From Verrucomicrobiota bacterium (GTDB taxonomy: Bacteria > Verrucomicrobiota > Verrucomicrobiia > Chthoniobacterales > UBA10450), in assembly GCA_019244415.1 (NCBI GenBank), contig JAFASN010000112.1, positions 2,265 through 66,264 of the forward strand: DNA of 64,000 nucleotides. Reading direction: 5' to 3'. Shown here piece by piece: positions 1 to 64,000 of the stretch. The translations under genes and the position numbers were made by a program. The notes beneath the pieces were generated by a model. The model was not told the origin of the DNA and did no database searches. It saw only the letters and a list, made by a program, of their open reading frames with translations. Within the stretch, counting starts at the first letter, position 1; each line of letters opens with the position of its first letter.

Positions 1-918
1 CAAACCTTCCACCTGCGCCTGCGTGGGTGTGCAGTACGCGTTCGTGATCCAGATGCGGCTCGTCGCTGCGGCAAACGCCACGGCCTCGACGAACGGAATC
101 GGCGCCATCGAGAACGAATGCGACGCCACCACTTGCGCTTTGAGATCTCCCGCCGGTGCCAATGCCGGAAATTGGTCCGCGCCGCTCAGGCCTTCCCCCG
201 CGGTTTTCGCCCAATGTTCCTGAAACGACGCCTGCAATTTCTCGACCAGCGGCCCGCGAACGCGCAGCTGCACATCCCGCCAATGATCCTTGTCCTGCGC
301 GCGGCCGCTCCATTGTTTCGCGAAACCGATCGCGCCGGTGAAGCCGATGCGGCCATCGATCACACAAACGCGCCGGTGGGTTCGGCGGTTCGAGCGATCC
401 ACACGCCAGGAATGCGTGGGATGATAGTAGGCGAATTTGCAGCCGGCATTCTTCATCATGCGCACATCGGAATTGTCGAGGCTCCAGCTTGAGCCAATGC
501 CATCGAGCAGCACTCGTACTTGAACGCCGGCCCGCGCACGTTCGCAAAGGGCATTGCGAAACATGTGCCCGATTTGATCCGAGTAGAAAATGTAGGCTTC
601 GAAATTGATGGTCTTCTTCGCTTCCCGAATGGCCTGGAGCATCGCCGGAAAATAGCTGTCGCCATTCTGCAATAGCTCGATCGCATTTCCCGCGATCGGC
701 ACCGGATCAGCCAGCGACAGGGCCGAGCCGAAGAACTCCGGATCGGCCACTGCGAAGCTGTGTTCGATGTGGTAGTCGAGCGTATGCCGCCGAATGAAAA
801 AGATGCAGATCAGCGCGATGACGCCGAGGAGGGCGAGCGTGGCGCCGATCCATTGGCGAACTTCAAGCCGCCAGAATTTGACGTTAAGCCAGTGCTCTTT
901 TTTTCGCCTGCGCGCCAT
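1..918 (-). CDS. cardiolipin synthase-like phospholipase D family protein (3' end runs off the left edge)
   Basis: Absent from the ORF track because no stop lies in the window. Reverse-strand reading from ATG 918-916 gives MARRRKKEHWLNVKFW.., a TM helix, then NGDSYFPAMLQAIREAKKTINFEAYIF and RSNRRTHRRVCVIDGRIGFTG (first HKD-type motif). The frame is open to base 1. Confidence 0.8.
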   Translation of the reverse strand, partial: MARRRKKEHWLNVKFWRLEVRQWIGATLALLGVIALICIFFIRRHTLDYHIEHSFAVADPEFFGSALSLADPVPIAGNAIELLQNGDSYFPAMLQAIREAKKTINFEAYIFYSDQIGHMFRNALCERARAGVQVRVLLDGIGSSWSLDNSDVRMMKNAGCKFAYYHPTHSWRVDRSNRRTHRRVCVIDGRIGFTGAIGFAKQWSGRAQDKDHWRDVQLRVRGPLVEKLQASFQEHWAKTAGEGLSGADQFPALAPAGDLKAQVVASHSFSMAPIPFVEAVAFAAATSRIWITNAYCTPTQAQVEGL

Positions 919-938
919 TGCGATGAGTGAGGATCAAC

Positions 939-1196
939 TCACAAGCGCCAAATCATTGTCACGAGTAAATCCACCAGCAGAATCCAGACGAGGATGACCT
1001 GCCATAGCCGCAGGTTGCGCGCGCCGTAATTGTCTGCCGCGACATTTGGATCGCGTGAGAAAAACTTCTGCCGGTTCCGAAACATGTACAGCCCGCCGAA
1101 GGTCACCACGATGAGACAAGCGCTGAAGAAGATGCGCAGCGGCAGGACAGACTCGGCGTGTGAATGGACGACACCGAGGACATTCATCGATAACAT
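939..1196 (-). CDS. small hypothetical membrane protein (85 aa)
   Basis: Internal Met of the 939..1460 ORF. MLSMNVLGVVHSHAESVLPLRIFFSACLIVVTFGGLYMF...LWQVILVWILLVDLLVTMIWRL shows two hydrophobic helices. The longer upstream part overlaps the next gene. Confidence 0.4.
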   Translation of the reverse strand: MLSMNVLGVVHSHAESVLPLRIFFSACLIVVTFGGLYMFRNRQKFFSRDPNVAADNYGARNLRLWQVILVWILLVDLLVTMIWRL

Positions 1197-1255
1197 TTCG
1201 CTCGCGGCGCGCCTTGACCGCGCGCATTGCCGCCGAATCGCTGCGGCCCGAACAG

Positions 1256-2422
1256 CTACGCAATCACAGGTGAGAGCGCGCGTAATTTGCGCACCACGCG
1301 CGGCACAACATCGAGCGCGCGCTCCAGGTCCGCTTCGGTGTTGAATCGGCCAAAGGAAAAACGAAGACTGGCGCGCGCCTCGTTGTTCACCAGGCCCATC
1401 GCGGTGAGTACATGCGAGGGTTTCAGCGATCCGGTGCGACAGGCCGATCCCGCCGAGCAACAGACGTTTTCCTGGTCGAGCATGAGCAGCGCCGCTTCCG
1501 ATTCGATGCCACCGAATATAACGCTCGAGGTGTTCGGCAGGCGCGAAGCATCCGCACCATTGATCTGCACGTCGCTTAGCTGCTCCAACAGCGATTTTTC
1601 AAAACGATCGCGGAAACTCCGTACTCGCGTCGATTCCTCGCGTACTTTCGCCAGCGCGATCTCCGCGGCTTTGCCCAAAGCGACGATTGATGGCGCGTTT
1701 TCCGTTCCCGCGCGGCGGTTGTTCTCGTGGCTGCCACCTAAAACGAACGGGCGGAAACGCGCCCGCCGGTTGACATAGAGCGCGCCGACACCCTTCGGCG
1801 CATGGAGTTTGTGGCCGGATATCGAAAGGAACTGCATTGGTACTTCGCGCAAGTTGATCGGGATCTTGCCCGCCGCCTGGATGGCGTCAGTGTGCAGCGG
1901 CACACCTCTCTCCTGCGCGATTGCTGCGATCTCCTGCATCGGAAAAATCACGCCGGTTTCATTGTTCGCCCACATGATGGAGATGAGCGCCGTGTCGGGC
2001 CGGATCGCATCGACGAGCGCGCGCGCGCTCAGACGTCCAGAGCGATCCACCGCCAGAAAGGTCACGTCGTAACCGCGTTCCTGAAGACGTTGCGCGGGAT
2101 TGCGCACCGCGCTGTGCTCCACGGCGGTGGTGATGATGTGCTTGCATTCCGGCTGCGTTTCCAAGGCTGAATGGATCGCGGTGTTATTCGATTCCGTGCC
2201 GCCGCTGGTGAAAACGATTTCGCCCGGCTCGCAGCCGAGCAGCGCCGCAACCTGCTCGCGCGCCTGCTCGATCGCGTCCCGCACATGCGCCGCGAAACGG
2301 TAACCGCTCGAGGGATTGGCGTAATATTTTTCCTGGAACGGGCGCATCGCTTCTAGTACTTCCGGATCGATCGCAGTCGTCGCGTTATTATCCAGATAAG
2401 TGATCTGTTCCGGCGCAATCAT
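1256..2422 (-). CDS. cysteine desulfurase (NifS/IscS family, PLP-dependent)
   Basis: YLDNNATTAIDPEVLEAM, FTSGGTESNNTAI, SISGHKLHAPKGVGALYV (PLP-Lys motif) and C-terminal SAGSACRTG active-site Cys loop. Confidence 0.9.
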   Translation of the reverse strand: MIAPEQITYLDNNATTAIDPEVLEAMRPFQEKYYANPSSGYRFAAHVRDAIEQAREQVAALLGCEPGEIVFTSGGTESNNTAIHSALETQPECKHIITTAVEHSAVRNPAQRLQERGYDVTFLAVDRSGRLSARALVDAIRPDTALISIMWANNETGVIFPMQEIAAIAQERGVPLHTDAIQAAGKIPINLREVPMQFLSISGHKLHAPKGVGALYVNRRARFRPFVLGGSHENNRRAGTENAPSIVALGKAAEIALAKVREESTRVRSFRDRFEKSLLEQLSDVQINGADASRLPNTSSVIFGGIESEAALLMLDQENVCCSAGSACRTGSLKPSHVLTAMGLVNNEARASLRFSFGRFNTEADLERALDVVPRVVRKLRALSPVIA

Positions 2423-2479
2423 GCGACGTTCAGTGTGCCATTTTCGCCGCGGAGAAAAAAGAAAGATTGCAGGCGGCCA

Positions 2480-2821
2480 TCATTCCGCCGGCCGCGGTTC
2501 GTTACCCGGATGCCTGGGATGATGATGCGTGTAACGGAAGTACAGATTGCGCAGGTAAACCGGCAGCGGAAAAATCGCGCTAAGTACGCCCACGGAATCA
2601 TGCCGGTAGGCGCCGAAGTAGATCAGCAGCAGGATCGAGCCGAGAGCGCTGCATTCCCAAAAGCCGACCGGAATAATGCTGCGACGGGCGCGCTCTGAGG
2701 CAATCCATTGGATAATGAAACGCGCGCCGAAAACGACGTTGCCGGTCCAGCCAAGGATTTTCCAGCCGTTCACGGTGACGCCGAACGCGTTCATGTCGGC
2801 GAGATATTGAAAGCTCTGCAT
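2480..2821 (-). CDS. lipid-A-disaccharide synthase N-terminal domain-containing membrane protein
   Basis: GWTGNVVFGARFIIQWIASERARRSIIPVGFW matches the small LAB_N-type membrane domain as I remember it. Confidence 0.7.
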   Translation of the reverse strand: MQSFQYLADMNAFGVTVNGWKILGWTGNVVFGARFIIQWIASERARRSIIPVGFWECSALGSILLLIYFGAYRHDSVGVLSAIFPLPVYLRNLYFRYTHHHPRHPGNEPRPAE

Positions 2822-2897
2822 GGCGCGAAGGTTCGCGGAGAAGACACGCAGCGGCGAGCCTTTTCCGGAGTACGAGACAAGAACGTTTTATCTAATT

Positions 2898-3058
2898 AGG
2901 AAATCAGGAACCCAGGAAGGCGGGTGCTCGAAACGAGCAATCATCGACCGAACACATCAGGGATTCGCGGGGTTTCCTGTTTTCCTGATTCACATTCCGG
3001 CTCCTGTTTCGCCTTTCTGGTTTTCTGGCTTTCAAATTCCGAATTTCCGCGTTCCTGT
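2898..3058. repeat. GGAAATCAGGAA / TTCCTG-type imperfect inverted and direct repeat cluster in the divergent intergenic region
   Basis: AGGAAATCAGGAACCCAGGAAGG (2898-2920) faces TTTCCTGTTTTCCTGATT (2973-2990). More TTCCTG/TTTCTGG units follow up to 3058. Confidence 0.5.
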
Positions 3059-3076
3059 TAAACCATAAACTCCGCC

Positions 3077-4186
3077 GTGCATTCGTTCTGGGATATCGCT
3101 AATCCGCACCTGCGCGAACTGGCGGTGTACCAGCCGGGAAAACCGATCGAGGAAACGGCGCGCGAGCTTGGCTGTGATCCTCGCGAGATCATCAAGCTCG
3201 CTTCTAACGAGAACCCGCTCGGACCGTCGCCGCGCGCACTCGAGGCCGTGCAAAGTACGATCCGGAACGCTCATCTGTATCCAGATGGCGGCGCGTTCTA
3301 TCTACGCAACGCGCTTGCCGAAAAGCTGAACATTGCGCCTGAGAACATCATCGTCGGCAATGGCTCGAACGAGATCATCGAGTTTCTCGCGCACGCTTTT
3401 TTGAAACCCGGGGACGCCATTGTCACTTCCGAGCACGCGTTTATTGCTTACAAAATCATCGCGCGCGTACTCGGGGCGCAGACGATCGAAGTGCCCAGCC
3501 GCAACTACGGCCACGATCTCGACGCCATGCTCGCTGCGATTAACGATCGCACCGAGCTGATTTTCATCGCTAATCCCAACAATCCCACCGGCACGCTGCT
3601 CTCGGCCGAAGAAATCGACCGCTTCATCCAGCGCGTTCCGCCGCAGCTCATCGTCGTGCTCGACGAAGCGTACTACGAATTCCTCGACGACCCGCCCGAC
3701 ACGCTGCGCTACGTGCGCGAAGGACGAAACGTTCTCGTCCTGCGCACGTTTTCAAAAATCCACGGGCTCGCCGGGTTGCGCATCGGGTACGGCATCGCCC
3801 GCCCGGAGCTGATCGAAGTACTGCAAAAAACGCGCGAACCATTCAACGTAAACAGCATCGGGCAGGTGGCCGCGCTCGCGGCGTTGCAGGATGAGGAACA
3901 TCTGCGCGAAACAAAACGCGTCGTCGACGAAGGTCGCGGGTACTTTGAAGGCGAGCTGGAAAAACTCGGGCTCGAGTTCATCCCGAGCGTCGGCAACTTC
4001 ATTCTGGTCAATGTGGGCGACGGTCTCACGGTATTTCGCGCCATGCTCCAGCGCGAAATCATTGTGCGCGCGATGAAGGGCTACAACCTGGCGCAATGGG
4101 TGCGCATCACCATCGGCACGCCGGAGCAAAACGCAAAGTGTGTCGCGGCCTTGCGCGAAGCGGTCGAGCAAATACGAACGGTGTGA
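3077..4186 (+). CDS. hisC: histidinol-phosphate aminotransferase
   Basis: KLASNENPLGPSP, IANPNNPTG and RTFSKIHGLAGLRIGY (PLP-Lys) motifs. Length 369 aa. Confidence 0.9.
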   Translation: MHSFWDIANPHLRELAVYQPGKPIEETARELGCDPREIIKLASNENPLGPSPRALEAVQSTIRNAHLYPDGGAFYLRNALAEKLNIAPENIIVGNGSNEIIEFLAHAFLKPGDAIVTSEHAFIAYKIIARVLGAQTIEVPSRNYGHDLDAMLAAINDRTELIFIANPNNPTGTLLSAEEIDRFIQRVPPQLIVVLDEAYYEFLDDPPDTLRYVREGRNVLVLRTFSKIHGLAGLRIGYGIARPELIEVLQKTREPFNVNSIGQVAALAALQDEEHLRETKRVVDEGRGYFEGELEKLGLEFIPSVGNFILVNVGDGLTVFRAMLQREIIVRAMKGYNLAQWVRITIGTPEQNAKCVAALREAVEQIRTV

Positions 4187-4213
4187 CTTGACGCTGCCGC
4201 TGCGTCACTGAGC

Positions 4214-5965
4214 TTGAACCGGGTGAAAACGGTCTGGCGTGTCTTTGCTTACCTTAAGCGTTATCCGTGGCTTGCCTGCGGCACGCTGGCCTGCGCCGTC
4301 GTCAGCACCCTCATGGTCATTGTTTTTCCCGCGGTCACGAAAGGCATTCTCGGCGATGTGATCGAGCGGCATCATCCCGAGCATTTGCTCCCGCTGCTGG
4401 TTCTCGGCGGCGCAGCCATTTTTCTGCAAAACGGCCTCAATGCGCTGCGTCTTTTGCTCAACAACACGTTCGAGCAAAAAGTGATCTTCGATCTGCGCAG
4501 CGACCTGTACTCACATATTCAAACCCTGCCGCTGCGCTGGTTCGATCATCGCGCCACGGGCGATTTGATGACACGTATTCTCGAAGACGTGAGCTCGGTC
4601 GAGCGCGTACTTATTGATGGCATCGAGCAGGGCACGGTGGCGATTTTGCAGGTACTCATCGTCATCGGCGGAATGTTTTACCTCAGTCCGAAGCTGGCGC
4701 TTGCCGCGCTCGCCCCGGTGCCGCTGATGGCTGGCGGCGCGCTCTGGTACACGCTCACGGCACATCGGCGCTACCGGCTGCAACGGCGCGCGGCCTCGGC
4801 CATGAATTCACTCTTGCACGATAACCTTTCCGGCATTCGCCAGATCAAAAGTTTCGTGCGCGAGCGCGAGGAGCATGCGCGCTTCAACCGCGCCAGCAAC
4901 GATCTGCGACATGCCACGCTGGTGGTGATGAAAGTGTGGGCAATGTACAGCCCGTCCATGTACTTATTCGGGTCGCTTGGCCTGCTCCTGGCAGCGGCCG
5001 TCGGCGCCAGCGGCATTCTTAACGGAACGCTCCAGCTCGGAGACACCGCCGCTTTTCTTGTGCTCTCCGGATTCCTTTACGAACCGGTGGGCAAACTGCA
5101 TTCGCTTAACCAACTCGTGCAAGCCGGGCGTGCAGCCGGGGAGCGCGTGTTCGAAATTCTTGATTCGCCGGGCGAACCGGACGGCGGCCGTACTTTTTCA
5201 GCGCGTGTGCGCGGCGAGATCGAGTTTCGCCACGTGAGCTTCAGCTACGGGGACGAGTTGCCGGCGCTGACCGATGTGTCTTTCCATGTGCGGCCGGGCG
5301 AAACCATCGCCCTCGTAGGAAAAACCGGAGCGGGAAAATCGACCTTGATCAATCTGCTGACGCGTTTCTACGAGCTGAATCGCGGCGAAATTTTGATCGA
5401 TGGCGAACCAATTCGCGACATGAGCATCCCGGCTTTGCGCGAGCAAATCGGGATGGTAACGCAGGAAAGTTTTCTCTTTAACGGCACCATCCGCGAAAAC
5501 CTGCTGATGGGAAAACCAAATGCGAGCGACGCAGCGCTGCTCGAAGCAGCCGAAGCGGCGAACGCGCGCGATTTCATCGATCGGCTACCGAAAGGTTTGA
5601 GCAGCGTGGTGGGCGAACGCGGAGTTAAGCTAAGCGTGGGCGAAAAGCAGCGGCTCTCGATTGCGCGCGCGCTTTTGAAGGATCCGCCCATTCTCGTACT
5701 TGATGAGGCGACCGCCAGCGTCGATACCGCGACGGAGCGGCTGATCCAGGAAGCGCTCGAGAATCTAATGTTCGACCGCACCTCGATCGTGATTGCGCAC
5801 CGGCTTTCGACCATTGTGCATGCCGATCAGATTCTGGTGCTTGATCATGGCCGAATCATCGAGCGCGGTACGCACGAGCAACTGCTTGCGCTCGGTGGAA
5901 AGTACGCGCGCCTTTGTGAGCAAAGCCTGCTGGAAACGCCGGACGCAGAAGCGGCGGTTTTGTAG
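4214..5965 (+). CDS. ABC transporter, fused permease/ATPase (MsbA-like exporter)
   Basis: N-terminal six-helix TMD, Walker A GKTGAGKST, signature LSVGEKQR, Walker B ILVLDEATAS. Confidence 0.9.
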   Translation: MNRVKTVWRVFAYLKRYPWLACGTLACAVVSTLMVIVFPAVTKGILGDVIERHHPEHLLPLLVLGGAAIFLQNGLNALRLLLNNTFEQKVIFDLRSDLYSHIQTLPLRWFDHRATGDLMTRILEDVSSVERVLIDGIEQGTVAILQVLIVIGGMFYLSPKLALAALAPVPLMAGGALWYTLTAHRRYRLQRRAASAMNSLLHDNLSGIRQIKSFVREREEHARFNRASNDLRHATLVVMKVWAMYSPSMYLFGSLGLLLAAAVGASGILNGTLQLGDTAAFLVLSGFLYEPVGKLHSLNQLVQAGRAAGERVFEILDSPGEPDGGRTFSARVRGEIEFRHVSFSYGDELPALTDVSFHVRPGETIALVGKTGAGKSTLINLLTRFYELNRGEILIDGEPIRDMSIPALREQIGMVTQESFLFNGTIRENLLMGKPNASDAALLEAAEAANARDFIDRLPKGLSSVVGERGVKLSVGEKQRLSIARALLKDPPILVLDEATASVDTATERLIQEALENLMFDRTSIVIAHRLSTIVHADQILVLDHGRIIERGTHEQLLALGGKYARLCEQSLLETPDAEAAVL

Positions 5966-6021
5966 GCGCGTCCGTGCCGCAAGCGCGATGCACGTGCGCC
6001 GAACGTGGCCCAAGGCGACAA

Positions 6022-6558
6022 CTAAATGGTTTCGGAGGGCGAAACGGCGAGCAACTCCTCGTACCGCTCTTCCAGTTCGCGGTAGCGCGCTTCCGCGTCT
6101 CGCAGGGCGCGGCGTTCTTCGCGCAAACTGCGCTCGAGATCGCGGATGCGTTCCTCAAAATTAATGGCCATGCGCGTGGCGGCCGGCGTCTCGCCAGATT
6201 CTTCATCGTGGTTGGTCTTCGCTGACGAGAAAAACGACTCGATCTCCGCAATGCGCTGGCGCGAGCCGTTGCACGCGTTAATGACGAAGTGCTCGGGCGT
6301 AATTTCGCCGGCCTGCACAAACTCGTGGATCGCGCCCAGCGTGGTCGGTCCGTAATAGCGCTCAGTCGTTACCTCGACCAGCCAATCCATGCCCAGCTCA
6401 GCCAGCATGGGCGCTTTCATCCACGTTTCCTGGTCCGGTGAGACGAGGTCCTGTGGCGCAATGCGCGCCGTTGCCGCCCATTGCACAAGCTGCGCGAACG
6501 GCAGCGGACCGAAGAGTGTTCTGTCCTCGTGTTTACAAAGATACCAGCTCGCGTCCAT
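6022..6558 (-). CDS. GYF_2-like domain protein with C-terminal coiled coil
   Basis: WYLCKHEDRTLFGPLPFAQLVQWAATARIAPQDLV and a second YYGPTTLGAIHEFVQAGEITPEHFV repeat, then a charged ELEERYEELL tail. Immediately downstream of the LysM gene on the same strand. Confidence 0.5.
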   Translation of the reverse strand: MDASWYLCKHEDRTLFGPLPFAQLVQWAATARIAPQDLVSPDQETWMKAPMLAELGMDWLVEVTTERYYGPTTLGAIHEFVQAGEITPEHFVINACNGSRQRIAEIESFFSSAKTNHDEESGETPAATRMAINFEERIRDLERSLREERRALRDAEARYRELEERYEELLAVSPSETI

Positions 6559-6560
6559 CG

Positions 6561-7019
6561 CTACTCCGCGGGCGAAGGCGACGGCGAAGTACTCGGGGAG
6601 GCGGACGGCGCCGGCGGCGGAATCATGACAGTCTGGCCAGCTTGTAATTTCCGGCCGTCCTCGATGTGGTTAAACTTTTGCAGTTCTTCCACGCCGACCT
6701 TGTACTGCTTCGCGATGGAAGTGAGTGTTTCGCCGCGAGCGACGACGTGAGTGTTCCCGCCGGGGTGCGCAGGTTCAGCGCTCGCCACCGGCATCGCGCT
6801 CGGCGCAGGCGTCGCTTCGCCGACCATGACGCCTGGTTTTGTCATTTGTTGCTCGATTTTCAGGAGCTGTTGCGAAAGCGCGTCAAGCTTGCCGTTAATC
6901 TCATCGATCTTCGTCGTGAGCGCGTCCATCTGCGATGGCGCGGGCGAATTCTCCGGCGCCTGGGCAAACGTCGTTGCGGCGCAAAGAATCGCCGCGAGCA
7001 GGGCCGGAAGGAATTTCAT
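6561..7019 (-). CDS. secreted LysM peptidoglycan-binding protein
   Basis: Signal peptide MKFLPALLAAILCAATTFAQA, coiled segment, and C-terminal LysM HVVARGETLTSIAKQYKVGVEELQKFNHIEDGRKLQAGQTVMIP. Start moved to the Met before the signal peptide. Confidence 0.8.
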   Translation of the reverse strand: MKFLPALLAAILCAATTFAQAPENSPAPSQMDALTTKIDEINGKLDALSQQLLKIEQQMTKPGVMVGEATPAPSAMPVASAEPAHPGGNTHVVARGETLTSIAKQYKVGVEELQKFNHIEDGRKLQAGQTVMIPPPAPSASPSTSPSPSPAE

Positions 7020-7116
7020 CGCGGCAATCTTGGCACCGCCCGCACGGGCTGGCAAGACATCGCGCAGAGCGCTCGCTCCTTGCGCGAAGCGACATTCGCG
7101 TTACACTTTTTTGCTG

Positions 7117-7293
7117 ATGCCGGAGCGCATTCAAAAGCCGGTGGAACCGGCGCCGTGGGGGCCGAAACAGGGAGACGGCGATGGGCCGCGCTCGCCTGAT
7201 ATTTCGCGGCCTGACACGAAGGACTTGCTGGAAAAGATGCGCAAAGTCGATCCGAACCAATCGAAACGTTACCGGCAGCGAACTGGGCAATAA
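7117..7293 (+). CDS. UBact / Pup-like prokaryotic ubiquitin-like modifier (58 aa, C-terminal Gln)
   Basis: MPERIQKPVEPAPWGPKQGDGDGPRSPDISRPDTKDLLEKMRKVDPNQSKRYRQRTGQ. Low-complexity N-half, then a conserved DLL.KMRKVDPNQ.KRYRQRTG[QE] end as I recall for UBact. Its stop overlaps the proteasome beta start (TAATG). Confidence 0.75.
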   Translation: MPERIQKPVEPAPWGPKQGDGDGPRSPDISRPDTKDLLEKMRKVDPNQSKRYRQRTGQ

Positions 7294-8111
7294 TGGAGCC
7301 TGCCGGTGTGCAGCCGCTCGAATCGGGCGTGAGCGGCGCAACTGATTTCCCTTCGCTGCTCCGGCGCAACGGTCTGCTCCGAGCGCCCATTGAAACAAAC
7401 GTCACGAAAGTACGGGACGCCGCGATATTGCCGACGCAGGCGACAACAATTCTCGCCTTCAAATTCGCCGACGGCGTACTTGTTGCCGGAGATCGTCGCG
7501 CCACCGCCGGCAACACCGTGGTTTACGATCGCGCGGACAAGGTGCTCGAGATCGACGAGCATTCGATCATGGCCATTGCTGGTGTGCCGGCGACTGCGTG
7601 GGAGATGGCGCGCGTACTCGAGCATTCGTTTCAATTTTTTCGCCGCACGCAGCTCCAGGAAATGAGTGTGGACGGCAAAGTACGAGCCCTTTCGAAACTA
7701 TTGCGGGACAATCTCGGTTTCGTCATGCAGGGAGTCGGTGTCGTCGTGCCGATCTTCGCCACGTTCGACGCCAAAGCATCCCCCTCAGCGCGGCTTTATT
7801 TCTACGACGCCATGGGCGCGCAATTCGAGGCGGCTGATTTCGCCGCCACTGGCTCCGGCTCGCCGGCCGTGCGCGGAATTCTTTACTACGAAAATACCTG
7901 GGGCAAAAAGCCGCTCCACAAAATCGGCGAAGACGAGGCGGTCGTAGTGGCATTGCGCGCGCTCGACACCGCCTCCGAAGCTGACACCGCGACGGGCGGA
8001 ATCGACCGGCACGCGCGCATTTTTCCGATGATGAAGACGGTTTCCGCTGACGGGATCAAGACGCTGCCAGAAGAACGGATCGCGGAACTTTTCCACAAGC
8101 GCGTCGCATGA
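7293..8111 (+). CDS. prcB: 20S proteasome beta subunit (Ntn hydrolase with propeptide)
   Basis: Propeptide followed by TTILAFKFADGVLVAGDRRATAGN (Thr1 nucleophile context, compare actinobacterial PrcB TTIVAL..GDRR). ATGA overlap with the next gene. Confidence 0.85.
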   Translation: MEPAGVQPLESGVSGATDFPSLLRRNGLLRAPIETNVTKVRDAAILPTQATTILAFKFADGVLVAGDRRATAGNTVVYDRADKVLEIDEHSIMAIAGVPATAWEMARVLEHSFQFFRRTQLQEMSVDGKVRALSKLLRDNLGFVMQGVGVVVPIFATFDAKASPSARLYFYDAMGAQFEAADFAATGSGSPAVRGILYYENTWGKKPLHKIGEDEAVVVALRALDTASEADTATGGIDRHARIFPMMKTVSADGIKTLPEERIAELFHKRVA

Positions 8112-8866
8112 TCGAAGAGCCGTATCGCTGGGTGGAAGCGATCGCCACGCGGCGCGATTACGTCGAGACGCAGCTTTCCTCGGGCAGTCCCATCATCGCG
8201 CTAACTTTTGCTGATGGCATTCTGTTGTTCACGGTGGGTCAGCAAAAGCTTTTCGAGATTTACGATCGCATTGCCCTCGGCGCGATCGGTCACCCCGGCG
8301 ACATCGAGCGGCTGCGCATGGCCGCGATCGAACTGGCGAGTACGGAAGGATTCGCGCGCTCGGCCGCGGATGTCTCGCTGCGGCGGCTGGCGTACTATTC
8401 GCTCAGTCCAGTAATGAAAAATGCGTTCGAGCAAATCTACGGCGCGCCCTTTCTGGCGCGGTTGTTGTTCGCCGAAATCGGAGCGACGCCGGCGGAGGAT
8501 TTATTTTTGCGAGTGGAGTACGACGGCGCAATCAGCCAGAAGAAAAGCGGTAACAAAAGATTCGCGGTACTCGCGCCGACAAAAAAATCCGCTGAGCAGA
8601 TGGAGCAATTTCTCGAGCGCGAAGATCACGGTGACGAAGACATGACCGCCGCACTCGAGCTTGCCTTTGACGCGTGGGCGGCCGGCCAAAAACAAGCTGA
8701 GGAAGGCGCTGTTTTGCCCGGTCGGGAGGAGATTCGCGCCTGCCGCCGCGAGCGGCTGGGGGACGGCATCATGGAAGCCGTTGTGCTTGAGCGCCGGGCG
8801 CGCTCGCCTGTGCAATATCGCACCGTCGAACAAAAACAGCTCGCCGCATTAAGCGAGCAGGTGTGA
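8108..8866 (+). CDS. prcA: 20S proteasome alpha subunit
   Basis: SPIIALTFADGILLFTV, KLFEIYDRIALGAIGHPGD and LFLRVEYDGAI align by eye with actinobacterial PrcA (ELYDRVGFAAAG, LYRITYDGSI). Confidence 0.8.
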   Translation: MIEEPYRWVEAIATRRDYVETQLSSGSPIIALTFADGILLFTVGQQKLFEIYDRIALGAIGHPGDIERLRMAAIELASTEGFARSAADVSLRRLAYYSLSPVMKNAFEQIYGAPFLARLLFAEIGATPAEDLFLRVEYDGAISQKKSGNKRFAVLAPTKKSAEQMEQFLEREDHGDEDMTAALELAFDAWAAGQKQAEEGAVLPGREEIRACRRERLGDGIMEAVVLERRARSPVQYRTVEQKQLAALSEQV

Positions 8867-9648
8867 TGAAGCGGCGAGGCGGGCCCGGGGTTCTGAATGC
8901 GCTCGCCTGGCTCGGACTTGCACTGCTCACCGCATCATTTCTCGTACTCACTTTGCAGCCGCCGCGGCAGATTCCGCGAGGCGCGATGCAGCAGCGGGTA
9001 CGTGAGCCGTTCGCTGTTGTCGTCATCGACCCAGGGCACGGCGGCGCTGATTCCGGCGCGATGGCGGGCAACATTCTGGAAAAAGATCTGACGCTCGATA
9101 TCGCGCATCGGCTCGAGCAGCGGCTTGCGTCTGAAGGCGTGGCCACAGTCATGACCCGTGTGGGAGATTCGTATGTGGCGCTGGCCGAACGCGCAGCGTT
9201 GGCGAACCGCGCGAACGACGCTGTCTTTATCAGCATTCACGTTAACGACGGTTCACGCGCACTGGCCACCGGAGTCGAGACGTACTTTGCCGCGCAACAA
9301 AACACACCGGCGACGCGGCTGGCCAGTTGGCTGCCGTTTCTGCAGAAGGTTTCCCAACAGGCGCCAAACGTGCAGAGTCAAAGTCTGGCTGGGTTCATCC
9401 AGCAGGCGCTTGTCACTCAGACACACGCCACTAACCGCGGCACGAAAGCAGAGCAGTTTTATGTCCTCGCTAATGTGCGCCATCCGGCGGTGCTGGTGGA
9501 AACCGGTTTTCTCACCAACAAAGACGAAGCGGACAAATTATGTGACGCCAATTATCGCGAGCAAATCGCGCAGGCGATCAGCTCCGGCGTACTAAAATAT
9601 CGCGAGGCGCTGCGGGGGCAGCGGGCTATTGAAGGTGGCTCTGAATAA
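8863..9648 (+). CDS. N-acetylmuramoyl-L-alanine amidase (Amidase_3 type), membrane anchored
   Basis: N-terminal TM helix, VVVIDPGHGGADSGA, VFISIHVN, ETGFLTNKDEADKL. The start overlaps the prcA stop. Confidence 0.85.
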   Translation: MMKRRGGPGVLNALAWLGLALLTASFLVLTLQPPRQIPRGAMQQRVREPFAVVVIDPGHGGADSGAMAGNILEKDLTLDIAHRLEQRLASEGVATVMTRVGDSYVALAERAALANRANDAVFISIHVNDGSRALATGVETYFAAQQNTPATRLASWLPFLQKVSQQAPNVQSQSLAGFIQQALVTQTHATNRGTKAEQFYVLANVRHPAVLVETGFLTNKDEADKLCDANYREQIAQAISSGVLKYREALRGQRAIEGGSE

Positions 9649-9682
9649 GGCGAAATTCCGGGGCGTCCAAGTAGGCACAGCG

Positions 9683-10414
9683 ATGAGATGGAAATTCGCC
9701 ATTTTGCTGATGGTATCGGCGCAGCTCGCGTGGGCCGATGCGACCATCCAGCAGGCGCAGGAAGCACTGAAAGCGCAGGGCTATTATTATGGCCAGATTA
9801 CCGGAGAGAAAAATGCCGATACCGCTGCGGCCATCCGGCGCTTCCAGATTCGCAATGGCTTGCAGGTCACAGGCGAGCTGAACGACGAAACTTTGCGCGC
9901 GCTGAATTCAGACTCCGCTGTGGCGGTCGCCACCGCAACACCTGCCTCGGCAGAGCCGCGCACCGGGCAATCTGTCCAGCCGGAGCAGCGTAGCGATGAT
10001 TTGCGCGACGAAATTCCGCCACAACCGCCAGCGACAGCGCCTCGGATCGCGCGACCCTTGGATGACAGCTTCGCGCAGCCGCCGCCGGGCAATGCTGGTG
10101 GCGTATTTGCCCAGACACCGTACTCGACCGCACCGGCGCAATTGCAGCGCGAGATCCTTGCTGAGGTGGAGACTAGTTTGCGGCGTCGCGGTTTATACCA
10201 AGGCGCGACCGATGGCCTCTACGGCCCTGAACTGCAAGTTGCCCTGCGTAATTATCAGTCGCGCATCGGTCTTCCCCCGACCGGGCGGCTCGACATGGAG
10301 ACGCTCGCTTCACTCGGTTTGTTGCCGGGACAACATGGACCACGTGCGCCGCGTCGCTGGTTCGGGCCAAGGCCGATGCAAGAGCCGCCGGTCCGAGGCG
10401 AGTGGATCCATTAA
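9683..10414 (+). CDS. secreted protein with two PG_binding_1-type peptidoglycan-binding domains
   Basis: Signal peptide MRWKFAILLMVSAQLAWA. LKAQGYYYGQITGEKNADTAAAIRRFQIRNGLQVTGELNDETLRAL and LRRRGLYQGATDGLYGPELQVALRNYQSRIGLPPTGRLDMETL are separated by a Pro-rich linker. Confidence 0.75.
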   Translation: MRWKFAILLMVSAQLAWADATIQQAQEALKAQGYYYGQITGEKNADTAAAIRRFQIRNGLQVTGELNDETLRALNSDSAVAVATATPASAEPRTGQSVQPEQRSDDLRDEIPPQPPATAPRIARPLDDSFAQPPPGNAGGVFAQTPYSTAPAQLQREILAEVETSLRRRGLYQGATDGLYGPELQVALRNYQSRIGLPPTGRLDMETLASLGLLPGQHGPRAPRRWFGPRPMQEPPVRGEWIH

Positions 10415-10417
10415 CGC

Positions 10418-11224
10418 TTACTTGAAACGCGCTGACTGCAATTCAGCGGTGACGGTGCCGATGAAAATCTGGCCGTCGATGCGCAGCAGCAAACGATTGT
10501 CATCATCGGAAATCCAGATCGTGGCCCGGCGGAATTTCCGGTGCGGTTGCAGTTCATTGTTTTTGCCGATCCGCTGCAGGCGCAGATCGAGCTTGATGGC
10601 GTTGTAACTGCCGGCGTGCACGCGGATGTGATCGCGCCCAGTCACGGTGACGGTCGCGACGTAAGCCGCGTCAGCGGGATAAACAGCGACGCGATAGCTG
10701 CTGCCATCATGCAGCGGCTGACTGCGCAAATAAAGCAGAACAGACTGAAGATCGTTCAGCGGCTCGAGTTTAAAGTCCTTTGTACTCGTCTTCGGCGGGC
10801 TGCCCTCAACCCGTGTCCGGCTCACGCCGTCTTCGGAAAAGCGAAGGTGCGTTTCCTTTCTCCTTCCCCGGACGGTTTCGATCTGCTGCGCTTCGATCGG
10901 TCGCAATGTCTGCGCGTCAACCACTGATCGATAATCCACATCGTAATGCCAAAGTACACGAGCAAGGCCGACGGTCCCGCCATGTCCTTCCAGGACGAAG
11001 GTGGCGCCATTCCGGTGAAAGTAGATCTCCGCTGTGGCCGCGGTAATGCCGCTCCAGCCGAAGCTGTATGTGGCGCGCACCGGACGCAGGTCCGGGAAAT
11101 TGCCGCGTGGTTCTCGAGCGAGGGTCGCTTTCCAATCGCCACTGCCGCGCGCCGAGTGACCCAGGAGAATAACAACGCCTGCGGTCAGCGCCGCGGCGAT
11201 GGGGCGTAATCGCGGCCTTGTCAC
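10418..11224 (-). CDS. DUF3108-like secreted protein
   Basis: Signal sequence, ATYSFGWSGITAATAEIYF and overall beta-rich pattern. Family assignment is from memory only. Confidence 0.5.
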   Translation of the reverse strand: MTRPRLRPIAAALTAGVVILLGHSARGSGDWKATLAREPRGNFPDLRPVRATYSFGWSGITAATAEIYFHRNGATFVLEGHGGTVGLARVLWHYDVDYRSVVDAQTLRPIEAQQIETVRGRRKETHLRFSEDGVSRTRVEGSPPKTSTKDFKLEPLNDLQSVLLYLRSQPLHDGSSYRVAVYPADAAYVATVTVTGRDHIRVHAGSYNAIKLDLRLQRIGKNNELQPHRKFRRATIWISDDDNRLLLRIDGQIFIGTVTAELQSARFK

Positions 11225-11282
11225 AAAAGCAAAAACGCACGCAACACTGCGGCTGCGTGCGTTCGCAAAAGCAGAAGGCCGG

Positions 11283-11966
11283 TTACGGTTTCCGCGGCGA
11301 AGCGGAAGGCGCCGGTGAGCTCAATTTTAATCCAGTCGCGGGCGAGTGCGTCGCGGGGGCGATCGGCGGAAGTGTTGTGTCTGTACTTAGGGTGCTGACG
11401 CGGCCCGGCTTGTTCAACGCGGCGATGACGTCGTTAGTGAAATCGTAGTTGTCGCGCGAGTACATGACGAGCGGAACGCCATTGAGACTCATGCCCGATT
11501 TATCGAACACCAGATCCATGCTCTGGCTCTTTACGCGCTCCATCACGATATCGGTAATTTCCTTGACGATGCCTTCGCGCATGCGCATGGCCTGCTCCTG
11601 CAACTGCCGCTCGCGCGTTTGCCGGAACTCGGTGATCTCGCGCTCCATGTTTTTCACATTATTGATCTTGTCGTCGCGATCCTTGGCCGTCTGCGTCTTT
11701 TTGTCTGGGCTGAGCGCGGGTGAATCGAGCTGTTTGTTGAGCGCGTTCACTTCCTCGAGCGCTTTCTTGTAAGCGTCAGCGCGATCATCAAACTCCTTCT
11801 TGGCCGAATCACGCGCGGCGTTGATTTTGGCCTCCGCTTCCTTGGTTTTGCTGTACTCCTTGAAGGCGCGGTTCATGTCCACGGTGCCGATCTTGAGAGA
11901 TTGCGCTGAGGCAGCGAGCGGTAGCGTGATGGCGGCGCCGAGCGCGAGTGAGAGAAGCTTCTTCAT
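11283..11966 (-). CDS. skp: OmpH/Skp family periplasmic chaperone
   Basis: MKKLLSLALGAAITLPLAASAQ signal, LKIGTVDMNRAFKEYSKTKEAEAKI, long charged coiled region. Directly downstream of bamA. Confidence 0.8.
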   Translation of the reverse strand: MKKLLSLALGAAITLPLAASAQSLKIGTVDMNRAFKEYSKTKEAEAKINAARDSAKKEFDDRADAYKKALEEVNALNKQLDSPALSPDKKTQTAKDRDDKINNVKNMEREITEFRQTRERQLQEQAMRMREGIVKEITDIVMERVKSQSMDLVFDKSGMSLNGVPLVMYSRDNYDFTNDVIAALNKPGRVSTLSTDTTLPPIAPATHSPATGLKLSSPAPSASPRKP

Positions 11967-12013
11967 AACAATGGTGGGATAAGTGGCGTTAGACTGTAGG
12001 TGGGTGATGGTGT

Positions 12014-14356
12014 TCAAAATTGATAACCGACACTGAAATTAAACTTGCCCCGGCGTGGATTATTATCCTTCTGAATCGGGTAGCCATAATCCACGCGTAA
12101 TGGGCCGATCGGCAAGTCGAGGCGTATGCCGATTCCGGCGTCAGAAGCAAGGTTCGCCGCGGTAAAGTCATACGCGCCACTCTCGACGAAGCCAGTGTCG
12201 TAGAAAACAGCGAATCGTGCTTTGTCCACGATCGGGAACGTGTACTCAACCGTGGCGCGTGCCAGCGTCTGCCCGCCAAGCGGTTCACCCTGTACATCCT
12301 TCGGACCAACGTCGCGAAAATCGAATCCGCGCAGGTTGTTAGAGCCGCCGAGAAAGAGTCGATCGTAAATGCGCACCCGATCGCCATTGCCCCACGCATC
12401 AACCGTGGCGAGCTCGCCATCGATCAACAAAATCCCGTCCCACGGCAGGTGAAAATATTTCGTTCCCTGCAAGTCGAACCCATAAATTTGCTCGTTGCCG
12501 CCAAGCGGCCCGCCCGAGACGTAGGCCGTGAGGGAAATGCGCTCGCCGTGGCGCGTGAGGAAGGGATTGTCGCGCCGGTCGTAAACGAGTTCACCAGTGA
12601 TCTGGCTTTTCGTCGAGCTGCCAGCCTCCGCCGCGATTTCCGGTGAGACGCCGTTGGCAACGTTATAGATGTCGATGTCTTCGAAGCGGTACTCAAGGGT
12701 GCCGTAGGTGAATGGGAACAATCCTTTCCGCAGCGCGACGGATAGCCCGTAGTTCCGCTGGTCATACACTTGGCTGAGGTAATCGGCATCGTGATAAAAG
12801 AGCTGCCCACTGAGCGCGAGCGGCCGGTCCAGGAACCATGGCTCGGTGATGCCGATCTCAGCGTCTCGGCGCAAGCTGCCGGCCTGTAAACGAATGCGGA
12901 ACCTTTCTCCGCCACCGGTGAAGCTTGGCCAGTTGGTGATATCGAAATTGCTCTGGGTCAGCTCCACGAAGCCGACGATGCTATCGATGGTACTAAAGCC
13001 GGCGCCGAAATTGAGCGAGCCGGTGCGCTTTTCCTCCACTTGTACTTGCAGGTCCTTGCGCCCCTCCACCCCGGTATCGACCGGATACGTTTCCACCTTT
13101 GAAAAGTACCCGAGGTTCTCCAGGCGTTTCTTGCTCGTCTCCACGCGCACGGTGTTGAAGACATCACCGGGCGCGATGAGCACCTCGCGCCGGATCACTT
13201 TGTCTTTCGTGCGCGTGTTACCGACGATGTTGATGCGTTCAACAAACGAGCGGTCGCCCTCCTGGATCTGGTACGTCACATCGATCACGCCGCCGCGTGA
13301 GGGCGCGCTTTGCGGGATGACGTCTGATTCCACGTAGCCGCCCGTGCCATAAGCATCAGCGATCGCTTTCGCGTCATCGCGGATCGCCTTGGGCGAGTAA
13401 ACATCGCCTTCTTTTACTTTGAGCAAGGCCCGAATCTTCTGCTCCGTCGCCGCCTTATATCCGGTCACGGCGATTTTCCCCACGTGGTACTGCGTGCCTT
13501 CATCGACCACGATGACGATGTGTAATTTCCCGCTGGTCGTGCGTTCCTTGCGCACGTCGCGCACAGCCATGTCAATGTAGCCGTGGTTCTGGTAAAACTC
13601 GCGCACCTTTCCTAAATCCTGCTGGAGCTGTGCTTCATCCAGCCGCCCTGATTTATCGATGAAGGCGATGATATCCTTTTTCTTCGTCTTCATTTGCTTG
13701 CGCAAAATCTTCGCCGGGAAATGGGCGTTGCCCTCGAATTCCACCAGGCTGATCGCCCCACGCACGCCTTCATTGATGGTGTAAACCACGCGAGACGTCG
13801 CCCGCTTTGCATCCACCGGCTCGACCCGGAACGTCACCTGGACATCGGTAAAGCCGCGCCCCTGGTAAGTATCGAAAATTTTCTGGCGCCCTTTCTCCAG
13901 GTCCTCTTCTTTCACTGGCGCATTCAGTTTCACGCCGAGGTTTTTGCGCAGCTTCCTTGGGCTGATGCGCGTCGCGCCATCGATCTCGATCTCGGTCAAA
14001 AGCGAGCGCGTCTGGATCGCGACGATGACCCGCATGCCATCACTCTCCGGCTGGCCGAACACGCGCACATTCTCGAAGTCCCCCGTGTCGTAAAGCCGGC
14101 GGATGTCTTCCTCGGCCACGATCTCTGAGTACGGCTGGCCTATTTTCGTTCGCAATTGCGCCAGCACACGTTCGCGACTGATCGTCACCGGGCCGATGTA
14201 CTGGACATCGATTCTGCGCACGATCGGCGGTCCCTGGGGCGCCGGCTGCTCCATGTCTGGCGGTGGCGATTGCGCGCGTAACCCGGCCGCGGCGACTGTA
14301 CTCAGCAGCACAAGCAGCGCGAGCGTGCAGCGGCGGCGGAGCGAGTCATAAAGCAT
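12014..14356 (-). CDS. bamA: outer membrane protein assembly factor BamA
   Basis: 780 aa with repeated POTRA-like units (IRRIDVQYIGP.., ISLVEFEGN.., VERINIVGNTRTKDKVIRRE) and a C-terminal beta-barrel ending FNFSVGYQF. Confidence 0.9.
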   Translation of the reverse strand: MLYDSLRRRCTLALLVLLSTVAAAGLRAQSPPPDMEQPAPQGPPIVRRIDVQYIGPVTISRERVLAQLRTKIGQPYSEIVAEEDIRRLYDTGDFENVRVFGQPESDGMRVIVAIQTRSLLTEIEIDGATRISPRKLRKNLGVKLNAPVKEEDLEKGRQKIFDTYQGRGFTDVQVTFRVEPVDAKRATSRVVYTINEGVRGAISLVEFEGNAHFPAKILRKQMKTKKKDIIAFIDKSGRLDEAQLQQDLGKVREFYQNHGYIDMAVRDVRKERTTSGKLHIVIVVDEGTQYHVGKIAVTGYKAATEQKIRALLKVKEGDVYSPKAIRDDAKAIADAYGTGGYVESDVIPQSAPSRGGVIDVTYQIQEGDRSFVERINIVGNTRTKDKVIRREVLIAPGDVFNTVRVETSKKRLENLGYFSKVETYPVDTGVEGRKDLQVQVEEKRTGSLNFGAGFSTIDSIVGFVELTQSNFDITNWPSFTGGGERFRIRLQAGSLRRDAEIGITEPWFLDRPLALSGQLFYHDADYLSQVYDQRNYGLSVALRKGLFPFTYGTLEYRFEDIDIYNVANGVSPEIAAEAGSSTKSQITGELVYDRRDNPFLTRHGERISLTAYVSGGPLGGNEQIYGFDLQGTKYFHLPWDGILLIDGELATVDAWGNGDRVRIYDRLFLGGSNNLRGFDFRDVGPKDVQGEPLGGQTLARATVEYTFPIVDKARFAVFYDTGFVESGAYDFTAANLASDAGIGIRLDLPIGPLRVDYGYPIQKDNNPRRGKFNFSVGYQF

Positions 14357-14573
14357 AATCGGGAGAGCGTCAGATTACCGCCGCGGGGAAGGGCGGTATT
14401 ACTTCGTACGGACGCGATTATCGTCAAGCGGCAATTGCTTGCAAGCCTTCCACTAACAATCCGCTCGCCGGTGTGGCCGCGCGCCCCGCTGCTTGCGAGG
14501 GGCGCAAGGGGACGCATATTGGCGCGCCCGGCTCGGGGCATGCTACGGAAAACAAGGGTCCGCTGTTTAGCTC

Positions 14574-15668
14574 ATGAAACGCAAACGCCATTGGTACCGA
14601 TGGCCATTCTACATCGGGCTTTTTCTCCTCATCCTGCTCGTCATCGTCCGGGCGCTGCTGCCGTTTTGGGTGCGCGATTACGTGAACCGGAAGTTATCAG
14701 AAATGCCGGATTACCGCGGGCATGTGGCCGAGGTGACACTCCACATTTGGCGGGGCGCCTATCAAATTCACGGTGTGGACATCGAGAAGACGACTGGTCA
14801 CGTACCAGTGCCGTTTTTCTCCGCGCCGGTGATTGATCTCTCGGTGCAATGGCGCGCGCTTTTCGACGGGGCGCTCGTCGGTGAAATCGATTTCTACCAT
14901 CCGCAAATGAATTTCGTGAATGCGCCGAGCAAAGCCAACTCACAGGTCGGCATCGACAAACCGTGGACACAGACCATTAAGCAATTGTTCCCGCTGAAGA
15001 TTAACCGGTTTGGCGTTCACAACGGCGAAATTCATTACCGCGATTTTTCCAAAAAGCCGCCGGTGGATGTGGTGATGGACCGTGTGCAGATGGTCGCGAC
15101 CAATCTGACCAACAGCAAAAAATTATCCAAGAGCCTGGTGGCGGAAATCCAGATGCAGGGGCGGCTAATGCAGAGCGGTGAGTACAAGTCGCAGATTGCG
15201 CTCGATCCCTACGCGGCCAAGCCGACGTTCACCTATCGCGGCGAGCTGGAGGATTTGCCGCTGGTGAAGCTCAACGAATTTGCCAAGGCGTATGCCAGCA
15301 TCACGTTTGAGAAAGGCACGTTGCGCGTCGCCTCGGAGCTCACGTCGACCGATGGCGCGTTCAAGGGTTACGTCGAGCCGGTGTTTGATCACATGGCCAT
15401 CTTCAGCCCGGAGCACGATTCGGATAACCCGGTTGATTTCGTCTGGCAGGGAATCGTCGGCGGTCTAACGAGAATCCTTCGCAACCAGCCGAAAGATCGC
15501 TTTGGGACTAAAGTTCCGTTGTCCGGGAACTTCGACAATCCCAAACCGGCGATCATGACGACAATCCTGAATGTTTTCCGCAACGCCTTCATCCAGGCTT
15601 TCACGGGTACGCTGCAAGAGCAAAAGCGGCAGAATATCCCTGACGTAAACCCGAATAAGAGCGATTAG
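14574..15668 (+). CDS. DUF748/AsmA-like membrane-anchored protein
   Basis: N-terminal TM helix, then VNRKLSEMPDYRGHVAEVTLHIWRGAYQIHGVDIEK, typical of DUF748-type proteins (recognition only). Confidence 0.55.
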   Translation: MKRKRHWYRWPFYIGLFLLILLVIVRALLPFWVRDYVNRKLSEMPDYRGHVAEVTLHIWRGAYQIHGVDIEKTTGHVPVPFFSAPVIDLSVQWRALFDGALVGEIDFYHPQMNFVNAPSKANSQVGIDKPWTQTIKQLFPLKINRFGVHNGEIHYRDFSKKPPVDVVMDRVQMVATNLTNSKKLSKSLVAEIQMQGRLMQSGEYKSQIALDPYAAKPTFTYRGELEDLPLVKLNEFAKAYASITFEKGTLRVASELTSTDGAFKGYVEPVFDHMAIFSPEHDSDNPVDFVWQGIVGGLTRILRNQPKDRFGTKVPLSGNFDNPKPAIMTTILNVFRNAFIQAFTGTLQEQKRQNIPDVNPNKSD

Positions 15669-15674
15669 CCTGGC

Positions 15675-17540
15675 TCAGTTTTCCGGCGGGAGCACCACCA
15701 CCGGCGCGAGGTCGTTTGCCGGAAGCGCGTGCCGTGGCGGCGCGACCTTGCGCACCCGATGATGCGAGATCACGGGCGCGTCATTCACGTCTGGCAGCGG
15801 CGGAGTGACCACCTTCCTGCCGGACGGCAGCTCGAGTAGCCATTTGCCGTCACCGGTGGTTCCCACAAAGCGAGCCTGATCATTCCCCACGCGCATAACC
15901 GGAAGAGCTTCACCGTTGCCGCTGGATCGCTTGCTGGCGCGGCGCGCACCGGCCGTACTCGCTCGCGCCGATTTCGCTGTACTTTTCGCGAACTTTGTTT
16001 CGGGCGGGGCAACAGGCATTCGCGGCATCTGCTGGGCCGGCGTAGCAGGTGCAGGTTCGGCTTTCATTTCCCCGTCTTCGTTGTTCTGCTCGCGAGCGTC
16101 TCCAGCGAGTACGTCGAGATCGTCGCCGTTTTGCGGCGGCGAAGGTTCAGTACTCGATGAGGGCGGCGCTTCGGCCGGGGGCGCAGGTTCGGCCCGGTTC
16201 GCGGCGATCTGCACCGGAGGCGCGACAGGCGAAGACTGGGCGGAAGGAGCCGCCGTGGCGTTTTGCTGCGCAGCAGCGACCGCAGCCGCATTGTGAACTC
16301 CGGACTCGTCGCCCACGGTGGCGGACTGCGCGCCAGCGTCCGTGACGGCGGTACTCGGCGCGGTTGAGTTGGCGTCCCTTTGCTCAGGCCGCCTCTGCGT
16401 TTGGGCGCCTGTCGCAGCAATTGGCGCGGCGCTGTTCTGCGCAATGGCCGCAGGCGTTGGTTGGGCCGCCGGTTGCGTCTCAGCCGGCCGCGTTTCCGGC
16501 ACGCCCACGGGTACTCCAATTGAATCCAGCGGCTGGTCCCGATGCACCCACGCTCGTACTCGTTCGGGCAGCAGCACCGCTCCTAATCCGCAAAACAAAA
16601 GCAATGCCGCCGCTGCCGCTAACACCGGTCCGATGCGACTCCGACGTTTGAACTCCAGCGGTTCCAGCACCGCGCCGGGCCGCGTGTTCGCGCGGCGCCG
16701 TTCGAGTTTCTCCAGACAGCTGCGCAGTTCGTCCGTGAAGATGATCGGATCCTGCGGCCGCTCTTGCGGATTAATCCTGAGCATGCGGCGGAGTATTCGC
16801 CGTAGCGAGCGAGGAATGGGTGCGCCGCGCGGCAGCAAGCGCTCACCATCGCCCGACCGGCGCGCGCGGCCCGCCACCGGCACTGCACCGGTGAGAAGGA
16901 AACACATGGTCGCGCCAAGGGAAAAAATTTCCGAGCGGAAGTCCACTTTGCCCGTCTCCATCTGCTCAGGGCTGCCGAATGCAGGCCCGATCGAGGGCGC
17001 AAGTTCATCCGGGCCCTCTGAGTACAAACGCAGACCAGCAAGCCCGAAATTCAGCAGCTTGACAAACGGCCAGCCGCCATCCGGCGCCGCGCCATTGACG
17101 ATCATCAAATTCGAAGGCTGTATCGCGCGGTGACTCAGGCTGTGGAACGCCGCTTCGGCAAGCGCGCTAACGACCTGCAGCCCGATACGCACCACCGCAT
17201 CCGGCGGCATCGGCCCACGCTCCACCACCCACGCCTCCGCCGTTTCGCCTTCCACATATTCGCTCGCGAAAACAATGTGATCATCCTCCACTCGCGTCTC
17301 GAATACGCGTGCGACGTTCGGGTGCTTGAGCTTGCGCACGGCACGCGCCTTCGCCTCGAACTGGGCGCGACCGGTGTCGCTCACACTCGAGAGCGGGATG
17401 AGCTGGAGCGCGACGGCCTGGCCGCTTTGGTAACCCATCGCTTTGTAGGTGACGGCCGCGCCGCTGCGGCCAAGCTCACGCGGCGAGCCATCGTCGCCGA
17501 CACAGACGCAATAATTTTCCTCGAGAGCTGTCGCTGGCAT
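15675..17540 (-). CDS. membrane-anchored Hanks-type Ser/Thr kinase homolog, predicted pseudokinase
   Basis: Kinase fold is recognisable (LGRSGAAVTYKA, HPNVARVF, FGSPEQ, SLGATMCFLLTG), but VAIK reads VALQ, HRDxKxxN reads HRAIQPSN and DFG reads NFG. One TM helix, then a long Pro/Ala-rich tail. Confidence 0.75.
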   Translation of the reverse strand: MPATALEENYCVCVGDDGSPRELGRSGAAVTYKAMGYQSGQAVALQLIPLSSVSDTGRAQFEAKARAVRKLKHPNVARVFETRVEDDHIVFASEYVEGETAEAWVVERGPMPPDAVVRIGLQVVSALAEAAFHSLSHRAIQPSNLMIVNGAAPDGGWPFVKLLNFGLAGLRLYSEGPDELAPSIGPAFGSPEQMETGKVDFRSEIFSLGATMCFLLTGAVPVAGRARRSGDGERLLPRGAPIPRSLRRILRRMLRINPQERPQDPIIFTDELRSCLEKLERRRANTRPGAVLEPLEFKRRSRIGPVLAAAAALLLFCGLGAVLLPERVRAWVHRDQPLDSIGVPVGVPETRPAETQPAAQPTPAAIAQNSAAPIAATGAQTQRRPEQRDANSTAPSTAVTDAGAQSATVGDESGVHNAAAVAAAQQNATAAPSAQSSPVAPPVQIAANRAEPAPPAEAPPSSSTEPSPPQNGDDLDVLAGDAREQNNEDGEMKAEPAPATPAQQMPRMPVAPPETKFAKSTAKSARASTAGARRASKRSSGNGEALPVMRVGNDQARFVGTTGDGKWLLELPSGRKVVTPPLPDVNDAPVISHHRVRKVAPPRHALPANDLAPVVVLPPEN

Positions 17541-17616
17541 AAGACGTCGGGTAATTATTTAACCAATCGCTTTGACCGGTGATTCGAGCAAATCTTCGAA
17601 GGCGCAAGAGCGCGAG

Positions 17617-17687
17617 CTACCCCGCTTGGATTTGAACCAAGAATAACGCCTCCAAAGGGCGCTGTGTTACCGTTACACCACGGGGTA
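17617..17687 (-). tRNA. tRNA-Gln (anticodon TTG)
   Basis: The reverse complement folds as a cloverleaf. Acceptor stem TACCCCG/CGGGGTA, anticodon stem GCGCC/GGCGT with loop CTTTGGA, T-arm CTTGG-TTCAAAT-CCAAG. CCA is not encoded. Confidence 0.85.
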
Positions 17688-17704
17688 TGAGAATTTCAGA
17701 TTTT

Positions 17705-17725
17705 CGATTGCCGATTGCCGATTGC
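17705..17725. repeat. perfect tandem heptamer (CGATTGC)x3
   Basis: cgattgccgattgccgattgc, read directly, in the spacer between tRNA-Gln and efp. Confidence 0.8.
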
Positions 17726-17834
17726 AAGCGGCGCGGCGCGGTTGGGCTAGCCGAGTTGCGCGCGAGCGCGGCCGATGTAACAATTCGCGCTCTGCCACTC
17801 AACACCCCTCATTAGCCACTCTTCACTTCTTCCC

Positions 17835-18392
17835 ATGGCTGCCGCGAACGATCTCCGCAAGGGAATGGCGATTAAGTACAATGGCAACACCGCCATTGTC
17901 CTCGAAGTGCATCATCGCACGCCCGGTAATCTCCGCGCCTTCGTGCAGGCAATCATTCGTTACCTGAACACCGGCAAAAGCGCGGACGTGCGCTTCGGCT
18001 CGACCGACAAAGTCGAGCTGGTGGACATTAACCGCAGCACGCTTGAGTTCAGCTACAAGGACCCGAACGGTTACCACTTCATGGATCCGCAGACCTACGA
18101 AACCGTCACGCTCCAGGACGGCTTACTCGGGGACGCGAAGGATTTTCTGGTGGAAAATTTGCCTGTCACCGTACTCTACGCCGAGGGCAAACCGGTGCAG
18201 GTGGAATTGCCCTCATCCGTGAGCTTGAAAGTCATCGAGTCAGCGGAAGGCGTTCGCGGTGACACTGCCAGCAACGTCACCAAACCGGCCAGGCTCGAGA
18301 CTGGCAAAACGATCAACGTGCCGCTGTTTATTAAAGAAGGCGAAACGATCAAGATCGATACTCGTACCGGAGCCTACATGGGCCGGGCGTAA
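17835..18392 (+). CDS. efp: elongation factor P
   Basis: 185 aa with KGMAIKYNGNTAIVLEV, YHFMDPQTYETV, GVRGDTASNVTKPARLETG and PLFIKEGETIKIDTRTGAYMGRA. Confidence 0.9.
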   Translation: MAAANDLRKGMAIKYNGNTAIVLEVHHRTPGNLRAFVQAIIRYLNTGKSADVRFGSTDKVELVDINRSTLEFSYKDPNGYHFMDPQTYETVTLQDGLLGDAKDFLVENLPVTVLYAEGKPVQVELPSSVSLKVIESAEGVRGDTASNVTKPARLETGKTINVPLFIKEGETIKIDTRTGAYMGRA

Positions 18393-18436
18393 ATTTCGCA
18401 CCGGCACTCCATCCTTGAGTACTCGGCGTGAAGGAG

Positions 18437-18703
18437 CTAGCGCCGCGTGATGGCCAGGCGCAGCTCGTGCACGTAAGCGGGGTTTACCTCGAAACAGGTG
18501 CCCGGCATTTCTGCCATATCGATCTGCTCTGTGTAGGGAATGCTTTCGACAAAGCCCGCAGCGATCAGGCCATTGAGCGTGTCGCTTACGTCTTCGAGCT
18601 CCATTTTGGTAGCGTCGAGGATTTCGGCGCCGAGCATCGATTCGGCGAAACCGAGCGCGCGAACGACGGCGGCCTCGCGGCCTGATAAACGGACATTCCG
18701 CAT
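18437..18703 (-). CDS. hypothetical protein (88 aa)
   Basis: ORF with protein-like composition, convergent with efp. No family recognised. Confidence 0.45.
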   Translation of the reverse strand: MRNVRLSGREAAVVRALGFAESMLGAEILDATKMELEDVSDTLNGLIAAGFVESIPYTEQIDMAEMPGTCFEVNPAYVHELRLAITRR

Positions 18704-18879
18704 GATGAGAACAGAATTAAGCAGGGCGCGTGCCGAATTCTATAATTACCATAATCCGCCTTCGGGAACGCCGGCGATCAAAAATGCCGTCGTTAGCTGC
18801 GGGGCGCGGCAAAACCGTCGCTCATCCCCAGATCGGGCCCCCCTTGAATCAACCGAGGCCGCTGGTAAACTCTCGCGCT

Positions 18880-19215
18880 GTGACGAGCAAGGCGCTGACA
18901 CGGGGCTTGTGGGTGGCCGTACTCGTGGCTCTGCTCGGACTCACGTCGCCTCGGATCGGTTTCGCACACTCCACCCCGGCGAGGAAGCATCAGTGCTGTG
19001 CCCGGATGCAAATGCCGGTGCACAATAACCATTGCGGAGAACACCCCGCGAAGGCCCCGCAATGTTGTGGTGGCTGCGCCGTAGGGCTCTCGCTCTATAG
19101 TACGGCTCCTGCCCGCTTTATCTTTCCCCACACCGCCGGCGAAAATTTCGCGGCTGACGTTTTCAGCGAAGTTTCTCGCGTGGAACGCCCGGCGATTCCT
19201 CCGCCACGCGCCTGA
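18880..19215 (+). CDS. Cys/His-rich putative periplasmic metal-binding protein (111 aa from GTG)
   Basis: GTG 18880 gives TSKALTRGLWVAVLVALLGLTSPRIGFAHS (signal/TM), then HQCCARMQMPVHNNHCGEHPAKAPQCCGGCAVG. The upstream part of the 18730 ORF looks non-coding. Confidence 0.5.
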   Translation: MTSKALTRGLWVAVLVALLGLTSPRIGFAHSTPARKHQCCARMQMPVHNNHCGEHPAKAPQCCGGCAVGLSLYSTAPARFIFPHTAGENFAADVFSEVSRVERPAIPPPRA

Positions 19216-19278
19216 GCTGTCATCAGGCGGCTCGCCCGGTTTGCCGGCGAGATATTTTTGTACTTAACAGGAGGACCT

Positions 19279-19407
19279 ATGAAATACCTTTTCATCATCA
19301 TTGCTGCTTTGGCTGTGGTCGGGACGGCGACTGGGACTTCGCGCACGGCGGAGTGTTGCGCCGCGAAAGCCTGCTGCTCGAACGGAAGCCACTGCTGCGC
19401 TAAATAG
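19279..19407 (+). CDS. small secreted peptide with three vicinal Cys pairs (42 aa, not in the ORF track)
   Basis: AGGAGG 6 nt upstream of the ATG. MKYLFIIIAALAVVGTATG/TSRTAECCAAKACCSNGSHCCAK is a Sec-type signal peptide plus a 23-aa CC-x4-CC-x6-CC tail. A GC hairpin follows. Confidence 0.55.
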   Translation: MKYLFIIIAALAVVGTATGTSRTAECCAAKACCSNGSHCCAK

Positions 19408-19426
19408 TCGCGGTCTGAGTGAACGG

Positions 19427-19454
19427 CCCCGCCCGTTCTTCGGGCGGGCGGGGC
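19427..19454 (+). terminator. GC-rich hairpin after the small Cys-rich ORF (weak U tail)
   Basis: ccccgcccg-ttcttc-gggcggg(c)gggg followed by ctttcat. The stem is clear and the T tract is poor. Confidence 0.3.
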
Positions 19455-19584
19455 TTTCATGCGCAGCGAAGCAAACGCGCGTGGAGAGCGATGCGGGAGG
19501 GCGAGCGGGTGCTCGTTGCGCAGCTCGCCATCAGCCGTTCAGCCCGGCGCGGGAAAAACAACTCACCAAAGTTTCCTCATAAAC

Positions 19585-21021
19585 TTGAACCGAGCTTACT
19601 TCGTCATCATGGCCTCGCTGCTAGCGATCTGCAGCGTCGCCGCGCAATCAACATCGCCAACGCCGTCGTCGGTGCATTCAGCACATCAGCAGTACACCTG
19701 CGTCATGCACCGAGAGGTCGTAAGCGATCGGCCCGGTAAATGTCCGAAGTGCGGCATGGAATTGGTGCTCAAGACCGAGGCGGCGTCCATCCACGTTCCT
19801 GCTGAGCGGAAACGCGGGCACGAGCACGAGCACGAGATGATGATGAATTCCTCCGTGAACCTTGCCGATCCCATGGCGCGCGAGGGTTCCGGCACGAGCT
19901 GGCTGCCCGATTCTTCACCGATGTACGGCCGCATGTTCATGCTTGGCGACGATACCCTCATGCTGCACGGGGCAGCCTTCCCGCGTTACACCAATGTGAG
20001 TACACGTCGCGGTGACGACCGCATCGACGCGCCGAACTGGCTGATGGCGATGTACTCGCATCCGCTCAATGACAACGCGCAACTCGGCGCGCGCATTATG
20101 CTCAGCCTCGACCCACTCACGGAAGGAGGACGCGGTTATCCGCTGCTCTATCAATCAGGTGAATCGTGGCAGGGCGAGCCGCTGCACGACCGCCAACATC
20201 CGCACGATCTGTTCAGCGAGTTATCCGTTTCCTACTCGCAAAAAATCGCGAGCGATCTTTCCGCGCTGTTGTACTTCGGTTATCCGGGCGAGCCCGCGCT
20301 CGGGCCGCCTACGTTTATGCATCGGCCTTCGGCCATGGACGATCCCGATGCACCGCTCGGCCACCATTGGCAGGATTCCACCCACGTCACGTTCGGTGTG
20401 GCGACGGCCGCCTTGCAATGGCGCACGCTTAAACTCGAGGGCAGCATTTTTACCGGGCGCGAGCCGGATGAAAACCGCTACGATTTCGATCGTCCACGTT
20501 TCGATTCCTACAGCGGTCGAATCTCCTGGAACCCGACGCCTGATCTGGCGCTGCAATTTTCCCACGGCTATTTACGCAGCCCTGAAGCGACCGAGCCGGA
20601 TGCAAATGTGCACCGCACCACCGCGTCCGTTTTGTACAATAAATCGCTCGGCGCTGACGCAAATTGGGCAAGCACGTTTGTGTGGGGGCAGAACAACACC
20701 ACCCACGAAGGCGCGACGGAGTCGTTTCTGCTGGAATCAAATCTTCAGCGCGGGCGCGACACGGTTTACGCGCGGGTCGAGCGCGTGGAAAAATCCGCGC
20801 ACGAGCTCGTTTTGCCGGAAGAATTTCACGACGAAATTTTTCCTCTCTACTCGGCGTCGTTCGGTTACGTGCGCGACCTGACTCACGCCAAAGGCATCGA
20901 CGTCGGGCTCGGTGGGCAATTCACCATCAGCCATCGCCCGAGTGAGCTGAACGCAGTTTATGGGAATGAGCTCGGCTACGGCTTCCAAATTTTTCTGCGC
21001 GTGCGTCCATCGCGGCACTAA
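19585..21021 (+). CDS. heavy-metal-binding zinc-ribbon domain fused to a putative outer-membrane beta-barrel protein
   Basis: TTG 19585 or ATG 19609 gives the signal peptide ..FVIMASLLAICSVAAQS. YTCVMHREVVSDRPGKCPKCGMELV is the YxCPMH..CPxCGM motif seen at N-termini of Cu/Ag efflux proteins. About 400 aa of alternating beta-strand-like sequence rich in His/Asp follows. Confidence 0.6.
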   Translation: MNRAYFVIMASLLAICSVAAQSTSPTPSSVHSAHQQYTCVMHREVVSDRPGKCPKCGMELVLKTEAASIHVPAERKRGHEHEHEMMMNSSVNLADPMAREGSGTSWLPDSSPMYGRMFMLGDDTLMLHGAAFPRYTNVSTRRGDDRIDAPNWLMAMYSHPLNDNAQLGARIMLSLDPLTEGGRGYPLLYQSGESWQGEPLHDRQHPHDLFSELSVSYSQKIASDLSALLYFGYPGEPALGPPTFMHRPSAMDDPDAPLGHHWQDSTHVTFGVATAALQWRTLKLEGSIFTGREPDENRYDFDRPRFDSYSGRISWNPTPDLALQFSHGYLRSPEATEPDANVHRTTASVLYNKSLGADANWASTFVWGQNNTTHEGATESFLLESNLQRGRDTVYARVERVEKSAHELVLPEEFHDEIFPLYSASFGYVRDLTHAKGIDVGLGGQFTISHRPSELNAVYGNELGYGFQIFLRVRPSRH

Positions 21022-21077
21022 CCTTCTCCGCTCTCGAGACAATTACGCTGCTTTTTCCCGCGCGACGATAGAGCTCG

Positions 21078-21293
21078 TTAGAAATTGAATCCTGGCGAAG
21101 TTCGCACCGGCTGCGACTCGGGCGCGTCGGGGTTTGATTCGCCGGGCACAGCGCTGGTGCCGGTGGCACTATTGCTCGTACTCTCGTCCAGCGTGCTACA
21201 GGAAGCGAAGGTGAAGGCGACGAAGAACGCGATAATCAACCCGCAGCACGTTTTCACCCGCGAAACAATGCAAAGGCACCGATGAATTTCCAT
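21078..21293 (-). CDS. small putative lipoprotein
   Basis: MEIHRCLCIVSRVKTCCGLIIAFFVAFTFASC has a lipobox-like FASC, followed by a Ser/Thr/Pro-rich tail. Confidence 0.4.
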   Translation of the reverse strand: MEIHRCLCIVSRVKTCCGLIIAFFVAFTFASCSTLDESTSNSATGTSAVPGESNPDAPESQPVRTSPGFNF

Positions 21294-21344
21294 CGCTCCT
21301 TGTGAACCATGCATCGCGAGACGGAAAGAACTCCCATGCTCAGC

Positions 21345-23033
21345 TTACGACTTTTTTCCCGGCCCCCAAAGCGCTCGCCCTGGCTTCGCGCCGGTGTGTT
21401 CGCCATCCTTCAGCACCTGTACTCCGTTGACAAAAACGTGCTTCACGCCGGTCGCGTACTGCGCCGGTTTTTCGTAGGTCGCGTGGTCGGTGATCGTCGC
21501 TGGGTCAAAAACAACGACGTCGGCGAACATTCCGTCTTTGAGGAAACCGCGATGGTCCAAGCCGAGATTCGTCGCGGGCAGCGCGCTCAGGCGCCGCACA
21601 GCTTCGGGTAATGTGAGTACTTTTTCATCGCGGCAATATTTGCCGAGCACGCGCGCGAAATTCCCGTAGGCACGCGGATGGCAATTCGACTTGGTGAAAG
21701 GCGGCTCCGGCGCCTGCGAAGCTTCATCCGAGCAGAACGAAATCCACGGCGTGGCCAGCTCTTTCTTCACGTTTTCTTCCGACATCAGGAAGTAGATGGT
21801 ATCCACGCGCGACTCGTCTTCGCTGATCAAGTCCATGATTGTCTCGACCGGATCTTTGCCGCGCATCCTGGCTACTTCAGCCAGTGTTTTTCCAGTCAGC
21901 GGCTTGAGTTTTTCTGACTTGAAGCCGACAAGGAGAATCCGGTCTGGCGAGCCGGCCGCGAGGTAAAGATTTTCCCATTTATCGCTGTCCACTTTCACTT
22001 CCGCGGCAATTTTCGCGCGAGTGGCGGGATCGCGCAGGCGCTTGAACAACGCGGGGTAACCGCCGTCTTCCGTCCACGGCGGCAAAGAGGCATCGAGCCC
22101 GGTGCCGCCGGCGGTATAGGTGTACATGTCGGCCGTGATTTTCAGTCCATCTTTCTGCGCCTGCTCGATCTTCGCCAATAACGCATCTTCTTTCGGCCAA
22201 TTTTTCTGCCCGGCTGCTTTGATGTGATATACCTCGGCCGGGATGTTCGCCTCGTTGCTGATGCGCAGCAATTCATCCAGCGCCTGAAGCAACTGGTTCC
22301 CTTCGCTGCGCATGTGCGAGATGTACTTTCCCTGGTACTTCGCGGCCACTTTGCACAGCTCGATCAGCTCATCGGTTTTCGCATAAAACGCCGGCGGATA
22401 AATCAGCGAGGTGCCGATGCCGAGCGCGCCATCTTCCATTGCGCTGCGCACAAGCTCGCGCATCTGGTCGAGCTGTTGCGGCGTGGGTTGCACGTCGTTT
22501 TCGCCGAGGACGTACTCACGAACGGTGGTCGCGCCGAGGAACGACGCCACATTACAGGAAACGCCCCGCCCTTGCAGATAGCGCAGGTACTCAGCCAGGG
22601 TGTTCCATTTGATGTCGTACTTAATGTCGCCCTGCTGTTCCAGCATCCGCTTCTTCATGCGCTCGTTGAGCGGCCCCATCGATTCGCCTTCGCCCATGAT
22701 CTCTGTCGTCACGCCCTGGCGGATTTCGCTTTGTGAACGCCCATCCTGAATGAGCGACTCGGTGGACCAGGAAAGCATGTTGATAAATCCCGGCGCGACG
22801 GCGAGCCCGTGCGCATCAATCACATTTTTCGCGCTTGCGTTGGCTAAATCCCCCACGCCTGCGATGCGGTCGGCGCGAATAGCGACATCCGCGACGCGTC
22901 CTTCCGAGCCGCTGCCGTCATAAACCGTCCCGCCTTTGATCAGGTAATCGAACGGCACATCAGCAAAAACCGAACTGGCCATGACGAGAAAAGCAAGAGA
23001 AGCATTCAATCGCATGGCGCTGGTGTAGCGCAA
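21345..23033 (-). CDS. N-acyl-D-amino-acid deacylase (D-aminoacylase) family amidohydrolase, secreted
   Basis: Signal peptide, [47 protein letters not shown]-terminal [21 protein letters not shown]. Confidence 0.85.
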
Positions 23034-23065
23034 TGACGGCGCCGGGTCGAGTACTCAACGCGACT

Positions 23066-23269
23066 CTACATGGGCGCGAGTGGCGGCCGTTCCGGCGGCT
23101 CGGCGCGGAGCGTCTTCTGCGTGTGCGTACTCGTATCGATCATCGTCTCGGTGCTTGGGCTCTCATTCGCACAACCGCATAACACGCCGGCCAGCACGAG
23201 AGACAGCATGGCTGCCGCAAGTTTCCTCCTCAGTACAGCGGAATCGCTCGCCTGTTCACGAGTTTTCAT
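23066..23269 (-). CDS. small putative lipoprotein
   Basis: [30 protein letters not shown] (lipobox-like) from the internal Met of the 23066..23356 ORF. Confidence 0.4.
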
Positions 23270-23385
23270 CGGATCACCTGCACCTTCGCCGGGCGATTTG
23301 CGCCCTGCAAGTTTCGGCATCCGTGGTATTGCCCTTACGCGCAAAAGTACAGGCAACGCCAGGGTGTGTTACGTTCAACCCGGGG

Positions 23386-25692
23386 ATGAAATCCGCGCAT
23401 TCGTGTGACTCAGAGAAGGACGCGACCAGCGGCGCACCCTGTCATGCGCACACCGCGGTTCCGAACGAGCGGCCCGCGAAAAAATATTTGTGCCCGATGT
23501 GCGCCGGCGTCGAGAGCGACAGCCCAGGCACTTGTCCCAAATGCGGAATGGCGTTGGAATTAAACCCAACTTTCCGGAGCGCGAACAACGTCGTTTACAC
23601 CTGCCCGATGCATCCGCAAATCGAGCAGGACCGTCCCGGTACTTGCCCGATATGCGGGATGGCGCTCGAGCCGAAAAATGCGGGTGACTTGGAGGAAAAT
23701 CCTGAGCTGCGCGACATGACGCGACGGTTCTGGATCGGCGCCGTACTCAGCCTGCCGGTGTTCATCGTTGCCATGTCGCACATGCTCCCTTCGGCGCCGC
23801 CTTGGGTGCAGGGTGATTTCTCTCGCTGGGCGCAGTTTGTCCTGAGTACGCCGGTCGTGTTCTGGTGCGGCTGGCCGTTCTTCCAGCGCGCGTGGCAGTC
23901 GGTCGTTAACCGCTCGCCCAATATGTTTACGCTGATCGCGATCGGCGTGGGCGCCGCCTACGGCTACAGCGCCGTGGTCATGCTGCTGCCATGGATTTTT
24001 CCACCGTCGTTCGCGGCACACGGGACCATTGGCATTTACTTCGAAGCGGCCGCGATCATCACCGTGTTGGTGTTGCTTGGTCAGGTACTCGAATTGCGCG
24101 CGCGCAGCCGCACCGGCAGCGCCATTCGCGCCCTGCTCGATCTCGCACCGGCCACTGCTCGCCTGGTGCGCGATGGCGAAGAGCACGATGTGCCGCTGAA
24201 TGAAGTACGAGCCGGCGACCATCTGCGCGTGCGGCCGGGCGAAAAAGTGCCGGTCGATGGCCGCGTTACCGAAGGCCGCACGAGCATCGACGAATCAATG
24301 CTCACGGGCGAATCGATGCCGGTGGAAAAAGCGGCCGGCGATCGCGTAACGGGTGCGACGTTGAACCAAACCGGCAGCATCGTCATCCAAGCGGAGCGAG
24401 TGGGCAGCAAAACGGTGCTCGCGCAAATCGTCGAGATGGTTGCACAAGCGCAACGCAGCCGCGCGCCGATCCAGCGCCTGGCGGACAAAGTCGCCGGCTG
24501 GTTTGTGCCGGCGGTGATCCTGATTGCGCTCATCACATTTTGCGCGTGGGCGCTCGCCGGACCTGAACCGCGGCTCGCCTACGCCATCGTCAACGCCGTG
24601 GCCGTGCTGATCATTGCCTGTCCTTGCGCGCTTGGGCTCGCCACACCCATGTCGGTGATGGTGGGAGTTGGCCGCGGCGCGCAAGCCGGCGTGCTCATCA
24701 AAAATGCCGGAGCCATCGAGTTGATGGAGAAGGTGAGTACGCTGGTGGTAGACAAAACGGGCACGCTCACGCAAGGCAAGCTCGCCGTAACCGGAATGAT
24801 CACCAAGGGCGCCGTGACCGAAGAGGAACTGCTCCGGTCGGCCGCCGCCGTCGAGAAAAACAGCGAACATCCGCTCGCCCGTGCGTTGCTGGAAGCGGCG
24901 ACGCAACGCGGCATCAGCATTCCGGCAGCGGCGAATTTTGAATCGATCACTGGCGGTGGCGTCGTGGGCGAGGTTGCTGGTCAGCGCGTGGTGGTGGGAA
25001 AGGAGAAGTTCCTTCGTGAGTACGAGATTAAGGACTTGGACTCGCTCGAGGAACGCGCCGCCGCGTTTCGAGCTCAGGGCAACGGCGTCATCTTCGTCGC
25101 CATCGGCGGCCGCGCAGCCGGCATCATCGCGGTCGCGGATGAAGTGAAGGAAACCGCTGCCGGCGTCATCCAGGAACTGCATCGGCTCGGGATCAAGATC
25201 ATCATGCTGACCGGCGACAACGAGCGCACCGCGCGTTCCGTCGCGCAGAAGCTCGGGATCGACGACGTCGAAGCTGGGGTGGAACCGGAGCAAAAGTACG
25301 AGCGCGTCCGCGGATTACGTGGGGAAAACAACGTCGTCGCCATGGCGGGCGACGGGATCAACGACGCGCCGGCGCTTGCCGCGGCGGACGTCGGCATTGC
25401 CATGGGCACCGGCACAGACGTGGCGATGGAGAGCGCTGGCATCACGCTGCTGAGCGGTGATCTGCGCGGCATCGAGAAGGCAGTGCGTTTGAGTCGCGCG
25501 ATGATGCGCAACATCCGGCAGAACCTGTTTTTCGCGTTTATCTACAACTCGTTAGGCGTGCCCATCGCGGCGGGCGTTCTCTACCCATTCTTCGGCATCC
25601 TGCTCAGTCCGGTACTCGCGGGCGCGGCGATGAGCTTTAGTTCCGTGTCAGTAATCGCGAACGCGCTGCGATTGCGTTCGGCGCGCCTGTGA
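23386..25692 (+). CDS. copA: copper-translocating P1B-type ATPase with two N-terminal metal-binding zinc-ribbon motifs
   Basis: [25 protein letters not shown] and [26 protein letters not shown], then TGESMPV, CPC ([13 protein letters not shown]), [17 protein letters not shown]. The start is set at ATG 23386, because the longer ORF overlaps the opposite-strand lipoprotein gene. Confidence 0.92.
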
Positions 25693-25694
25693 CT

Positions 25695-26384
25695 TCACCA
25701 CAGTATTTGCTTGCGGCGTTTAATGAACTGGCCGGTGAGCTCGTGCGGCGCTTCCGTTGCGAGCCAGACGATTCCAGCCGCGCCTTCTTCCACGGAGAGG
25801 CTCGCATTCGCTCCGCCCATGTCCGTGCGCACCCAGCCTGGGCAAACAGAGTTCACGGCAAACTTGGGCAGAGCGGCCGCGAGCTGCACGGTGACGCCGT
25901 TCAGCGCCGTCTTTGAAATGCAGTAAACGGGCGCCCAGCCATCCGCGCCGTCGGTCAATTGTCCGCCGCTGCTCGAGACGTTGATGATGCGCGCCGCGCG
26001 CGATTTCGCCAGCAACGGGTGAAATGCCTGTGCGACCAGGAGCGGCCCGAGCGTGTTCGTGCGCAAGGTGGTCTCAAAGTGATCCGCTGTGGCTTTTAAG
26101 ATCGCCTCGTCGCCATCAACAATGATGCCGGCATTGTTTACCAGCACATCGAGATGATCAGTACTGCGGGCGAGCTCAGCCGCAGCGTCGCGAATGCTCC
26201 GACGACTCGAGACGTCCAGTTTCAAAAACGTGGCGCGCTCGCCGAGCTTCGCCGCGGCTTCGCGCCCGGCCTTTTCATTTCGCGCGCCGAGAAAGACGCG
26301 AAAGTTTTTGGCGGCAAGCTGCCGCGCTACTTCAAAACCAATGCCTTTATTTGCGCCGGTGACCAGCGCGACCTGCTCGTTCAT
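25695..26384 (-). CDS. SDR family oxidoreductase (carbonyl-reductase-like)
   Basis: VALVTGANKGIGFEVARQLA (TGxxxGxG), NNAGI, YCISKTALN (YxxxK). Confidence 0.88.
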   Translation of the reverse strand: MNEQVALVTGANKGIGFEVARQLAAKNFRVFLGARNEKAGREAAAKLGERATFLKLDVSSRRSIRDAAAELARSTDHLDVLVNNAGIIVDGDEAILKATADHFETTLRTNTLGPLLVAQAFHPLLAKSRAARIINVSSSGGQLTDGADGWAPVYCISKTALNGVTVQLAAALPKFAVNSVCPGWVRTDMGGANASLSVEEGAAGIVWLATEAPHELTGQFIKRRKQILW

Positions 26385-27321
26385 TCGACACGATACACCG
26401 CGAATCCTCTCTCGTGCGTTTCCTCGGATTTAAAGCGATGAGTCGGCGCAGCGCGCGCATGTTCGCCACGTCTTCGGTCAACTCCTTGCCTTTCGGCGTC
26501 TCGAGTACCTTCGGGATTTTGCGGAAACGCGGCGCATTCATGATGTGACGAAAGGCCTCGAGCCCAATCTCCCCTTCCCCGATGTGGGCGTGGCGATCGA
26601 CGCGAGACCCGCGGCCGGTTTTCGAATCGTTGATGTGAATGGCGGCGAGCCTTTCGCGCCCGAGTACGCGGTCGAATTCGCGGAACGTTTTCTTCACGCC
26701 GGCATGGGAGCTGATGTCGTAGCCAGCGGCGAAAACGTGGGCGGTATCCAGGCAGACGCAGAGCCGCTCGGGCTCGCGCACATTGGCGATGATGAACGCG
26801 AGCTGCTCGAAGGTGTGACCGAGGCATGAGCCCTGTCCGGCCGTCGTTTCCAGCGCGATTCTCGTTTTCACCTTCGGAACGCAGCGAAACACTTCGTCGA
26901 TCGACGCGGCAATTTTGCGCAGGCCCGCTTCTTCGCCCGTGCCCATGTGTGCGCCCGGATGCATCACGACAAATGGCAGCTCGAGCTGGTCGGCGCGCAT
27001 GAGTTCTTCGGCAAGGGCGCGAATCGAGTTCGCGTGAAACTGTGGGTTAGTGGCGGCGAGATTGATCAGGTAATTGACGTGGGCAAAGACGGAAGCGAGC
27101 TGCCAGCGTTGCGCGTGGTCGATAAAGCTGCGGATTTCCTGCGGCGTGAGCGGCCGGGCAAACCACTGCATGTTGTTCTTCACGAAAATCTGCATGGCTG
27201 TGCAATTGATCGAGCAGGCGCGCTCGATAGCCGCATGCACGCCGCCAGCGATCGACATGTGAGCACCGAGCAGAATTTCTGATGGCTGATTTGCGCTTTG
27301 TCCCACGTGCCATGCTCCCAA
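26347..27321 (-). CDS. nfo: deoxyribonuclease IV (endonuclease IV)
   Basis: LLGAHMSIAGGVHAAIERACSINCTAMQIFVKNNMQW aligns with E. coli Nfo YIGAHVSAAGG..FTKNQRQW. Also HPGAH, LETTAGQG, CLDTAHVFAAGYD, IHINDSK. The exact start (TTG 27321 or GTG 27306) is uncertain. The 3' end overlaps the SDR start by 38 nt. Confidence 0.88.
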   Translation of the reverse strand: MGAWHVGQSANQPSEILLGAHMSIAGGVHAAIERACSINCTAMQIFVKNNMQWFARPLTPQEIRSFIDHAQRWQLASVFAHVNYLINLAATNPQFHANSIRALAEELMRADQLELPFVVMHPGAHMGTGEEAGLRKIAASIDEVFRCVPKVKTRIALETTAGQGSCLGHTFEQLAFIIANVREPERLCVCLDTAHVFAAGYDISSHAGVKKTFREFDRVLGRERLAAIHINDSKTGRGSRVDRHAHIGEGEIGLEAFRHIMNAPRFRKIPKVLETPKGKELTEDVANMRALRRLIALNPRKRTREDSRCIVSNERAGRAGHRRK

Positions 27322-27357
27322 ATCAGAAATCAGAAATCATATATCAGAGATCATCAG
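27320..27357. repeat. degenerate tandem AAATCAG heptamer tract
   Basis: aaatcagaaatcagaaatcatatatcagagatcatcag, read directly. It fills the gap between the AsmA-like stop and the nfo start. Confidence 0.7.
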
Positions 27358-29738
27358 AGGTTCTTCGCCCGCCAGGTCGGGTGGCTCAGGCTGCCTTCGG
27401 CCCGGTACTCAAAGAATTTGTAGAGCGGCGTGAGCACTGCGCCTGCGCCGGTCGCCTGCACACGGACGTCGAAATCGATTTTGTCGTCGAGAAAATGTGA
27501 ATCGCCGTGGCCGATCATCCCGAAAGTACCGGCATCAACGTGAAAATCCGGGGTGCGGATGACGCCGTCGTGGATGGTGAACGACATGCTCGCCTTGCGT
27601 GCGACGCGGTAGCCGACGCCGGGAATGATCGCATCCAGCATGTTCGATAACGGCCCGAAAAGCGGCACCGCGAAAACGTCGCCGTTGCGCACATCGACCT
27701 CGCCCTGGCCTGTCATAGTACGGGCATCATCGCCGTTCCCGCTCCAATCGTAGTGTCCGCTCATCGACCCATGCGCGGTCTCGTAGCCGAAGTACAGGTT
27801 GGTCAGGCGCGGGAAATCAACGCCGTCCGCAGTGATGCTGGCACGATAATGTTTGTCGTTTCGCGCCAGTGAAATATCGGCATTCCCGGAAATCGCGCCG
27901 GAAAAGATCGAGCCGTTTAGCTGCGCGATCTGGAGCCGGTCCTTGGTCACGATTAACGTCGCGGCGACATTATCGATCGGCAGCGTTTTGCCCAGCAACA
28001 CGTACTCCATTCTGCCTGGTGAGCTGACACTGATCTCGAGGTGCGTACTTTTGCCGCCGCGGAACTGATAAACGCCGTCGGCGGTGATCACCGGTGGCGC
28101 GCTGAATTTGTACGGTTTGATGATCTTGAGCAGATCGGGATCCACCCAGGGGATCGTTTCCGCCGGCCGCAAGGTTGAGTGAATGGTACTCACGCGCGTT
28201 TCATGGTGCGCGAAATCGTAAGTGAACGTGCCGGTGGCGCTGCCCTCATCGCGCGTGACGTGGAAATTCTCATAGGTGACGGCGCCGTCGCTGAAATGTA
28301 CCGCGGCCGATGCCTTGTTAAAGGCGACGCCGCGGAAACGGCCGCGCTCGAGCTGCACCTGTCCGTCACCTTTCCATGTCGCCGGGTCGCGGCTCCTGCC
28401 GCGGATCGCCAGGCGCACGTTTGAGGCATGCGGCCAATCCCATTCCCGCGCGAAATCGCGTACTCCGGGCGGAGCGAGAGATCGCAGCGCATTGGCGTCG
28501 ATGGTGCTGGTGAAATCGAGGCGGAAATCGCCAGGCGCATCGAGCAATTGCGCCACCAGCTCGCCGCTTTGATGCCGCACGTGAACGTCTCGCAGCATGG
28601 TGCGTGTACCGTCCCAGGAGAATTCCGCGCTCGCACCATTGAACGGGATAAGTTTGTAGGAAAAACGATCAACAGCGGCACGCCCGATCGTCTGCCATGT
28701 CAAACCGCCAGCGCTGATTTTCCCCGTCCCGGAGACTTCCAGGCGTGGCGGGCTGAAGAAAGTGATGTCACTGAACGGCCCGGCGATGCCAAACCCATCC
28801 AGCAACGCGCGCAAGTTGATGCTGCTACGCGCTTGGAATTCCAGTGCGCCATCGGCGCGACGCCAGAGTGCGTTAGCGTTCAGACCCCCGAAATAATCCT
28901 GCCATTCGCATTCAGTGATGCGCAGCTCCTGCTCCGCGAACTCGCCGGCGATTCGCAGTCCGCGGCACTCGTATCCGTCGCGGCGGATGCGATCTCCCCG
29001 CAGAGTAGCGTCCACGCGCGCGTCCTCGAGCTGCGCGACGTCGCCGGAAAACTTCAATTGCAGCTCAGGCGCGCTCTCAAAGCGGAACTTGCCGAGCTCA
29101 TCAACAACGCGCTGGAGTAACGTCAGCCGTTGCTGCCATTCCTGCGGCGATATCGGTTGCGAAGGCGGTGCGTTGCTGCGTTTGATGAGCTGGCCGCTGG
29201 CCGAAACGTGAATTCCGCAAAACATGCCATCGGCCTGGCTGACGTAGATTTGCTCCGGCGGAAAATAGACATGCGCGCGCAGTTTCCGAATGATGGCACG
29301 ACGCGAGTCCGGCGCGGCATTTGCCGGCAGCGGCAAAATGACCTGGGCGTCGCGAATATCGATCGCATTAAGGAATGGCTCGCGCTGCATCAACGCGGCG
29401 TAATTCACGTCGAGGGAAACGCGGCTGATCTGCGCGATCGTGTTCTCCCGGTGTTTGTAATCAAAGATGCGCACGTCCTGAGCGATGAGGCCGCGGAATG
29501 GGTCCAGCGTGAGGCGTCGCACGGAAGCTTCCACACCGCGTTTGTGCAGTTCGCGCACCACGAGCGCGCGCCATGACTGGCCGAAGCCCCGCTCGGCCAG
29601 GTACCAGCCGCCTGCAACCAACGCGCCGAGAGCGATGACCAGCAGCAGGCGTACTATTGTACTCAGGATGCGCCACGCGAGCGAAGGAGCCTCACGCGTG
29701 CGGATGACCGCGCTTTCCGGAAGCTCAGCGACGCGCAT
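27354..29738 (-). CDS. AsmA/TamB-like large envelope protein
   Basis: 794 aa with an N-terminal TM anchor, then long beta-rich sequence. VRRLTLDPFRGLIAQDVRIFD resembles AsmA-family N-termini (recognition only). Confidence 0.55.
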   Translation of the reverse strand: MRVAELPESAVIRTREAPSLAWRILSTIVRLLLVIALGALVAGGWYLAERGFGQSWRALVVRELHKRGVEASVRRLTLDPFRGLIAQDVRIFDYKHRENTIAQISRVSLDVNYAALMQREPFLNAIDIRDAQVILPLPANAAPDSRRAIIRKLRAHVYFPPEQIYVSQADGMFCGIHVSASGQLIKRSNAPPSQPISPQEWQQRLTLLQRVVDELGKFRFESAPELQLKFSGDVAQLEDARVDATLRGDRIRRDGYECRGLRIAGEFAEQELRITECEWQDYFGGLNANALWRRADGALEFQARSSINLRALLDGFGIAGPFSDITFFSPPRLEVSGTGKISAGGLTWQTIGRAAVDRFSYKLIPFNGASAEFSWDGTRTMLRDVHVRHQSGELVAQLLDAPGDFRLDFTSTIDANALRSLAPPGVRDFAREWDWPHASNVRLAIRGRSRDPATWKGDGQVQLERGRFRGVAFNKASAAVHFSDGAVTYENFHVTRDEGSATGTFTYDFAHHETRVSTIHSTLRPAETIPWVDPDLLKIIKPYKFSAPPVITADGVYQFRGGKSTHLEISVSSPGRMEYVLLGKTLPIDNVAATLIVTKDRLQIAQLNGSIFSGAISGNADISLARNDKHYRASITADGVDFPRLTNLYFGYETAHGSMSGHYDWSGNGDDARTMTGQGEVDVRNGDVFAVPLFGPLSNMLDAIIPGVGYRVARKASMSFTIHDGVIRTPDFHVDAGTFGMIGHGDSHFLDDKIDFDVRVQATGAGAVLTPLYKFFEYRAEGSLSHPTWRAKNL

Positions 29739-29852
29739 GGCAATTCAATCGCGCGCCGCGCTGTCGCTTTCAACCACATGCCTCGGCGACCAGCGAGGAA
29801 TCACGTTGCGCCGCCGCGAAGCTTGCGGCACGAGATGTCTCGTGAGCTCGAC

Positions 29853-30284
29853 ATGACAGTTAACGACCTGCCTGCGATCAACGCCTCATTGAATTTCATC
29901 AGCACGGTTTTCATTTCTGCCGGCTGGTTTTACATCCGGCGCAACGCCTGGCAGCGGCACGTGCCCTGCATGATCGCGGCGATTGTTTCCTCCACCTTGT
30001 TTCTCGTCGGCTACCTCGTTTATCACGCGCACGCCGGCGAAAAGTCGTCCGGCTACACCGGGCTGATTGCGGCGATCTATTTTCCGATTCTAGCCAGCCA
30101 CGTGCTGCTCGCCTTTGTCACGTTGCCGCTCGTGGTACTTACAGTGCTGCCTGTTTTTCAACGCCGCTGGGATAAACATCGGCGGCTCGGCCGTTGGACC
30201 ATGCCGATCTGGCTCTACGTCTCGGTTACGGGCGTGTTCGTTTACCTCATGCTCTACAAATGGTTCCCGCCGCGCCCGCACTAA
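29853..30284 (+). CDS. DUF420 family membrane protein
   Basis: LPAINASLNFISTVFISAGWFYIRRNAWQRHVPCM and four TM helices. An alternative start is at 29835. Confidence 0.7.
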   Translation: MTVNDLPAINASLNFISTVFISAGWFYIRRNAWQRHVPCMIAAIVSSTLFLVGYLVYHAHAGEKSSGYTGLIAAIYFPILASHVLLAFVTLPLVVLTVLPVFQRRWDKHRRLGRWTMPIWLYVSVTGVFVYLMLYKWFPPRPH

Positions 30285-30293
30285 TCTCAGTAA

Positions 30294-30320
30294 GAGTACG
30301 AGTACAAGTACGACGAGTAG
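30294..30320. repeat. tandem hexamer RAGTAC x3 plus degenerate unit
   Basis: gagtacgagtacaagtacgacgagtag, read directly, 10 nt after the DUF420 stop. Confidence 0.6.
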
Positions 30321-30336
30321 TGAACATCTTGCACAC

Positions 30337-30356
30337 GCGCGGCAATTGTTGTTTGC
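30337..30356 (+). promoter_or_regulatory. 20-nt motif GCGCGGCAATTGTTGTTTGC, copy 1 (8 nt before ATG 30364)
   Basis: Identical 20-mer recurs at 34700..34719, also upstream of a + strand gene. It contains the GGCAA-N7-TTGC(C/T) inverted half-sites. Confidence 0.35.
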
Positions 30357-30363
30357 TCGCGAG

Positions 30364-30780
30364 ATGGTGACGATCGCGACCTTCAACGAACAGGCCAAAG
30401 CAAAACATTTGCGCGACCGTTTTCAACAGGCAGGTGTGCACGCGGACGTTCTCGGTGAGGGCGCGATCCAGCGCGTGGCGTTCATGTCCAAGCCGCAGGC
30501 TAACGTGAAGGTGAAGGTGGAAGAGGGCGATTTCGAGAAGGCGCAGAAGCTGATGCGCGAGTGGGAGTCGGGGGACCCGGAGATCGGCTGCGCGATGCGT
30601 TGCCCGCAGTGCGGCTCGGCCGAGATTGAGTACCCGCAGCTGACACGAAAATTTCTCACGCCGGCGATCGCGAGCGTGCTCTTTGCGCTTAAAGTTTTCC
30701 CGAAGGAATTCTATTGCCAATCGTGTCACTACACCTGGCCGGATAAGGAAGTGCCGGAGAAGGAGCAGTGGTGGCAGTGA
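30364..30780 (+). CDS. DUF2007-like small domain fused to a C-terminal zinc-ribbon and TM segment
   Basis: MVTIATFNEQAKAKHLRDRFQQAGVHADV (DUF2007-type start), CPQCGSAE...CQSCHYTW (CxxC..CxxC). Confidence 0.55.
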   Translation: MVTIATFNEQAKAKHLRDRFQQAGVHADVLGEGAIQRVAFMSKPQANVKVKVEEGDFEKAQKLMREWESGDPEIGCAMRCPQCGSAEIEYPQLTRKFLTPAIASVLFALKVFPKEFYCQSCHYTWPDKEVPEKEQWWQ

Positions 30781-30846
30781 AGGGGTGACGTGCGGGAGTG
30801 TTTCGCAACTGGGCCGCGCTTGTTGACGTGCTCGCCGCCGTTTCCT

Positions 30847-30939
30847 GTCATTCTGAGCGGAGCGAAGCGGAGTCGAAGAATCCCGTGGCGAAATCTGTAA
30901 GATAATTTATCGGGGTCCCTCGACTTCGCTCGGGATGAC
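30847..30939. repeat. palindromic REP/MITE-like intergenic element, copy 1
   Basis: The left arm is gtcattctgagcggagcgaagcggagtcgaagaatcccgtggcg. The right arm is ggggtccctcgacttcgctcgggatgac. The right arm is nearly identical to that of the copy at 38071..38162. Confidence 0.7.
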
Positions 30940-31012
30940 GCACGTTTTGCGTGATTACGCGACGACCCCCGCGCGCTGACATGGCGCGCAAATTGCGCAT
31001 CTTCCTTCGCTC

Positions 31013-31852
31013 ATGAAGTGGCTCTTCGCGCTCTTGCTGGCGCTCGCGATTTTCGGCGGCGCCTATTACTTCAGCTATAACGTTCTTTTCAAGCAGCAGA
31101 TCGCCGTCCAGCAGGAACAACGCGGCGAAATCGCGAACACACCGCCGCCTGATGTGAGTCTGCCGGAGTTCCAGGCCGCGGCGAAATTGCGCCAGGATGG
31201 CAAGCTGCTCGAAGCACGCGACGCGCTGATTGCATTTATCGGGAAATATCCAAACGGCCAGCACTTCGAGGAAGCGAAAGACATGCTCGGCGCGGTCAAC
31301 ACCGACATCCTTTTCTCGCCCGTCCCTTCGCCGGAAAAACGGGAATACATCGTCAAAAAAGGGGACGTGATCGCGCGCGTCGCGCAGCACATGCACAGTA
31401 CGCCGGAGTTGATCATGCGCACAAATAACCTCAGCTCGACCATGCTGCGCATTGGTGAAAGACTGCTCATCTCAAACCCAGAGTTCTCACTTTTTATCCA
31501 GACGAAAGCGAAGCTCATCGTGCTGCTTAATCACGGGAACTTCTTCAAGCAGTACCATATTCAGGAGGAAAAATTACCGCCCAAACAACCGGCGCGAATT
31601 ACCACCAGAGTCTCTGAAGTGATGGCGTGGAAGGACGGCCGGCGCGTCGGTTTCGGCACCCGCGATTATCAGACGAGTACTCGTTGGATCCGGCTGGCTA
31701 ATCCTGCTTACACCATCTACGCCATGCCCGATGCGTTCCATCCGGGGACGGATCAGCCGCCGCCGCCGCTCGGGCTCGGCGTGAGCGCCAGTGACGCCGA
31801 AGAGCTGAGCAGCCTTGTCAACGGGAAGACGCCTGTCACCATTACGGAGTGA
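31013..31852 (+). CDS. LysM plus L,D-transpeptidase (YkuD)-like domain protein
   Basis: N-terminal TM helix, TPR-like helix pair, LysM YIVKKGDVIARVAQHMHSTPELIMRTNNLSSTMLRIGERLLI, then a YkuD-like C-terminal part (assignment of the last domain is tentative). Confidence 0.65.
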   Translation: MKWLFALLLALAIFGGAYYFSYNVLFKQQIAVQQEQRGEIANTPPPDVSLPEFQAAAKLRQDGKLLEARDALIAFIGKYPNGQHFEEAKDMLGAVNTDILFSPVPSPEKREYIVKKGDVIARVAQHMHSTPELIMRTNNLSSTMLRIGERLLISNPEFSLFIQTKAKLIVLLNHGNFFKQYHIQEEKLPPKQPARITTRVSEVMAWKDGRRVGFGTRDYQTSTRWIRLANPAYTIYAMPDAFHPGTDQPPPPLGLGVSASDAEELSSLVNGKTPVTITE

Positions 31853-31931
31853 TGAAGTTGCCAGCCTGCTTCGAATTTCGGATTGCAAGTTTCGAATCTC
31901 ACCCGGGGTTGCCGTGATCGAACCGAATTTA

Positions 31932-32924
31932 ATGGACATTCAGCCGCTCGATTTCGAAAAGCCGATCGTGGAATTGCAACGCCGCTTGCAGGAAATCCGC
32001 GATCATTCTAACGAGCACGCGCTCGATTTTGACAACGAAGTCGCGGCCATGGAGGCCAAAATCGAGCGGACTCGGCGCGACATTTACGGCAACCTAAGCG
32101 CCTGGCAGCGGGTGCAGATCGCACGGCACGTGCAGCGGCCTTATGCGCTTGATTACGTGGAGCGCTGCTTCACCAACTGGACTGAACTGCACGGCGACCG
32201 CGTCTTCGCCGATGACAAAGCGATGCCATGCGGACTAGCCATGCTCGGCGAACACCGCTGCGTACTCATCACCAACCAGAAGGGCCGTAACACCAAGGAG
32301 AACGTCATGCGCAATTTCGGCTGCGCCCACCCGGAAGGTTACCGCAAGGCACTGCGCATCATGAAACTCGGCGAGAAATTTTCCCTGCCCATCATTGCCC
32401 TTATAGATACGCCTGGGGCATATCCCGGAGTCGGCTCCGAAGAGCGGCACATCGCCGAAGCCATTGCTATCAATTTGCGTGAAATGATGACATTGCGCGT
32501 GCCCATTCTCGCCGCCGTCATCGGCGAAGGTGGAAGCGGCGGCGCGCTCGGCATCGGCGTGGCCGATCACGTGATGATTTTAGAGAACGCCTATTATTCC
32601 GTGATCAGCCCGGAGGCATGCTCCGCGATTCTGTGGAAAGACCGGAGACACGCGGCAGAGGCAGCCGAAGCATTGAAGCTCACGGCGCAGGACCTGATTA
32701 ATCTCGGCGTGGTGGACGAAATCATCTCTGAGCCGGAAGGTGGCGCGCACCGCGATCACACCCGCGCGGCGGAAGTACTCGGCCACGCATTACGTACTAA
32801 CCTCGACCGGCTCTTGAAAACGCCCATTGATCAACTGCTGCAACGCCGCTACGAGAAATTCCGGCGTTTGGGCAATTTCGCTGAAATCGCGGCGGACGCG
32901 CCCGGCGACGGCGCAACCAACTAA
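31932..32924 (+). CDS. accA: acetyl-CoA carboxylase carboxyltransferase subunit alpha
   Basis: MDIQPLDFEKPIVELQRRL, RHVQRPYALDY, ELHGDR, NFGCAHPEGYRKALR, IDTPGAYPGVGSEERH. Confidence 0.92.
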   Translation: MDIQPLDFEKPIVELQRRLQEIRDHSNEHALDFDNEVAAMEAKIERTRRDIYGNLSAWQRVQIARHVQRPYALDYVERCFTNWTELHGDRVFADDKAMPCGLAMLGEHRCVLITNQKGRNTKENVMRNFGCAHPEGYRKALRIMKLGEKFSLPIIALIDTPGAYPGVGSEERHIAEAIAINLREMMTLRVPILAAVIGEGGSGGALGIGVADHVMILENAYYSVISPEACSAILWKDRRHAAEAAEALKLTAQDLINLGVVDEIISEPEGGAHRDHTRAAEVLGHALRTNLDRLLKTPIDQLLQRRYEKFRRLGNFAEIAADAPGDGATN

Positions 32925-32944
32925 CCGCTCGGGCTCATCGAGTA

Positions 32945-33724
32945 ATGACAGCGACGGGTCGTTCCTGCTTGTTTTTGTTCGCGCTTGCGATCGTCGCGCT
33001 TCCGGCACGGGCCGAGCGCCCGTTCGATTTCAAGCGCGATACGTTCGGCTTCGCGAACATGACCGTTTTCGCCTACGAAAACGGCGTGCCGCACCTGCGC
33101 CACGACGATCCGGCGAAGCAGGAGCGCTACACGCGGCGTTGCTTCGTACTCAGCCGCAGCGCTTGGCAATTCCGGAAATTCGCTCGCTTCGCTCCACACG
33201 CGCCGGCGATCGACAACGCGGAGCTCATCAGGCGCATTCGCACCGTGACGCGGCGCGCGGCATGGAAACCGGCGCTGCCGGAAAACCAGCGGATTATTTT
33301 TCCCTACGCTGACGTGCGCGCGCTCAGCGAAAAACATGGACGGCTCTTGCAGGAGAATGTCGGCCTGGGCTGGCCCACCTACTGGCGGCCGGGAAACTGG
33401 CGCGTCTTCTTCGCGACCGGCCGCGGTTATCAGGAACAGACGCACGCGCACTTGAATGAAGCGCTGGCGCGCGATGACATGTTTGTCGGTTATCTGACCA
33501 CCCTGCCGAACCTGAGCATCAATCACGCGGTACTCTTTTACTCGCGCAGGACTGATCCGAAAAACGGCATCGACCATTATCTCGTTTACGACTCCAATCA
33601 CCCGGAAGCGCCGCGCCATCTCACCTGGTCAGACCGGGACCGCTCGTTTTCCTACGAAAAAGACTGGGACTTCGTGGGCGGCAAGATTCGTGTGTACCAG
33701 GTTTACGGCAAAGCGTTTCAGTAA
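32945..33724 (+). CDS. secreted hypothetical protein (259 aa)
   Basis: Signal peptide MTATGRSCLFLFALAIVALPARA. Ordered Cys (YTRRCFVLSRS), His (INHAVLFY) and Asp (LVYDSNHP). No family recognised. Confidence 0.55.
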   Translation: MTATGRSCLFLFALAIVALPARAERPFDFKRDTFGFANMTVFAYENGVPHLRHDDPAKQERYTRRCFVLSRSAWQFRKFARFAPHAPAIDNAELIRRIRTVTRRAAWKPALPENQRIIFPYADVRALSEKHGRLLQENVGLGWPTYWRPGNWRVFFATGRGYQEQTHAHLNEALARDDMFVGYLTTLPNLSINHAVLFYSRRTDPKNGIDHYLVYDSNHPEAPRHLTWSDRDRSFSYEKDWDFVGGKIRVYQVYGKAFQ

Positions 33725-33762
33725 TGGCTCTCTAGCGACCGCGCGGCGCTAAACGGAGAACC

Positions 33763-34611
33763 TCAGCGCGTCATTGCCAGGTGCCCCACCGTTTTCACCG
33801 CCGCCGTTTGGGACATCGGCGGAAAAAGGAACCGCAGCATGGGATTTACGCGGGCGGCCCATGCGCTCTCAGTGTGACCTGCCCCTTGTTCTTCCGTGTA
33901 CTGGAGGTCGTCGTGCAAATGCCATCCCTTCTCGACCAGCGCATCGCGCAGAGTACGTGTGCGCTCCCATCCCGGTTCGTGCGTGCCGATGTCGAGCCAA
34001 ATCCGCAGCGGCAGCTTGTCGTCCAGCTCTTCCACCATGCGCACGATCACCTGATCATCCCACCAGACCGACGGCGACATCACCGCGAGCCGCGTGAACA
34101 CATCAGGAAAGTACAGCCCCAGCGCTAACGTCACCAGGCCGCCCAGCGACGATCCGCCCAGACCGGTGAATTCCCCTTCCGGCCGTGTGCGATAGGTCGC
34201 ATCGATGAACGGCTTAAGTTCCTGGGCGAGGAATTTCCCGTGCTTACGCGCCAGCCCGCGGCTGCGCTTGTTCTTTTGCACGCCCGCTTCGGCCACGGCG
34301 CGCGTGGGTGTGTACTCATGGATGCGCTCGTTTCCCATGTTCGCCACCGCCACGATGATCAGCGGCTCGATCAGCCGTTTCCGAATCAGCCGTTGCGCCG
34401 TCTCGTCCACGCCCCATTCCACGCCGCCGAAAGCGGTCGCGGCATCGAAGACGTTTTGCCCGTCGTTCAGGTAAAGTACGGGGTAACGCCGCCGGAGGAA
34501 GCGATTGTAACCTGCCGGCAAGTACACCAGCACATCGCGCCGGTTACCAAGCGTGCGCGATTCAAAACCTTTATGCTGCTGAATGTTCCCGGTGAGTGTG
34601 TGGTCAGGCAT
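33763..34611 (-). CDS. esterase family alpha/beta hydrolase (enterochelin-esterase-like)
   Basis: RRYPVLYLNDGQNVFD and nucleophile elbow GGSSLGG. Confidence 0.8.
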   Translation of the reverse strand: MPDHTLTGNIQQHKGFESRTLGNRRDVLVYLPAGYNRFLRRRYPVLYLNDGQNVFDAATAFGGVEWGVDETAQRLIRKRLIEPLIIVAVANMGNERIHEYTPTRAVAEAGVQKNKRSRGLARKHGKFLAQELKPFIDATYRTRPEGEFTGLGGSSLGGLVTLALGLYFPDVFTRLAVMSPSVWWDDQVIVRMVEELDDKLPLRIWLDIGTHEPGWERTRTLRDALVEKGWHLHDDLQYTEEQGAGHTESAWAARVNPMLRFLFPPMSQTAAVKTVGHLAMTR

Positions 34612-34699
34612 GATTTGCGAAGGACTTCGCGCTTCTCACGCGAGATGGACGCAACAAAACGAAGACGGAATTTACACGATTATGCCCCATTCGGTTCGG

Positions 34700-34719
34700 G
34701 CGCGGCAATTGTTGTTTGC
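34700..34719 (+). promoter_or_regulatory. 20-nt motif GCGCGGCAATTGTTGTTTGC, copy 2 (35 nt before ATG 34754)
   Basis: Exact repeat of 30337..30356. Here the half-sites GGCAA/TTGCC are perfectly complementary. Confidence 0.35.
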
Positions 34720-34753
34720 CATCACCTGAATCGTGTTAATCCTCTTCCGCCTT

Positions 34754-35467
34754 ATGCAGGAACGGTACATCCGGTGGTGGACCCCGCACCTAAGCCGCCA
34801 CTTCGAGATGCTCGTCTTCGGCAGCGGCCGCGGTCTGCCGCTCATCCTTTTTCCCACCTCCTTCGGCCGCTATTCGCAAAATAAAGACTTCGGCGTAATC
34901 GATTCCGCTGCCTGGTTCATCGATCACGAGCGCGTCACCATTTATTGCCCGGACGCCATCGATCTCGAGAGTTTCTACAACAGGCAAATCCATCCCGCCG
35001 ATCGCATCAAAACGCACATCGCGTATGAGAACGTCATCGTGCGCGACGTGTTCGATTTCGCCCGGCGCGAGGCGGGCGTGCACCGCGTCGCTCTTTGCGG
35101 CGCCAGCCTCGGCGCGTACCACGCGGCAAACATCGCCTTCAAATATCCCGATGCTGTTAGCAATCTCATCAGCCTGAGCGGCGCGTTCGATATCAGCGAT
35201 TTCTTCGCGGGCTATCACGACGACAACATCTACTTCAACTCGCCTTACGAGTACCTGCCGAACATGCCAGACCCATGGAAGTACAACCACATCAACATCA
35301 TCATCGGCACGGGCGAATGGGATAACACCCGCCACGAATCACTCCGGCTCAGCGGCATTCTCAACGCCAAAGGCATCCGCCACTGGTTGGACGACCGCAG
35401 ATGGTGCGGCCACGACTGGAAGTACTGGCGCGACATGCTGCCGTACTATTTGGCAACGATCCAGTGA
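34754..35467 (+). CDS. esterase family protein (alpha/beta hydrolase)
   Basis: FEMLVFGSGRGLPLILFPTS, nucleophile elbow CGASLGA, C-terminal GHDWKYW. Confidence 0.7.
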   Translation: MQERYIRWWTPHLSRHFEMLVFGSGRGLPLILFPTSFGRYSQNKDFGVIDSAAWFIDHERVTIYCPDAIDLESFYNRQIHPADRIKTHIAYENVIVRDVFDFARREAGVHRVALCGASLGAYHAANIAFKYPDAVSNLISLSGAFDISDFFAGYHDDNIYFNSPYEYLPNMPDPWKYNHINIIIGTGEWDNTRHESLRLSGILNAKGIRHWLDDRRWCGHDWKYWRDMLPYYLATIQ

Positions 35468-35590
35468 GTTGACCGGCAAACGCAGCTTTCATCGGGATCT
35501 GTCGCTCTCGCGCTTGACAAGATTACGCGATTTGAGCAGCATCGTCGTTCTCGTTGCCTTCCCCCCGAGAGTCAGAAATCTCATACCCCC

Positions 35591-36943
35591 ATGCATACTT
35601 TCTACGTACACCTACGGCGAATGGTCGGCGCGATTGCATTGAGCAGCGCGCTTTTGTTTTGTGTCACAACTCGCGCCCAATCAGGCTCACCGCAGAACGG
35701 TGATGACCTCTATTGGATCGGCAATAACACGCAGTCGTGGACTGATCCGGCGCTGATTTGGTACGACGAAGGCGCGGGCTCGAGCAATCCCGTGCAAGGA
35801 CCGGTCTCAATCAGCAACGCGACCAGCAACACCTACGGATTCTTTTTCATCGGCAACAACAGCAGTGGAGGAACCACCTACGGAACTGTGGCGCCCACAG
35901 GAATGGGATTCAGCCAGACTCTCTACGCGAATTACATCAGCTTCCTGGACGGCTTTAATAGCACCAATACGACAACCATCGGTCGCACAGTCAACGACAG
36001 CCTGGCCAATCCGCTCAACATGGAAAGCGGCTGGGAAATCGCCGATCGCGGCGTCGGCGGCACGGTCACATTCCAGCAGTACGCTCCGGGAGTAACACCC
36101 AGCACCTTTGGCGGCATGTACATCAATCTCGATGCTTCCGGCAGTATCGTGGCCGTCACAGGCTCCAATGTCGTTATCAATACAAACGTCACCGGCTCGG
36201 GCGGGCTGACCATTGATAAGCCGCCGACGGACAACGGCGCCGGCGGCACAGTCACGCTGCAGGTGAATAACAACAACGGAAATGAGTACACTGGCGGCAC
36301 AACTGTAAACGCCGGGACGCTCGTCATCGCCAACCCGTACTCAAGCATATCCTCCGCTACCGGCACCGGCCCTATCACCGTCAATTCAGGCGGCACCCTG
36401 GCCGGCCACGGTTTGGCTCTCGGCAATACGACGATCAACACCGGCGGGGTACTTTCGCCTGGCACCGGTAGCTCCCCCGGCATTCTTACCGTTGGCTCGA
36501 ATCAGGTCGGCGGTGGTCTAACTATTCATGGTACTCTGGACATCAACATCTCCGGCGGAGGCACGACGGCCGGAGTTAATTATAGCCAGGTGGACGTGCT
36601 CGGTAGCCTCACGCTCGATGCAACTAGCGCGCGGCTCGTTGTGAATGCGCTTAATCCTTCCGCTCTTCAGATTGGGCAGAAGTTTGATATCGTGCTTGAT
36701 AATGGTTCAGCGCCCACTGTCGGATTCTTCAGCGGTTTACCCGAAGGATCCACCGTCACCGACTCAGCGGGCGACACCTACAAAATCAGCTACCTGGATA
36801 ATGGCGACGGCGGTACGGTGCCAAACGACGTCTCGCTGACCGTCGAAAGTTTAGCCGTGCCCGAACCTTCGACAGTGGCAAGTTTTCTCGCTGGATCGTC
36901 GTTGATAGGGCTCGGAATGTTTGTCCGGCGCCGGCGTTCCTAA
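35591..36943 (+). CDS. PEP-CTERM-anchored protein with autotransporter-associated beta-strand repeats
   Basis: Signal peptide, repeated GGTTVNAGTLVIAN / GPITVNSGGTLAGHG units, and C-terminal VPEPSTVASFLAGSSLIGLGMFVRRRRS (PEP motif, TM helix, basic tail). Confidence 0.85.
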   Translation: MHTFYVHLRRMVGAIALSSALLFCVTTRAQSGSPQNGDDLYWIGNNTQSWTDPALIWYDEGAGSSNPVQGPVSISNATSNTYGFFFIGNNSSGGTTYGTVAPTGMGFSQTLYANYISFLDGFNSTNTTTIGRTVNDSLANPLNMESGWEIADRGVGGTVTFQQYAPGVTPSTFGGMYINLDASGSIVAVTGSNVVINTNVTGSGGLTIDKPPTDNGAGGTVTLQVNNNNGNEYTGGTTVNAGTLVIANPYSSISSATGTGPITVNSGGTLAGHGLALGNTTINTGGVLSPGTGSSPGILTVGSNQVGGGLTIHGTLDINISGGGTTAGVNYSQVDVLGSLTLDATSARLVVNALNPSALQIGQKFDIVLDNGSAPTVGFFSGLPEGSTVTDSAGDTYKISYLDNGDGGTVPNDVSLTVESLAVPEPSTVASFLAGSSLIGLGMFVRRRRS

Positions 36944-37081
36944 CCATAGCAATTGGCGCCGCAGAATCAGGAAACGCTGCACCGCTGATGAATGTAGCGG
37001 TTTTAGGAACTCCGCATTGAAGCGACGACAATTTCGTTGCCAAATCGCGCCGGTTCGCAACGATGGCGCCTGCGCATCGCT

Positions 37082-38047
37082 ATGAAAAAAATCGGCATTC
37101 TTTTCGGCCAGGAAAACAGTTTTCCCTGGGCGTTCATTGATCGAGTTAGGCAGAAGACCGGCGGCACAGACATCGCGGCCGAGCCGGTGCGGATCGACAA
37201 AGTCATCCAGGGCGAGCCGTGCGGTTACCATGTGGTGATCGACCGCATCTCGCAGGATGTGCCCTTCTATCGCGCGTGGCTCAAGAATGCAGCGCTCACC
37301 GGAACCGCCGTCGTCAACAATCCGTTTTGGTGGAGCGCGGATGAGAAGTTCTTCAATAACGCGCTCGCGACGAAAATCGGCGTCGCCGTTCCGAAGACGG
37401 TACTTTTGCCATCGCACGAGGTCCCGCCAGACACTAACGCCAACTCATTCCGGAATCTGGCGTACCCGCTCGATTGGGACGCGATTTTTGAGTACGTGGG
37501 CTGGCCAGCGTTCTTCAAACCGTTCGCCGGCGGCGGCTGGAAGAATGTCTATCGCCTACATAATCCCGAGGAATTTTACCGCGCCTACAGCGAGACCGGC
37601 CAGCTGGTGATGATGCTCCAGGAAGAAGTGAAATTCGATATGTACTTCCGCTGTTACTGCATCGACCAAACTGGCGTGCGCGTGATGCCGTACGAGCCGC
37701 GTCATCCCTATCATCTGCGTTATCAGACCGAGTGGCGGGCGCCGCGGGAAATCATCGAGCAGGTCGAGTGGGGCGTGCGCCGGCTGAATGAGTACTTGGG
37801 CTACGATTTGAACACGGTGGAGTTCGCCATTCGCGACGGCGTTCCGGTGGCGATCGATTTCTGCAATCCCGCGCCGGACGCCGAGGTCACGTCGGTCGGG
37901 CAGGCCAATTTTGACTGGGTGGTTGACGCCGTTTCCGAAATGGCCATCCGCAAAGCGCGCGAGCATCAGCCCGGGCGCGACAATCTCACCTGGGGCAAAT
38001 TCGTGCAGGCGGCAGTGGCGCGGCGCGAGCTGGGCGAAGTACGATAA
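37082..38047 (+). CDS. ATP-grasp family ligase (RimK/glutathione-synthetase-like)
   Basis: MKKIGILFGQE, NNPFWWSADEKFFNNALATKIGVAVPKTVLLP, WPAFFKPFAGGGWKNVYRL, NTVEFAIRDGVPVAIDFCNP. Confidence 0.75.
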   Translation: MKKIGILFGQENSFPWAFIDRVRQKTGGTDIAAEPVRIDKVIQGEPCGYHVVIDRISQDVPFYRAWLKNAALTGTAVVNNPFWWSADEKFFNNALATKIGVAVPKTVLLPSHEVPPDTNANSFRNLAYPLDWDAIFEYVGWPAFFKPFAGGGWKNVYRLHNPEEFYRAYSETGQLVMMLQEEVKFDMYFRCYCIDQTGVRVMPYEPRHPYHLRYQTEWRAPREIIEQVEWGVRRLNEYLGYDLNTVEFAIRDGVPVAIDFCNPAPDAEVTSVGQANFDWVVDAVSEMAIRKAREHQPGRDNLTWGKFVQAAVARRELGEVR

Positions 38048-38070
38048 GCATCACGAGCTTAACCGTCGCT

Positions 38071-38162
38071 GTCATTCCGACCAAGCCAAGCGTAGCCGAG
38101 GTATCCCGTGGCGCTAGGTTCAGGCGACTTCCACGGGATCCCTCGGCTTCGCTCGGGATGAC
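38071..38162. repeat. palindromic REP/MITE-like element, copy 2
   Basis: The element reads gtcattccgaccaagccaagcgtagccgaggtatcccgtggcg...ccacgggatccctcggcttcgctcgggatgac. It overlaps the last 14 codons of mutM. Confidence 0.7.
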
Positions 38163-38962
38163 TGGCAGGTGGCGCACCACGCGGTCGTCCGGCCACCGAT
38201 GGTGGTGCGTCGCAAGACCATTCCATGCTTGGGGCATTTTCCGCGCGCGCTCCAGCGTTCGTGAATGAGCCAGGTGCGTGGAAGATCAGAATCATCCGCG
38301 CCGATGATGCGCAGCGATTCGCGCGCAACAAACCGCGTGGCGCGAAAAGTACGCGCTCGCTCAGAGCTCGTTAGCTCGCCGGTCTGCTTATGTGGCGCGA
38401 CTTTCGCCCGCCACAGAATCTCGTCCGCCATCCAGTTACCGATGCCGGAAAACCCGGATTGCATGAGCAGCACTGCTTTGATTGGCGGCCTGGCGTGACG
38501 CGCAAGGAAAGTATCGAAGAAACCACGCGTCATTCGGCTGACTTCAGGGGTCGCTTCGTCCCACCAGAGCGGCGGCGTCTCGCCGTGGTCAAACTGGATT
38601 CGCCCAAACTGGCGCGCATCTTGAAACACCAGCGCGCGGTCTCGCTGGTAAAGTACAAGATGATCATGTTTGCCGGGGCGAAATTCGACCGCGGCGCATT
38701 GCAGTCTGCCAGTCATGCCCAGGTGAATGCCGAGCCAGCTCTGCGCCGGAGTCGCATTCGCGCTGGAAAATCGAAACAGCATCCGCTTGCCGCGCGCGAT
38801 CGATCCGAGCAGGCGTGCGCCGGTAAGGCAGCGTATCAGCTCACGCGTATTCGTCCCGCGGAAGACGCGCTTGCGCGAATGCAACGCCACCTCGCGAACG
38901 CGACCTCCGAGTCCGGCGTTCCATTGCCGGCGGAAATATTCCACTTCAGCGAGCTCGGGCAT
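38120..38962 (-). CDS. mutM: formamidopyrimidine-DNA glycosylase
   Basis: MPELAEVEYFRRQW (catalytic N-terminal Pro after Met), H2TH region, and C-terminal zinc finger CPKHG..RTTAWCATCQ. Start is set at the MPELAEVE Met. Confidence 0.9.
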   Translation of the reverse strand: MPELAEVEYFRRQWNAGLGGRVREVALHSRKRVFRGTNTRELIRCLTGARLLGSIARGKRMLFRFSSANATPAQSWLGIHLGMTGRLQCAAVEFRPGKHDHLVLYQRDRALVFQDARQFGRIQFDHGETPPLWWDEATPEVSRMTRGFFDTFLARHARPPIKAVLLMQSGFSGIGNWMADEILWRAKVAPHKQTGELTSSERARTFRATRFVARESLRIIGADDSDLPRTWLIHERWSARGKCPKHGMVLRRTTIGGRTTAWCATCQSSRAKPRDPVEVA

Positions 38963-39081
38963 TGCCAAGCCTAGACGTTCACAACAACCGCCACAATGCA
39001 GCGCCGCGCGCGGTCATCTGGAACCGTGCCCGCGCGCCGTTTCTCCACAATCACTTGAGAGATTCTGGGCTTCGCCGAAGA

Positions 39082-40866
39082 ATGAGCCCCGTGTACCGTA
39101 CTCACCATTGCAATGAACTCCGCGCGTCTGACGTCGGCCGCGAGGTGAAGCTCGCCGGCTGGGTTAACATGCACCGGAACCTTGGCGGCGTGGTGTTTCT
39201 CGATTTGCGCGATCGCGAAGGGCTGACGCAGGTCGTGTTTCGCCCGGAAGATAACGCGGAGCTTGCTGCCGAGGCGCGCAAACTCGGTCACGAAGACGTG
39301 ATCCAGGTGACGGGCGAGGTCGCGGCGCGCATCGCCGGCATGGCCAATCCTAATCTGCCTACCGGCGAAATCGAAGTGATCGCGCACGAGTTGCGGGTGT
39401 TGAATCGCGCCGAGGATTTGCCCTTCGAAATCGGCGGCGACGTGAAAGACGAAGACCTGCGGCTTAAGTACCGCTATCTCGACCTGCGCCGGCCGCAGCT
39501 CGCGCGCAACCTGCGCATCCGCGACAAAGTGGTGAAAGCGGTCCGCGATTACTTTCACGCGAACGGCTTCATCGAGGTCGAGACGCCGATTCTCTCGAAG
39601 AGTACGCCCGAAGGAGCGCGCGATTTTCTTGTGCCATCACGAATCTGGCCGGGCAAGTTTTACGCGCTGCCACAGGCCCCGCAGCAATACAAACAATTGC
39701 TCATGGTCGCCGGCGTGGAGAAGTACTTTCAGATTGCAAAAGCATTTCGCGATGAAGATTTGCGCGCCGACCGCCAGCCGGAGTTTTCGCAGATCGACGT
39801 GGAGGCATCGTTCGTTCGACCGGACGACATTCTTTCGCTCACGGAAGGAATGCTCGCGGCGATTTATCGTGATGCGCTCGGCGTCGAGATTCAGACGCCG
39901 TTCGACCGGGTGACGTACTATGATGCCGTCAACACTTACGGCAGCGATAAACCTGATCGGCGCTTTGGCATGAAGCTCGTGGATCTCACCGGCGCGTTTC
40001 GCCAGAGCGGCTTCAAAGTTTTCCGCGGCGCGATTGAGAATGGCGGCGTAGTCAAAGCGATCAATGCGAAGGGATTCGCCAGCGTGACCACCGGTCAACT
40101 GGCTGATCTGGAAACGACGGCAAAAAAATTTGGGGCCAAAGGACTCGCCACCATCAAAGCGGAAGGCAGCGAATGGAAATCGGCGATCACAAAGTTCCTG
40201 AGTGACAGCGAACGCGAAACGCTGCGTACTCAGCTTGAGATCGAACAAGGCGACCTGATCCTGTTCGCGGCCGATAAATGGGACCGGGCGTGCGAAGTGC
40301 TCGGCCGGCTGCGGCTGCGCGTGGCCGAAATGCTGAACCTCGTTCCGCCGAACGACGTGCGCGATTTCCTCTGGGTGACCGATTTTCCGCTGCTGCAATT
40401 CGACCCTGCGGAAGACAAATGGAACGCGGTACATCATCCGTTCACGCGGCCGCATGCCGCCGACATGCAACTGCTGGATGAGAAAAAGTACGCCGCGGTT
40501 CGGGCCGAAGCGTACGATGTCGTACTCGATGGCGTGGAGCTTGGCGGCGGCAGTATTCGGATCCACGAGCCGGAATTGCAGGCGAAAATCTTCAGCATCC
40601 TCGGCGTGAACGAGCAGCAACAGCAGGAGCTGTTTGGCCACATGCTGCGCGCGTTTCGCACGGGCGCGCCCCCGCACGGCGGGATCGCCTTTGGCCTCGA
40701 TCGCATCGTGATGCTGGTTTGCGGCGAAACCTCGATTCGCGAGGTAATGGCATTCCCGAAAACGAATCGCGCTCAGGACTTGATGTCCCAATCACCTTCA
40801 CCAGCGGACAACCGCCAGTTGCGCGACTTGGGAATCAAACTCGCACCGGAGCGCGAGTCGAGCTGA
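39082..40866 (+). CDS. aspS: aspartate--tRNA ligase
   Basis: YRTHHCNELR, GWVNMHRNLGGVVFLDLRDREG, FYALPQAPQQYKQLLM, FRDEDLRADRQPEFSQID, GGGSIRIH, GIAFGLDR. Confidence 0.93.
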   Translation: MSPVYRTHHCNELRASDVGREVKLAGWVNMHRNLGGVVFLDLRDREGLTQVVFRPEDNAELAAEARKLGHEDVIQVTGEVAARIAGMANPNLPTGEIEVIAHELRVLNRAEDLPFEIGGDVKDEDLRLKYRYLDLRRPQLARNLRIRDKVVKAVRDYFHANGFIEVETPILSKSTPEGARDFLVPSRIWPGKFYALPQAPQQYKQLLMVAGVEKYFQIAKAFRDEDLRADRQPEFSQIDVEASFVRPDDILSLTEGMLAAIYRDALGVEIQTPFDRVTYYDAVNTYGSDKPDRRFGMKLVDLTGAFRQSGFKVFRGAIENGGVVKAINAKGFASVTTGQLADLETTAKKFGAKGLATIKAEGSEWKSAITKFLSDSERETLRTQLEIEQGDLILFAADKWDRACEVLGRLRLRVAEMLNLVPPNDVRDFLWVTDFPLLQFDPAEDKWNAVHHPFTRPHAADMQLLDEKKYAAVRAEAYDVVLDGVELGGGSIRIHEPELQAKIFSILGVNEQQQQELFGHMLRAFRTGAPPHGGIAFGLDRIVMLVCGETSIREVMAFPKTNRAQDLMSQSPSPADNRQLRDLGIKLAPERESS

Positions 40867-40894
40867 GTACGATTGATCGTTGTCCCCGGCCGCG

Positions 40895-40908
40895 AATTGC
40901 CTGCAATT
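40895..40908. promoter_or_regulatory. 14-bp palindrome AATTGC-CT-GCAATT upstream of the acyl-CoA dehydrogenase gene
   Basis: Read directly, about 105 nt upstream of ATG 41015. Operator-like dyad. Confidence 0.3.
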
Positions 40909-41014
40909 GTAGAGAAACTTCCACCCCGCCTCGGTGGACAGGCGCGCCCGCCTGAATACAATAGCTGACTCGCTCGCAGCCGGACTGATACCGCTGCCTG
41001 AGCTTTCAAGTTTT

Positions 41015-42796
41015 ATGGCGCAAACGGACGCAGAAATTCAACGGCAAAAGGAGATGCAGCAGGCCGAGGAGCTGCTCTTTAGCGGCAAGCAGGAGCTCGG
41101 TTACGCCAAAGGTCTGTTCCTGGGCAATTTTGTCGCGGATTGGGTCATGCCCTACCCGCGGTTGACCGAGTCGCAGGCATCGGAACTGACGAGCGCGCTC
41201 GCTGATGTGCGCGAGATGCTCGATCGCGAGCTGGATTCGGATTGGATCGACGCTCACGCCGACATTCCGTCGGATCTCATCCGCGGTTTGGCGCAGACCG
41301 GTGTACTTGGGATGACTGCTCCGCGCGAGTTCGGTGGTCGTGGCTTTTCGCAGATGCAGTACTGCAAAGTACTGGAGGAAATCGGCAGCCGGGACGCTTC
41401 GGTGTCGGTTTTCACCAACGCGCATCATTCCATCGGCGTGCGCGCCTTATTGTTGTTCGGCACAAAAGAGCAGCAGGCGCGCTGGTTGCCGCCGCTCGTC
41501 TCGGGCGAACAGCTCGCCGCCTTCGCTTTGACGGAAGAAAATGCCGGCTCTGATGCGGCGAACGTGCAAATGACCGCCACGCCTACGGAAGACGGCAGCG
41601 CGTACATTCTCAACGGCCGCAAGCGTTACATCACCAACGTCGATATCGCGAATGTCTTAACGGTAATGGCGCGCACGCCGGTGCCGGATAAGCCGGGCAA
41701 GGACGCGATCACCGCGTTTCTCGTCACGAAAGACATGCCTGGGTTCCACATGATCAACGGCCGCATGGCGAAGCTCGGCATTCGCGGCACGGCCACGGCG
41801 ACGTTCGAGCTGCGCGATGTGCGCGTGCCGAGGGAAAACATTCTTGGCAAGCTTGGCAAAGGTCTGCGCGTCGCGCTCACCGTGCTGGATTTCGGCCGTA
41901 CTACGTTTGGTGCGTGTTGCACCGGCGCGGCCAAGCGTTGCCTGCGCATGGCCATCGAGCATGCGAACACGCGTCAGCAGTTCAAAAAAACGCTGGGCAG
42001 CTTCGACCTCGTAAAAAAGAAAATCGCCGGGATGGCCGCCGACGCTTACGCCATGGAAGCGATGACGATGGTCACCGCGTCACTCATTGATCGCGGCCTC
42101 GAGGATTACATGATCGAAACGGCCATGCTGAAGGTCTTTACGACTGAGCGCCTGTGGGAAGCGGTGAACGAGACATTTCAAATTCATGGGGGCGCTGCAT
42201 ACTTCGATGACAATCCGCTCGGGCGAATCCTTCGCGACGCGCGCATCAATCAAATCGGCGAGGGCTCAAACGAGGTACTGACCTCGTTCATCGCGCTTGT
42301 CGGCATGCGCGGGCCCGGCATGGAATTCAAGGAGATTTACGATACTGTGATGTCGCTCGGCGTCGGCCGGATGGGGAAGGCATGGATGGCGGGCAAGAGC
42401 CGGCTCAATGCCACCTTCCGGCCGCCGAACGTGCCGGTGCGCAGCGAATCATTGCGCGGGTTCGCCGGCCAGCTTTCACGGTTGATCTGGCGCTTTAATC
42501 TCGCTGTCAATCGCGCGCTGGTCGTTTACCGCGAGCCGGTGCTGGATATGCAGCTTATCCAGGAACGCATCGCCGGTGCAGCCATGGAACTATTTGCCTC
42601 GAGTTGCGCCCTTAGCCGCTGGGACGCGGAGCTCCAGGCGAGAACTGGCAATGGCCAATCCGCGCACGATTTCACCGCCCCTGAGTACTTTCTGCGCAAA
42701 TCGATCCGGCGGGCGCGGCATTTCCTTGCCGGCCTGAACGAGAACGACGACCGCGTCATGCTCGCAGCGGCGAACGCGGCGCTGCAATCGCGCTGA
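41015..42796 (+). CDS. acyl-CoA dehydrogenase family protein (long form)
   Basis: GVLGMTAPREFGGRGFS, LAAFALTEENAGSDAANV, YITNVDIANV, IHGGAAYFDDNPLGRILRDARINQIGEGSNEV. Confidence 0.88.
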   Translation: MAQTDAEIQRQKEMQQAEELLFSGKQELGYAKGLFLGNFVADWVMPYPRLTESQASELTSALADVREMLDRELDSDWIDAHADIPSDLIRGLAQTGVLGMTAPREFGGRGFSQMQYCKVLEEIGSRDASVSVFTNAHHSIGVRALLLFGTKEQQARWLPPLVSGEQLAAFALTEENAGSDAANVQMTATPTEDGSAYILNGRKRYITNVDIANVLTVMARTPVPDKPGKDAITAFLVTKDMPGFHMINGRMAKLGIRGTATATFELRDVRVPRENILGKLGKGLRVALTVLDFGRTTFGACCTGAAKRCLRMAIEHANTRQQFKKTLGSFDLVKKKIAGMAADAYAMEAMTMVTASLIDRGLEDYMIETAMLKVFTTERLWEAVNETFQIHGGAAYFDDNPLGRILRDARINQIGEGSNEVLTSFIALVGMRGPGMEFKEIYDTVMSLGVGRMGKAWMAGKSRLNATFRPPNVPVRSESLRGFAGQLSRLIWRFNLAVNRALVVYREPVLDMQLIQERIAGAAMELFASSCALSRWDAELQARTGNGQSAHDFTAPEYFLRKSIRRARHFLAGLNENDDRVMLAAANAALQSR

Positions 42797-42926
42797 TACC
42801 AAACCCGACCTTCCGGATTGCCATTTACGCGGGCAACCGGAGTCTAAACCTCCGGCACCTTCTCGCCGGCAAAACCGGTCGCAGGCACGGAAAATGGTGC
42901 ATTGAATCGCACGGTTCGCCGTCGCG

Positions 42927-43886
42927 ATGAATCCATCCACGCTCACTGTTTTGATCCCGTGCTTGAACGAAGAGCTTGGGATTGCCGAGGTCGTTCGCGA
43001 GTACTCACGGGCATTTCCTTACGCCGAAATTCTCGTCGTTGATAACGGCTCCGAAGACAGCACGGCCGATGCTGCACGCGAAGCCGGCGCGCTCGTACTC
43101 AAGGAGCGGCGCCGTGGCAAGGCGCGCGCCGTCGCCACCGCCTTGGAACAGATCGACACGGATCTCGTCTTGATGGTAGATGGCGATGGAAGCTATCCCG
43201 CCGCCGGCGCCCGCCTGTTGCTGGACCAATTCCAACGCGAACCGGCAGACATGATCAGTGGCATTCGCAGCGCGCAGGATGACGTCTTTCGCCCGCTCCA
43301 CCAATGGGGCATGTCAGTTTTTGCTTCCGTCCTGAACCTCGTCTTCGGATTCAAACCGCTCGATCTCTTTTCCGGACTTCGCTTGTTGTCAGGCCGCTTT
43401 TATCAACATGTGCCGGTACTCTCACGCGGTTTCGAGCTGGAGATCGAGCTGACAATCCAGGCCATTGATAAGGGTTTCTCGCTCGCGGAAGTCCCCGTCC
43501 CATTTTGCAGCCGCACCGGAGGTTCTCGCTCGAAACTACGCACCGTGCACGACGGCCTGCGCATTCTTCGCCTGCTCGCCGTCCTGTTTCGCGATTACCG
43601 GCCATTCGCCTTCTTCGGCACACTCGGCGGATTGCTCGCGTTCGCTGGGTTGACCGCCGGTTCGTTGCCAATTGCCGAGTTCTTTCGCACCGGGCAGGTA
43701 GGAAGATTTCCTCTCGCCATCCTTGCCGCGTCGCTTGTCTCGCTTGCGATTCTGCTGGCGCTAATAGGAACTGTTTTACAGGCAAACCTTCGCTACCATC
43801 GCGAGGCTTACCACATTCAGCTGCGGAAATTTCGCGCACCCTCACGGAGGGAGCAGCGTTCTTTCGCCCGCGTGCTCGCCAGCTGA
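42927..43886 (+). CDS. GT2 polyprenol-phosphate glycosyltransferase (GtrB/ArnC-like) with C-terminal TM hairpin
   Basis: LTVLIPCLNEE, ILVVDNGSEDST, LVLMVDGDGSYP, then two C-terminal TM helices FAFFGTLGGLLAFAGL.. and PLAILAASLVSLAILLALIG. Confidence 0.85.
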   Translation: MNPSTLTVLIPCLNEELGIAEVVREYSRAFPYAEILVVDNGSEDSTADAAREAGALVLKERRRGKARAVATALEQIDTDLVLMVDGDGSYPAAGARLLLDQFQREPADMISGIRSAQDDVFRPLHQWGMSVFASVLNLVFGFKPLDLFSGLRLLSGRFYQHVPVLSRGFELEIELTIQAIDKGFSLAEVPVPFCSRTGGSRSKLRTVHDGLRILRLLAVLFRDYRPFAFFGTLGGLLAFAGLTAGSLPIAEFFRTGQVGRFPLAILAASLVSLAILLALIGTVLQANLRYHREAYHIQLRKFRAPSRREQRSFARVLAS

Positions 43887-43897
43887 CCTGCTGCCTG

Positions 43898-45130
43898 ATG
43901 GTGGGGAAGGAAAACAGTACAAGAATAGCTGGCGAGAAGCTGCGCAAACGCATCGCTACTATCGCGCAGTACTATCCACCGCACGTTGGTGGCCTAGAGA
44001 TTGTAGCTCAGAAGCTCGCGCAGAGCCTTGTTGAGTACGGGCACGAAGTCAGCGTAGTAACATGCAGCACCACCGCCCCGGGAACCTCCACCGAAAACGG
44101 AGTAAAGGTCAGACGGTGCAAAGCATTCAACCACCTCGATAACTACTTCAGTATTCCCTTCGCGTTCTTCGGCCGAAATGTGTTCGAGGCGTTAAAGACT
44201 GAGATCGAAGCAGCCGACCTTGTCCACATCCATGATGTACTCTATCCCATATCATGGATCGCTTACCTGCTTGCCCGCCGCTATGCTAAACCAGTTTGCA
44301 TTATTCAACACGTCGCACTCGTTTTTCATACGAATGCATCCGTGCGCATGGCGCAGCAGCTTGTTTACAGGACCGTAGGCAAAGCGATGCTCAACCGTAG
44401 TAATCAGGTCATTGCTTACAACAAAACGGTCAAGCAATTCTTTCTGAAACTCGGTCTTCGCGATGGACAAGTTGTTCAAATGCGGAATGGCGTTGATCTT
44501 GATTTGTTTAGCCCATCGACTGACCGGTTGGCGGAGACGCGGCTAAAGTACGGCCTGGGCACCGACAAGCCAATCGTGCTGTTTGTCGGTAGGCTCGTGC
44601 CAAAGAAAGGGTTCCAACTACTTCTTCAAACTGCCGGTGAAGACATTCAGCTCGTTTTTGTGGGCAGCGGCAAGTTGCGTCATGACGAGCAGCTCTTGCC
44701 AAACGCACGTTTCTTAAGTGCGCTTGGTCAGGCTGAATTGGCCGAGCTCTATCGAGCCAGTGATTTGTTCGTACTTCCAAGTACGGGAGAAGTTTTCCCT
44801 CTAGCGGCGCAAGAAGCCATGGCCAGCGGTCTCCCGCTAATCTTAGGAGATGACCCCGGCTACAGCGAATACCGGATCGATCGCGCGATGATCACGCTGG
44901 TTCGACCAGAGCCAGTATTATTAAGTCGAGCCATCCGGCAGCTTCTCGGTGATGCAAGCCGCCTCGCCAAAATGAGGTTGTACTCAAGGCGATTTGCCGA
45001 GGAACATTTCGATTGGGAGACGAACCTGCTGCAAGAAAGCAGGACTTACGTTGACCTGCCCGTGCGCGCAGCGCCTGCTTCTGCTGCATCTGCGCGCTGT
45101 GAGATACATAAAGCCGCAACTGCTGCGTGA
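43898..45130 (+). CDS. GT4 family glycosyltransferase
   Basis: IATIAQYYPPHVGGLEIVAQKLAQSL, VGRLVPKKGF, LPSTGEVFPLAAQEAMASGLP (E-x7-E region). The start is moved to ATG 43898 because upstream codons overlap the GT2 gene. Confidence 0.85.
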   Translation: MVGKENSTRIAGEKLRKRIATIAQYYPPHVGGLEIVAQKLAQSLVEYGHEVSVVTCSTTAPGTSTENGVKVRRCKAFNHLDNYFSIPFAFFGRNVFEALKTEIEAADLVHIHDVLYPISWIAYLLARRYAKPVCIIQHVALVFHTNASVRMAQQLVYRTVGKAMLNRSNQVIAYNKTVKQFFLKLGLRDGQVVQMRNGVDLDLFSPSTDRLAETRLKYGLGTDKPIVLFVGRLVPKKGFQLLLQTAGEDIQLVFVGSGKLRHDEQLLPNARFLSALGQAELAELYRASDLFVLPSTGEVFPLAAQEAMASGLPLILGDDPGYSEYRIDRAMITLVRPEPVLLSRAIRQLLGDASRLAKMRLYSRRFAEEHFDWETNLLQESRTYVDLPVRAAPASAASARCEIHKAATAA

Positions 45131-46254
45131 AAAACCCGAAGATTTTAATATTCAAGCTCGGTCTGCTCGGAGATGTCATCATGACTACGCCCTTCGTCCG
45201 GCAACTTCGCAGCATTTGTCCCAGGAGCGAAATCCAGTACTGGACATCGAGGGAATTCGCCGCGCCTCTTGTAGGTAATCCTCACCTTTCGCGCGTTCTC
45301 GGCTTCGACTCGGCCCCGTTTTACCGTAAAGATGTCGCTGGTGCGTTACGGCTGCGGCAGCGGCTACGCTCTGAAGTTTTCGACATAGGATTCTTTCTAG
45401 GCAAGCACTGGTTCTTTAACGCTTTCGCTGCTTCGTTAGGCATACCGCGGCGCATAGGCTTCGCGCGCGAGCCAATCAGTCGCTGGTTCCTAACGGATAG
45501 TGTTGCCTACCGCGAGCTGCGACACGAAATTCATTACTACCTGGATTTACTCAACTTCGTCGGTGAACCCGATCGATCGGATATAGCTATGGAAGTAGCT
45601 ACTTCGAAGGAATGCGAGACGAGGGCAAACTCGTTGATGGAGCAGTTCCGGCTCGACGGATTTATCGGCGTAATCAACAGCGGCGGTAACAATGCCGGCG
45701 AGAGCGGTTTCGTTCGCCGGCTGCCTTCAGATTTCTTTGTCCAGCTCGTGCGCAACCTGGCGCAACGCACGAAAGTCGTTCTTTTTGGTAACACCGTCGA
45801 TGGTGAGTACTACGGGGCATTCTCGTTCCCCCGCGAAGTGATAAACCTGGCGGGCCGCCTATCCTTTCACGAGAGCCTCGCCCTGATGAGACGAGCTAAC
45901 CGCATGTTTACGACGGACTGTGGTGGAATGCACATGGCTGGAGTAGTAAACCGAAACATCACGGCCTTTTTTGGGCCGGCGCATCCCGCGCGGAAGGCAC
46001 CCCTCCTCGGTAACGTAGAGATCGTCTGGCCTGATCGCGATAAGTACGATGCGAAGTACGATCTCTACAACCTGCCACCGGCCGAACCGCTATTTCAGGA
46101 GATTAAGATACGGCGGACTTCAGGTGCGGGACGGATGCATGCAGGTGGGCAGGCAAGCGTTTGCCTGACACGAAATCGAAAGTCCCGGACGGGAGGAGAC
46201 AGCATCAGCTCTCCGGTACAGCTCGGAGCAAGTGAGCGCATCTTGTCTTGGTAA
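45127..46254 (+). CDS. GT9 family glycosyltransferase (heptosyltransferase-like)
   Basis: KILIFKLGLLGDVIMTTPFVRQLR, GINSGGNNAGESG, TTDCGGMHMAG. The last about 50 codons lack recognisable features and overlap the convergent flippase gene. Confidence 0.8.
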   Translation: MKNPKILIFKLGLLGDVIMTTPFVRQLRSICPRSEIQYWTSREFAAPLVGNPHLSRVLGFDSAPFYRKDVAGALRLRQRLRSEVFDIGFFLGKHWFFNAFAASLGIPRRIGFAREPISRWFLTDSVAYRELRHEIHYYLDLLNFVGEPDRSDIAMEVATSKECETRANSLMEQFRLDGFIGVINSGGNNAGESGFVRRLPSDFFVQLVRNLAQRTKVVLFGNTVDGEYYGAFSFPREVINLAGRLSFHESLALMRRANRMFTTDCGGMHMAGVVNRNITAFFGPAHPARKAPLLGNVEIVWPDRDKYDAKYDLYNLPPAEPLFQEIKIRRTSGAGRMHAGGQASVCLTRNRKSRTGGDSISSPVQLGASERILSW

Positions 46255-47543
46255 AGTTGCTTACGGATAGCAATAACAACGGGCAGGTAAAGAAACGTTG
46301 CCGCGGCGAGGGAAATCATTGTTCCTTTCAACCCGTATAGGGGTTCAAGAAGGAACGTCCCAGCAATGCCGAATGTCAGTTCGGCAATGCCACAGCGCGC
46401 GACGACGCCGCCAGCCCCGAGTGATAAGCCAGTGTAACTCAGGAATCGACTAGCCGCGATCGAGAATCCCACCGCGGCGATACACATTCCGGTGAGGACG
46501 CCGAACGGCGCCGGTGCTTTTAGCCACAAGGTGAAAAACAGGGGTGCTGCCGCAACAATGATCAGCGCGCATGGCACCGTACACACCAGAGCGCATCTCA
46601 GAATTGAGTAGAAGACGGACGCGCGTTCTTCCGCGCTGCGAGACGCTGGCAGCGCCACAAGCGCGACGTCGAACGAAACAGCGCCCAGCGCGCTGATGAT
46701 CTCCGCCATGCGCAGGCAAATAAAGAACGTTCCCGCGACTGTGACGCTGCCGACGCTTGCGAGGACGAAGGTGATTGCGTGTGTTTTCGCTGCCCAGGTC
46801 ACGTTCGACACAGTGAAGCTGAAAGTATCGCGATAAGTCAGGCACAGTTTCGCGGTCGTAATCTCACGCAGTCGAAGGAGCGGCCGAAGCTCATCAAAGC
46901 GCAAGAGAGCGACACCCAGTGCAGTTACAAGTAAAGCGCCAATCCAACCCGCGACGACCGCGGTCACGCTGGCTCCCCGCCACAAAAGAACCGCTGCAAC
47001 GAGTGATGCAGCCATCCACCCGAGCGCATTCGCGAGCTTGACCAAACCAATGTGCCCGCGAGCCACGCAGGGCTCGAGCGCTATGGTCACGAACATGTAG
47101 GGCAGGGTGAGCGTTGTTACGACAAAGATTATGTTTTCGTGCGGGCGATCGATTCCAAAGACAGCGCTCCAGATGTGTAAGCTCGTGCAAAGGGCTACGA
47201 GTACCAGGGCAACGAGACAAAGTGCGGCGAAAGCTACAAGAGCATGGGATAGGAGCGACGCCGAGGCAGCGTTATCACTGACGACTTTGGACAAAGCGAC
47301 GCGGGTGCGGCCACGAAGGCCAAGATCAGCTAACGACAACAAGACAAAAGCGGAGCTGGCCAGCGCGAACTCGCCGTAACCTTCCGGACCCCAATTATGC
47401 AGCATCCATGGCGTGAGGCCTATCATGAAGATCGCTTTGGCGATGAATGCGATTGTCTCCCAAAGCTGGTTCGAGAATAGTTGCCGGTGAAGAGTTGGTC
47501 GCTTTTGAGCCAGCATGGCTGAGTTCGCTATCGTGCGATCCAT
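46095..47543 (-). CDS. Wzx-like oligosaccharide flippase (MOP superfamily)
   Basis: 482 aa and about 12 TM helices, with an N-terminal WETIAFIAKAIFMIGLTPWMLHNWGPEGYGEFALASS pattern typical of polysaccharide biosynthesis flippases. Confidence 0.7.
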   Translation of the reverse strand: MDRTIANSAMLAQKRPTLHRQLFSNQLWETIAFIAKAIFMIGLTPWMLHNWGPEGYGEFALASSAFVLLSLADLGLRGRTRVALSKVVSDNAASASLLSHALVAFAALCLVALVLVALCTSLHIWSAVFGIDRPHENIIFVVTTLTLPYMFVTIALEPCVARGHIGLVKLANALGWMAASLVAAVLLWRGASVTAVVAGWIGALLVTALGVALLRFDELRPLLRLREITTAKLCLTYRDTFSFTVSNVTWAAKTHAITFVLASVGSVTVAGTFFICLRMAEIISALGAVSFDVALVALPASRSAEERASVFYSILRCALVCTVPCALIIVAAAPLFFTLWLKAPAPFGVLTGMCIAAVGFSIAASRFLSYTGLSLGAGGVVARCGIAELTFGIAGTFLLEPLYGLKGTMISLAAATFLYLPVVIAIRKQLYQDKMRSLAPSCTGELMLSPPVRDFRFRVRQTLACPPACIRPAPEVRRILIS

Positions 47544-47549
47544 TAGGAT

Positions 47550-49235
47550 CTAGCGGTAATGCATGGTAGGCAGCTGAAGTTCGGTTAGGCCTTCGACCTT
47601 GACGAACAACGTATTCGGGTACTTCGCTTCCAATGTTTCCACCTGATCTTTGCTTATTCGCAGCGGAGTCATGATGACCGGGCGGTTCGCCAGGAATGGA
47701 TCGTTGCGACGCAAATCCGCCGAGTACCAGGCGAGAGTTGGATCGAAAATGAGAAGACTGGCGTTGACGTGGTGGAACGCTTCCGCTGCATCGGCATACG
47801 GGCGGACAAACGTTTCCGCCTGAAACGCACGCAACGGTAGTTGCAGCAACAACGACGCGAGCACGCCACCAGTAATCAAGCTGGTGGCAGTGTCCCGTCC
47901 GGCCCTAGCTTTAACGACGTCCCAGCCAACAACAGCTAACAGGATGAGACAACCAAGTTCGCCGTGAAAATAGCGATCTCCCCAACCGTGACTCTGATCC
48001 TGGCGAACAAAGACGTAAAACCCAAATGTCAGCAGACAACTCGCAGCGGCGCAACGAATGATCGGTGTCTGGCGCTTGAGCGCGCCGAAGCCGAACGGAG
48101 TTAGAATAAGCAGCGGGAAAGCAAGCCAGCCCACGAGTAGGAAGAAGTAGATCGACTGGATGAGCCAGGTAAGACGATGAACACGAAAGGCACTCGGAGA
48201 GGAGCCGCCAACAAAACCCGGGAGAAAGGTTCGCCACCAAATGATCCAGACAGCAATGCCAATGAAATACACGACGGCAAAAAAAACGCTCGCGAACCAG
48301 CGCCGGTCCCAGACGAGCTTGAGAAGAAAAGGCAGGACGAAAAGCGCATGAAAGAAAGGTTGATGCAAACCCAGGGCGGCAACCCCGACGAACGGAGTTA
48401 GCCAGAAACGGCGTTTTTCCGGCGCAAGGTAAAGCCACAGCCAGAGTAGATTCAGGGCGAGATGCGCGGGCATCGCGTACGATGTCATAGACATCAGTAG
48501 GAATTGTGATGAGGTGGCAAGCAGCGCTGCGGCGAGGATTGGTTTCCAGGTAGAAGCGGGCCAGAGTTTGCCCGCAATTGCTGCCATGAGAGCAATGCTT
48601 AGCGCAGCTAATGCCGGATTCGTCAGCCATTCCGAATCGAAAGACATGAACAGGGCTCGAATAAGAGAATAGACGGGCAGGTACTCAGACGCCCAGCTAT
48701 GCGTCGCTGGATTGTAACTTGTGTAAGTGGGCTTGATCAGGTGCACAAAGGGCTGCCAAGCCGGCGGAACCGGCGCGCTCAGTTGGCCGCTTAGAAAAAT
48801 GCGCGCCTGAAAATCAGGCATATTTTCATCCGCAGTGAGGGCATATTGATGAAATACCAACGACGTCCCCAGTGCGGTGATGCCGAAGGTAAGGCAGACG
48901 AGAGTGATAAGTACGAGGCGGGGCTTTATTTGCGTGAGACGTAAGGGCGCGGGGCGGCCGATTGCCACCCAGACTAATGTAGCGGCAGCAAGTGCAAGCA
49001 CCACGAGGAGTCCGGCGAACTCATTTCTGGCGAAGAGAACAAAGAAGGCGTTGTACCAGTCGCGAGGGTCAGGATGGCTGATCCACTGGGTGCGAAGCCA
49101 GAGGCACAGAACAATTCCGCCGGTGGCCACACCGATAATGCCGCACAGGATTACTGCCAGGCTTCGGCACGGTCGCCCGCCGTCTACCTTCGGCGATGTA
49201 GCACGCTGAAGAGCATTGGGGTTTAGTTGGGACAT
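47550..49235 (-). CDS. polytopic membrane protein, GT-C-like glycosyltransferase candidate
   Basis: 561 aa with many TM helices, an acidic first-loop motif LTADENMPDFQARIF, and a soluble C-terminal region. Confidence 0.5.
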   Translation of the reverse strand: MSQLNPNALQRATSPKVDGGRPCRSLAVILCGIIGVATGGIVLCLWLRTQWISHPDPRDWYNAFFVLFARNEFAGLLVVLALAAATLVWVAIGRPAPLRLTQIKPRLVLITLVCLTFGITALGTSLVFHQYALTADENMPDFQARIFLSGQLSAPVPPAWQPFVHLIKPTYTSYNPATHSWASEYLPVYSLIRALFMSFDSEWLTNPALAALSIALMAAIAGKLWPASTWKPILAAALLATSSQFLLMSMTSYAMPAHLALNLLWLWLYLAPEKRRFWLTPFVGVAALGLHQPFFHALFVLPFLLKLVWDRRWFASVFFAVVYFIGIAVWIIWWRTFLPGFVGGSSPSAFRVHRLTWLIQSIYFFLLVGWLAFPLLILTPFGFGALKRQTPIIRCAAASCLLTFGFYVFVRQDQSHGWGDRYFHGELGCLILLAVVGWDVVKARAGRDTATSLITGGVLASLLLQLPLRAFQAETFVRPYADAAEAFHHVNASLLIFDPTLAWYSADLRRNDPFLANRPVIMTPLRISKDQVETLEAKYPNTLFVKVEGLTELQLPTMHYR

Positions 49236-49346
49236 CGAGGAGCGAGAGCCGAATAATCAGAGCAGCCTTTACGCCAATGCGACGCGCTGGATAGGTCGAG
49301 TAAGTTTGAGCGATGGCTTAGCACGGGAATTGCAGCAGCAATTCCG

Positions 49347-50621
49347 ATGGAATTCGCTCCGGTAGGGACGCTCGGCGCCGCGCCTCTAGCGGCGAACCCG
49401 GGGGTGGCTACGTCGAAGAGCCGCGCTTCTAGATTCAGCACAGCGGCCTCGCGAGTTCTTCTTTTCCTTCTGGTACTCTTCATCGGGATTGTGGTGAGAG
49501 TTTACTGCTCGAGCGGATTCCGCGGCGTCGGATTCGACGAGCATGCCTACACCGTTTTCCTCACTGAAATCGAAAAAAGCGGCGCACTGAACTACGACCT
49601 GGTTATGCGCGTTTGCCTTGAACGACAGCAGCGTACGGCCGACGCAATCGTCCCAGCGACACGAGTAGGCTTTCTTCTGCCGGCATATGCCGTTGCGGAG
49701 GTGTTCCAAGTGTCACCATTCGTCGCGCTGCGATATCTGAATTGCGGGGCAGCGATACTCACGCTGCTGATAACGTTGGCTTTTAGTTACCGCGCACTCG
49801 GGATGGGAGCGATGCTAGGAATAGGATGCCTGATGGCTACTTCTCCCCTAGCTATTCACTTGAGCCAAAGAGCTCTGGTCGATGGTTACTTTAGTTTATG
49901 GGCAACGACAGCAGTATGGCTGGCGTGGGAAAATCTTCGTTGCCCTCGACACCTGGGCTGGCTTGCAGCCTATTTTGCCAGCCTTGTACTTCTCGTACTC
50001 ACAAAGGAAAGCGCCGCCTTTGTCGTGGTCGGTTTGTGTGCTGTTCTACTGTGGTATGGTCTCCAGGGCTGTTGCCCGTGGCGTTTGTGGGTCGCTACAA
50101 TGGCTGGCCCAGTAGTTGCGATTGCCGTCCTGGCGACATTGACGGGCGGAATAACTAAACTGGTGCAGTTCTACTACGTGTTCGAGAGCAAGTCCGGGCA
50201 CAATATCTATTCCGTCATGGCACAGGATGGTCCGTGGTACCGTTACCTGATTGATTTCATATTACTATCGCCGCTAATCACGACATTTGCTTTAGGGGCT
50301 ATCTTCCATCTACGACGATCGGTCGACACCGCTCTTGCCATATTCCTTGGGGCGAGCTTCGTCGTGATGTCGGCGGTGAGCCATGGAATGAGTCTGCGCT
50401 ATGCGGCCTACTGGGAGTTACCGTTGTGCTGGCTGGCCTTTTTGCAGGTGGAACTACTTGCGGAAAAAGTACGGCGGAATTGGCGACCGTTCGCCATAGC
50501 CGGAATGGTCGTGTTGCTGAGCGCAACTAATCTTTGGCAGTACCAGCGTCTTTTTGTAGCTGGTGAGATATACGATCCTATATCGTTCCAGCTTGCTCGC
50601 GCTACTCACCTTATAAAGTAA
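49347..50621 (+). CDS. GT-C fold (ArnT/PMT-like) membrane glycosyltransferase
   Basis: Polytopic. First-loop motif FRGVGFDEHAYTVFLTEI resembles the GT39/ArnT DE motif. Confidence 0.6.
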   Translation: MEFAPVGTLGAAPLAANPGVATSKSRASRFSTAASRVLLFLLVLFIGIVVRVYCSSGFRGVGFDEHAYTVFLTEIEKSGALNYDLVMRVCLERQQRTADAIVPATRVGFLLPAYAVAEVFQVSPFVALRYLNCGAAILTLLITLAFSYRALGMGAMLGIGCLMATSPLAIHLSQRALVDGYFSLWATTAVWLAWENLRCPRHLGWLAAYFASLVLLVLTKESAAFVVVGLCAVLLWYGLQGCCPWRLWVATMAGPVVAIAVLATLTGGITKLVQFYYVFESKSGHNIYSVMAQDGPWYRYLIDFILLSPLITTFALGAIFHLRRSVDTALAIFLGASFVVMSAVSHGMSLRYAAYWELPLCWLAFLQVELLAEKVRRNWRPFAIAGMVVLLSATNLWQYQRLFVAGEIYDPISFQLARATHLIK

Positions 50622-50626
50622 GTACG

Positions 50627-52450
50627 CTAGTCGTGGTTTAGTTCCGTATTAAGCGTGGCGAACTCCGCCTGGCCGGGGGCAAGCTCGAGCGCGCGAGCTA
50701 TCTCGCGGCGGGCGTCTTCGCGTTCGCCTTGCTCGAGCATGGCCTGGGCGAGCAGGTAGTGTGTTTTTGCGTTGCCTGGCTCAGCGGCTTCGGAGCGGGA
50801 GAGTAATGCGCGAGCCTCGTCTCCGTGACCCAGGTTAAGCTTGAGTACAGCAAGGTTATTCAATGCTCCGCGGTGATCAGCTTCGAGCGCGAGCGTCTCC
50901 TCGTACAAACTAGCCGCAAGGTTTGCATCTCCTCGTGCAAGTTCCAGATTCCCGAGCGCGAAGATTGTCTCGGCGTTATTCGGAACGTAGGCGTGCGCGA
51001 GCTCAAGGTCCTTTTGCGCGACATCGAGCTGGTTGGCTTCGAGGGCGAGCCGCCCTGAGTTATAGGGGTCGAGCGCCCAAAGCGCCCGATCACGTTGCGG
51101 CCATGAAACGATGACAGCGGCGCACATGGTCGCCGCGGCGTAGGCAAGACAGGGCTTGTACTTTGCGGAACGGATATTCTGCCACAGCGAAACCAACCCC
51201 AAGGCGGCGAAGATTAGCAGACCGGGAACGATGGGCAGCCGGTAGCGTTCGGTGATGAATACCGGCAGCAACGCGGCGCCGTAAAGTGCGACGGCGACCA
51301 TGATCCAGCGCGACTGGCGTGCCGAGCGCCAGGCCAGGAGCAAGCCGGGCAATGCGAGCGACGCGGCGAGCCCAAAGTAAATGCCGGGAAACGTGATCGC
51401 ATTCGCGCGTAACGTGGTGATGAAACTGAGGTCATCGTACTGAAAAGCGCTGACAAGGTTGCGCAGCTTTACGGCGAGAAGCTTCAGCCAGGCAATCGGA
51501 TGTTGCTGAATGTAATCGCGCGCCCGCCCTGACCAGTAGCGCGACACCTCACCGCGCTTCAGCCGATGACCGGCGGCCTTCTCCGCTACCGTGATTGAAT
51601 CGTGTAACATCGCCGCCTGACCCGCGCTCAAACCCGGCGGCAGGCGCGGATAGCCGTTCCCTTGTGGATTGTTACCGATCCAAAAGTTGATGCCGCTGTG
51701 GGCGGAGAGCAGCACATGATCGTGCGCGACAAAGTAGTTATGCATCCAGCAAGGCGACGTGCCAGCGGCGAGCCCGAGGAACAGTAAAGCCGCCGCCACG
51801 ATGCCGCTCTTCACGCTTTGCCGATGTTTCTCTCGTCCAAACATTGCGCCGAACAGGAGCGGGACGAGCGACAGGATAGTAGCCACTGCGGTCGCGGTGA
51901 TCCCGACCAGCAATCCCAAACCGAGCGCGGCATAACTACGCCGCGCGCTGTCATTTCGTATGATCCACCAAACAACAAACCAGAAAATAAAGACCGCCAG
52001 GCTGGTCGGCATGAGAATGGCGGCATAGGTTTGCGCCGGAACGAAAAAGGCCCAGCCCGAGGCCGCGATGAAGCCGGTGATGGCAGCGAGCCGCTTCCCC
52101 GTTGTGGCGAAAACCGATCTGCTGATCAGGTAAAGCAACGCGGCCGTGCCCGCGTCGGCAGCGCTCTGTAACGGTCCGGGCAGAAACGGATTGTAGCCGG
52201 CCACGCGATAAAGCGCTGCGAGCAGCCAGGCGTAGCCCGGCAGCCCATAGAAGGCGAGAGCGGTTGCGCCGTGTCCGGCGACGATGCGCCGGGCCCAATC
52301 ATTGTAAAACTGCGTGTCGCCGCCTGATGGGAGGAGAAAAGGGGACGCGCTTAGCCGCGTCAGGACGACGAGACGAAGGAGCAAAACGCCGCCAAAAATC
52401 CAGAGAGCTGGGGATTGGTGAATTTGGCGCGCTTTTCTCGGAGGGGTCAT
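50627..52450 (-). CDS. GT-C fold membrane glycosyltransferase fused to C-terminal TPR repeats
   Basis: N-terminal about 430 aa is polytopic (SGGDTQFYNDWARRI first loop). The C-terminal part has TPR repeats (ALEANQLDVAQKDLELAHAYVPNNAETIFALGNLELARGD...). Confidence 0.7.
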   Translation of the reverse strand: MTPPRKARQIHQSPALWIFGGVLLLRLVVLTRLSASPFLLPSGGDTQFYNDWARRIVAGHGATALAFYGLPGYAWLLAALYRVAGYNPFLPGPLQSAADAGTAALLYLISRSVFATTGKRLAAITGFIAASGWAFFVPAQTYAAILMPTSLAVFIFWFVVWWIIRNDSARRSYAALGLGLLVGITATAVATILSLVPLLFGAMFGREKHRQSVKSGIVAAALLFLGLAAGTSPCWMHNYFVAHDHVLLSAHSGINFWIGNNPQGNGYPRLPPGLSAGQAAMLHDSITVAEKAAGHRLKRGEVSRYWSGRARDYIQQHPIAWLKLLAVKLRNLVSAFQYDDLSFITTLRANAITFPGIYFGLAASLALPGLLLAWRSARQSRWIMVAVALYGAALLPVFITERYRLPIVPGLLIFAALGLVSLWQNIRSAKYKPCLAYAAATMCAAVIVSWPQRDRALWALDPYNSGRLALEANQLDVAQKDLELAHAYVPNNAETIFALGNLELARGDANLAASLYEETLALEADHRGALNNLAVLKLNLGHGDEARALLSRSEAAEPGNAKTHYLLAQAMLEQGEREDARREIARALELAPGQAEFATLNTELNHD

Positions 52451-52549
52451 GGCGGATGGAACTTGCTAGAAGCGAGAAGTGGGCCGGAGGGCAAAGCATT
52501 GAGGGGGCATTTACCCGCATCTTCTGGCAATTCTAAAAAGCCAGACCTA

Positions 52550-52565
52550 TGGCACTGCGACTGCT
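52550..52565 (+). promoter_or_regulatory. candidate sigma-54 (-24/-12) promoter TGGCAC-N5-CTGCT
   Basis: tggcactgcgactgct has GG and GC at the canonical spacing, 72 nt upstream of the pilin-like ATG. Confidence 0.4.
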
Positions 52566-52637
52566 TTTACATGCACCTGATCCGCGGCGAGTGCCACGGA
52601 GCGCAATAAAAACATTAATCAGAAACAGAAAGCATCC

Positions 52638-53039
52638 ATGTTTAACCAATTACACAAACGCCGCGGGGGTTTCACCCTCGTGGAAATCATGATCGTAGTC
52701 GCGATCATCGCGCTGTTGGCCGCGATTGCGGTGCCCGGCTTCCTGCGTGCGCGTAAGCGCTCCCAAGCCAGCCGCATTCTCAACGACTTGCGCATGATCG
52801 ATGCGGCCGTCGATCAGTACGCCATCGAGACAAACCGCACGACCGGAGCCCAGGTCGGTGTTGCCGATTGGACGAACTACCTGAAGAAAAACAGCCTGCT
52901 CTACAACAGCGGGAGAGACCTGCTGGGAAATGCGTACGGCACGCAGTACGTGGACTCGATTCCGAGCGTGAGTGCCGCCAGCTGGGCGGTTTTGTCCGAC
53001 GTGGCCGGCACCGGCTTCTGGTCGCCTTACGGTCCGTAG
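52638..53039 (+). CDS. prepilin-type N-terminal cleavage/methylation domain protein (pilin/pseudopilin-like)
   Basis: RRGGFTLVEIMIVVAIIALLAAIAVPGFLRARKRSQ is the class III signal peptide with G/F cleavage site and Glu+5. Confidence 0.85.
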   Translation: MFNQLHKRRGGFTLVEIMIVVAIIALLAAIAVPGFLRARKRSQASRILNDLRMIDAAVDQYAIETNRTTGAQVGVADWTNYLKKNSLLYNSGRDLLGNAYGTQYVDSIPSVSAASWAVLSDVAGTGFWSPYGP

Positions 53040-53048
53040 TACGGAATC

Positions 53049-55229
53049 ATGCCACTGCGTTCGCGTTTGCGATCGCACGAGCCAAATGGGCGTCCTTTCG
53101 TTCGAGTCGAGAGGACGCTCGTTTGCTTTAATCCCACGAGAGGTTCGTTGCCGCTTTTGAACGCTGCCATTGCACAACGCCGGGTGCGCGATCTCTCTGC
53201 GAAACCGTGGTTGCAATATTGCGCGCTGGCGCTCGCCGGCGTGATCGTCCACTTGCCGTCGCTTCAGGCAGACTTCGTTTGGGACGATGTTTACCTCGCG
53301 CGCGACAATCCCTTCATCAAAAGCCCGCTCCTCGCGCTGGAGGCGTTCCGTCACTACCTCTTTCTCGGCTCGACCTCCACCTACTATCGCCCGGTCCAGA
53401 ACCTCTCTTACCTGCTCGATTACTACCTTTGGAATACCGATGCGGCAGGATTTCACTTAAGCAGTGTCTTGCTCCACGTGGCGGCGGGGTTGCTGCTCTT
53501 CCGGTTGCTCACCGTACTTTTCCGTCTAAATGCTCCAGGCTCGACCGGAGCGGAGAATTTCAACCCTCGTTTCGCCGCGTTTGTGGCGAGCGCAGTCTGG
53601 ATGGTTCATCCGGTGCATTCCGCCGCGGTGGATTACGTCTCCGGCCGGGCGGACAGTCTCGCGTTCGCTTTCGCGGCCGCTGGGTGGTTGCTTTACCTGG
53701 AAGCGGGAAAAGCGCTGTCGAGCGCGCTGAAATCAGTGGTGTACTGCGGCGCGGCAGTGGCCGGGATGCTTGCGCTTTGCTCGCGCGAGATTGCCTGCGT
53801 ATGGCTCGTCATTTTTCTCGTCCACACGCTCGCTTTCCCGGGCGCGCGGAGCCGGCAAAATAAAATCGCGACGCTTATCTGCACGTCGCTGCTGATCGGC
53901 GCGTACTCAGTCCTTCGGCAACTGCCGCCGTATGCCGGTAGCGGACCGGCAGTGGACAATTGGCCTGCACCAGTGCGCGCGATGCTGATGTTGCGTGCGC
54001 TGGGCGATTACGCGCGGCTGCTGGCGTGGCCGTCTAATTTGCACATGGAGCGCACGATTTTCGACGCAAGTACACTGCGAAACCAGATGAGCTGGCGTAG
54101 CGCCGCGGGAATCGAATATCTTTCGCTGCTCGGAGCAGCGTTTGCGATTTGCCTCGTACTCGGCTGCGTCAAAAGAGGTCCCGGGCAACGGCTGCGAATT
54201 CTTGGTGCGCTCTGGTTCTTTGCCGGGTTTCTGCCGATCTCAAATTTAGTACAGCTGAACGCGACCGTGGCGGAGCACTGGCTTTACCTGCCGAGCGTGG
54301 GCGCGCTGATTTTTCTCGCGGGATGCGCAGTCAAGCTACCGCGGCCTGCGCTGAAATTAGTACCGGTTGGCGCGCTCATTGCCGTACTCGGGCTCGGCGT
54401 GCGCAGCTTCATCCGCAGCACTGACTGGCACGATGAGGAAACATTTTTTACCCGGACGCTTGCGGCCGGTGGCCGTAGCGGGCGCGTGATGGTGAATCTC
54501 GCGCAGTGCTATGCGAACCGCGGTGCTTATGCGAAAGCGGAGGAAATGTGCCGGCGGATTCTGGCCATTGATCCGCATTACAGCGTCGCCCGCAACGATC
54601 TCGGGTACGCTCTTTCGCGCGAGGGAAAAACGGCGGAAGCGGAAGCGCTCTTCGCGCGCTCGGCCAGGGAGGCGCCAGTTTATGCCAAAGGTTATCCGCG
54701 TTCGTGGCTGGCGGCGCGCAACCTCGCGCAGTTGCGTCATAGTACGCACGATGATGCAGGAGCGCTGGCGGTGCTTGAGCAGGCGCGCCACGATTATCCT
54801 GACACGTGGGAATTGCTCAGCCTGGAATCCGAGCTCCTGCGCGAGAACAATCGGGCAACGGAGGCGCTGGCGCTGGTGCGCGAATTTGCCAAACGCAACT
54901 GGTGGCACCAGGGCGCCCGCCTGGCTGAGGGTGAGTTGTATGCGCAAACGGGCGATGTTTCGAACGCGGAACGCTCACTTAGTTTCGCCGCGCTGCTCGA
55001 CGTGCACGATGTGCAAGCGCTCAACCTGCTGGCGCACATCTACGCCGGCGAAAGACGCTTCGACGACGCGCGTCGCGCACAGCTTCGCGCAATCGCGCGG
55101 CAGCCTGACAAACCGAGCCAGTACTTTCTGCTCGCCACGCTGCTGGAAGAGATGGGGCGAACGCGCGAAGCGCAGGTCACGCTGGCGAAAGTTTCCCACA
55201 TGCGCGATCTGGCGCATGCCGTTGATTAA
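53049..55229 (+). CDS. GT-C fold (TMTC/PMT_2-like) membrane protein fused to C-terminal TPR repeats
   Basis: First-loop motif DFVWDDVYLARDNPFIKSP, about 10 TM helices, then TPR repeats (NLAQCYANRGAYAKAEEMCRRILAIDPHYSVARNDLGYAL...). Confidence 0.7.
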   Translation: MPLRSRLRSHEPNGRPFVRVERTLVCFNPTRGSLPLLNAAIAQRRVRDLSAKPWLQYCALALAGVIVHLPSLQADFVWDDVYLARDNPFIKSPLLALEAFRHYLFLGSTSTYYRPVQNLSYLLDYYLWNTDAAGFHLSSVLLHVAAGLLLFRLLTVLFRLNAPGSTGAENFNPRFAAFVASAVWMVHPVHSAAVDYVSGRADSLAFAFAAAGWLLYLEAGKALSSALKSVVYCGAAVAGMLALCSREIACVWLVIFLVHTLAFPGARSRQNKIATLICTSLLIGAYSVLRQLPPYAGSGPAVDNWPAPVRAMLMLRALGDYARLLAWPSNLHMERTIFDASTLRNQMSWRSAAGIEYLSLLGAAFAICLVLGCVKRGPGQRLRILGALWFFAGFLPISNLVQLNATVAEHWLYLPSVGALIFLAGCAVKLPRPALKLVPVGALIAVLGLGVRSFIRSTDWHDEETFFTRTLAAGGRSGRVMVNLAQCYANRGAYAKAEEMCRRILAIDPHYSVARNDLGYALSREGKTAEAEALFARSAREAPVYAKGYPRSWLAARNLAQLRHSTHDDAGALAVLEQARHDYPDTWELLSLESELLRENNRATEALALVREFAKRNWWHQGARLAEGELYAQTGDVSNAERSLSFAALLDVHDVQALNLLAHIYAGERRFDDARRAQLRAIARQPDKPSQYFLLATLLEEMGRTREAQVTLAKVSHMRDLAHAVD

Positions 55230-55280
55230 CAGGCGCAACGCCGCGATTGAACTTGGCACATTCGGCTGGCAATCTGCCGT

Positions 55281-56276
55281 GTGCCTGTCCGCATCCTTCG
55301 CGATAAGCAAATCAAGCTTGCGCCGCTGCGGGGAAAAATGTGCGGCGTCATCGGCTTCGGCGCGCAAGGTCATGCCCATGCGTTGAACCTTCGCGACAGC
55401 GGATTCGATGTCGTGATCGGGCTGCATCGAGGAAGCCGGTCTCGCGCGCGGGCACGTGCGCGAGGTCTTCGCGTTATCGAAACTTCCGCGGCCGTTCGGC
55501 GGAGCGATATTGTCTTTCTCGCGTTGCCGGATACGAGCATGCCGCGGATTTTCGCGCGGCAGATTGCGCCCCATTTGCGCGCCGGCCAGGCGCTGCTCTT
55601 CGCGCACGGTTTCACCGTTGTGTACGGAACAGTGAGACCGCCGCCGGAATTGGACGTCATCATGGTCGCGCCGAAGGGTCTTGGGCCGATGGTGCGGCGC
55701 GAATTTATCTCAGGGCGTGGCGTTCCCGCCCTTGTCGCTGTGGCGCAGGATTTCAGCGGGGATGCGCGCGGGACAGCGCTGGCTTGGGCGAAGGCGATCG
55801 GCTGCGCGCGCGCCGGGATCATCGAGACGACGTTTCGCGAGGAAACAGAGACGGACATGTTTGGTGAACAGGCGGTACTTTGTGGGGGGGCGACGGCGCT
55901 GATCCGCCGCGGGTTCGACACTCTGGTGCGGGCCGGGTACGCGCCTGAGCTGGCGTACTTCGAATGCGTGCACGAATTGAAGTTCATCGTTGATTTGATC
56001 CACGAAGCGGGAATCGCGGGAATGCGTGACCTGATCTCCGATACGGCGAAGTGGGGAGATCTCACCGTCGGGCCCGCCATCGTGGACGAGCACGTCAGCC
56101 GCAACATGGCGAAGGCCCTGCGGAACATTCGCAGCGGAAAATTTGCCCGCGACTTTATCCGCGAGATGGAGAACGGGCGAAAGACTTATCGGCGCTTACT
56201 CGGGGCAGCTCGCAGCGAACCGATAGAAAAAACCGGGCGGCGGCTGCGTGCGCTGATGCGGAGAACAGATAAATAA
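55281..56276 (+). CDS. ilvC: ketol-acid reductoisomerase (class I)
   Basis: GTG start. GVIGFGAQGHAHALNLRDSG, LLFAHGF, VAPKGLGPMVRREF, ETDMFGEQAVLCGG. Confidence 0.92.
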   Translation: MPVRILRDKQIKLAPLRGKMCGVIGFGAQGHAHALNLRDSGFDVVIGLHRGSRSRARARARGLRVIETSAAVRRSDIVFLALPDTSMPRIFARQIAPHLRAGQALLFAHGFTVVYGTVRPPPELDVIMVAPKGLGPMVRREFISGRGVPALVAVAQDFSGDARGTALAWAKAIGCARAGIIETTFREETETDMFGEQAVLCGGATALIRRGFDTLVRAGYAPELAYFECVHELKFIVDLIHEAGIAGMRDLISDTAKWGDLTVGPAIVDEHVSRNMAKALRNIRSGKFARDFIREMENGRKTYRRLLGAARSEPIEKTGRRLRALMRRTDK

Positions 56277-56336
56277 CCCGCCTCCCTCCCGCGCTCTGTG
56301 TGAGCGCGGGGCAGCAGCGCCGGATATTTGCCGGTG

Positions 56337-56645
56337 CTATTGGCCTCTGTTGTTCCCGATGATCTGCATCGGGACAGCAGTTGTCGGTATCGGTGTAGCG
56401 ATGCGCTCGAACGGTTGGGGAATTGCCGAAGGCGAGATCATTACGTAGTACTGCTTCTTGGCAGCAGCCGGCGCGATGGCGGGTTGTGCTGTACGTTGAG
56501 CTTTGGCCTGCGCTCTGGCAGGCATGACTACGTTTTTGCTCGGATCTGAAGCAAAGGTCGATGCGCAAAATGCCAGCGTGACAAACGCCAGCGCGCACCG
56601 ACTAACCCAACCGGTCAGGCGACGCAGCCTGCGCGGTGTTTTCAT
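56337..56645 (-). CDS. small secreted hypothetical protein
   Basis: MKTPRRLRRLTGWVSRCALAFVTLAFCASTFA signal peptide. No family recognised. Confidence 0.4.
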   Translation of the reverse strand: MKTPRRLRRLTGWVSRCALAFVTLAFCASTFASDPSKNVVMPARAQAKAQRTAQPAIAPAAAKKQYYVMISPSAIPQPFERIATPIPTTAVPMQIIGNNRGQ

Positions 56646-56726
56646 AACTGAAGTATGTAGATGATCCTTATCGATTGCAAACAAAATCGTCGGCGGTTTC
56701 GCCCTCTTTTTCAGGCAACAATTCGT

Positions 56727-59207
56727 CTAATCCTGCCAGAGAAAATGCTCGAGCCGCAGTTGGCTGAGGCGCGTTTTTGCTTCGTCGCTGCGCGGTCCAT
56801 TTGCCGCCGCCAGTTTTTCGTAAACTGATGCCGCGGAATTCCACTTTTGATCTTCCTCGAGCAGGCGCGCGGCGTTGAAGCCGGCCTTGTAGTACCAGAA
56901 GAATTCGGGCTGTTTGCCTGGCGCCATATCGGTATCGAGGACGCGGTAAAAAGTGGCAAGCGCGCCGGCGCGATCCGTCTGTCTTTCCAGGCAAAGGGCT
57001 TTCTTGAACAGCGCCTGGTTTCGCCAGTCCGCGTTCGCCGCAGCTTCGTTCGCAAGCTGGTCGTAGAGAGCGACGGCACGCGCGAGATCGGCCGAATCCG
57101 CCTTCGCCTGCTCGACCAGGATGTCGGCTTTTCCGCAGAGCGCTTCGTCCTTCGCCGCAACGGGCGCGTCACCCTTCAGGACTTCGTCATACAGCACCTG
57201 TGCATCCTGCGGTTTGCGCAGTCGCCGCTCGATCGCTGCCTGTTCATTTCGCGCCGTCCAGCGCAGATCACCATCCATTTTCACCACTTGCGTCAGCAGC
57301 TCGAGCGCGCGCTCGAGTGAATGGCTCGTCATCGATGCCTCGGCCGATTGTCCGGCGAGAAAGAGCGCCTTTTCGGCGAGAGGAGATTGTGGGTTCTCCT
57401 GGGCGAGAATTTCAAACTGCGTCTGTGCGTTGGCGAAATCCTGACGGCGAAAATGCGTTTCCGCGAGCTTCATTCGTACTTCGCCGGCGAGACTCGACTG
57501 CGGGTACTCGTGGAGAAACTCGCTCGCGGAGCGGATTACGGCATCGCTATCACTGCCGCGGGCGTCAGCGAGCCAGATAGCGAGATACGCGCTCCGCTCT
57601 ATCACCGCTGGCGAAGGATGCGCGTCGCGCGCCATCGCAAGTCCCTTGTCCGACTGCTCCAGCTTTGGCGGCGCAGCGTGAAACGCGAGCTCGGCTAGCG
57701 CGAGGTGCGCCTCCGCCACCCGCTGAGAGGTTGGGAATTGCCGCACAAAATCCTGGAGCAACGTCGCCGCGTTCTTTTCTCCCTTGCTCGCCGCCGTCAA
57801 CGCCTGCTCGAGCGCCAGATCGGCCTGCGCATCTTTGTCGCCGCTGACCGCCAGCGCGCTCGCGCCTGCCTGTACTTGCGTCGTATTGCCGGCTTGCAGC
57901 CATGCCAGCGATGCATTGAGGATTGCATCGTTGGCCAGCCGGGTCGTTTTCACTCTGGTGAATCTCGCCGCTGCCTCTTCAAATCGGCGCGCGCCGTACA
58001 TCGCCCGTCCCGCTTCGAAGTTTATTTGCGCTGCAATCTCAGCCCGCGGTGCAGCCTTTTCCGCCGCCGTGAGAATATCGAGCGCGGAGTTGAATCGGCC
58101 GCGATTAATCTCGATGCGCGCATATTGCAGAAGCGCCGGAGCGAGCGCGGGAGAATTTACCGCCGCTGTTCGCAGTGCCTCGAATTGCCGGAGTGCTTCG
58201 GCCTGGCGGCCAGTGCGCCAATCGAGCTGCGCCAAGTACCAGCGGGCAAATCCGCGCCGCGGCTGCGCCGGGTCCTGAATCCATCGCTCAAGCTCACCGC
58301 GGTTAGGCTTGCGTTCGTGGCGATAGATTTCATCGAGCTTCGCGAAAACTCGCTCCAGCTCAGGATCATTCGGGTGCCGGTCGATGTAATCTTCCAGGTA
58401 ATCATCGCCGCTTTCCGGTGCGTTGATTTCCAGATGCGCATCTGCAATCGCGAAAAGCGCGGCGATACATGTTTCATGCGTTGTGCCCTCTGGTTTTTTG
58501 ACGAGTGGTTCCAGCAACGAAATCGCTTTGTCCGGCCGGTGCTCGAGCATTTCCACGCGCGCCCGCAGAAATCGTTTTTGCCGCTTTTCCACTGTTCCCT
58601 TCGGTTGCGCGTGATCGAGCAGCCGCTTCGCGCCGAAAGCATCGCCTTTGCTGATGAGCAGTTCGGCCTCGCGCAGACGCGCCGCGTTTCCAACCCGCGC
58701 ATCGTTAGCTACCACACGATACGCCGCGAGCGCTTCATCAGTGCGATTGAGCCCGCGCAACATCTCGGCGGATTGAAACGCGGCGAGAGTACGTTGCGGC
58801 GCGGAATTATCCGCTGCCACCTCGCGATAACTCGCGAGCGCGTCCTCAAACCGATCCAGCTTCGCCAGCGCCTCCGCGCGCAGAAACCTGGCTTCGCTCG
58901 ATTGCGGCAGTGAATCGGCGATGCGCAGAGCCTCTGCTGGCCGTTGCGCCGCGATAAGCGCTTCGCCGAGCCGTTCCTTGGCTGTTGCCAGATTTGCGCC
59001 GCTCAAGTTCGGCAGGAGTGCTTGCAATTGTGACGCGGCCACTTCCGGTACTCCTTCGTCCAGCGGCTGCGCGGCCTCTCGGATCCGCGCGCTGGGATCG
59101 GCGGCGAGAGCTGTCGTCGTGAAAAGTACGAGCGCGATTACTGGGCAAGCGCGCCGGCTCCTGAGTACGAGCGGGCCGCGCCGTTGCCTCCGAGCATGCG
59201 GATTCAT
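56727..59207 (-). CDS. large secreted TPR-repeat protein
   Basis: 826 aa with a signal peptide ..VIALVLFTTTALAA, then TPR-like helical repeats throughout. The start overlaps the uvrA stop by 4 nt. Confidence 0.75.
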   Translation of the reverse strand: MNPHARRQRRGPLVLRSRRACPVIALVLFTTTALAADPSARIREAAQPLDEGVPEVAASQLQALLPNLSGANLATAKERLGEALIAAQRPAEALRIADSLPQSSEARFLRAEALAKLDRFEDALASYREVAADNSAPQRTLAAFQSAEMLRGLNRTDEALAAYRVVANDARVGNAARLREAELLISKGDAFGAKRLLDHAQPKGTVEKRQKRFLRARVEMLEHRPDKAISLLEPLVKKPEGTTHETCIAALFAIADAHLEINAPESGDDYLEDYIDRHPNDPELERVFAKLDEIYRHERKPNRGELERWIQDPAQPRRGFARWYLAQLDWRTGRQAEALRQFEALRTAAVNSPALAPALLQYARIEINRGRFNSALDILTAAEKAAPRAEIAAQINFEAGRAMYGARRFEEAAARFTRVKTTRLANDAILNASLAWLQAGNTTQVQAGASALAVSGDKDAQADLALEQALTAASKGEKNAATLLQDFVRQFPTSQRVAEAHLALAELAFHAAPPKLEQSDKGLAMARDAHPSPAVIERSAYLAIWLADARGSDSDAVIRSASEFLHEYPQSSLAGEVRMKLAETHFRRQDFANAQTQFEILAQENPQSPLAEKALFLAGQSAEASMTSHSLERALELLTQVVKMDGDLRWTARNEQAAIERRLRKPQDAQVLYDEVLKGDAPVAAKDEALCGKADILVEQAKADSADLARAVALYDQLANEAAANADWRNQALFKKALCLERQTDRAGALATFYRVLDTDMAPGKQPEFFWYYKAGFNAARLLEEDQKWNSAASVYEKLAAANGPRSDEAKTRLSQLRLEHFLWQD

Positions 59208-62200
59208 CTTAGCAGCGGCCGCAGAAACTTGCCGGTGTAACTGCCTGCGATGTGCGCGATCTGCTCCGGCGTGCCGGCGCCGATGATCTGTCCCCCGCGC
59301 TCGCCACCTTCCGGTCCCAGATCAATGATCCAATCGGCGCATTTGATCATCTCCAGGTTGTGCTCGATCACGACCAGCGTGTTACCCGCATCGCGCAACT
59401 TCATTAGTACGCGCAGCAGATTCTCAATGTCGGCGAAATGCAAACCGGTCGTTGGTTCATCCAGGATATAGAATGTGCGACCGGTCGCTTTCTTGGCCAG
59501 CTCGGTCGCGAGCTTCACGCGTTGCGCTTCACCGCCGCTCAAGGTGGTGCCGGCCTGTCCCAGCCGCAGATAACCGAGCCCGACATCGAGCAGCGCGTTC
59601 AGTTTATCCGAAACGCTCGGCACATTGCGAAAAAAACGCGCCGCTTCATCCACAGTCATATCGAGTACATCGGCGATGTTCTTGCCTTTGTAGGTGATCT
59701 CCAGCGTCTCGCGATTGTAACGGCGCCCATGGCAAACTTCGCATTCGACGTACACGTCAGGCAAAAAATGCATCTCGACTTTGATCAGCCCGCCGCCCTC
59801 GCAATTCTCGCACCGTCCACCTTTGACATTGAACGAGAATCGCCCCGCGTCATAGCCGCGCACGCGCGCCGCGGGCAGTTGCGCGAACAGCTCGCGGATG
59901 GGTGTGAACGCACCGGTGTACGTGATCGGGTTTGAGCGCGGTGTGCGGCCGATCGCGCTTTGGTCGATGACGATCGCCTTATCGATCTGCTCGACGCCGC
60001 GCAACCGTGCAAACGCGCCCGGTTTGTCCTTCGAGTTGTAGAAATGGCGGAACAACGCCCGCCGCAAAATATCGTCCACCAATGTGGATTTGCCGCTGCC
60101 GGAAACGCCCGTCACGCACGTGAAGCAACCGAGCGGAAATGATGCGGTGACATTTTTTAAATTGTTCTCGTTAGCTCCGGCGATCGTTAGCCAACCCGAT
60201 GCGCGATCGGTATTCGGCTGCACGCGGTTTCGCGGCACCGCAATTTTCGCCCGGCCGGAAAGATAATCGGCCGTCTGCGAATTGGAGGCGTGAAGAACGT
60301 CTTCAAGTGTGCCTTGCGCCGCGATCTCGCCGCCGCGCGGTCCCGCGCCCGGCCCGAGGTCAATGATGTGATCCGCCGCGCGGATTGTCTCTTCATCATG
60401 CTCAACCACGATGACGGAATTGCCGAGATCGCGCAGCCGTTTCAGCGTGCCGAGCAGCCGCGCATTGTCCCGCTGGTGCAATCCGATGCTGGGCTCGTCC
60501 AGGACATAAAGTACACCTGCGAGCCCGGAGCCGATTTGCGTGGCAAGGCGAATGCGTTGCGCTTCCCCGCCGCTGAGCGTACCGCTCTCGCGATTCAGGG
60601 TAAGGTAGCCGAGCCCCACTTCCAGCAGGAACTCCAGTCGCGATTGAATCTCGCGCACAACTTCCGCGGCGATCTGTTGCTGCTGCTGCGTGAGTACGAT
60701 GCCGCGAATGAAATCCGCGGCCGCTTCGATGGTGAGCTGGGTGAATTGATGAATGTTCAGCTCGACCGGTTCCGACTGGGGAGCGCACGCGCCTCGCGTG
60801 CTGGCAATGGCGCCCTCGCCATCGCGAGCTTCCTCGAGCGAGAGATGTTTCGGCGGGGCGCCGAAACCAGCACGCGAGGGCGCGTGCGCTCCCCAGAGTT
60901 CGCTCGGCAAGCGGCTACAGATTGTCACCGCTAGAATCTCAGGCCGGAGTCGCGCGCCTTGGCACGTCGTGCACGGCACGCGCGTCATGAATGAGCGAAT
61001 CCGGTTGCGCGTGAACTCGCTCTCGGTTTGATCGTAGAGCCGCTGCATCTGCGGCACCAAACCCTCAAACGGTTTGCTCACCGCTTGCCGTTCGCCATTG
61101 CTCCCGAACTGCACCTCGATTGGTGTGTCACCCGTGCCGAAGTACAGCGCGTTTTTGAAATTCTCCGGCAACTCAGCAAACGGTGCGTCTTCATCCACGC
61201 CGAAATGTTTCACGAGCGCGTTTTGCAGCTTCCGATAATAAGCCTGCATGCGCTTCGGGCCGCGCCGCCACGGCGTCACCGCGCCTTCGGCGAGCGATTT
61301 TTGCGGCTCGGAAATCATCAGCTCGGGATCAATTACCGGCTGGGTGCCGAGCCCGTGACACCCCGGGCACGCCCCGAAGTGACTGTTGAACGAAAAATGT
61401 TTCGGCGTCAGCTCGCCCAGGCTGAAGCCGCTCTCCGCGTCGCCGTACTCAGTCGAGTACCGCTCGGCGAGCCATCCATCTCGTGGCGCAGGCGTGCCGT
61501 TGGCAGCGTCGTGTGCTGAGAAGCGGGACGCCTGTCCCACGTCCCGCAGCACCAGGAGCTTATTTCCACCCCACTTCAGCGCGGTATCAACCGAGTCCGC
61601 CAGGCGGACGCGCACTCCGTCACGAATTACCAGCCGGTCAACCACCGCTTCGATGGTGTGTTTCTCGGCTTTCGCGAGCCGAATCGGCTCTGGCCGCCCA
61701 AGCTCGATGATCTCGCCGTCAATCCGCGCGCGAACGAAGCCTTCGCGCCGCAATTTCTCGACCACATCCCGGAATTCGCCCCGCTCATTTTCCACCAGGG
61801 GCGCGAGTACGACGATCTTTGTCTCCGCCGAATAGGCGAGAATCCCATCCACGATTTCCTGCGGCGTTTGCCGTACTAAGGGACGCCCGCTTGCCGGATC
61901 GTGAGGCTGCCCGACTGCCGAAAACAGAACGCGCAGGTAATCGTAGATTTCCGTGGTGGTCGCGATGGTGGACCTCGGGTTTGCTCCTGCGCTGCGCTGC
62001 TCGATGGCGATGGCGGGCGAAAGGCCTTCAATGAAATCCACGTCCGGCTTTTCCATCTGGTCCAGGAATTGCCGGGCGTAGGCGGAGAGGCTTTCCACAT
62101 AGCGGCGCTGCCCTTCCGCATAAAGCGTATCAAAGGCCAGTGAGGACTTGCCCGAGCCACTTAACCCTGTGATTACGACCAGCTTCTCGCGGGGAATCTC

Positions 62201-62263
62201 CACGTGGAGATTCTTTAGATTATGCTGGCGCGCCCCACTGATTTTGATACTTTGGGCAGGCAT
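59204..62263 (-). CDS. uvrA: excinuclease ABC subunit A
   Basis: [37 protein letters not shown], two ABC modules (LSGGEAQR x2), zinc modules CPGCHGLG and [17 protein letters not shown]. Start set at [12 protein letters not shown]. Confidence 0.95.
60778..60894. repeat. 117-bp element with 27/28-bp terminal inverted repeats, inserted in frame in uvrA
   Basis: The left arm ggggagcgcacgcgcctcgcgtgctgg equals the reverse complement of the right arm ccagcacgcgagggcgcgtgcgctcccc, except for one extra base. It encodes the 39 residues [42 protein letters not shown] within the uvrA frame. Confidence 0.7.
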
Positions 62264-62334
62264 TTGCGGACGACTGATGTAGAACCCATCAGTCAAGCAC
62301 AAGGCTTGCTTTTCTCTAGTTAAATCGGACGCAC

Positions 62335-62601
62335 ATGACTGAAGAAGCCACCATCTCCCGCAGCGAGCTCGCGACGCTGCAATCGAAATTCAGCGAAGTA
62401 AAGCATTCCATCAATAACGCGCTCGCCGTCATGATGGCGCTCTCGGAAATGTCGCAGCGCCGGCCTGATTACGCCGAGAAACTCGCGACCACCGTACTCA
62501 CAAAAGCGCCCCAGATCGTCTCCAGCTTGCAAGAATTCACGCAGGCTCTGGCCGAGAAAGCCGGCCCGCGCTCCGAAACGCTCCCCACCAGCGTGGCATA
62601 G
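62335..62601 (+). CDS. stand-alone histidine-kinase DHp (HisKA)-like helical hairpin protein, 88 aa
   Basis: LQSKFSEVKHSINNALAVMMALSEMS resembles the H-box variant AHDFNNLLTVI. A second helix LATTVLTKAPQIVSSLQEFTQAL follows. There is no ATPase domain. Confidence 0.45.
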   Translation: MTEEATISRSELATLQSKFSEVKHSINNALAVMMALSEMSQRRPDYAEKLATTVLTKAPQIVSSLQEFTQALAEKAGPRSETLPTSVA

Positions 62602-62678
62602 TACGCCCGCTGATGTGTAGCCGTCGTCCTGTGGACCACGCAGCGAACGCCGCGCGGGAAGACGGCGGCCCTTGCTAA

Positions 62679-63185
62679 TTGCTCCAGGCTGGACGTCGCT
62701 ACAACAACGTGGCTCCTCGCGGCGGGCAAGGCATCGAGATTGAACGCAAGTTTCTTCTCAAACGGCTGCCGAAAAACCTCGAAAAGTACCGCCACCACGA
62801 GATCGAGCAGGGCTACCTCGCCGTGGAACGCCGAAGTGGTGTGCAGGTACGGCTGCGGCGCAAAGGCAGCGCGTTTTCCCTGAGCTGCAAGCGCGAGGGG
62901 AAAAAGGGACGCGAAGAGCGCGAGATCACACTCAGGGCTGCGCAATTTCGCGTACTCTGGCCGGCGACCGAAGGACGGCGTCTAAGTAAAATCCGCTACG
63001 AAGTTCCATGGAAGAGCTTCACGGTTGAGATCGATGTGTATCGCGGCCGGCACGAGGGCGTCATCGTAGCTGAAGTGGAGTTTGAGAGTGAGAAGAGTCG
63101 CGATGCTTTCGTCCCGCCGGAGTGGTTCGGGCGCGAGGTGACGGGGGAAGCACGGTACAGCAATGTTGTGCTGGCCCTGAGCTGA
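62679..63185 (+). CDS. CYTH domain protein (CyaB/ThTPase-type triphosphate tunnel enzyme)
   Basis: GIEIERKFLL (ExExK motif), VRLRRKG, RYEVPW, VEIDVYRGRHEGVIVAEVEFES. Confidence 0.8.
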   Translation: MLQAGRRYNNVAPRGGQGIEIERKFLLKRLPKNLEKYRHHEIEQGYLAVERRSGVQVRLRRKGSAFSLSCKREGKKGREEREITLRAAQFRVLWPATEGRRLSKIRYEVPWKSFTVEIDVYRGRHEGVIVAEVEFESEKSRDAFVPPEWFGREVTGEARYSNVVLALS

Positions 63186-63209
63186 GCGTGTTTCGGACAC
63201 ATCACGCTC
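63184..63209 (+). terminator. hairpin overlapping the CYTH stop codon (weak U tail)
   Basis: gagcgtg-N12-cacgctc followed by gtaattctt. Confidence 0.3.
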
Positions 63210-63437
63210 GTAATTCTTGCGTCGGAATGCGCTTACAGATTACGAAAAGGTAATCGAATTTTCCGTTGAATTTTTTTCGTGCGCTGGTAAAAACCCCGGC
63301 AGACCCCCGGGACGTTCTCAGAGCTGTCGAATAGCGACGAGGTGAGTACCACTGTCGCTGAACGACGACAGCGATAGGACACTCTGTGGGTCGCCATCCC
63401 CGAAGTGATTACAAGTTCATCATTTCCTAAACGAACT

Positions 63438-63474
63438 GCCCTCAGCCGGTCACTCCCGGCGGGGGCTTTTTCTT
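63438..63474 (+). terminator. strong Rho-independent terminator-like hairpin 22 nt upstream of the next start codon
   Basis: gccctcagccgg-tcactc-ccggcgggggc forms 11 bp with one bulged A, followed by TTTTTCTT. Confidence 0.6.
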
Positions 63475-63495
63475 AGTCAGACCTCAAACCCTCTT

Positions 63496-64000
63496 ATGCG
63501 CAAAAACACCCATTCCGAATCTGGCTTCTTTAACCCACGCGTCTTTGCCGCATTCCTTCTCTGCGCCGCTGGCGCATGGATGGGTATGCTGGCGTTCGCT
63601 GCCACACCCACAAGCGGCACGCTGACCGTAAGCAGCGCCACGGACAACTCGTCACCATCCGTCAGCTACTCGGCCGGACCATTCACCCAGCCGAATCCCT
63701 CGCCACTCGGCGCAGGCCAGCTCGATACCGGCCCACGTTGCGATAACACGAGCTTCAATTGCGACACCTATCACCTGACGGTCACATTGCCGACCGGCTA
63801 CGTCGCGGCGCACCCTAATGCTGTCATTAAAGTGACGATGGGCTGGACTGATACCGGCACAGGCCAGTCAGATTACGACCTTTATATTTACAAGCTGCCG
63901 CGAACGGATTGCGCGAGTACGACTGGGACGGCGTCGCCTGATTGCACCTACACTGATGGCAACGAGTCGGCTGATTATCAGTCCGCCACGAGCAATAATC
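63496..64000 (+). CDS. secreted hypothetical protein, N-terminal part (runs off the right edge)
   Basis: Not in the track because it has no stop. ATG 63496 gives MRKNTHSESGFFNPRVFAAFLLCAAGAWMGMLAFAATPTSGTLTVSS..CDNTSFNCDTYHLTVTLP..YDLYIYK. That is a signal peptide plus a beta-rich Cys-containing domain. The frame is open to the window end. Confidence 0.6.
   Translation, partial: MRKNTHSESGFFNPRVFAAFLLCAAGAWMGMLAFAATPTSGTLTVSSATDNSSPSVSYSAGPFTQPNPSPLGAGQLDTGPRCDNTSFNCDTYHLTVTLPTGYVAAHPNAVIKVTMGWTDTGTGQSDYDLYIYKLPRTDCASTTGTASPDCTYTDGNESADYQSATSNN

Follow-up and report, generated by a model that had tools for sequence, protein, structure and literature searches.

What is encoded by the short open reading frame that immediately precedes the proteasome genes in the 64-kb stretch of DNA analysed here (the window), and how might its product work at a locus that carries no recognisable ligase or unfoldase gene? 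The frame occupies positions 7117..7293 on the plus strand, with 58 codons followed by a TAA stop, and is translated as MPERIQKPVEPAPWGPKQGDGDGPRSPDISRPDTKDLLEKMRKVDPNQSKRYRQRTGQ*, identical to the 58-aa product that the original prediction had read from ATG 7117. A longer open frame of 180 codons (6751..7293) that had been listed for the same strand was reproduced, and it starts with GTG. It had been stated that about 120 codons of this longer frame are antisense to a LysM gene, and this holds for part of that length: LysM lies on the minus strand at 6561..7019 according to the gene calls of the source contig, and because it reaches only to 7019, its antisense overlap takes in about 90 of the 122 codons that precede the ATG, whereas the remaining 97 nt (7020..7116) form a divergent intergenic region between LysM and the short gene.

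In Gram-negative bacteria, UBact is the counterpart of Pup. It was reportedly described in 2017 by Lehmann, Udasin, Livneh and Ciechanover (BBRC 483:946). The window product scores 79.6 bits against the Pfam UBact model PF20513 (cut-off 27.8; E 1.4e-22) and 82.9 bits against the NCBIfam UBact equivalog NF033388 (cut-off 35; E 1.3e-23), and in the latter alignment residues 7-58 lie on profile positions 2-54 of 54. Both curated models are passed by wide margins, so the product belongs to the curated UBact family, as had been proposed. It shares with the family the C-terminal half LL.(K/R)M(R/K)KVDP.Q..RYRQR(T/S)G(Q/E) as its final residues, a Pro/Gly-rich N-terminal half, a position directly upstream of prcB-prcA with overlapping stop and start codons, and a Verrucomicrobiota host. 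It differs from much of the family in its PxPWGP motif, which only a part of the family has (PW occurs in 15 of 71 distant representatives).

The gene starts at ATG 7117 and is protein-coding. In a search of 5.8 billion proteins we have identified 451 homologs, the best 120 of which share at least 88% identity across all 58 residues. The lengths called for these best 120 range from 58 to 102 aa, and it is here that a longer product could find support, since the frame is open from 6751 and gene callers have given homologs of 66-102 aa. In 118 of the best 120 of the 451, however, the N-terminal extension is spurious and not conserved: the extensions show no similarity to one another, and conservation begins abruptly at Met1 with MPERIQKP. 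Residues 7-58 already cover the 54-position UBact profile, and NCBI calls relatives at 56-58 aa. All 84 upstream regions examined have ATG as the start codon, and among the related loci the frame was found in 87, including 80 species-level genomes, and is uninterrupted in every one. Averaged over pairs, the differences at the first, second and third codon positions amount to 0.066, 0.045 and 0.441, respectively, with a dN/dS of approximately 0.036. Across the locus UBact is the best conserved gene, with 79-98% identity compared with 66-87% for PrcB and 52-81% for PrcA. The onset of conservation at Met1 and the low dN/dS refute both the reading in which the true product is the 180-aa frame from GTG 6751 or one from another upstream start, and the reading in which a frame antisense to LysM stayed open by chance in GC-rich DNA; moreover, the segment 6751..7019 is antisense to a LysM gene that is itself well supported. 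We give these two readings together almost no weight, and hold it as nearly certain that 7117..7293 is a genuine UBact gene.

The two genes downstream are proteasome genes, as the original prediction had it, and both subunits were identified by profiles as well as by matches in the PDB. The beta subunit gene prcB (7293..8111, plus strand, 272 aa) matches the Pfam Proteasome model with E 2.6e-28 and TIGR03690 with 172 bits, and in the PDB it comes closest to the beta subunits of Rhodococcus and M. tuberculosis (E ~1e-30). Alignment with these structures places the mature Thr1 at T51, behind a propeptide of 50 residues, and D67 and K83, read from the sequence, correspond to Asp17 and Lys33. The alpha subunit gene prcA (8108..8866, plus strand, 252 aa) matches TIGR03691 with E 2.4e-20 and, in the PDB, the Rhodococcus and M. 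tuberculosis alpha subunits (E ~5e-12). With its catalytic residues intact in PrcB, the 20S proteasome is apparently active. The three genes are tightly packed. The UBact stop codon (7291-7293) shares its final A with the ATG of prcB to give TAATG, an overlap that had been pointed out before, and the prcA start overlaps the prcB stop (ATGA). A TAATG or TGATG overlap between UBact and prcB is kept in most related loci and is also found in a canonical UBact locus, and the order UBact-prcB-prcA is held in 80 related species. UBact is probably the first cistron of a UBact-prcB-prcA operon.

The window sequence can be found in the ENA contig ERZ27313809 k141_122029 (85.9 kb) and in Logan run SRR7091543. 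All of the 80 related loci come from metagenome-assembled genomes, mostly from soil, which are labelled Verrucomicrobiota, Chthoniobacterales, Spartobacteria or Candidatus Udaeobacter, except for one labelled Alphaproteobacteria (L030). The host is an uncultured soil bacterium of the Chthoniobacterales, from the Candidatus Udaeobacter group. The gene order in this group runs from an MsbA-like ABC transporter gene (plus strand) through GYF_2 and LysM (minus strand) to UBact, PrcB, PrcA, Amidase_3 and PG_binding_1 (plus strand), followed by DUF3108, OmpH and BamA (minus strand). Given the proline-rich PxPWGP motif and the adjacent GYF-domain gene, the GYF_2 neighbour was considered as a receptor of UBact, an idea that loses weight because about one third of the Udaeobacter-group loci have no GYF gene at this place and because PW is not family-wide.

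How is such a short gene expressed? The sequence before ATG 7117 reads ...TACACTTTTTTGCTG, and in agreement with the original prediction no Shine-Dalgarno sequence was found in it. A comparative alignment instead points to a predicted sigma-70-type promoter at 7080..7107 on the plus strand, composed of TTGCGC (7080-7085), a spacer of 16 nt and TACACT (7102-7107), with 9 nt between the end of TACACT and the ATG. Across 83 distinct upstream regions lined up at the ATG, conservation falls on T-T-G-C at -33..-30 and TA..TT at -11..-6. Similarly, 15 aligned upstream regions from Chthoniobacterales show TTGC(G/C), a spacer and TAnnnT, then 5-9 nt to the ATG, so that the general motif can be written as two hexamers, TTGC(G/C)N and TAnnnT, set 16 nt apart. 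A consensus promoter scanner made no promoter call here, since TTGCGC matches TTGACA poorly. The arrangement TTGC-N16-TAnnnT has the geometry of a sigma-70 promoter, and from the position of the motif we predict a leader of 0-3 nt, i.e., a leaderless or nearly leaderless mRNA. A leaderless mRNA would make sense of the lack of a Shine-Dalgarno sequence, of an ATG that never varies, and of the frequency with which gene callers miss the gene or extend it too far. The gene is indeed hidden, as it had been described: the ENA and Logan gene calls pass from LysM straight to PrcB, UBact is also omitted from the calls in several contigs of sister lineages, and nearly all of the nearest homologs are over-extended. 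The NCBI pipeline calls and names UBact in other genomes, and near-identical proteins in JGI data already bear the name UBact. An Rfam scan of 6800..7500 returned no matches.

The C-terminus of the window UBact is KRYRQRTGQ followed by the stop. We collected the family as 156 clusters at 50% identity (E <=0.001, from 1.84 billion proteins). An ending in RYRQR(T/S)G plus Q or E is present in 108 of the 150 family representatives listed, with 73 ending in Q and 35 in E. Of the 87 related loci, 80 encode a final Q and 7 a final E, with switches scattered among close relatives, an observation that we count as new. Ahead of the last residue, a block of eight (RYRQRTG plus the K/R in front of it) does not vary across 76 species, and in the related loci and the listed representatives with the motif the terminal residue is never other than Q or E. 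Both the Q/E ending and the position of the small ORF upstream of prcBA are conserved in 80 related species, as the original prediction would have it. If both versions of the tail end up as a conjugated Glu, an interchange of Q and E on an otherwise frozen tail is the pattern to be expected, and by analogy with Pup it supports the idea of deamidation. The further suggestion that a Dop-like enzyme performs this step stands in part: the switching between Q and E speaks for it by analogy, but approximately 75 kb of surrounding sequence holds no candidate gene for Dop.

The N-terminal half of the peptide (residues 1-32) is 38% Pro and Gly and near neutral, and the C-terminal half (residues 33-58) is basic. 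In an AlphaFold2 model built from a 30-sequence alignment (mean pLDDT 68.7), residues 1-32 are coil (pLDDT 53-60) and two helices are predicted at 34-43 and 48-56 (pLDDT 77-86). Pup is said to form two helices in the groove of PafA (Barandun et al. 2013), which the modelled C-terminal two-helix segment of UBact would resemble. A Foldseek search with the model against the PDB gave no matches. The sole PDB match to the UBact profile, 4nb5_A, with a C-terminal region ending ...RYSQRTGE, has E 0.95 and was judged a chance similarity. Like Pup of Actinobacteria, UBact is small, largely disordered, ends in G-[Q/E] and is encoded beside prcBA, and the window 20S subunits are closest to those of Actinobacteria. 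In contrast to Pup, which is acidic, UBact has a strongly basic C-terminal half (pI 10.2), and it ends in TGQ rather than GGQ. Iyer et al. 2008 (PMC2588565) recognised Pup by a C-terminal G-[EQ] on a protein of 50-90 residues, and the window UBact, with TGQ at the end of 58 aa, falls within this description. Sequence similarity does not carry the comparison any further. The Pfam Pup model (PF05639) is unmatched, UBact being the sole Pfam match at E up to 0.01, and when the UBact alignment was compared by hhalign with three approximate Pup sequences, the probability was 0.33% and E was 0.18, with the DLL motif and the terminal glycine in register. The original prediction had called the product a Pup homolog, and this is not demonstrable by sequence. 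The case for a Pup-like protein thus rests on context and pattern.

It is the genomic context that sets this locus apart. In canonical UBact loci (L094, L095 and L096), from other Verrucomicrobiota and one metagenome-assembled genome labelled Methylomirabilota, a WYL regulator (in some), an Mpa-like AAA ATPase and a Pup_ligase homolog precede UBact, PrcB and PrcA, which are followed by a second Pup_ligase homolog. The Mpa-like protein (Prot_ATP_ID_OB_N and AAA domains) has 565-570 aa, the Pup_ligase 506 aa and UBact 56 aa. In these loci UBact is an internal cistron, placed after the upstream Pup_ligase homolog, which takes the position of Dop, whereas in the window it is the first gene of the operon and lies behind its own promoter-like motif. 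Compared with L094 and L096, the window lacks the Mpa-like AAA ATPase and both the upstream and the downstream Pup_ligase, and unlike the Pup-proteasome system it has no Dop, PafA or Mpa gene near UBact. A Pfam scan of the UBact neighbours, of all ORFs of at least 420 aa and of ten further ORFs of 319-450 aa (including four large ones that had stayed without annotation in a first scan) found no Pup_ligase or AAA unfoldase in the 64-kb window. A faint ATP-grasp match at 37037..38047 (E 0.025) was dismissed as a ligase candidate. No Pup_ligase or Mpa-type AAA gene occurs in the 2.3 kb before and the 8.6 kb after the window either, which brings the sequence covered to approximately 75 kb. The same holds for relatives: with PafA as query, a tblastn search of the 10 kb around UBact detected a PafA homolog in a single locus, L072, and none in the other 79 of the 80. 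The canonical locus is reduced here to UBact-PrcB-PrcA, a form that seems to be undescribed in Chthoniobacterales. According to Iyer et al. 2008 (PMC2588565), Pup is "invariably" adjacent to a PafA gene, and the loci of the window and of the Udaeobacter group depart from this rule in having no adjacent ligase.

An intermediate arrangement is found in sister lineages of the Chthoniobacterales. In seven loci (L072, L083, L085, L086, L090, L091 and L093), a gene for a CdsZ-like zinc-ribbon protein and one Pup_ligase gene occupy the place that the MsbA-like gene has in the Udaeobacter group, with the single Pup_ligase gene approximately 1.5 kb upstream of UBact. No AAA ATPase gene was found within 10 kb in any of the seven. 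The six loci other than L072 were reached through the ligase of L072. The contigs recovered by way of a Pup_ligase, none of them from the 80 listed genomes, mostly have this sister-lineage layout, and L084 and L087 are variants. The sister-lineage enzyme, which NCBI names "PafA2 family", scores 326 bits with the PafA model and 317 bits with the Dop model, below the cut-off of each. Such loci resemble the situation in Planctomycetes, for which single PafA/Dop homologs have been reported (PMC7947786). They also raise the possibility that one undifferentiated enzyme of the PafA2 family, in the window's host encoded elsewhere in the genome, might perform deamidation, ligation and removal of UBact without a dedicated Dop. 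The near-equal scores with the two models would fit this, as would the presence of only one Pup_ligase homolog near UBact in the sister lineages, where UBact ends in Q at some single-ligase loci (L083, L086) and in E at others (L072, L085). A second paralog may nonetheless lie beyond the 10 kb covered on each side, and the canonical Verrucomicrobiota loci do have two. We treat a single trifunctional enzyme as a tentative proposal that is compatible with the main model of Pup-like tagging. Rhodopirellula offers the opposite case to the window: its proteasome genes are missing from the neighbourhood (Iyer et al. 2008, PMC2588565), whereas the window has the proteasome genes and no ligase gene.

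The empty neighbourhood could also be taken at face value. UBact would then not be conjugated at all, and would serve as a non-covalent cofactor of the 20S proteasome, in assembly, gating or substrate delivery, made in step with PrcB after the ligase and ATPase had been lost. The stop/start overlap of UBact and prcB would suit such a role, as would the lack of ligase and ATPase genes both on the contig of the window and close to UBact in nearly all related species. Furthermore, an MsbA-like gene stands where the sister lineages have their CdsZ-like and Pup_ligase genes, and the matching upstream segment of L017 measures only approximately 1.2 kb. However, the tail RYRQRTG[QE] does not differ between lineages that have a ligase gene next to UBact and those that lack one, and its last residue is only ever Q or E, which fits a conjugated carboxylate and not a docking motif. 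Absence from the neighbourhood is not absence from the genome, and according to Brewer et al. the full set of bacterial proteasome components is present in Ca. U. copiosus. We consider the non-covalent role unlikely. It is somewhat more doubtful still that in Candidatus Udaeobacter the UBact-20S module, with UBact under extreme purifying selection, has been uncoupled from the dedicated genes for Mpa, Dop and PafA or has lost them; in its weaker form this proposal would come down to one undifferentiated PafA2-type enzyme for deamidation, ligation and removal. If complete genomes prove to have no Pup_ligase, the role of UBact would be independent of a ligase, or conjugation would be the work of an unrelated enzyme, and either would be a new mode for a tag of the Pup type.

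Taken as a whole, the best explanation, and in our judgement a probable one, is a UBact-prcBA operon with Pup-like tagging and degradation in a host of the Udaeobacter group. That conjugation and degradation in fact operate in this organism is a step further, which we put forward with slightly less confidence, as a reasonable expectation. The operon would be transcribed from TTGCGC-N16-TACACT as a leaderless or nearly leaderless mRNA. UBact would act like Pup, with Gln58 deamidated to Glu, a residue that some relatives already encode, and we infer that it is conjugated: a carboxylate-amine ligase of the PafA/Dop family would join the gamma-carboxylate to substrate lysines at the expense of ATP, an Mpa-like AAA ATPase would recognise and unfold the tagged proteins, and PrcAB would degrade them. 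The genes for the ligase and the ATPase would have to sit elsewhere in the host genome. Degradation would probably feed the recycling of amino acids in an auxotrophic oligotroph. The literature searched contains no report of a UBact conjugate, substrate or enzyme activity, in keeping with the original prediction's description of UBact as experimentally uncharacterised.

The UBact family is already described, curated in Pfam and NCBIfam, and annotated automatically by NCBI, and to find it here is thus a correct rediscovery. The stripped-down Chthoniobacterales locus, the leaderless-type promoter geometry and the systematic mis-annotation seem to be undescribed and are modest additions. The general question of what UBact does is not made easier to test by this locus alone. 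The annotation result has a practical side: standard gene callers systematically miss UBact or give it a false N-terminal extension, with a leaderless transcript as the likely cause, and surveys of UBact that are built on predicted proteomes will consequently undercount it. Loci with UBact-PrcBA alone and the sister-lineage loci with one undifferentiated ligase in addition form a natural comparison set for the partners that UBact needs. For the organism, the finding means that UBact persists with hardly any change in the Candidatus Udaeobacter group, which ranks among the most abundant soil bacteria on Earth and whose members are auxotrophic for many amino acids and have been proposed to rely on proteasomal recycling.

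The C-terminal half of UBact, the Pup-like tag, is otherwise frozen, and its sole unusual residue in the window is Glu39 (codon 39, positions 7231..7233; LLEKM), a position occupied by Lys (LLKKM) in 72 of the 76 related species. Frameshifts split both UBact and prcB in the related locus L087 (13650..14753, MAG contig JASCQV010009585.1), where MPERTQKP...GDGDGP and MSKPDTKDLL...RTGQ are read in different frames. The breaks could be explained either by indel errors in the assembly or by decay of the locus. Among PDB entries, a segment near the C-terminus of 4nb5_A, annotated as 'DNA binding protein' (residues 138-163, EMRDLLAYMENVVSDALGRYSQRTGE), resembles the UBact core DLL..M..V....RY.QRTG[E]; with an E-value of 0.95, this likeness was judged to be due to chance.

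An inverted repeat, GCGCGAA-GCGACA-TTCGCGT (7082..7101, forward strand), which the scanner reported as terminator-like, takes up the whole spacer that separates the predicted -35 hexamer of the UBact promoter from the predicted -10 hexamer. This repeat is not conserved in the upstream alignment of the related loci; it may serve as an operator or may have arisen by chance.

Divergent from UBact, two genes lie on the reverse strand, encoding a GYF_2-domain protein (6022..6558) and a secreted LysM protein (6561..7019). The GYF_2 protein appears to consist of two GYF-like repeats followed by a C-terminal coiled coil. Proline-rich PPG-aromatic peptides are the ligands of eukaryotic GYF domains, and the PxPWGP motif of UBact is invariant. 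The GYF_2 and LysM pair also adjoins UBact in the sister lineages, the other Chthoniobacterales that carry a single Pup_ligase gene near UBact; the GYF gene is absent from the UBact-adjoining position in about one third of the loci of the Udaeobacter group, to which the window belongs. On the other side, prcA is directly followed on the forward strand by an Amidase_3 (N-acetylmuramoyl-L-alanine amidase) gene (8863..9648), whose ORF start overlaps the prcA stop in the window, and then by a PG_binding_1 gene (9629..10414). This gene order is kept across Chthoniobacterales, with or without a ligase gene.

Farther along the window, the region 43500..50700 shows a GC content down to 0.54-0.57 and a strong AT skew. 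It carries glycosyltransferase genes of families GT4, GT2 and GT9, together with three large ORFs lacking Pfam matches (46095..47543, 47550..49235 and 49347..50621), apart from a faint Wzy_C hit in the third. The region has the appearance of a cluster for surface polysaccharides.

Among the sister-lineage loci that were inspected, the single Pup_ligase gene is directly preceded by a gene for a CdsZ-like zinc-ribbon protein with CT398_CC and Zn_ribbon_9 domains (L083, 9148..9852; also in L085, L086, L090, L092 and L093), except in L087, where it is found a few genes further upstream. The protein scores 96 bits against NF047363, which is under the cut-off of the model. The pairing is also present in a further one of these loci, L084, though UBact is not nearby. 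The CdsZ-like protein may be a partner or regulator of Pup_ligase.

Follow-up and report, generated by a model that had tools for sequence, protein, structure and literature searches.

We observed that the window (the whole stretch of 64 kb of DNA that was analysed) carries a single chain of five plus-strand genes at 7117-10414, in the order UBact-prcB-prcA-Amidase_3-PG_binding_1. The identities and overlaps of these genes had been proposed in the original prediction, and they were borne out by profile matches and by the junctions as read from the sequence.

The first gene (7117..7293, plus strand) encodes UBact, a ubiquitin-like tag of 58 residues. It scored above the cutoff with both family models, PF20513 (79.6 bits, cutoff 27.8, E=1.4e-22) and the equivalog NF033388 (82.9 bits, cutoff 35). 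The C-terminus reads ...RYRQRTGQ, and relatives end in RTGQ or RTGE. Because the C-terminal residue is Gln, UBact needs deamidation before ligation. The C-terminal 30 residues were as conserved as in the lineages that have Dop, PafA and Mpa adjacent, and they were mostly Q-ended.

The UBact gene lies directly 5' of prcB (7293..8111, plus strand), which encodes the beta subunit of the 20S proteasome, preceded by a propeptide of 50 residues. PrcB matched PF00227 with 99.4 bits (cutoff 22.4, E=2.6e-28). With the equivalog TIGR03690 (E=1.3e-50) it reached 172.2 bits, under the cutoff of 191.9, in a model apparently trained mainly on Actinobacteria. T51, D67 and K83 are the equivalents of Thr1, Asp17 and Lys33, and were invariant in two alignments (A2 and A3, with 19 and 7 sequences). 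The putative alpha subunit gene, prcA (8108..8866, plus strand), gave weak profile scores, with 17.3 bits for PF00227 (cutoff 22.4) and a sub-cutoff 73 bits for TIGR03691 (cutoff 139, E=2.4e-20); its product shared 35-47% identity with the proteins encoded at the PrcA position in canonical loci.

The genes of the chain are tightly joined. UBact and prcB overlap as TAATG (7291-7295), the UBact TAA at 7291-7293 sharing a base with the prcB ATG at 7293. The prcB/prcA junction is ATGA, with the prcA ATG at 8108 overlapped by the prcB TGA (8109-8111), and the prcA/amidase junction is GTGATG, with the amidase ATG at 8866 overlapped by the prcA TGA (8864-8866); a GTG at 8863 is an alternative amidase start. 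The amidase gene is separated from the PG_binding_1 gene by 34 nt. All five reading frames were intact and conserved. GC and GC3 were even throughout the block, which therefore showed no sign of recent transfer.

Cell-wall genes of the chain and the flanking genes

The fourth gene (8866..9648, plus strand) encodes an Amidase_3 protein (N-acetylmuramoyl-L-alanine amidase; PF01520, 176 bits, E=7.7e-52) with an N-terminal hydrophobic anchor. Its residues H58, E72, H125 and E212 were invariant in alignment A1, and we take them to be the Zn-binding His/Glu/His and the catalytic Glu of the family. The protein has a conserved insert of 45 residues (approximately aa 142-186). This insert was skipped in the alignments with 5EMI and 4RN7, while the alignment ran through it in AmiA 8C2O (query 50-182), and that with AmiC 4BIN spanned 46-245 in one stretch. 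None of the NCBIfam equivalog cutoffs for AmiA, AmiB, AmiC and CwlD was reached: the best was CwlD at 134 bits (cutoff 221.6), and AmiA gave 101 bits (cutoff 400).

The last gene (9683..10414, plus strand) encodes a predicted secreted protein with two PG_binding_1 domains and a Pro-rich linker; PF01471 matched in two stretches (100.2 bits, cutoff 23, E=7e-29). Its N-terminus, read directly, is signal-like: MRWKFAILLMVSAQLAWA. Judged from the N-terminal sequences only, the amidase would be membrane-anchored and the PG-binding protein would be exported.

A divergent LysM gene upstream, also part of the original prediction, was confirmed at 6561..7019 on the minus strand (PF01476, E=2e-12). Its product is predicted to be secreted, and the N-terminus, again read directly, is signal-like: MKFLPALLAAILCAATTFA. 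The LysM stop is overlapped by the start of a minus-strand gene (6022..6558; PF14237, E=1.2e-9) for a cytoplasmic GYF_2-domain protein with a coiled coil. Further to the left lies a plus-strand ABC transporter gene (4214..5965), with the ABC_membrane and ABC_tran families of Pfam, and to the right, on the minus strand, a DUF3108 protein, Skp/OmpH and BamA are encoded at 10418..14356 (PF11306, PF03938, and POTRA plus Omp85). In core Chthoniobacterales these genes form a conserved block of 11 genes, with the ABC transporter as its left edge and the convergent DUF3108-Skp/OmpH-BamA genes as its right edge.

The LysM gene and the UBact ATG are separated by 97 nt (7020..7116), a divergent intergenic region that presumably holds promoters for both directions. 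When this spacer was aligned from 22 loci, conserved boxes were seen close to where LysM starts, and a stretch rich in T immediately 5' of the UBact ATG; the spacer gave no match to the sigma-70 consensus. On the plus strand no promoter-like site was found between 6000 and 11500, and the 8866 and 9648 junctions showed nothing like a terminator; both are weak tests, the scans using a sigma-70 consensus that may be unfit for Verrucomicrobia.

The gene order is conserved across Chthoniobacterales

Approximately 24 genomes of the order Chthoniobacterales (Verrucomicrobiota), counted at species level, carry the chain, Ca. Udaeobacter among them, as do several long contigs from metagenomes. The order UBact-PrcB-PrcA-Ami3 was present in 20/20 core loci, some of them on contigs of 0.2-3.6 Mb that were assembled independently, and the amidase linkage was kept in three of the four divergent loci (L024, L027, L028 and L075), the exception being L024. 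The linkage to the amidase, which had been put forward as something to be looked for in relatives, was thus recovered in them. The PG_binding_1 gene was present in 18/20 core and 3/4 divergent loci, and all four divergent loci kept PrcA-Ami3 and/or the PG_binding_1 gene. PrcB was the more conserved protein when compared with BamA (median identity 75% vs 60%).

The flanks were also largely kept in the core loci. LysM adjoins UBact in 20/20 of them, the GYF_2 gene was seen in 13/20 (and also in L028 and L166), the ABC transporter lies upstream in 17/20 (66-84% identity by tblastn), and DUF3108/Skp/BamA were found in 16-17 of 20. The ABC, DUF3108, Skp and BamA genes were not found within reach of the four divergent loci, and in L024 and L027 LysM points in the same direction as UBact.

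Of the 23 loci with an amidase, 20 have no more than 60 nt between it and prcA; the gap is 167-221 nt in L015 and L018. In L024 the amidase was lost while the rest of the chain was retained, and in L021 an opposite-strand gene is inserted between prcA and the amidase; co-transcription of the two is therefore not obligatory. We conclude that the link between proteasome and amidase is old but not obligatory.

The amidase was absent from approximately 50 loci of Nitrospira, Latescibacterota, Poribacteria, Nitrospinota, Gemmatimonadota, Armatimonadota, other Verrucomicrobiia and Actinomycetes. The linkage had been predicted to be unusual, and it was indeed seen in no other UBact/Pup lineage sampled. 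Most of these loci had the order Mpa-Dop-tag-PrcB-PrcA-PafA, in agreement with the expectation that the partners usually stand beside the proteasome. Related loci that are more reduced were also seen: in L025 and L026 UBact-PrcB stands without a PrcA gene, and L081 and L082 are down to PrcBA.

Dop, PafA and Mpa are absent locally and probably dispersed in the clade

The original prediction had stated that Dop, PafA and Mpa are missing from the 64 kb, and both Pfam and tblastn agreed. Among the non-overlapped ORFs of at least 300 aa in the window, no Pup_ligase-family, Prot_ATP_ID_OB or Mpa-type AAA match was found. A tblastn search of the window with lineage-matched Dop, PafA and Mpa seeds (E<=10) gave chance matches only, the best having E=0.01 over 71 aa. 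The partners did not lie just beyond the window either: none was found in the 2.3 kb to the left, where the source contig ends, or in approximately 8.6 kb to the right. The position 3' of prcA that PafA would take is occupied by the Amidase_3 gene, and no Dop was found within 10 kb of any locus of the Chthoniobacterales type.

We observed these genes elsewhere in the clade. Lone Dop genes were present beside hydrogenase-maturation genes in three MAGs labelled Chthoniobacterales. Two of them (P0487 and P0493, with the NCBI name Chthoniobacterales) lie between hypE and glgP, and their scores of 484-496 bits with TIGR03688 mark them as Dop, the PafA scores being approximately 390 bits. Soil metagenomes yielded approximately 70 loci with a lone PafA; these formed one clade, 66-81% identical to the PafA of contig L166, which in turn was 61-63% identical to the nearest canonical clade. 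On L166 the lone-clade PafA is joined with GYF(-), LysM(-) and UBact(+). Contig L177 carries Mpa-Dop without UBact, PrcBA and PafA, its Dop being 71-73% identical to the Chthoniobacterales-labelled ones; this was the one occurrence of Mpa seen in the clade, on a contig without the amidase-linked cassette. The lone Dop and PafA clades were very abundant in soil data, like Chthoniobacterales. The partners are tied to the clade by NCBI taxon labels for Dop, by one bridging contig and clade membership for PafA, and by clade membership alone for Mpa.

The local absence of the partners therefore stood, but the locus is unlikely to be partnerless: since lone Dop and PafA genes occur elsewhere in the clade, the system is probably dispersed. 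Dop, PafA and Mpa are probably encoded in the window's own genome as well, as the sequences of its relatives suggest.

Discussion

The reading that we prefer, with a probability of roughly 60%, is that the UBact-proteasome system of the window is a split form particular to its lineage, in which tag and core sit inside a peptidoglycan cluster, the gene order is inherited and the partners are dispersed. In Chthoniobacterales the ancestral locus Mpa-Dop-UBact-PrcB-PrcA-PafA would have come apart, leaving only UBact-prcB-prcA still together. This cassette would lie within a small peptidoglycan cluster, with LysM on one side and Amidase_3 and PG_binding_1 on the other. The five plus-strand genes would most likely form one transcript, starting from the 97-nt LysM-UBact spacer and with coupled translation. 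The processing of UBact and its attachment to substrates would be the work of Dop and PafA, with genes at other sites of the genome. Tagged proteins would presumably reach the PrcAB core through an Mpa whose gene likewise lies outside the locus. The amidase and the PG-binding protein would act on the wall, so that the products would work in two compartments. The shared transcript would give co-expression, and the linkage would be best read as inherited gene order and not as a required mechanistic coupling. This part of the reading is weakened by the fact that adjacency to the peptidoglycan genes has outlasted at least four rearrangements of the flanks, since selection for co-expression would give the same result.

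Such selection is the substance of the strongest alternative, namely that a need to express regulated cytoplasmic proteolysis jointly with peptidoglycan cleavage is what holds the operon together. The occasion might be starvation and nutrient recycling, where both proteasome and amidase would set free amino acids or peptides for an auxotrophic oligotroph, or the timing of cell division. We consider it unlikely, though it has several points in its favour. The cassette adjoins peptidoglycan genes throughout the clade, even where all the other flanks differ (L024, L027, L028 and L075), the spacing is tight in most loci, and the amidase appears to carry the AmiA/AmiC-type insert that is typical of regulated division amidases. 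The proteasome of Udaeobacter has also been linked with amino-acid recycling (Brewer et al. 2016, bioRxiv 10.1101/053942). However, the chain has persisted in L024 without the amidase, a gene on the opposite strand splits prcA from the amidase in L021, the gaps in L015 and L018 are wide, the association is confined to this one lineage among those sampled, and the products belong to different compartments. We found no literature on a link between a proteasome and a cell wall amidase. A direct functional tie of regulated proteolysis to septal or wall remodelling is possible. A related reading, in which Chthoniobacterales have drawn their 20S proteasome into a programme of the cell envelope, as a functional module and not a historical accident, we hold to be rather improbable. 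If true, the co-transcription with a regulated AmiA/AmiC-like amidase and a PG-binding protein, and the LysM protein next to them, would stem from selection to control proteolysis in the cytoplasm together with the cleavage of peptidoglycan. An auxotrophic oligotroph could use such a programme to salvage peptides and amino acids, or it could provide division-timed proteolysis.

It is more doubtful still that the system is partnerless or rewired, that is, a 20S core and UBact working without Mpa, or with another activator or ligase, while the lone Dop and PafA genes come from other members of the order. The absence of Dop, PafA and Mpa from the approximately 75 kb of the source contig would fit this, as would the single sighting of Mpa away from the amidase-linked cassette and the still more reduced related loci (L025, L026, L081 and L082). 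Against it, the recognition and ligation region at the UBact C-terminus is constrained as in canonical lineages and the terminal Q requires a deamidase, soil data are rich in the lone Dop and PafA clades, as they are in Chthoniobacterales, and L166 physically joins the lone-PafA clade to the Chthoniobacterales locus type. Finally, although the source of the window is a metagenome assembly from short reads, with a contig name in the style of megahit, a chimera or the remnants of a decaying proteasome locus can be discounted almost entirely, being refuted by the recurrence of the order in over 25 assemblies made independently, some with contigs of 0.7-3.6 Mb, the intact and conserved frames and the retained catalytic residues of PrcB.

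Comparison with known systems

The amidase resembles AmiA, AmiB and AmiC of Escherichia coli (PDB 8C2O, 4BIN) in its Amidase_3 domain, in the His/Glu/His/Glu positions and in the N-terminal export or anchor sequence, and its insert appears to sit where AmiA and AmiC hold their auto-inhibitory helix. Unlike them, it is without an AMIN targeting domain, and its NCBIfam scores were far under the AmiA/AmiB/AmiC cutoffs. No LytM-type activator gene was found near it. We know of no AmiA, AmiB or AmiC gene that is co-transcribed with a protease complex.

The Pup system consists of a disordered tag with a terminal Gln, a deamidase/depupylase, a ligase, an AAA unfoldase and the 20S core. The actinobacterial Pup-proteasome (mpa, dop, pup, prcB, prcA and pafA in Mycobacterium tuberculosis) is thus alike in logic, whereas Pup and UBact are separate families and the PrcB proteins are 39-40% identical. 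No wall genes were found in the operon among the actinobacterial loci sampled. In M. tuberculosis, pafA and mpa are separated from pup-prcBA by several genes, and partial dispersal therefore has a precedent. The Pup gene has been described as invariably adjoining a PafA-family gene (Iyer et al. 2008, PMC2588565), a rule that fails at the Chthoniobacterales UBact locus.

A further likeness was to the canonical UBact locus of Nitrospirota (Candidatus Nitrospira defluvii FP929003.1, L043), which shares the UBact family (PF20513/NF033388) with a C-terminal RTG[QE], the UBact-prcB-prcA order with close spacing, and identities of 48-58% for PrcB and 35-47% for PrcA. The UBact family of Nitrospirota and other Gram-negative phyla was reportedly described by Lehmann et al. 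in 2017. The canonical locus differs in having Mpa and Dop directly upstream and PafA directly downstream (Pfam-verified, and seen in approximately 45 loci), whereas in the window the amidase and the PG-binding protein replace PafA, and Dop, PafA and Mpa are out of reach. Partly fragmented UBact loci of other Verrucomicrobiia and of Armatimonadota (L074, L076, L078, L088, L096, L081 and L082) are alike in that at least one of Mpa, Dop and PafA does not stand beside the core. They differ in that they have no peptidoglycan genes in the chain and in that most retain a Pup_ligase-family gene by PrcBA, L081 and L082 having PrcBA alone. Chthoniobacterales are therefore not the only group in which the locus is fragmented.

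Gene organization of the UBact-proteasome locus

We observed that the five + strand genes predicted at 7117-10414 have the identities and coordinates originally assigned to them, as judged with Pfam and NCBIfam profiles. These are UBact (7117-7293, +; PF20513, E=1.4e-22; NCBIfam equivalog NF033388, 82.9 bits with a cutoff of 35), PrcB (7293-8111, +; PF00227, E=2.6e-28), PrcA (8108-8866, +; TIGR03691, E=2.4e-20, with a weak Pfam match), an Amidase_3 enzyme (8866-9648, +, with a possible GTG start at 8863; PF01520, E=7.7e-52) and a protein with two PG_binding_1 domains (9683-10414, +). The overlaps claimed for the chain were also seen, the junctions reading TAATG, ATGA and (G)TGATG, followed by a 34-nt gap. 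The divergent LysM protein gene (6561-7019, -) was present as predicted, its start 97 nt from that of UBact, and it is coupled to a GYF_2-domain gene (6022-6558, -). PrcB retains Thr1, Asp17 and Lys33 (T51, D67 and K83) after a 50-residue propeptide, as seen in alignments.

A sigma-70 consensus scan, which is weak evidence, detected nothing promoter-like on the + strand of the region and nothing terminator-like at either downstream junction. No Shine-Dalgarno-like sequence precedes any of the five genes. When the LysM-UBact spacer (7020-7116) was aligned with 21 related loci, the boxes CTGGCAAG and TG.CA.C were conserved 10-40 nt from the LysM start, and on the UBact side TTGC(C/G)TTT ... TA.. 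and a T-rich tract lay immediately 5' of the UBact ATG. GC and GC3 are uniform across the conserved block, and since they match those of the neighbouring genes, recent horizontal transfer of the cassette was rejected.

The amidase begins with a basic and hydrophobic segment (MKRRGG...LAWLGLALLTASFLVL), and the alignment shows no variation at its His, Glu, His and Glu positions. It carries a conserved 45-residue insert. The alignment runs through this insert with E. coli AmiA (8C2O, query 50-182) and is a single stretch with AmiC (4BIN, amidase residues 46-245); alignments with 5EMI and 4RN7, which are constitutively active domains, skip it. By analogy, the enzyme is probably membrane-anchored, periplasmic and activator-dependent. 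The PG-binding and LysM proteins have signal-like N-termini, as read from the sequence only.

Most loci of the clade encode the cytoplasmic GYF_2 protein next to UBact, and the UBact of the window has a conserved Pro-rich motif, PAPWGPK. Eukaryotic GYF domains have Pro-rich motifs as ligands; that the GYF_2 protein might bind UBact is pure speculation. Elsewhere in the window, three large ORFs (482, 561 and 424 aa; 46095-49235, -, and 49347-50621, +) lie beside glycosyltransferase genes. The Pfam scan gave no family for them at E<=0.1 except a faint Wzy_C match, and one of them had a weak NCBIfam match to a putative glycosyltransferase family.

Dop, PafA and Mpa had been described as missing from the 64 kb. 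This held in a Pfam scan of every non-overlapped ORF of at least about 300 aa, where neither Pup_ligase-family proteins nor proteasomal AAA ATPases appeared, and in tblastn searches (E<=10) whose Dop, PafA and Mpa seeds were matched to the lineage, which gave chance matches only. The original prediction had allowed that they might lie just outside the window, which belongs to an 85,916-bp contig (ENA ERZ27313809, k141_122029); none was found in the 2.3 kb to the left, where the contig ends, or in about 8.6 kb to the right.

The reading that we favour, with a probability of about 0.6, joins four parts. A single transcript would begin in the LysM-UBact spacer and include the PG-binding gene. The tag and 20S core would work in the cytoplasm with Dop, PafA and Mpa encoded elsewhere, these being seen in MAGs and contigs of probable relatives. 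The two exported products, the amidase and the PG-binding protein, would act on the wall. The linkage itself would be inherited gene order, giving co-expression with no required mechanistic tie.

Conservation of the linkage to wall genes

A PrcB alignment (7 sequences, A3) was used to scan genomes, one for each GTDB species, and gave 80 loci. These were classified by tblastn using seeds from the window along with Pfam-verified Mpa, Dop and PafA seeds from Ca. Nitrospira defluvii. The PrcB of the window is MBV9009872.1 at NCBI, assigned to a Verrucomicrobia MAG, and its close homologs are labelled Chthoniobacterales, Spartobacteria or Ca. Udaeobacter.

Most loci outside Chthoniobacterales had the order Mpa-Dop-UBact-PrcB-PrcA-PafA, in agreement with the statement that described Pup/UBact loci carry the partners beside the proteasome. 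The order was mostly canonical in Nitrospira, Latescibacterota, Poribacteria, Nitrospinota, Gemmatimonadota, most other Verrucomicrobiia, one Armatimonadota genome and Actinomycetes; a few non-Chthoniobacterales loci (L074, L076, L078, L081 and L082) were without one or two partners. No amidase was found by tblastn with the window seeds in the loci of other lineages.

The prcBA-amidase linkage, noted as unusual in the original prediction, was seen in all 20 core Chthoniobacterales loci, three of them on long metagenome contigs. None of these loci had Mpa, Dop or PafA within 10 kb. Their block has the order ABC (+); GYF, LysM (-); UBact, PrcB, PrcA, amidase, PG-binding gene (+); DUF3108, Skp, BamA (-). 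In the four divergent loci (L024, L027, L028 and L075), ABC, DUF3108, Skp and BamA were not within reach, and the amidase, the PG-binding protein or both still came after PrcA. L028 retains GYF and LysM; the LysM gene of L024 and L027 lies directly 5' of UBact and shares its strand. Because these loci keep the peptidoglycan genes without the BamA flank, the cassette is embedded in a small peptidoglycan gene cluster, and this association predates the BamA neighbourhood.

That the association persists through such rearrangements would fit a real functional coupling of the proteasome and wall genes, for example in nutrient salvage or division timing. However, the linkage has been interrupted in L021, where a 215-aa secreted-protein gene (L021:3441-4088, -) is inserted on the opposite strand between prcA and the amidase, and the amidase is lost in L024, where about 670 bp without an ORF (L024:11596-12264) occupy its position and the PG-binding gene remains. 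The association is also absent in every other lineage sampled, and we regard functional coupling as rather improbable. Between prcA and the amidase the gap is -4 nt in the window and falls within 1-60 nt for most loci; L018 and L015 have longer gaps, of 167 nt and 221 nt respectively. When the longer gaps of L015 and L021 were scanned for sigma-70 promoters and terminators, no usable result was obtained.

Two further loci come from MAGs labelled Verrucomicrobiaceae and Prosthecobacter (L026:170-2720 and L025:9734-11533), with PrcB 65-67% identical to that of the window. In L026, a TauE exporter and a Bax-inhibitor-like protein (both by Pfam) come directly after UBact-PrcB; the ORF after PrcB in L025 is 255 aa long (the Pfam scan of downstream ORFs covered L026). 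PrcA, amidase, Dop, PafA and Mpa are all absent from the available sequence of both, which looks like a tag and beta subunit without an alpha subunit nearby. The UvrA proteins of the window and of contig L088 share 34% identity, are probably paralogs and are uninformative for the taxonomic placement of L088.

Location of Dop, PafA and Mpa in probable relatives

Using the Dop of the nearest canonical relative (L039) as query, we found a Dop clade whose members share 70-89% identity with one another and about 60% with the query. Two of them, P0487 (HEY1583507.1) and P0493 (MBA3544508.1), carry the label Chthoniobacterales and are lone genes, 3' of hypF-hypC-hypD-SIS-hypE and 5' of glgP. In Chthoniobacterales MAGs (L090:1-5963, L091:3-5636 and L092:1-3185) the lone Dop lies immediately after hydrogenase-maturation genes on the same strand, with glycogen phosphorylase next. 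A further member lies among sulfatase genes on a 659-kb contig. The lone Dops type as Dop (TIGR03688, 484-496 bits, versus about 390 bits with the PafA model).

A metagenome scan with a PafA alignment gave about 70 loci where PafA stands alone. These proteins share 66-81% identity with the PafA of a bridging metagenome contig (L166) and about 40% with the lone Dops; the L166 PafA is 61-63% identical to the L047 clade, the nearest canonical one, and at most 55% to all others. In this contig (L166:5210-7906), PafA (5210-6586, +) is directly upstream of a divergent pair, GYF (6696-7175, -; closest to the L028 GYF protein) and LysM (7206-7679, -), and of the start of UBact (7796 to the contig end, +). 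As these genes share one contig, L166 connects the lone PafA proteins with the kind of locus found in Chthoniobacterales, and it may be intermediate between the canonical and the fully dispersed arrangement. Mpa (Prot_ATP_ID_OB and AAA) was seen directly 5' of Dop on a 433-kb contig (L177:8199-11527), with a transposase gene next. This Dop belongs to the same clade as the Chthoniobacterales-labelled lone Dops, and no UBact, PrcBA or PafA was found downstream of the pair.

A profile search with verrucomicrobial PafA was discarded as a test for Chthoniobacterales PafA, because the best 120 matches listed were all from other clades, among them P0329, P0328 and P0355, which lie in canonical or near-canonical loci. 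Just upstream of the lone PafA there is usually a divergent gene encoding about 150 aa, which we take by eye to be DUF5069-like (L106-L176, e.g. L150:8889-9398, -), and a copy 45-55% identical is about 6 kb upstream of UBact in L022; by eye, no link to the proteasome system was seen.

That the genome of the window has a proteasome without partners, or a rewired one, would agree with the lack of partners around the cassette, and is unlikely. In its C-terminal 30 residues UBact is conserved to the same degree as in canonical lineages, and Gln is the last residue in most cases, so deamidation would be required. Brewer et al. (2016, bioRxiv 10.1101/053942) state that all proteasome components are present in Ca. 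Udaeobacter copiosus, and the proteasome is proposed there to support amino-acid recycling. The conserved C-terminus and this statement fit a dispersed but complete system, the reading that we prefer. An assembly artefact was excluded, since the same arrangement recurs in long independent contigs.

Implications and comparison with known systems

Chthoniobacterales, notably Ca. Udaeobacter, are among the most abundant soil bacteria. Their scattered UBact-proteasome genes depart from the tight locus known so far, and searches based on gene neighbourhood would miss or misjudge such systems. The comparisons show that the core genes and a peptidoglycan amidase have kept together, in a predicted single operon, over long evolutionary time. 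This gives a concrete hypothesis, the co-regulation of protein and wall turnover, and a natural case for studying the regulation of a degradation pathway whose several components are no longer encoded together. If the linkage is only historical, it is a useful catalogue entry and not a new mechanism.

The proteasome-amidase association had been thought new to the literature, and no description of such an operon, nor any paper combining prcA and prcB with this amidase, was found in the literature covered, the original UBact description being outside the coverage. The parts belong to known families (UBact, bacterial 20S subunits, Amidase_3 and PG_binding_1). In the canonical Pup/UBact-proteasome locus Mpa, Dop and PafA adjoin the tag and core genes, whereas the window locus departs from this for all three. 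It also contradicts the 2008 generalization that the Pup tag gene always adjoins a PafA-family gene (PMC2588565).

Follow-up and report, generated by a model that had tools for sequence, protein, structure and literature searches.

A 42-codon open reading frame (ORF) is located on the forward strand at positions 19279–19407 of the window, by which we mean the whole 64,000-nucleotide stretch of verrucomicrobial DNA that was analyzed. The ORF starts with ATG at 19279, ends with TAG at 19405–19407, and is translated into MKYLFIIIAALAVVGTATGTSRTAECCAAKACCSNGSHCCAK; both its position and its product are exactly those given in an earlier, sequence-only reading of this DNA. The Shine-Dalgarno (SD) sequence of the gene, AGGAGG at 19269–19274 on the forward strand, is separated from the ATG by 4 nt (ACCT). 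The earlier reading had identified this SD correctly and was off only in a minor point, the spacer, which it gave as 6 nt. Residues 1–19 (MKYLFIIIAALAVVGTATG) were assigned by inspection as a Sec-type signal peptide with A-x-G/A at positions −3/−1, and signal cleavage would leave a mature 23-mer, TSRTAECCAAKACCSNGSHCCAK. Six of its 23 residues (~26%) are Cys, arranged in three vicinal pairs, and none is aromatic. The ORF is absent from the source annotation. An antisense ORF of 121 codons overlaps the gene and is the usual artefact of high-GC DNA.

Homologs of the peptide were searched for in proteins, genomes, and metagenomes. A word-index protein search returned no match, and neither Pfam nor NCBIfam searches with the peptide produced a hit. 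When 1.84 billion representative proteins were searched with phmmer, 14 matches were obtained, all sharing the architecture of the peptide. Many of these relatives were mis-called with long N-terminal extensions, and the family members in public databases carry no label other than "hypothetical protein." At 80 loci gathered through the protein encoded downstream, which contains an HMBD (from Chthoniobacterales, Udaeobacter, and other Verrucomicrobiota MAGs), an HMM of the peptide family detected the peptide gene in 13–14. Scanning metagenomes with the peptide alignment contributed a further 80 loci, from soil. In total, Chthoniobacterales/Udaeobacter genomes and soil metagenomes yielded 91 ORFs of the family, with 71 distinct nucleotide sequences encoding 59 distinct peptides.

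Every copy has kept a signal peptide of the Sec type together with the pattern CC-x2-4-CC-x3-6-CC-A-[KRH]. M1, Y3, and the six Cys residues were invariant, and K2 and the A-x-A cleavage motif were nearly so. An acidic residue precedes the first Cys pair, the C-terminal end is CCA[KRH], and a few homologs carry a Phe in the mature part. Among the 71 distinct nucleotide sequences, variability was highest at the third codon position (0.42 vs 0.25 and 0.19). The median dN/dS of the family was 0.27, with values below 1 for 2378/2378 pairs; the value was 0.19 for the signal peptide and 0.34 for the mature part. Of 86 loci, 78 had AGGAGG or GGAGG 4–8 nt before the ATG, and 84 had some SD-like motif. 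Because conservation, dN/dS, SD sequences, and synteny agree across the 91 loci, the 42-codon ORF is almost certainly a real, conserved protein-coding gene. The earlier proposal of a genuine secreted peptide with a Sec signal and three vicinal Cys pairs has therefore held up. A chance ORF or annotation artefact in GC-rich DNA might be suspected from the shortness of the ORF, its omission from the annotation, and the overlapping antisense ORF; the same four lines of evidence over 91 loci contradict this explanation, which is effectively refuted.

The ORF upstream of the peptide gene (18880–19215, forward strand) is a putative metal-sensing regulatory ORF that, by alignment and weak DUF2946 matches, is CutF/CruR-like (DUF2946-like). 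CutF of Rhodobacter capsulatus and CruR of Bordetella pertussis are encoded by small Sec-targeted DUF2946 ORFs, in which Cys residues sense copper and a proline-rich C-terminal arrest motif controls the next gene in cis (PMC9973294, PMC9426467, bioRxiv 10.1101/2025.02.05.636593). In the window, the longest ORF extends from 18730. Alignment with homologs points to GTG 18880 as the likely start, which gives a protein of 111 residues, with ATG 18784 (143 residues) as an alternative; the homologs are 109–123 residues long. The N-terminus, again assigned by inspection, combines a basic n-region with a hydrophobic stretch, LWVAVLVALLGL, that would form a signal or transmembrane segment. This is followed by a Cys motif, CC-x11-C-x9-CC-x2-C, together with His residues; the homologs have CC-x10-12-C-x9-14-CC-x2-C. 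In an alignment of 13 homologs, C39, C40, C52, C63, and C66 were invariant and C62 was nearly invariant. At the C-terminus, the homologs carry an arrest-type motif, RPPVPPPR, with a stop codon after 0–4 further residues, and the window has the variant RPAIPPPRA-stop. We identified weak single matches to cystine-knot toxin and conotoxin Pfam models in two members of the sensor family (alignment A2).

The classification of the sensor ORF was examined against domain models and published rules. Weak full-length matches to Pfam DUF2946 were found in 7 of the 13 homologs, the best having an E value of 0.0039, below the Pfam cut-off. The window sensor itself scored 13.3 bits against PF11162 (DUF2946), for which the gathering cut-off is 23.7. 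None of the sensor homologs (at least 201 clusters, profile search) had a precomputed Pfam domain, all being annotated as "hypothetical," and an NCBIfam search with the sensor family gave no match. By the published rules (PMC9973294), a CutF-like protein is shorter than 150 residues, carries a signal peptide, has PP among its final 15 residues, and is encoded less than 1 kb from a neighboring gene on the same strand; the window sensor has every one of these features. These results suggest that the sensor is CutF-like by architecture and not a proven DUF2946 member. Because the DUF2946 score lies below the cut-off and no homolog carries a Pfam annotation, its homology to CutF/CruR is remote, or the resemblance convergent.

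The sensor ORF was the constant partner of the peptide gene, a position held by neither the downstream HMBD protein nor the CopA-type ATPase that is also encoded in the window. In 86 of 91 loci, the peptide gene was preceded within 200 nt by an ORF ending in PPP-R-x0-5-stop. The intergenic distance was 63 nt in the window and mostly 55–73 nt elsewhere. At one locus (L070), the sensor and peptide genes are paired 3.3 kb away from the HMBD gene and lie ahead of a CDF transporter gene. These results indicate that the peptide gene is very probably coupled to a CutF-like sensor. The link to metal homeostasis that had been postulated from the neighboring genes is borne out in this form, with the peptide gene directly behind a CutF/CruR-type ORF at those 86 loci. 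The upstream gene had been read as one for a Cys/His-rich periplasmic protein; the ORF is indeed there (18730/18880–19215), but it most likely encodes a cis-acting regulatory sensor rather than a structural protein of the periplasm.

We examined the RNA between the two genes. The arrest-type motif codons R-P-A-I-P-P-P-R-A-stop (19186–19215, forward strand) contain a predicted anti-SD, UCCUCC, at 19197–19202. In both the MFE and the centroid folds of the window, 19197–19202 was paired with 19270–19275, so that the predicted partner of the SD is formed by the AUU CCU CCG codons of the motif RPAIPPP. In the family, MFE folds paired the SD (AACAGGAGG) with the R-P-P-V codons (CGU CCU CCU GUU) in 59 of 68 distinct sequences. 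The codons involved were strongly biased relative to other genes of the same genomes. At the first two Pro positions of the arrest motif (P1 and P2), CCT made up 48% of codons compared with a background of 6%, and GTT made up 83% of the Val codons compared with 19%. P3–P5, by contrast, followed the background preference, CCG. In a register control, 80% of cells were paired in the proposed register vs 30–52% when the partner was slid by 1–3 columns. Furthermore, in silico synonymous recoding to the preferred codons lowered SD-to-coding pairing from 59/68 to 25/68. The choice of codons in the arrest motif supports the view that they have been selected for SD pairing.

Covariation in the long-range helix was weak, with double changes at three pairs and 15 of 500 shuffles matching the observed score, because both arms are constrained by other functions. 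For this reason, the case for a switch is built on codon bias and the register control. Taken as a whole, this region of the window folded only modestly better than its shuffles (z = −1.78), and its arrest motif, RPAIPPP, departs from the family form; both points count against the switch. Inside the long-range anti-SD/SD helix lies a conserved intergenic hairpin, CTCGCCCGG-TTTG-CCGGCGAG (19231–19251, forward strand). RNAalifold analysis of 24 diverse loci predicted nine pairs in this hairpin, with compensatory changes at 7/9. We rejected this hairpin as a general intrinsic terminator: a T-run follows it in the window only, and a purine-rich spacer is found elsewhere. An Rfam search over the window detected a tRNA-Gln only, with no riboswitch or known leader. 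A consensus promoter/terminator scan missed both this hairpin and the one that follows the peptide gene, one of them being bulged and the other having a short U-run.

[quoted passage not shown] When no ribosome is paused on the sensor ORF, its Pro/Val codons would pair with the SD of the peptide gene around the conserved hairpin, and initiation would be blocked. A ribosome paused at the arrest motif would cover the anti-SD and thereby free the start site of the peptide. This unmasking is deduced from structure prediction, and we consider it likely that the SD-sequestering switch works as drawn.

Downstream of the peptide gene, a 14-bp GC hairpin (19425–19455, forward strand) begins 17 nt after the stop codon; the sequence-only reading had noted a GC hairpin here. 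Its region has an MFE of −39.8 kcal/mol (z = −4.35), and 0/200 shuffles were as stable. The stem of an intrinsic terminator is present, but only UUU follows it and there is no U-tract; the window hairpin is a read-through, attenuating, or stabilizing element and not a full terminator. We compared the downstream context at 64 informative loci, those with at least 700 nt of downstream sequence. The HMBD gene was next in 40 loci, far away in 1, and absent in 23. A T-rich tail or U-tract followed the hairpin in 20 of the 23 loci where the peptide gene stands without the HMBD gene, compared with 0 of the 40 HMBD-linked loci. The next genes at the 23 stand-alone loci were unrelated or convergent. 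Sensor and peptide genes thus read as a complete, terminated two-gene unit in many genomes, and where a further gene follows, the terminator appears to have lost its U-tract. A metal-binding-domain protein encoded next to the peptide, another element of the earlier reading, is therefore found at only ~40 of the 64 informative loci, the window among them. Because stand-alone, terminated sensor-peptide units occur in 23 of the 64 loci, the peptide would be the regulated product.

The same units argue against the possibility that the 42-codon ORF is merely a second cis-acting leader, one that yields no working product and passes regulation on to the HMBD gene, either by hairpin melting during translation or by Cys-tRNA attenuation. 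In favor of such a leader, the strong hairpin 17 nt past the stop codon resembles in its geometry the first ORF and its hairpin, and at some loci its 3′ arm holds a GGAGG before the HMBD start. However, 23 of the 64 loci have no downstream HMBD gene, and 20 of these 23 have a proper terminator. The signal peptide and its cleavage site are under purifying selection (dN/dS 0.19), which a leader would not need, and the 42-codon ORF contains no arrest motif. In addition, with only 42 codons the Cys region would still be inside the ribosome tunnel at termination, where it could not sense the periplasm co-translationally. A productless relay leader is therefore very improbable. A role of the peptide itself as a co-translational periplasmic sensor was also rejected, given the location of its Cys region in the ribosome at termination and the existence of stand-alone terminated units.

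The gene downstream of the hairpin (19585–21021, forward strand), an optional third member of the unit, encodes an HMBD (PF19335) followed by a long, conserved C-terminal part, a putative His/Asp/Met-rich β-barrel of ~400 residues, and the product is a putative porin-like outer-membrane protein. The frame is open from 19459, and TTG 19585 or ATG 19609 is the likely start, either of which would give a signal peptide. The HMBD was identified by Pfam with an E value of 8.8e-12. An AlphaFold2 model of the protein was all β with low confidence (pLDDT 57). Foldseek with this low-confidence model returned 16-strand porins as the top matches (E values down to 1e-6, TM 0.3–0.5), generic matches that support an outer-membrane β-barrel and nothing more specific. 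By Pfam, the protein showed no similarity to PcoB/CopB. The protein may plausibly form a channel in the outer membrane, with its metal-binding domain in the periplasm. In 66 of the 80 genome loci, a small ORF ending in HAPP precedes the HMBD-porin gene, and at loci without the peptide it is such a HAPP-type (RAPP-like) ORF that lies ahead of it.

A CopA-type P1B ATPase with two HMBDs is encoded at 23080–25692, 3.7 kb from the peptide gene. The earlier reading had placed CopA ~4 kb away; the gene is there, but its proximity is not conserved at other loci. We rejected CopA proximity, and likewise adjacency to efp, as meaningful, since neither was conserved. Metal-related neighbors found at various loci were the HMBD-porin, a CDF transporter, an ArsP-type permease, and a DUF3347 protein. 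At ~20 inspected loci, no DUF692 (MNIO), DUF2063, radical-SAM, YcaO, or lanthipeptide enzyme was conserved beside the peptide, and no RiPP maturase was present among the ~45 larger window ORFs scanned with Pfam (positions 1256–56273).

These neighborhoods bear on whether the peptide is a RiPP precursor whose Cys residues are modified by enzymes encoded elsewhere, such as an MNIO as in bufferins or a radical-SAM enzyme as in SCIFF/ranthipeptides. SCIFF precursors have six Cys in ~45 residues and are not known to carry a signal peptide. When compared with SCIFF/ranthipeptides, the window peptide agreed in its Cys count only, with no NCBIfam match and no radical-SAM neighbor. Bufferins require adjacent MNIO (DUF692) and DUF2063 genes, the products of which convert Cys to thiooxazoles needed for copper binding (10.1101/2024.03.18.585515). 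The peptide shares with bufferins a Sec signal peptide and conserved core Cys residues; their precursors are likewise copper-related, and a small size and Cys richness would suit a precursor. In contrast, DUF692 and DUF2063 neighbors were absent from the window ORFs at 1256–56273 and from the flanks of the other loci, and the DUF2282, BUF_6/12Cys, and chryseobasin models were unmatched. The lack of a conserved maturase at the ~20 loci and among the larger window ORFs, the absence of Pfam/NCBIfam matches of the peptide (bufferin, chryseobasin, and SCIFF models included), and the 23 loci that are terminated two-gene units all stand against this explanation, which we regard as quite improbable. 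The suggestion in the sequence-only reading that the peptide may be the precursor of a modified peptide is accordingly disfavored, given that no conserved maturase is nearby and no precursor model matches.

In composition, the window peptide is metallothionein-like: it is short, contains >20% Cys, and has a mature part without aromatic residues. Small copper metallothioneins such as the 26-residue CuMT of Neurospora crassa and the mycobacterial MymT are also very short and Cys-rich. Known metallothioneins are cytosolic and mostly have CxC or CxxC spacing. By analogy with the small copper metallothioneins, six thiolates are suited to a Cu(I)4S6 cluster. Vicinal Cys pairs, of which the ArsD metallochaperone has three, bind soft metals or metalloids in ArsD and in MerT/MerA, and these precedents would keep As(III), Hg(II), and Ag(I) as candidate metals. 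The presence of vicinal Cys pairs in both the sensor and the peptide suggests a shared soft-metal ligand. Binding of metal as the function of the peptide seems somewhat more probable than improbable.

In an oxidizing periplasm, unmodified Cys residues may form disulfides instead of binding metal. The peptide could be a disulfide-rich secreted peptide, a knotted mini-protein with three disulfides that serves as a redox buffer or decoy against copper-catalyzed thiol oxidation, or as a toxin or signal. It is Sec-exported and Cys-rich in an oxidizing compartment, the residues between its Cys vary freely (dN/dS of the mature part, 0.34), as in disulfide-framework peptides, and cystine-knot toxin and conotoxin Pfam models were matched, though weakly and by two sensor members, not by the peptide. 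However, the peptide gene is closely tied to a metal-sensor ORF and to genes for metal transporters, which favors a role with metals. Furthermore, vicinal Cys residues are poor mutual disulfide partners, the loops are very short, and no immunity or export genes are linked. A disulfide-rich peptide is therefore unlikely.

For a peptide that binds metal, the sensor could act in either of two directions. CruR carries the motif RAPP and works through Rho-dependent termination; copper relieves its arrest and a TonB-dependent importer is repressed (PMC9426467). If this logic applied here, with metal relieving the pause and turning the unit off, the peptide would be a chalkophore-like factor for copper acquisition under copper limitation, and the HMBD-porin an uptake channel. 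CruR is a relative of the sensor type and represses an importer when copper is present, the HAPP-ending ORF upstream of the HMBD-porin gene in 66 of 80 loci resembles the RAPP arrest motif, and the sequence by itself is compatible with either direction of regulation. On the other hand, the sensor linked to the peptide has a PPP motif like CutF rather than RAPP, and at L070 no terminator separates the pair from the CDF efflux gene that follows. Free thiols would also be poor extracellular chelators in oxic soil, and no TonB-dependent receptor is linked. Metal scavenging is thus fairly unlikely. Because the motif is a polyproline one, like that of CutF, and the pair at one locus continues into an efflux gene, we prefer induction by excess metal, that is, expression switched on by metal as in the CutF logic.

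Taken together, the window region 18880–21021 may be a small metal-responsive operon. The Cys/His motif of the exported nascent sensor would meet periplasmic copper or another thiophilic metal, and the metal would change how long the ribosome pauses at the C-terminal RP(P/A)(V/I)PPPR, and so set the switch described above. The peptide would be exported through Sec and cut behind A-x-A/G, which would leave ~23 residues with six Cys in three vicinal pairs. The mature peptide would then sequester or chaperone Cu(I), or Ag, Hg, or As(III), as an extracytoplasmic thiolate cluster. In the window and at ~60% of loci, the hairpin without a U-tract would allow transcription into the HMBD-porin-like gene, the product of which may carry metal across the outer membrane; elsewhere, the hairpin would be a true terminator and the peptide would act alone. 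The best overall explanation, to which we give moderate credence, is an operon switched by a CutF-like sensor for a secreted thiolate peptide that resembles a small metallothionein. More speculatively, and at present only as a tentative proposal, the unmodified Sec-exported hexacysteine 23-mer may represent a new class of bacterial extracytoplasmic metallothionein or metallophore, with its synthesis induced directly by copper in the periplasm by way of an arrest peptide in which the proline codons also serve as the anti-SD.

The regulatory principle is already known from CutF, CruR, and SecM. What appears new is that the principle is found in Verrucomicrobia, with a DUF2946-like sensor that scores below threshold, that a predicted anti-SD lies within the arrest codons and, above all, that the target belongs to an uncharacterized family of tiny secreted hexacysteine peptides. 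Reading extracytoplasmic metal by means of a nascent chain, as CutF/CruR-type sensors do, has been described only recently. The genes reported to be under such control encode oxidases, efflux pumps, chaperones, and TonB-dependent receptors, and small Cys-rich peptides are absent from the common downstream neighbors tabulated for CutF-like genes. The present locus would widen this list with a target of a new kind, a gene for a tiny thiol-rich secreted peptide that annotation usually misses or leaves unnamed, and would extend the CutF-type mechanism to Verrucomicrobia in a compact form in which the arrest codons are the anti-SD. The whole system (sensor ORF, 63-nt spacer, and 42 codons) spans ~530 nt, which makes it easy to test with reporters. 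If the proposed function is correct, copper (or Ag, Hg, or As) buffering of this kind could be a widespread and overlooked trait in soils by way of Chthoniobacterales/Udaeobacter, which are among the most abundant soil bacteria. The peptide would then bear on how metals are cycled by a soil lineage that is both dominant and uncultured (PMC7343977).

[quoted passage not shown] Unlike CutF-cutO, the host here is verrucomicrobial and the sensor falls below the Pfam DUF2946 threshold. The sensor motif is CC...C...CC-x2-C instead of the CxxxC of CutF, and the anti-SD is predicted to lie inside the proline codons themselves. The target also differs, being a 42-codon Cys-rich peptide here and a multicopper oxidase for CutF, and the present system is known from sequence alone. 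As in CruR (Bp2923)-bfrG of B. pertussis, a DUF2946-type upstream ORF with Cys residues and a C-terminal arrest motif heads a copper-related operon. CruR, however, combines RAPP with Rho, whereas a polyproline motif is found here and the predicted structure targets the SD. The arrangement further recalls SecM-secA, where the ribosome stalled on an exported arrest peptide opens a stem that hides the SD of the next gene, as is predicted here; SecM monitors secretion and not metal, and the families are unrelated.

The peptide itself has no sequence similarity to metallothioneins and differs from them in having a signal peptide and CC pairs only. ArsD, MerT, and MerA are larger and cytosolic or membrane proteins, whereas the peptide would be exported, has no homology to them, and lies in a context that points to copper (HMBD, CopA). 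Bufferins, the nearest analog in function, are similarly ribosomal, Cys-based, and provided with a Sec signal, and are proposed to sequester periplasmic copper (10.1101/2024.03.18.585515). Their precursors have 80–120 residues and fold as small proteins, compared with ~23 residues for the mature peptide here. Should the peptide bind copper without modification of its Cys residues, it would be a simpler counterpart of the enzyme-modified bufferins.

We examined the sequence flanking the sensor ORF, the CutF/CruR-like arrest-peptide ORF that lies ahead of the peptide gene. Upstream of it, a perfect TATAAT hexamer was found at 18741-18746. Its partner -35 element is a weak TTAAGC at an 18-nt spacer, and the pair fell under the threshold of the consensus promoter scan. 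The site is a possible promoter for the sensor/peptide unit. Farther upstream, the gene for elongation factor P (17835-18392) is located ~490 nt 5′ of the sensor ORF, with a small MarR-like gene on the minus strand (18437-18703) between the two. Elongation factor P rescues ribosomes from polyproline stalling and is needed for CutF control (bioRxiv 10.1101/2025.02.05.636593). Its gene was not found beside the sensor ORF at the other loci compared, and the adjacency in the window is thus probably a coincidence.

Elsewhere in the window, a gene for the prokaryotic ubiquitin-like protein UBact (PF20513) is followed by a proteasome-subunit gene (6751-8111); the two make up the UBact-proteasome cluster familiar from some Verrucomicrobia and other phyla.

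Variation within the peptide family was also observed. A form ending in ...ATSPVADSSGA(Q/K)CCCCGHGCAK, in which SS replaces the first Cys pair and a CCCC run is present, was detected at L012 (1260-1382) and at three further homologous loci (L122, L123, and L124). Since four independent contigs share this form, sequencing error was ruled out as its source. The peptide gene copy is truncated in L023 and frameshifted in L118. In the conserved peptide end, CCA[KRH], position -4 is occupied by a Cys; a CaaX box has its Cys at that position too, and the likeness is no more than a resemblance. An ICMT/PEMT-family membrane methyltransferase gene was located 3′ of the HMBD-porin gene in L004 (7459-8082), with equivalents in L007 and L010. 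This neighbor is confined to one subclade, its linkage is not kept across the peptide family, and the gene is missing from the window.

The ORF of the HMBD-porin gene is open from an ATG 3 nt past the hairpin that follows the peptide gene, and the resulting 42-residue extension (19459-19584) is unlike a signal peptide. The source annotation gives a 421-residue product without the HMBD (P0001). Homologues indicate that the predicted start lies near TTG 19585 or ATG 19609. Just 3′ of this gene, a 78-codon ORF on the minus strand (21078-21314) carries a lipoprotein-like signal (…FTFASC…); no counterpart was detectable in the other loci compared.

At the peptide-less loci (~66 of the 80 genome loci; L001, L003, L011, L013-L022, and others), a different small ORF lies directly 5′ of the HMBD-porin gene. 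Its product carries the motifs ..NHCA..CP(M/F)HS..CCK.LRA..LDTGPPG.. and then (A/S)HAPP, with the stop codon following after 0-4 residues. The C-terminus of this product is similar to the RAPP motif on which CruR arrests, so the porin gene seems to be preceded in every case by some arrest-peptide sensor, which can be either of two types.
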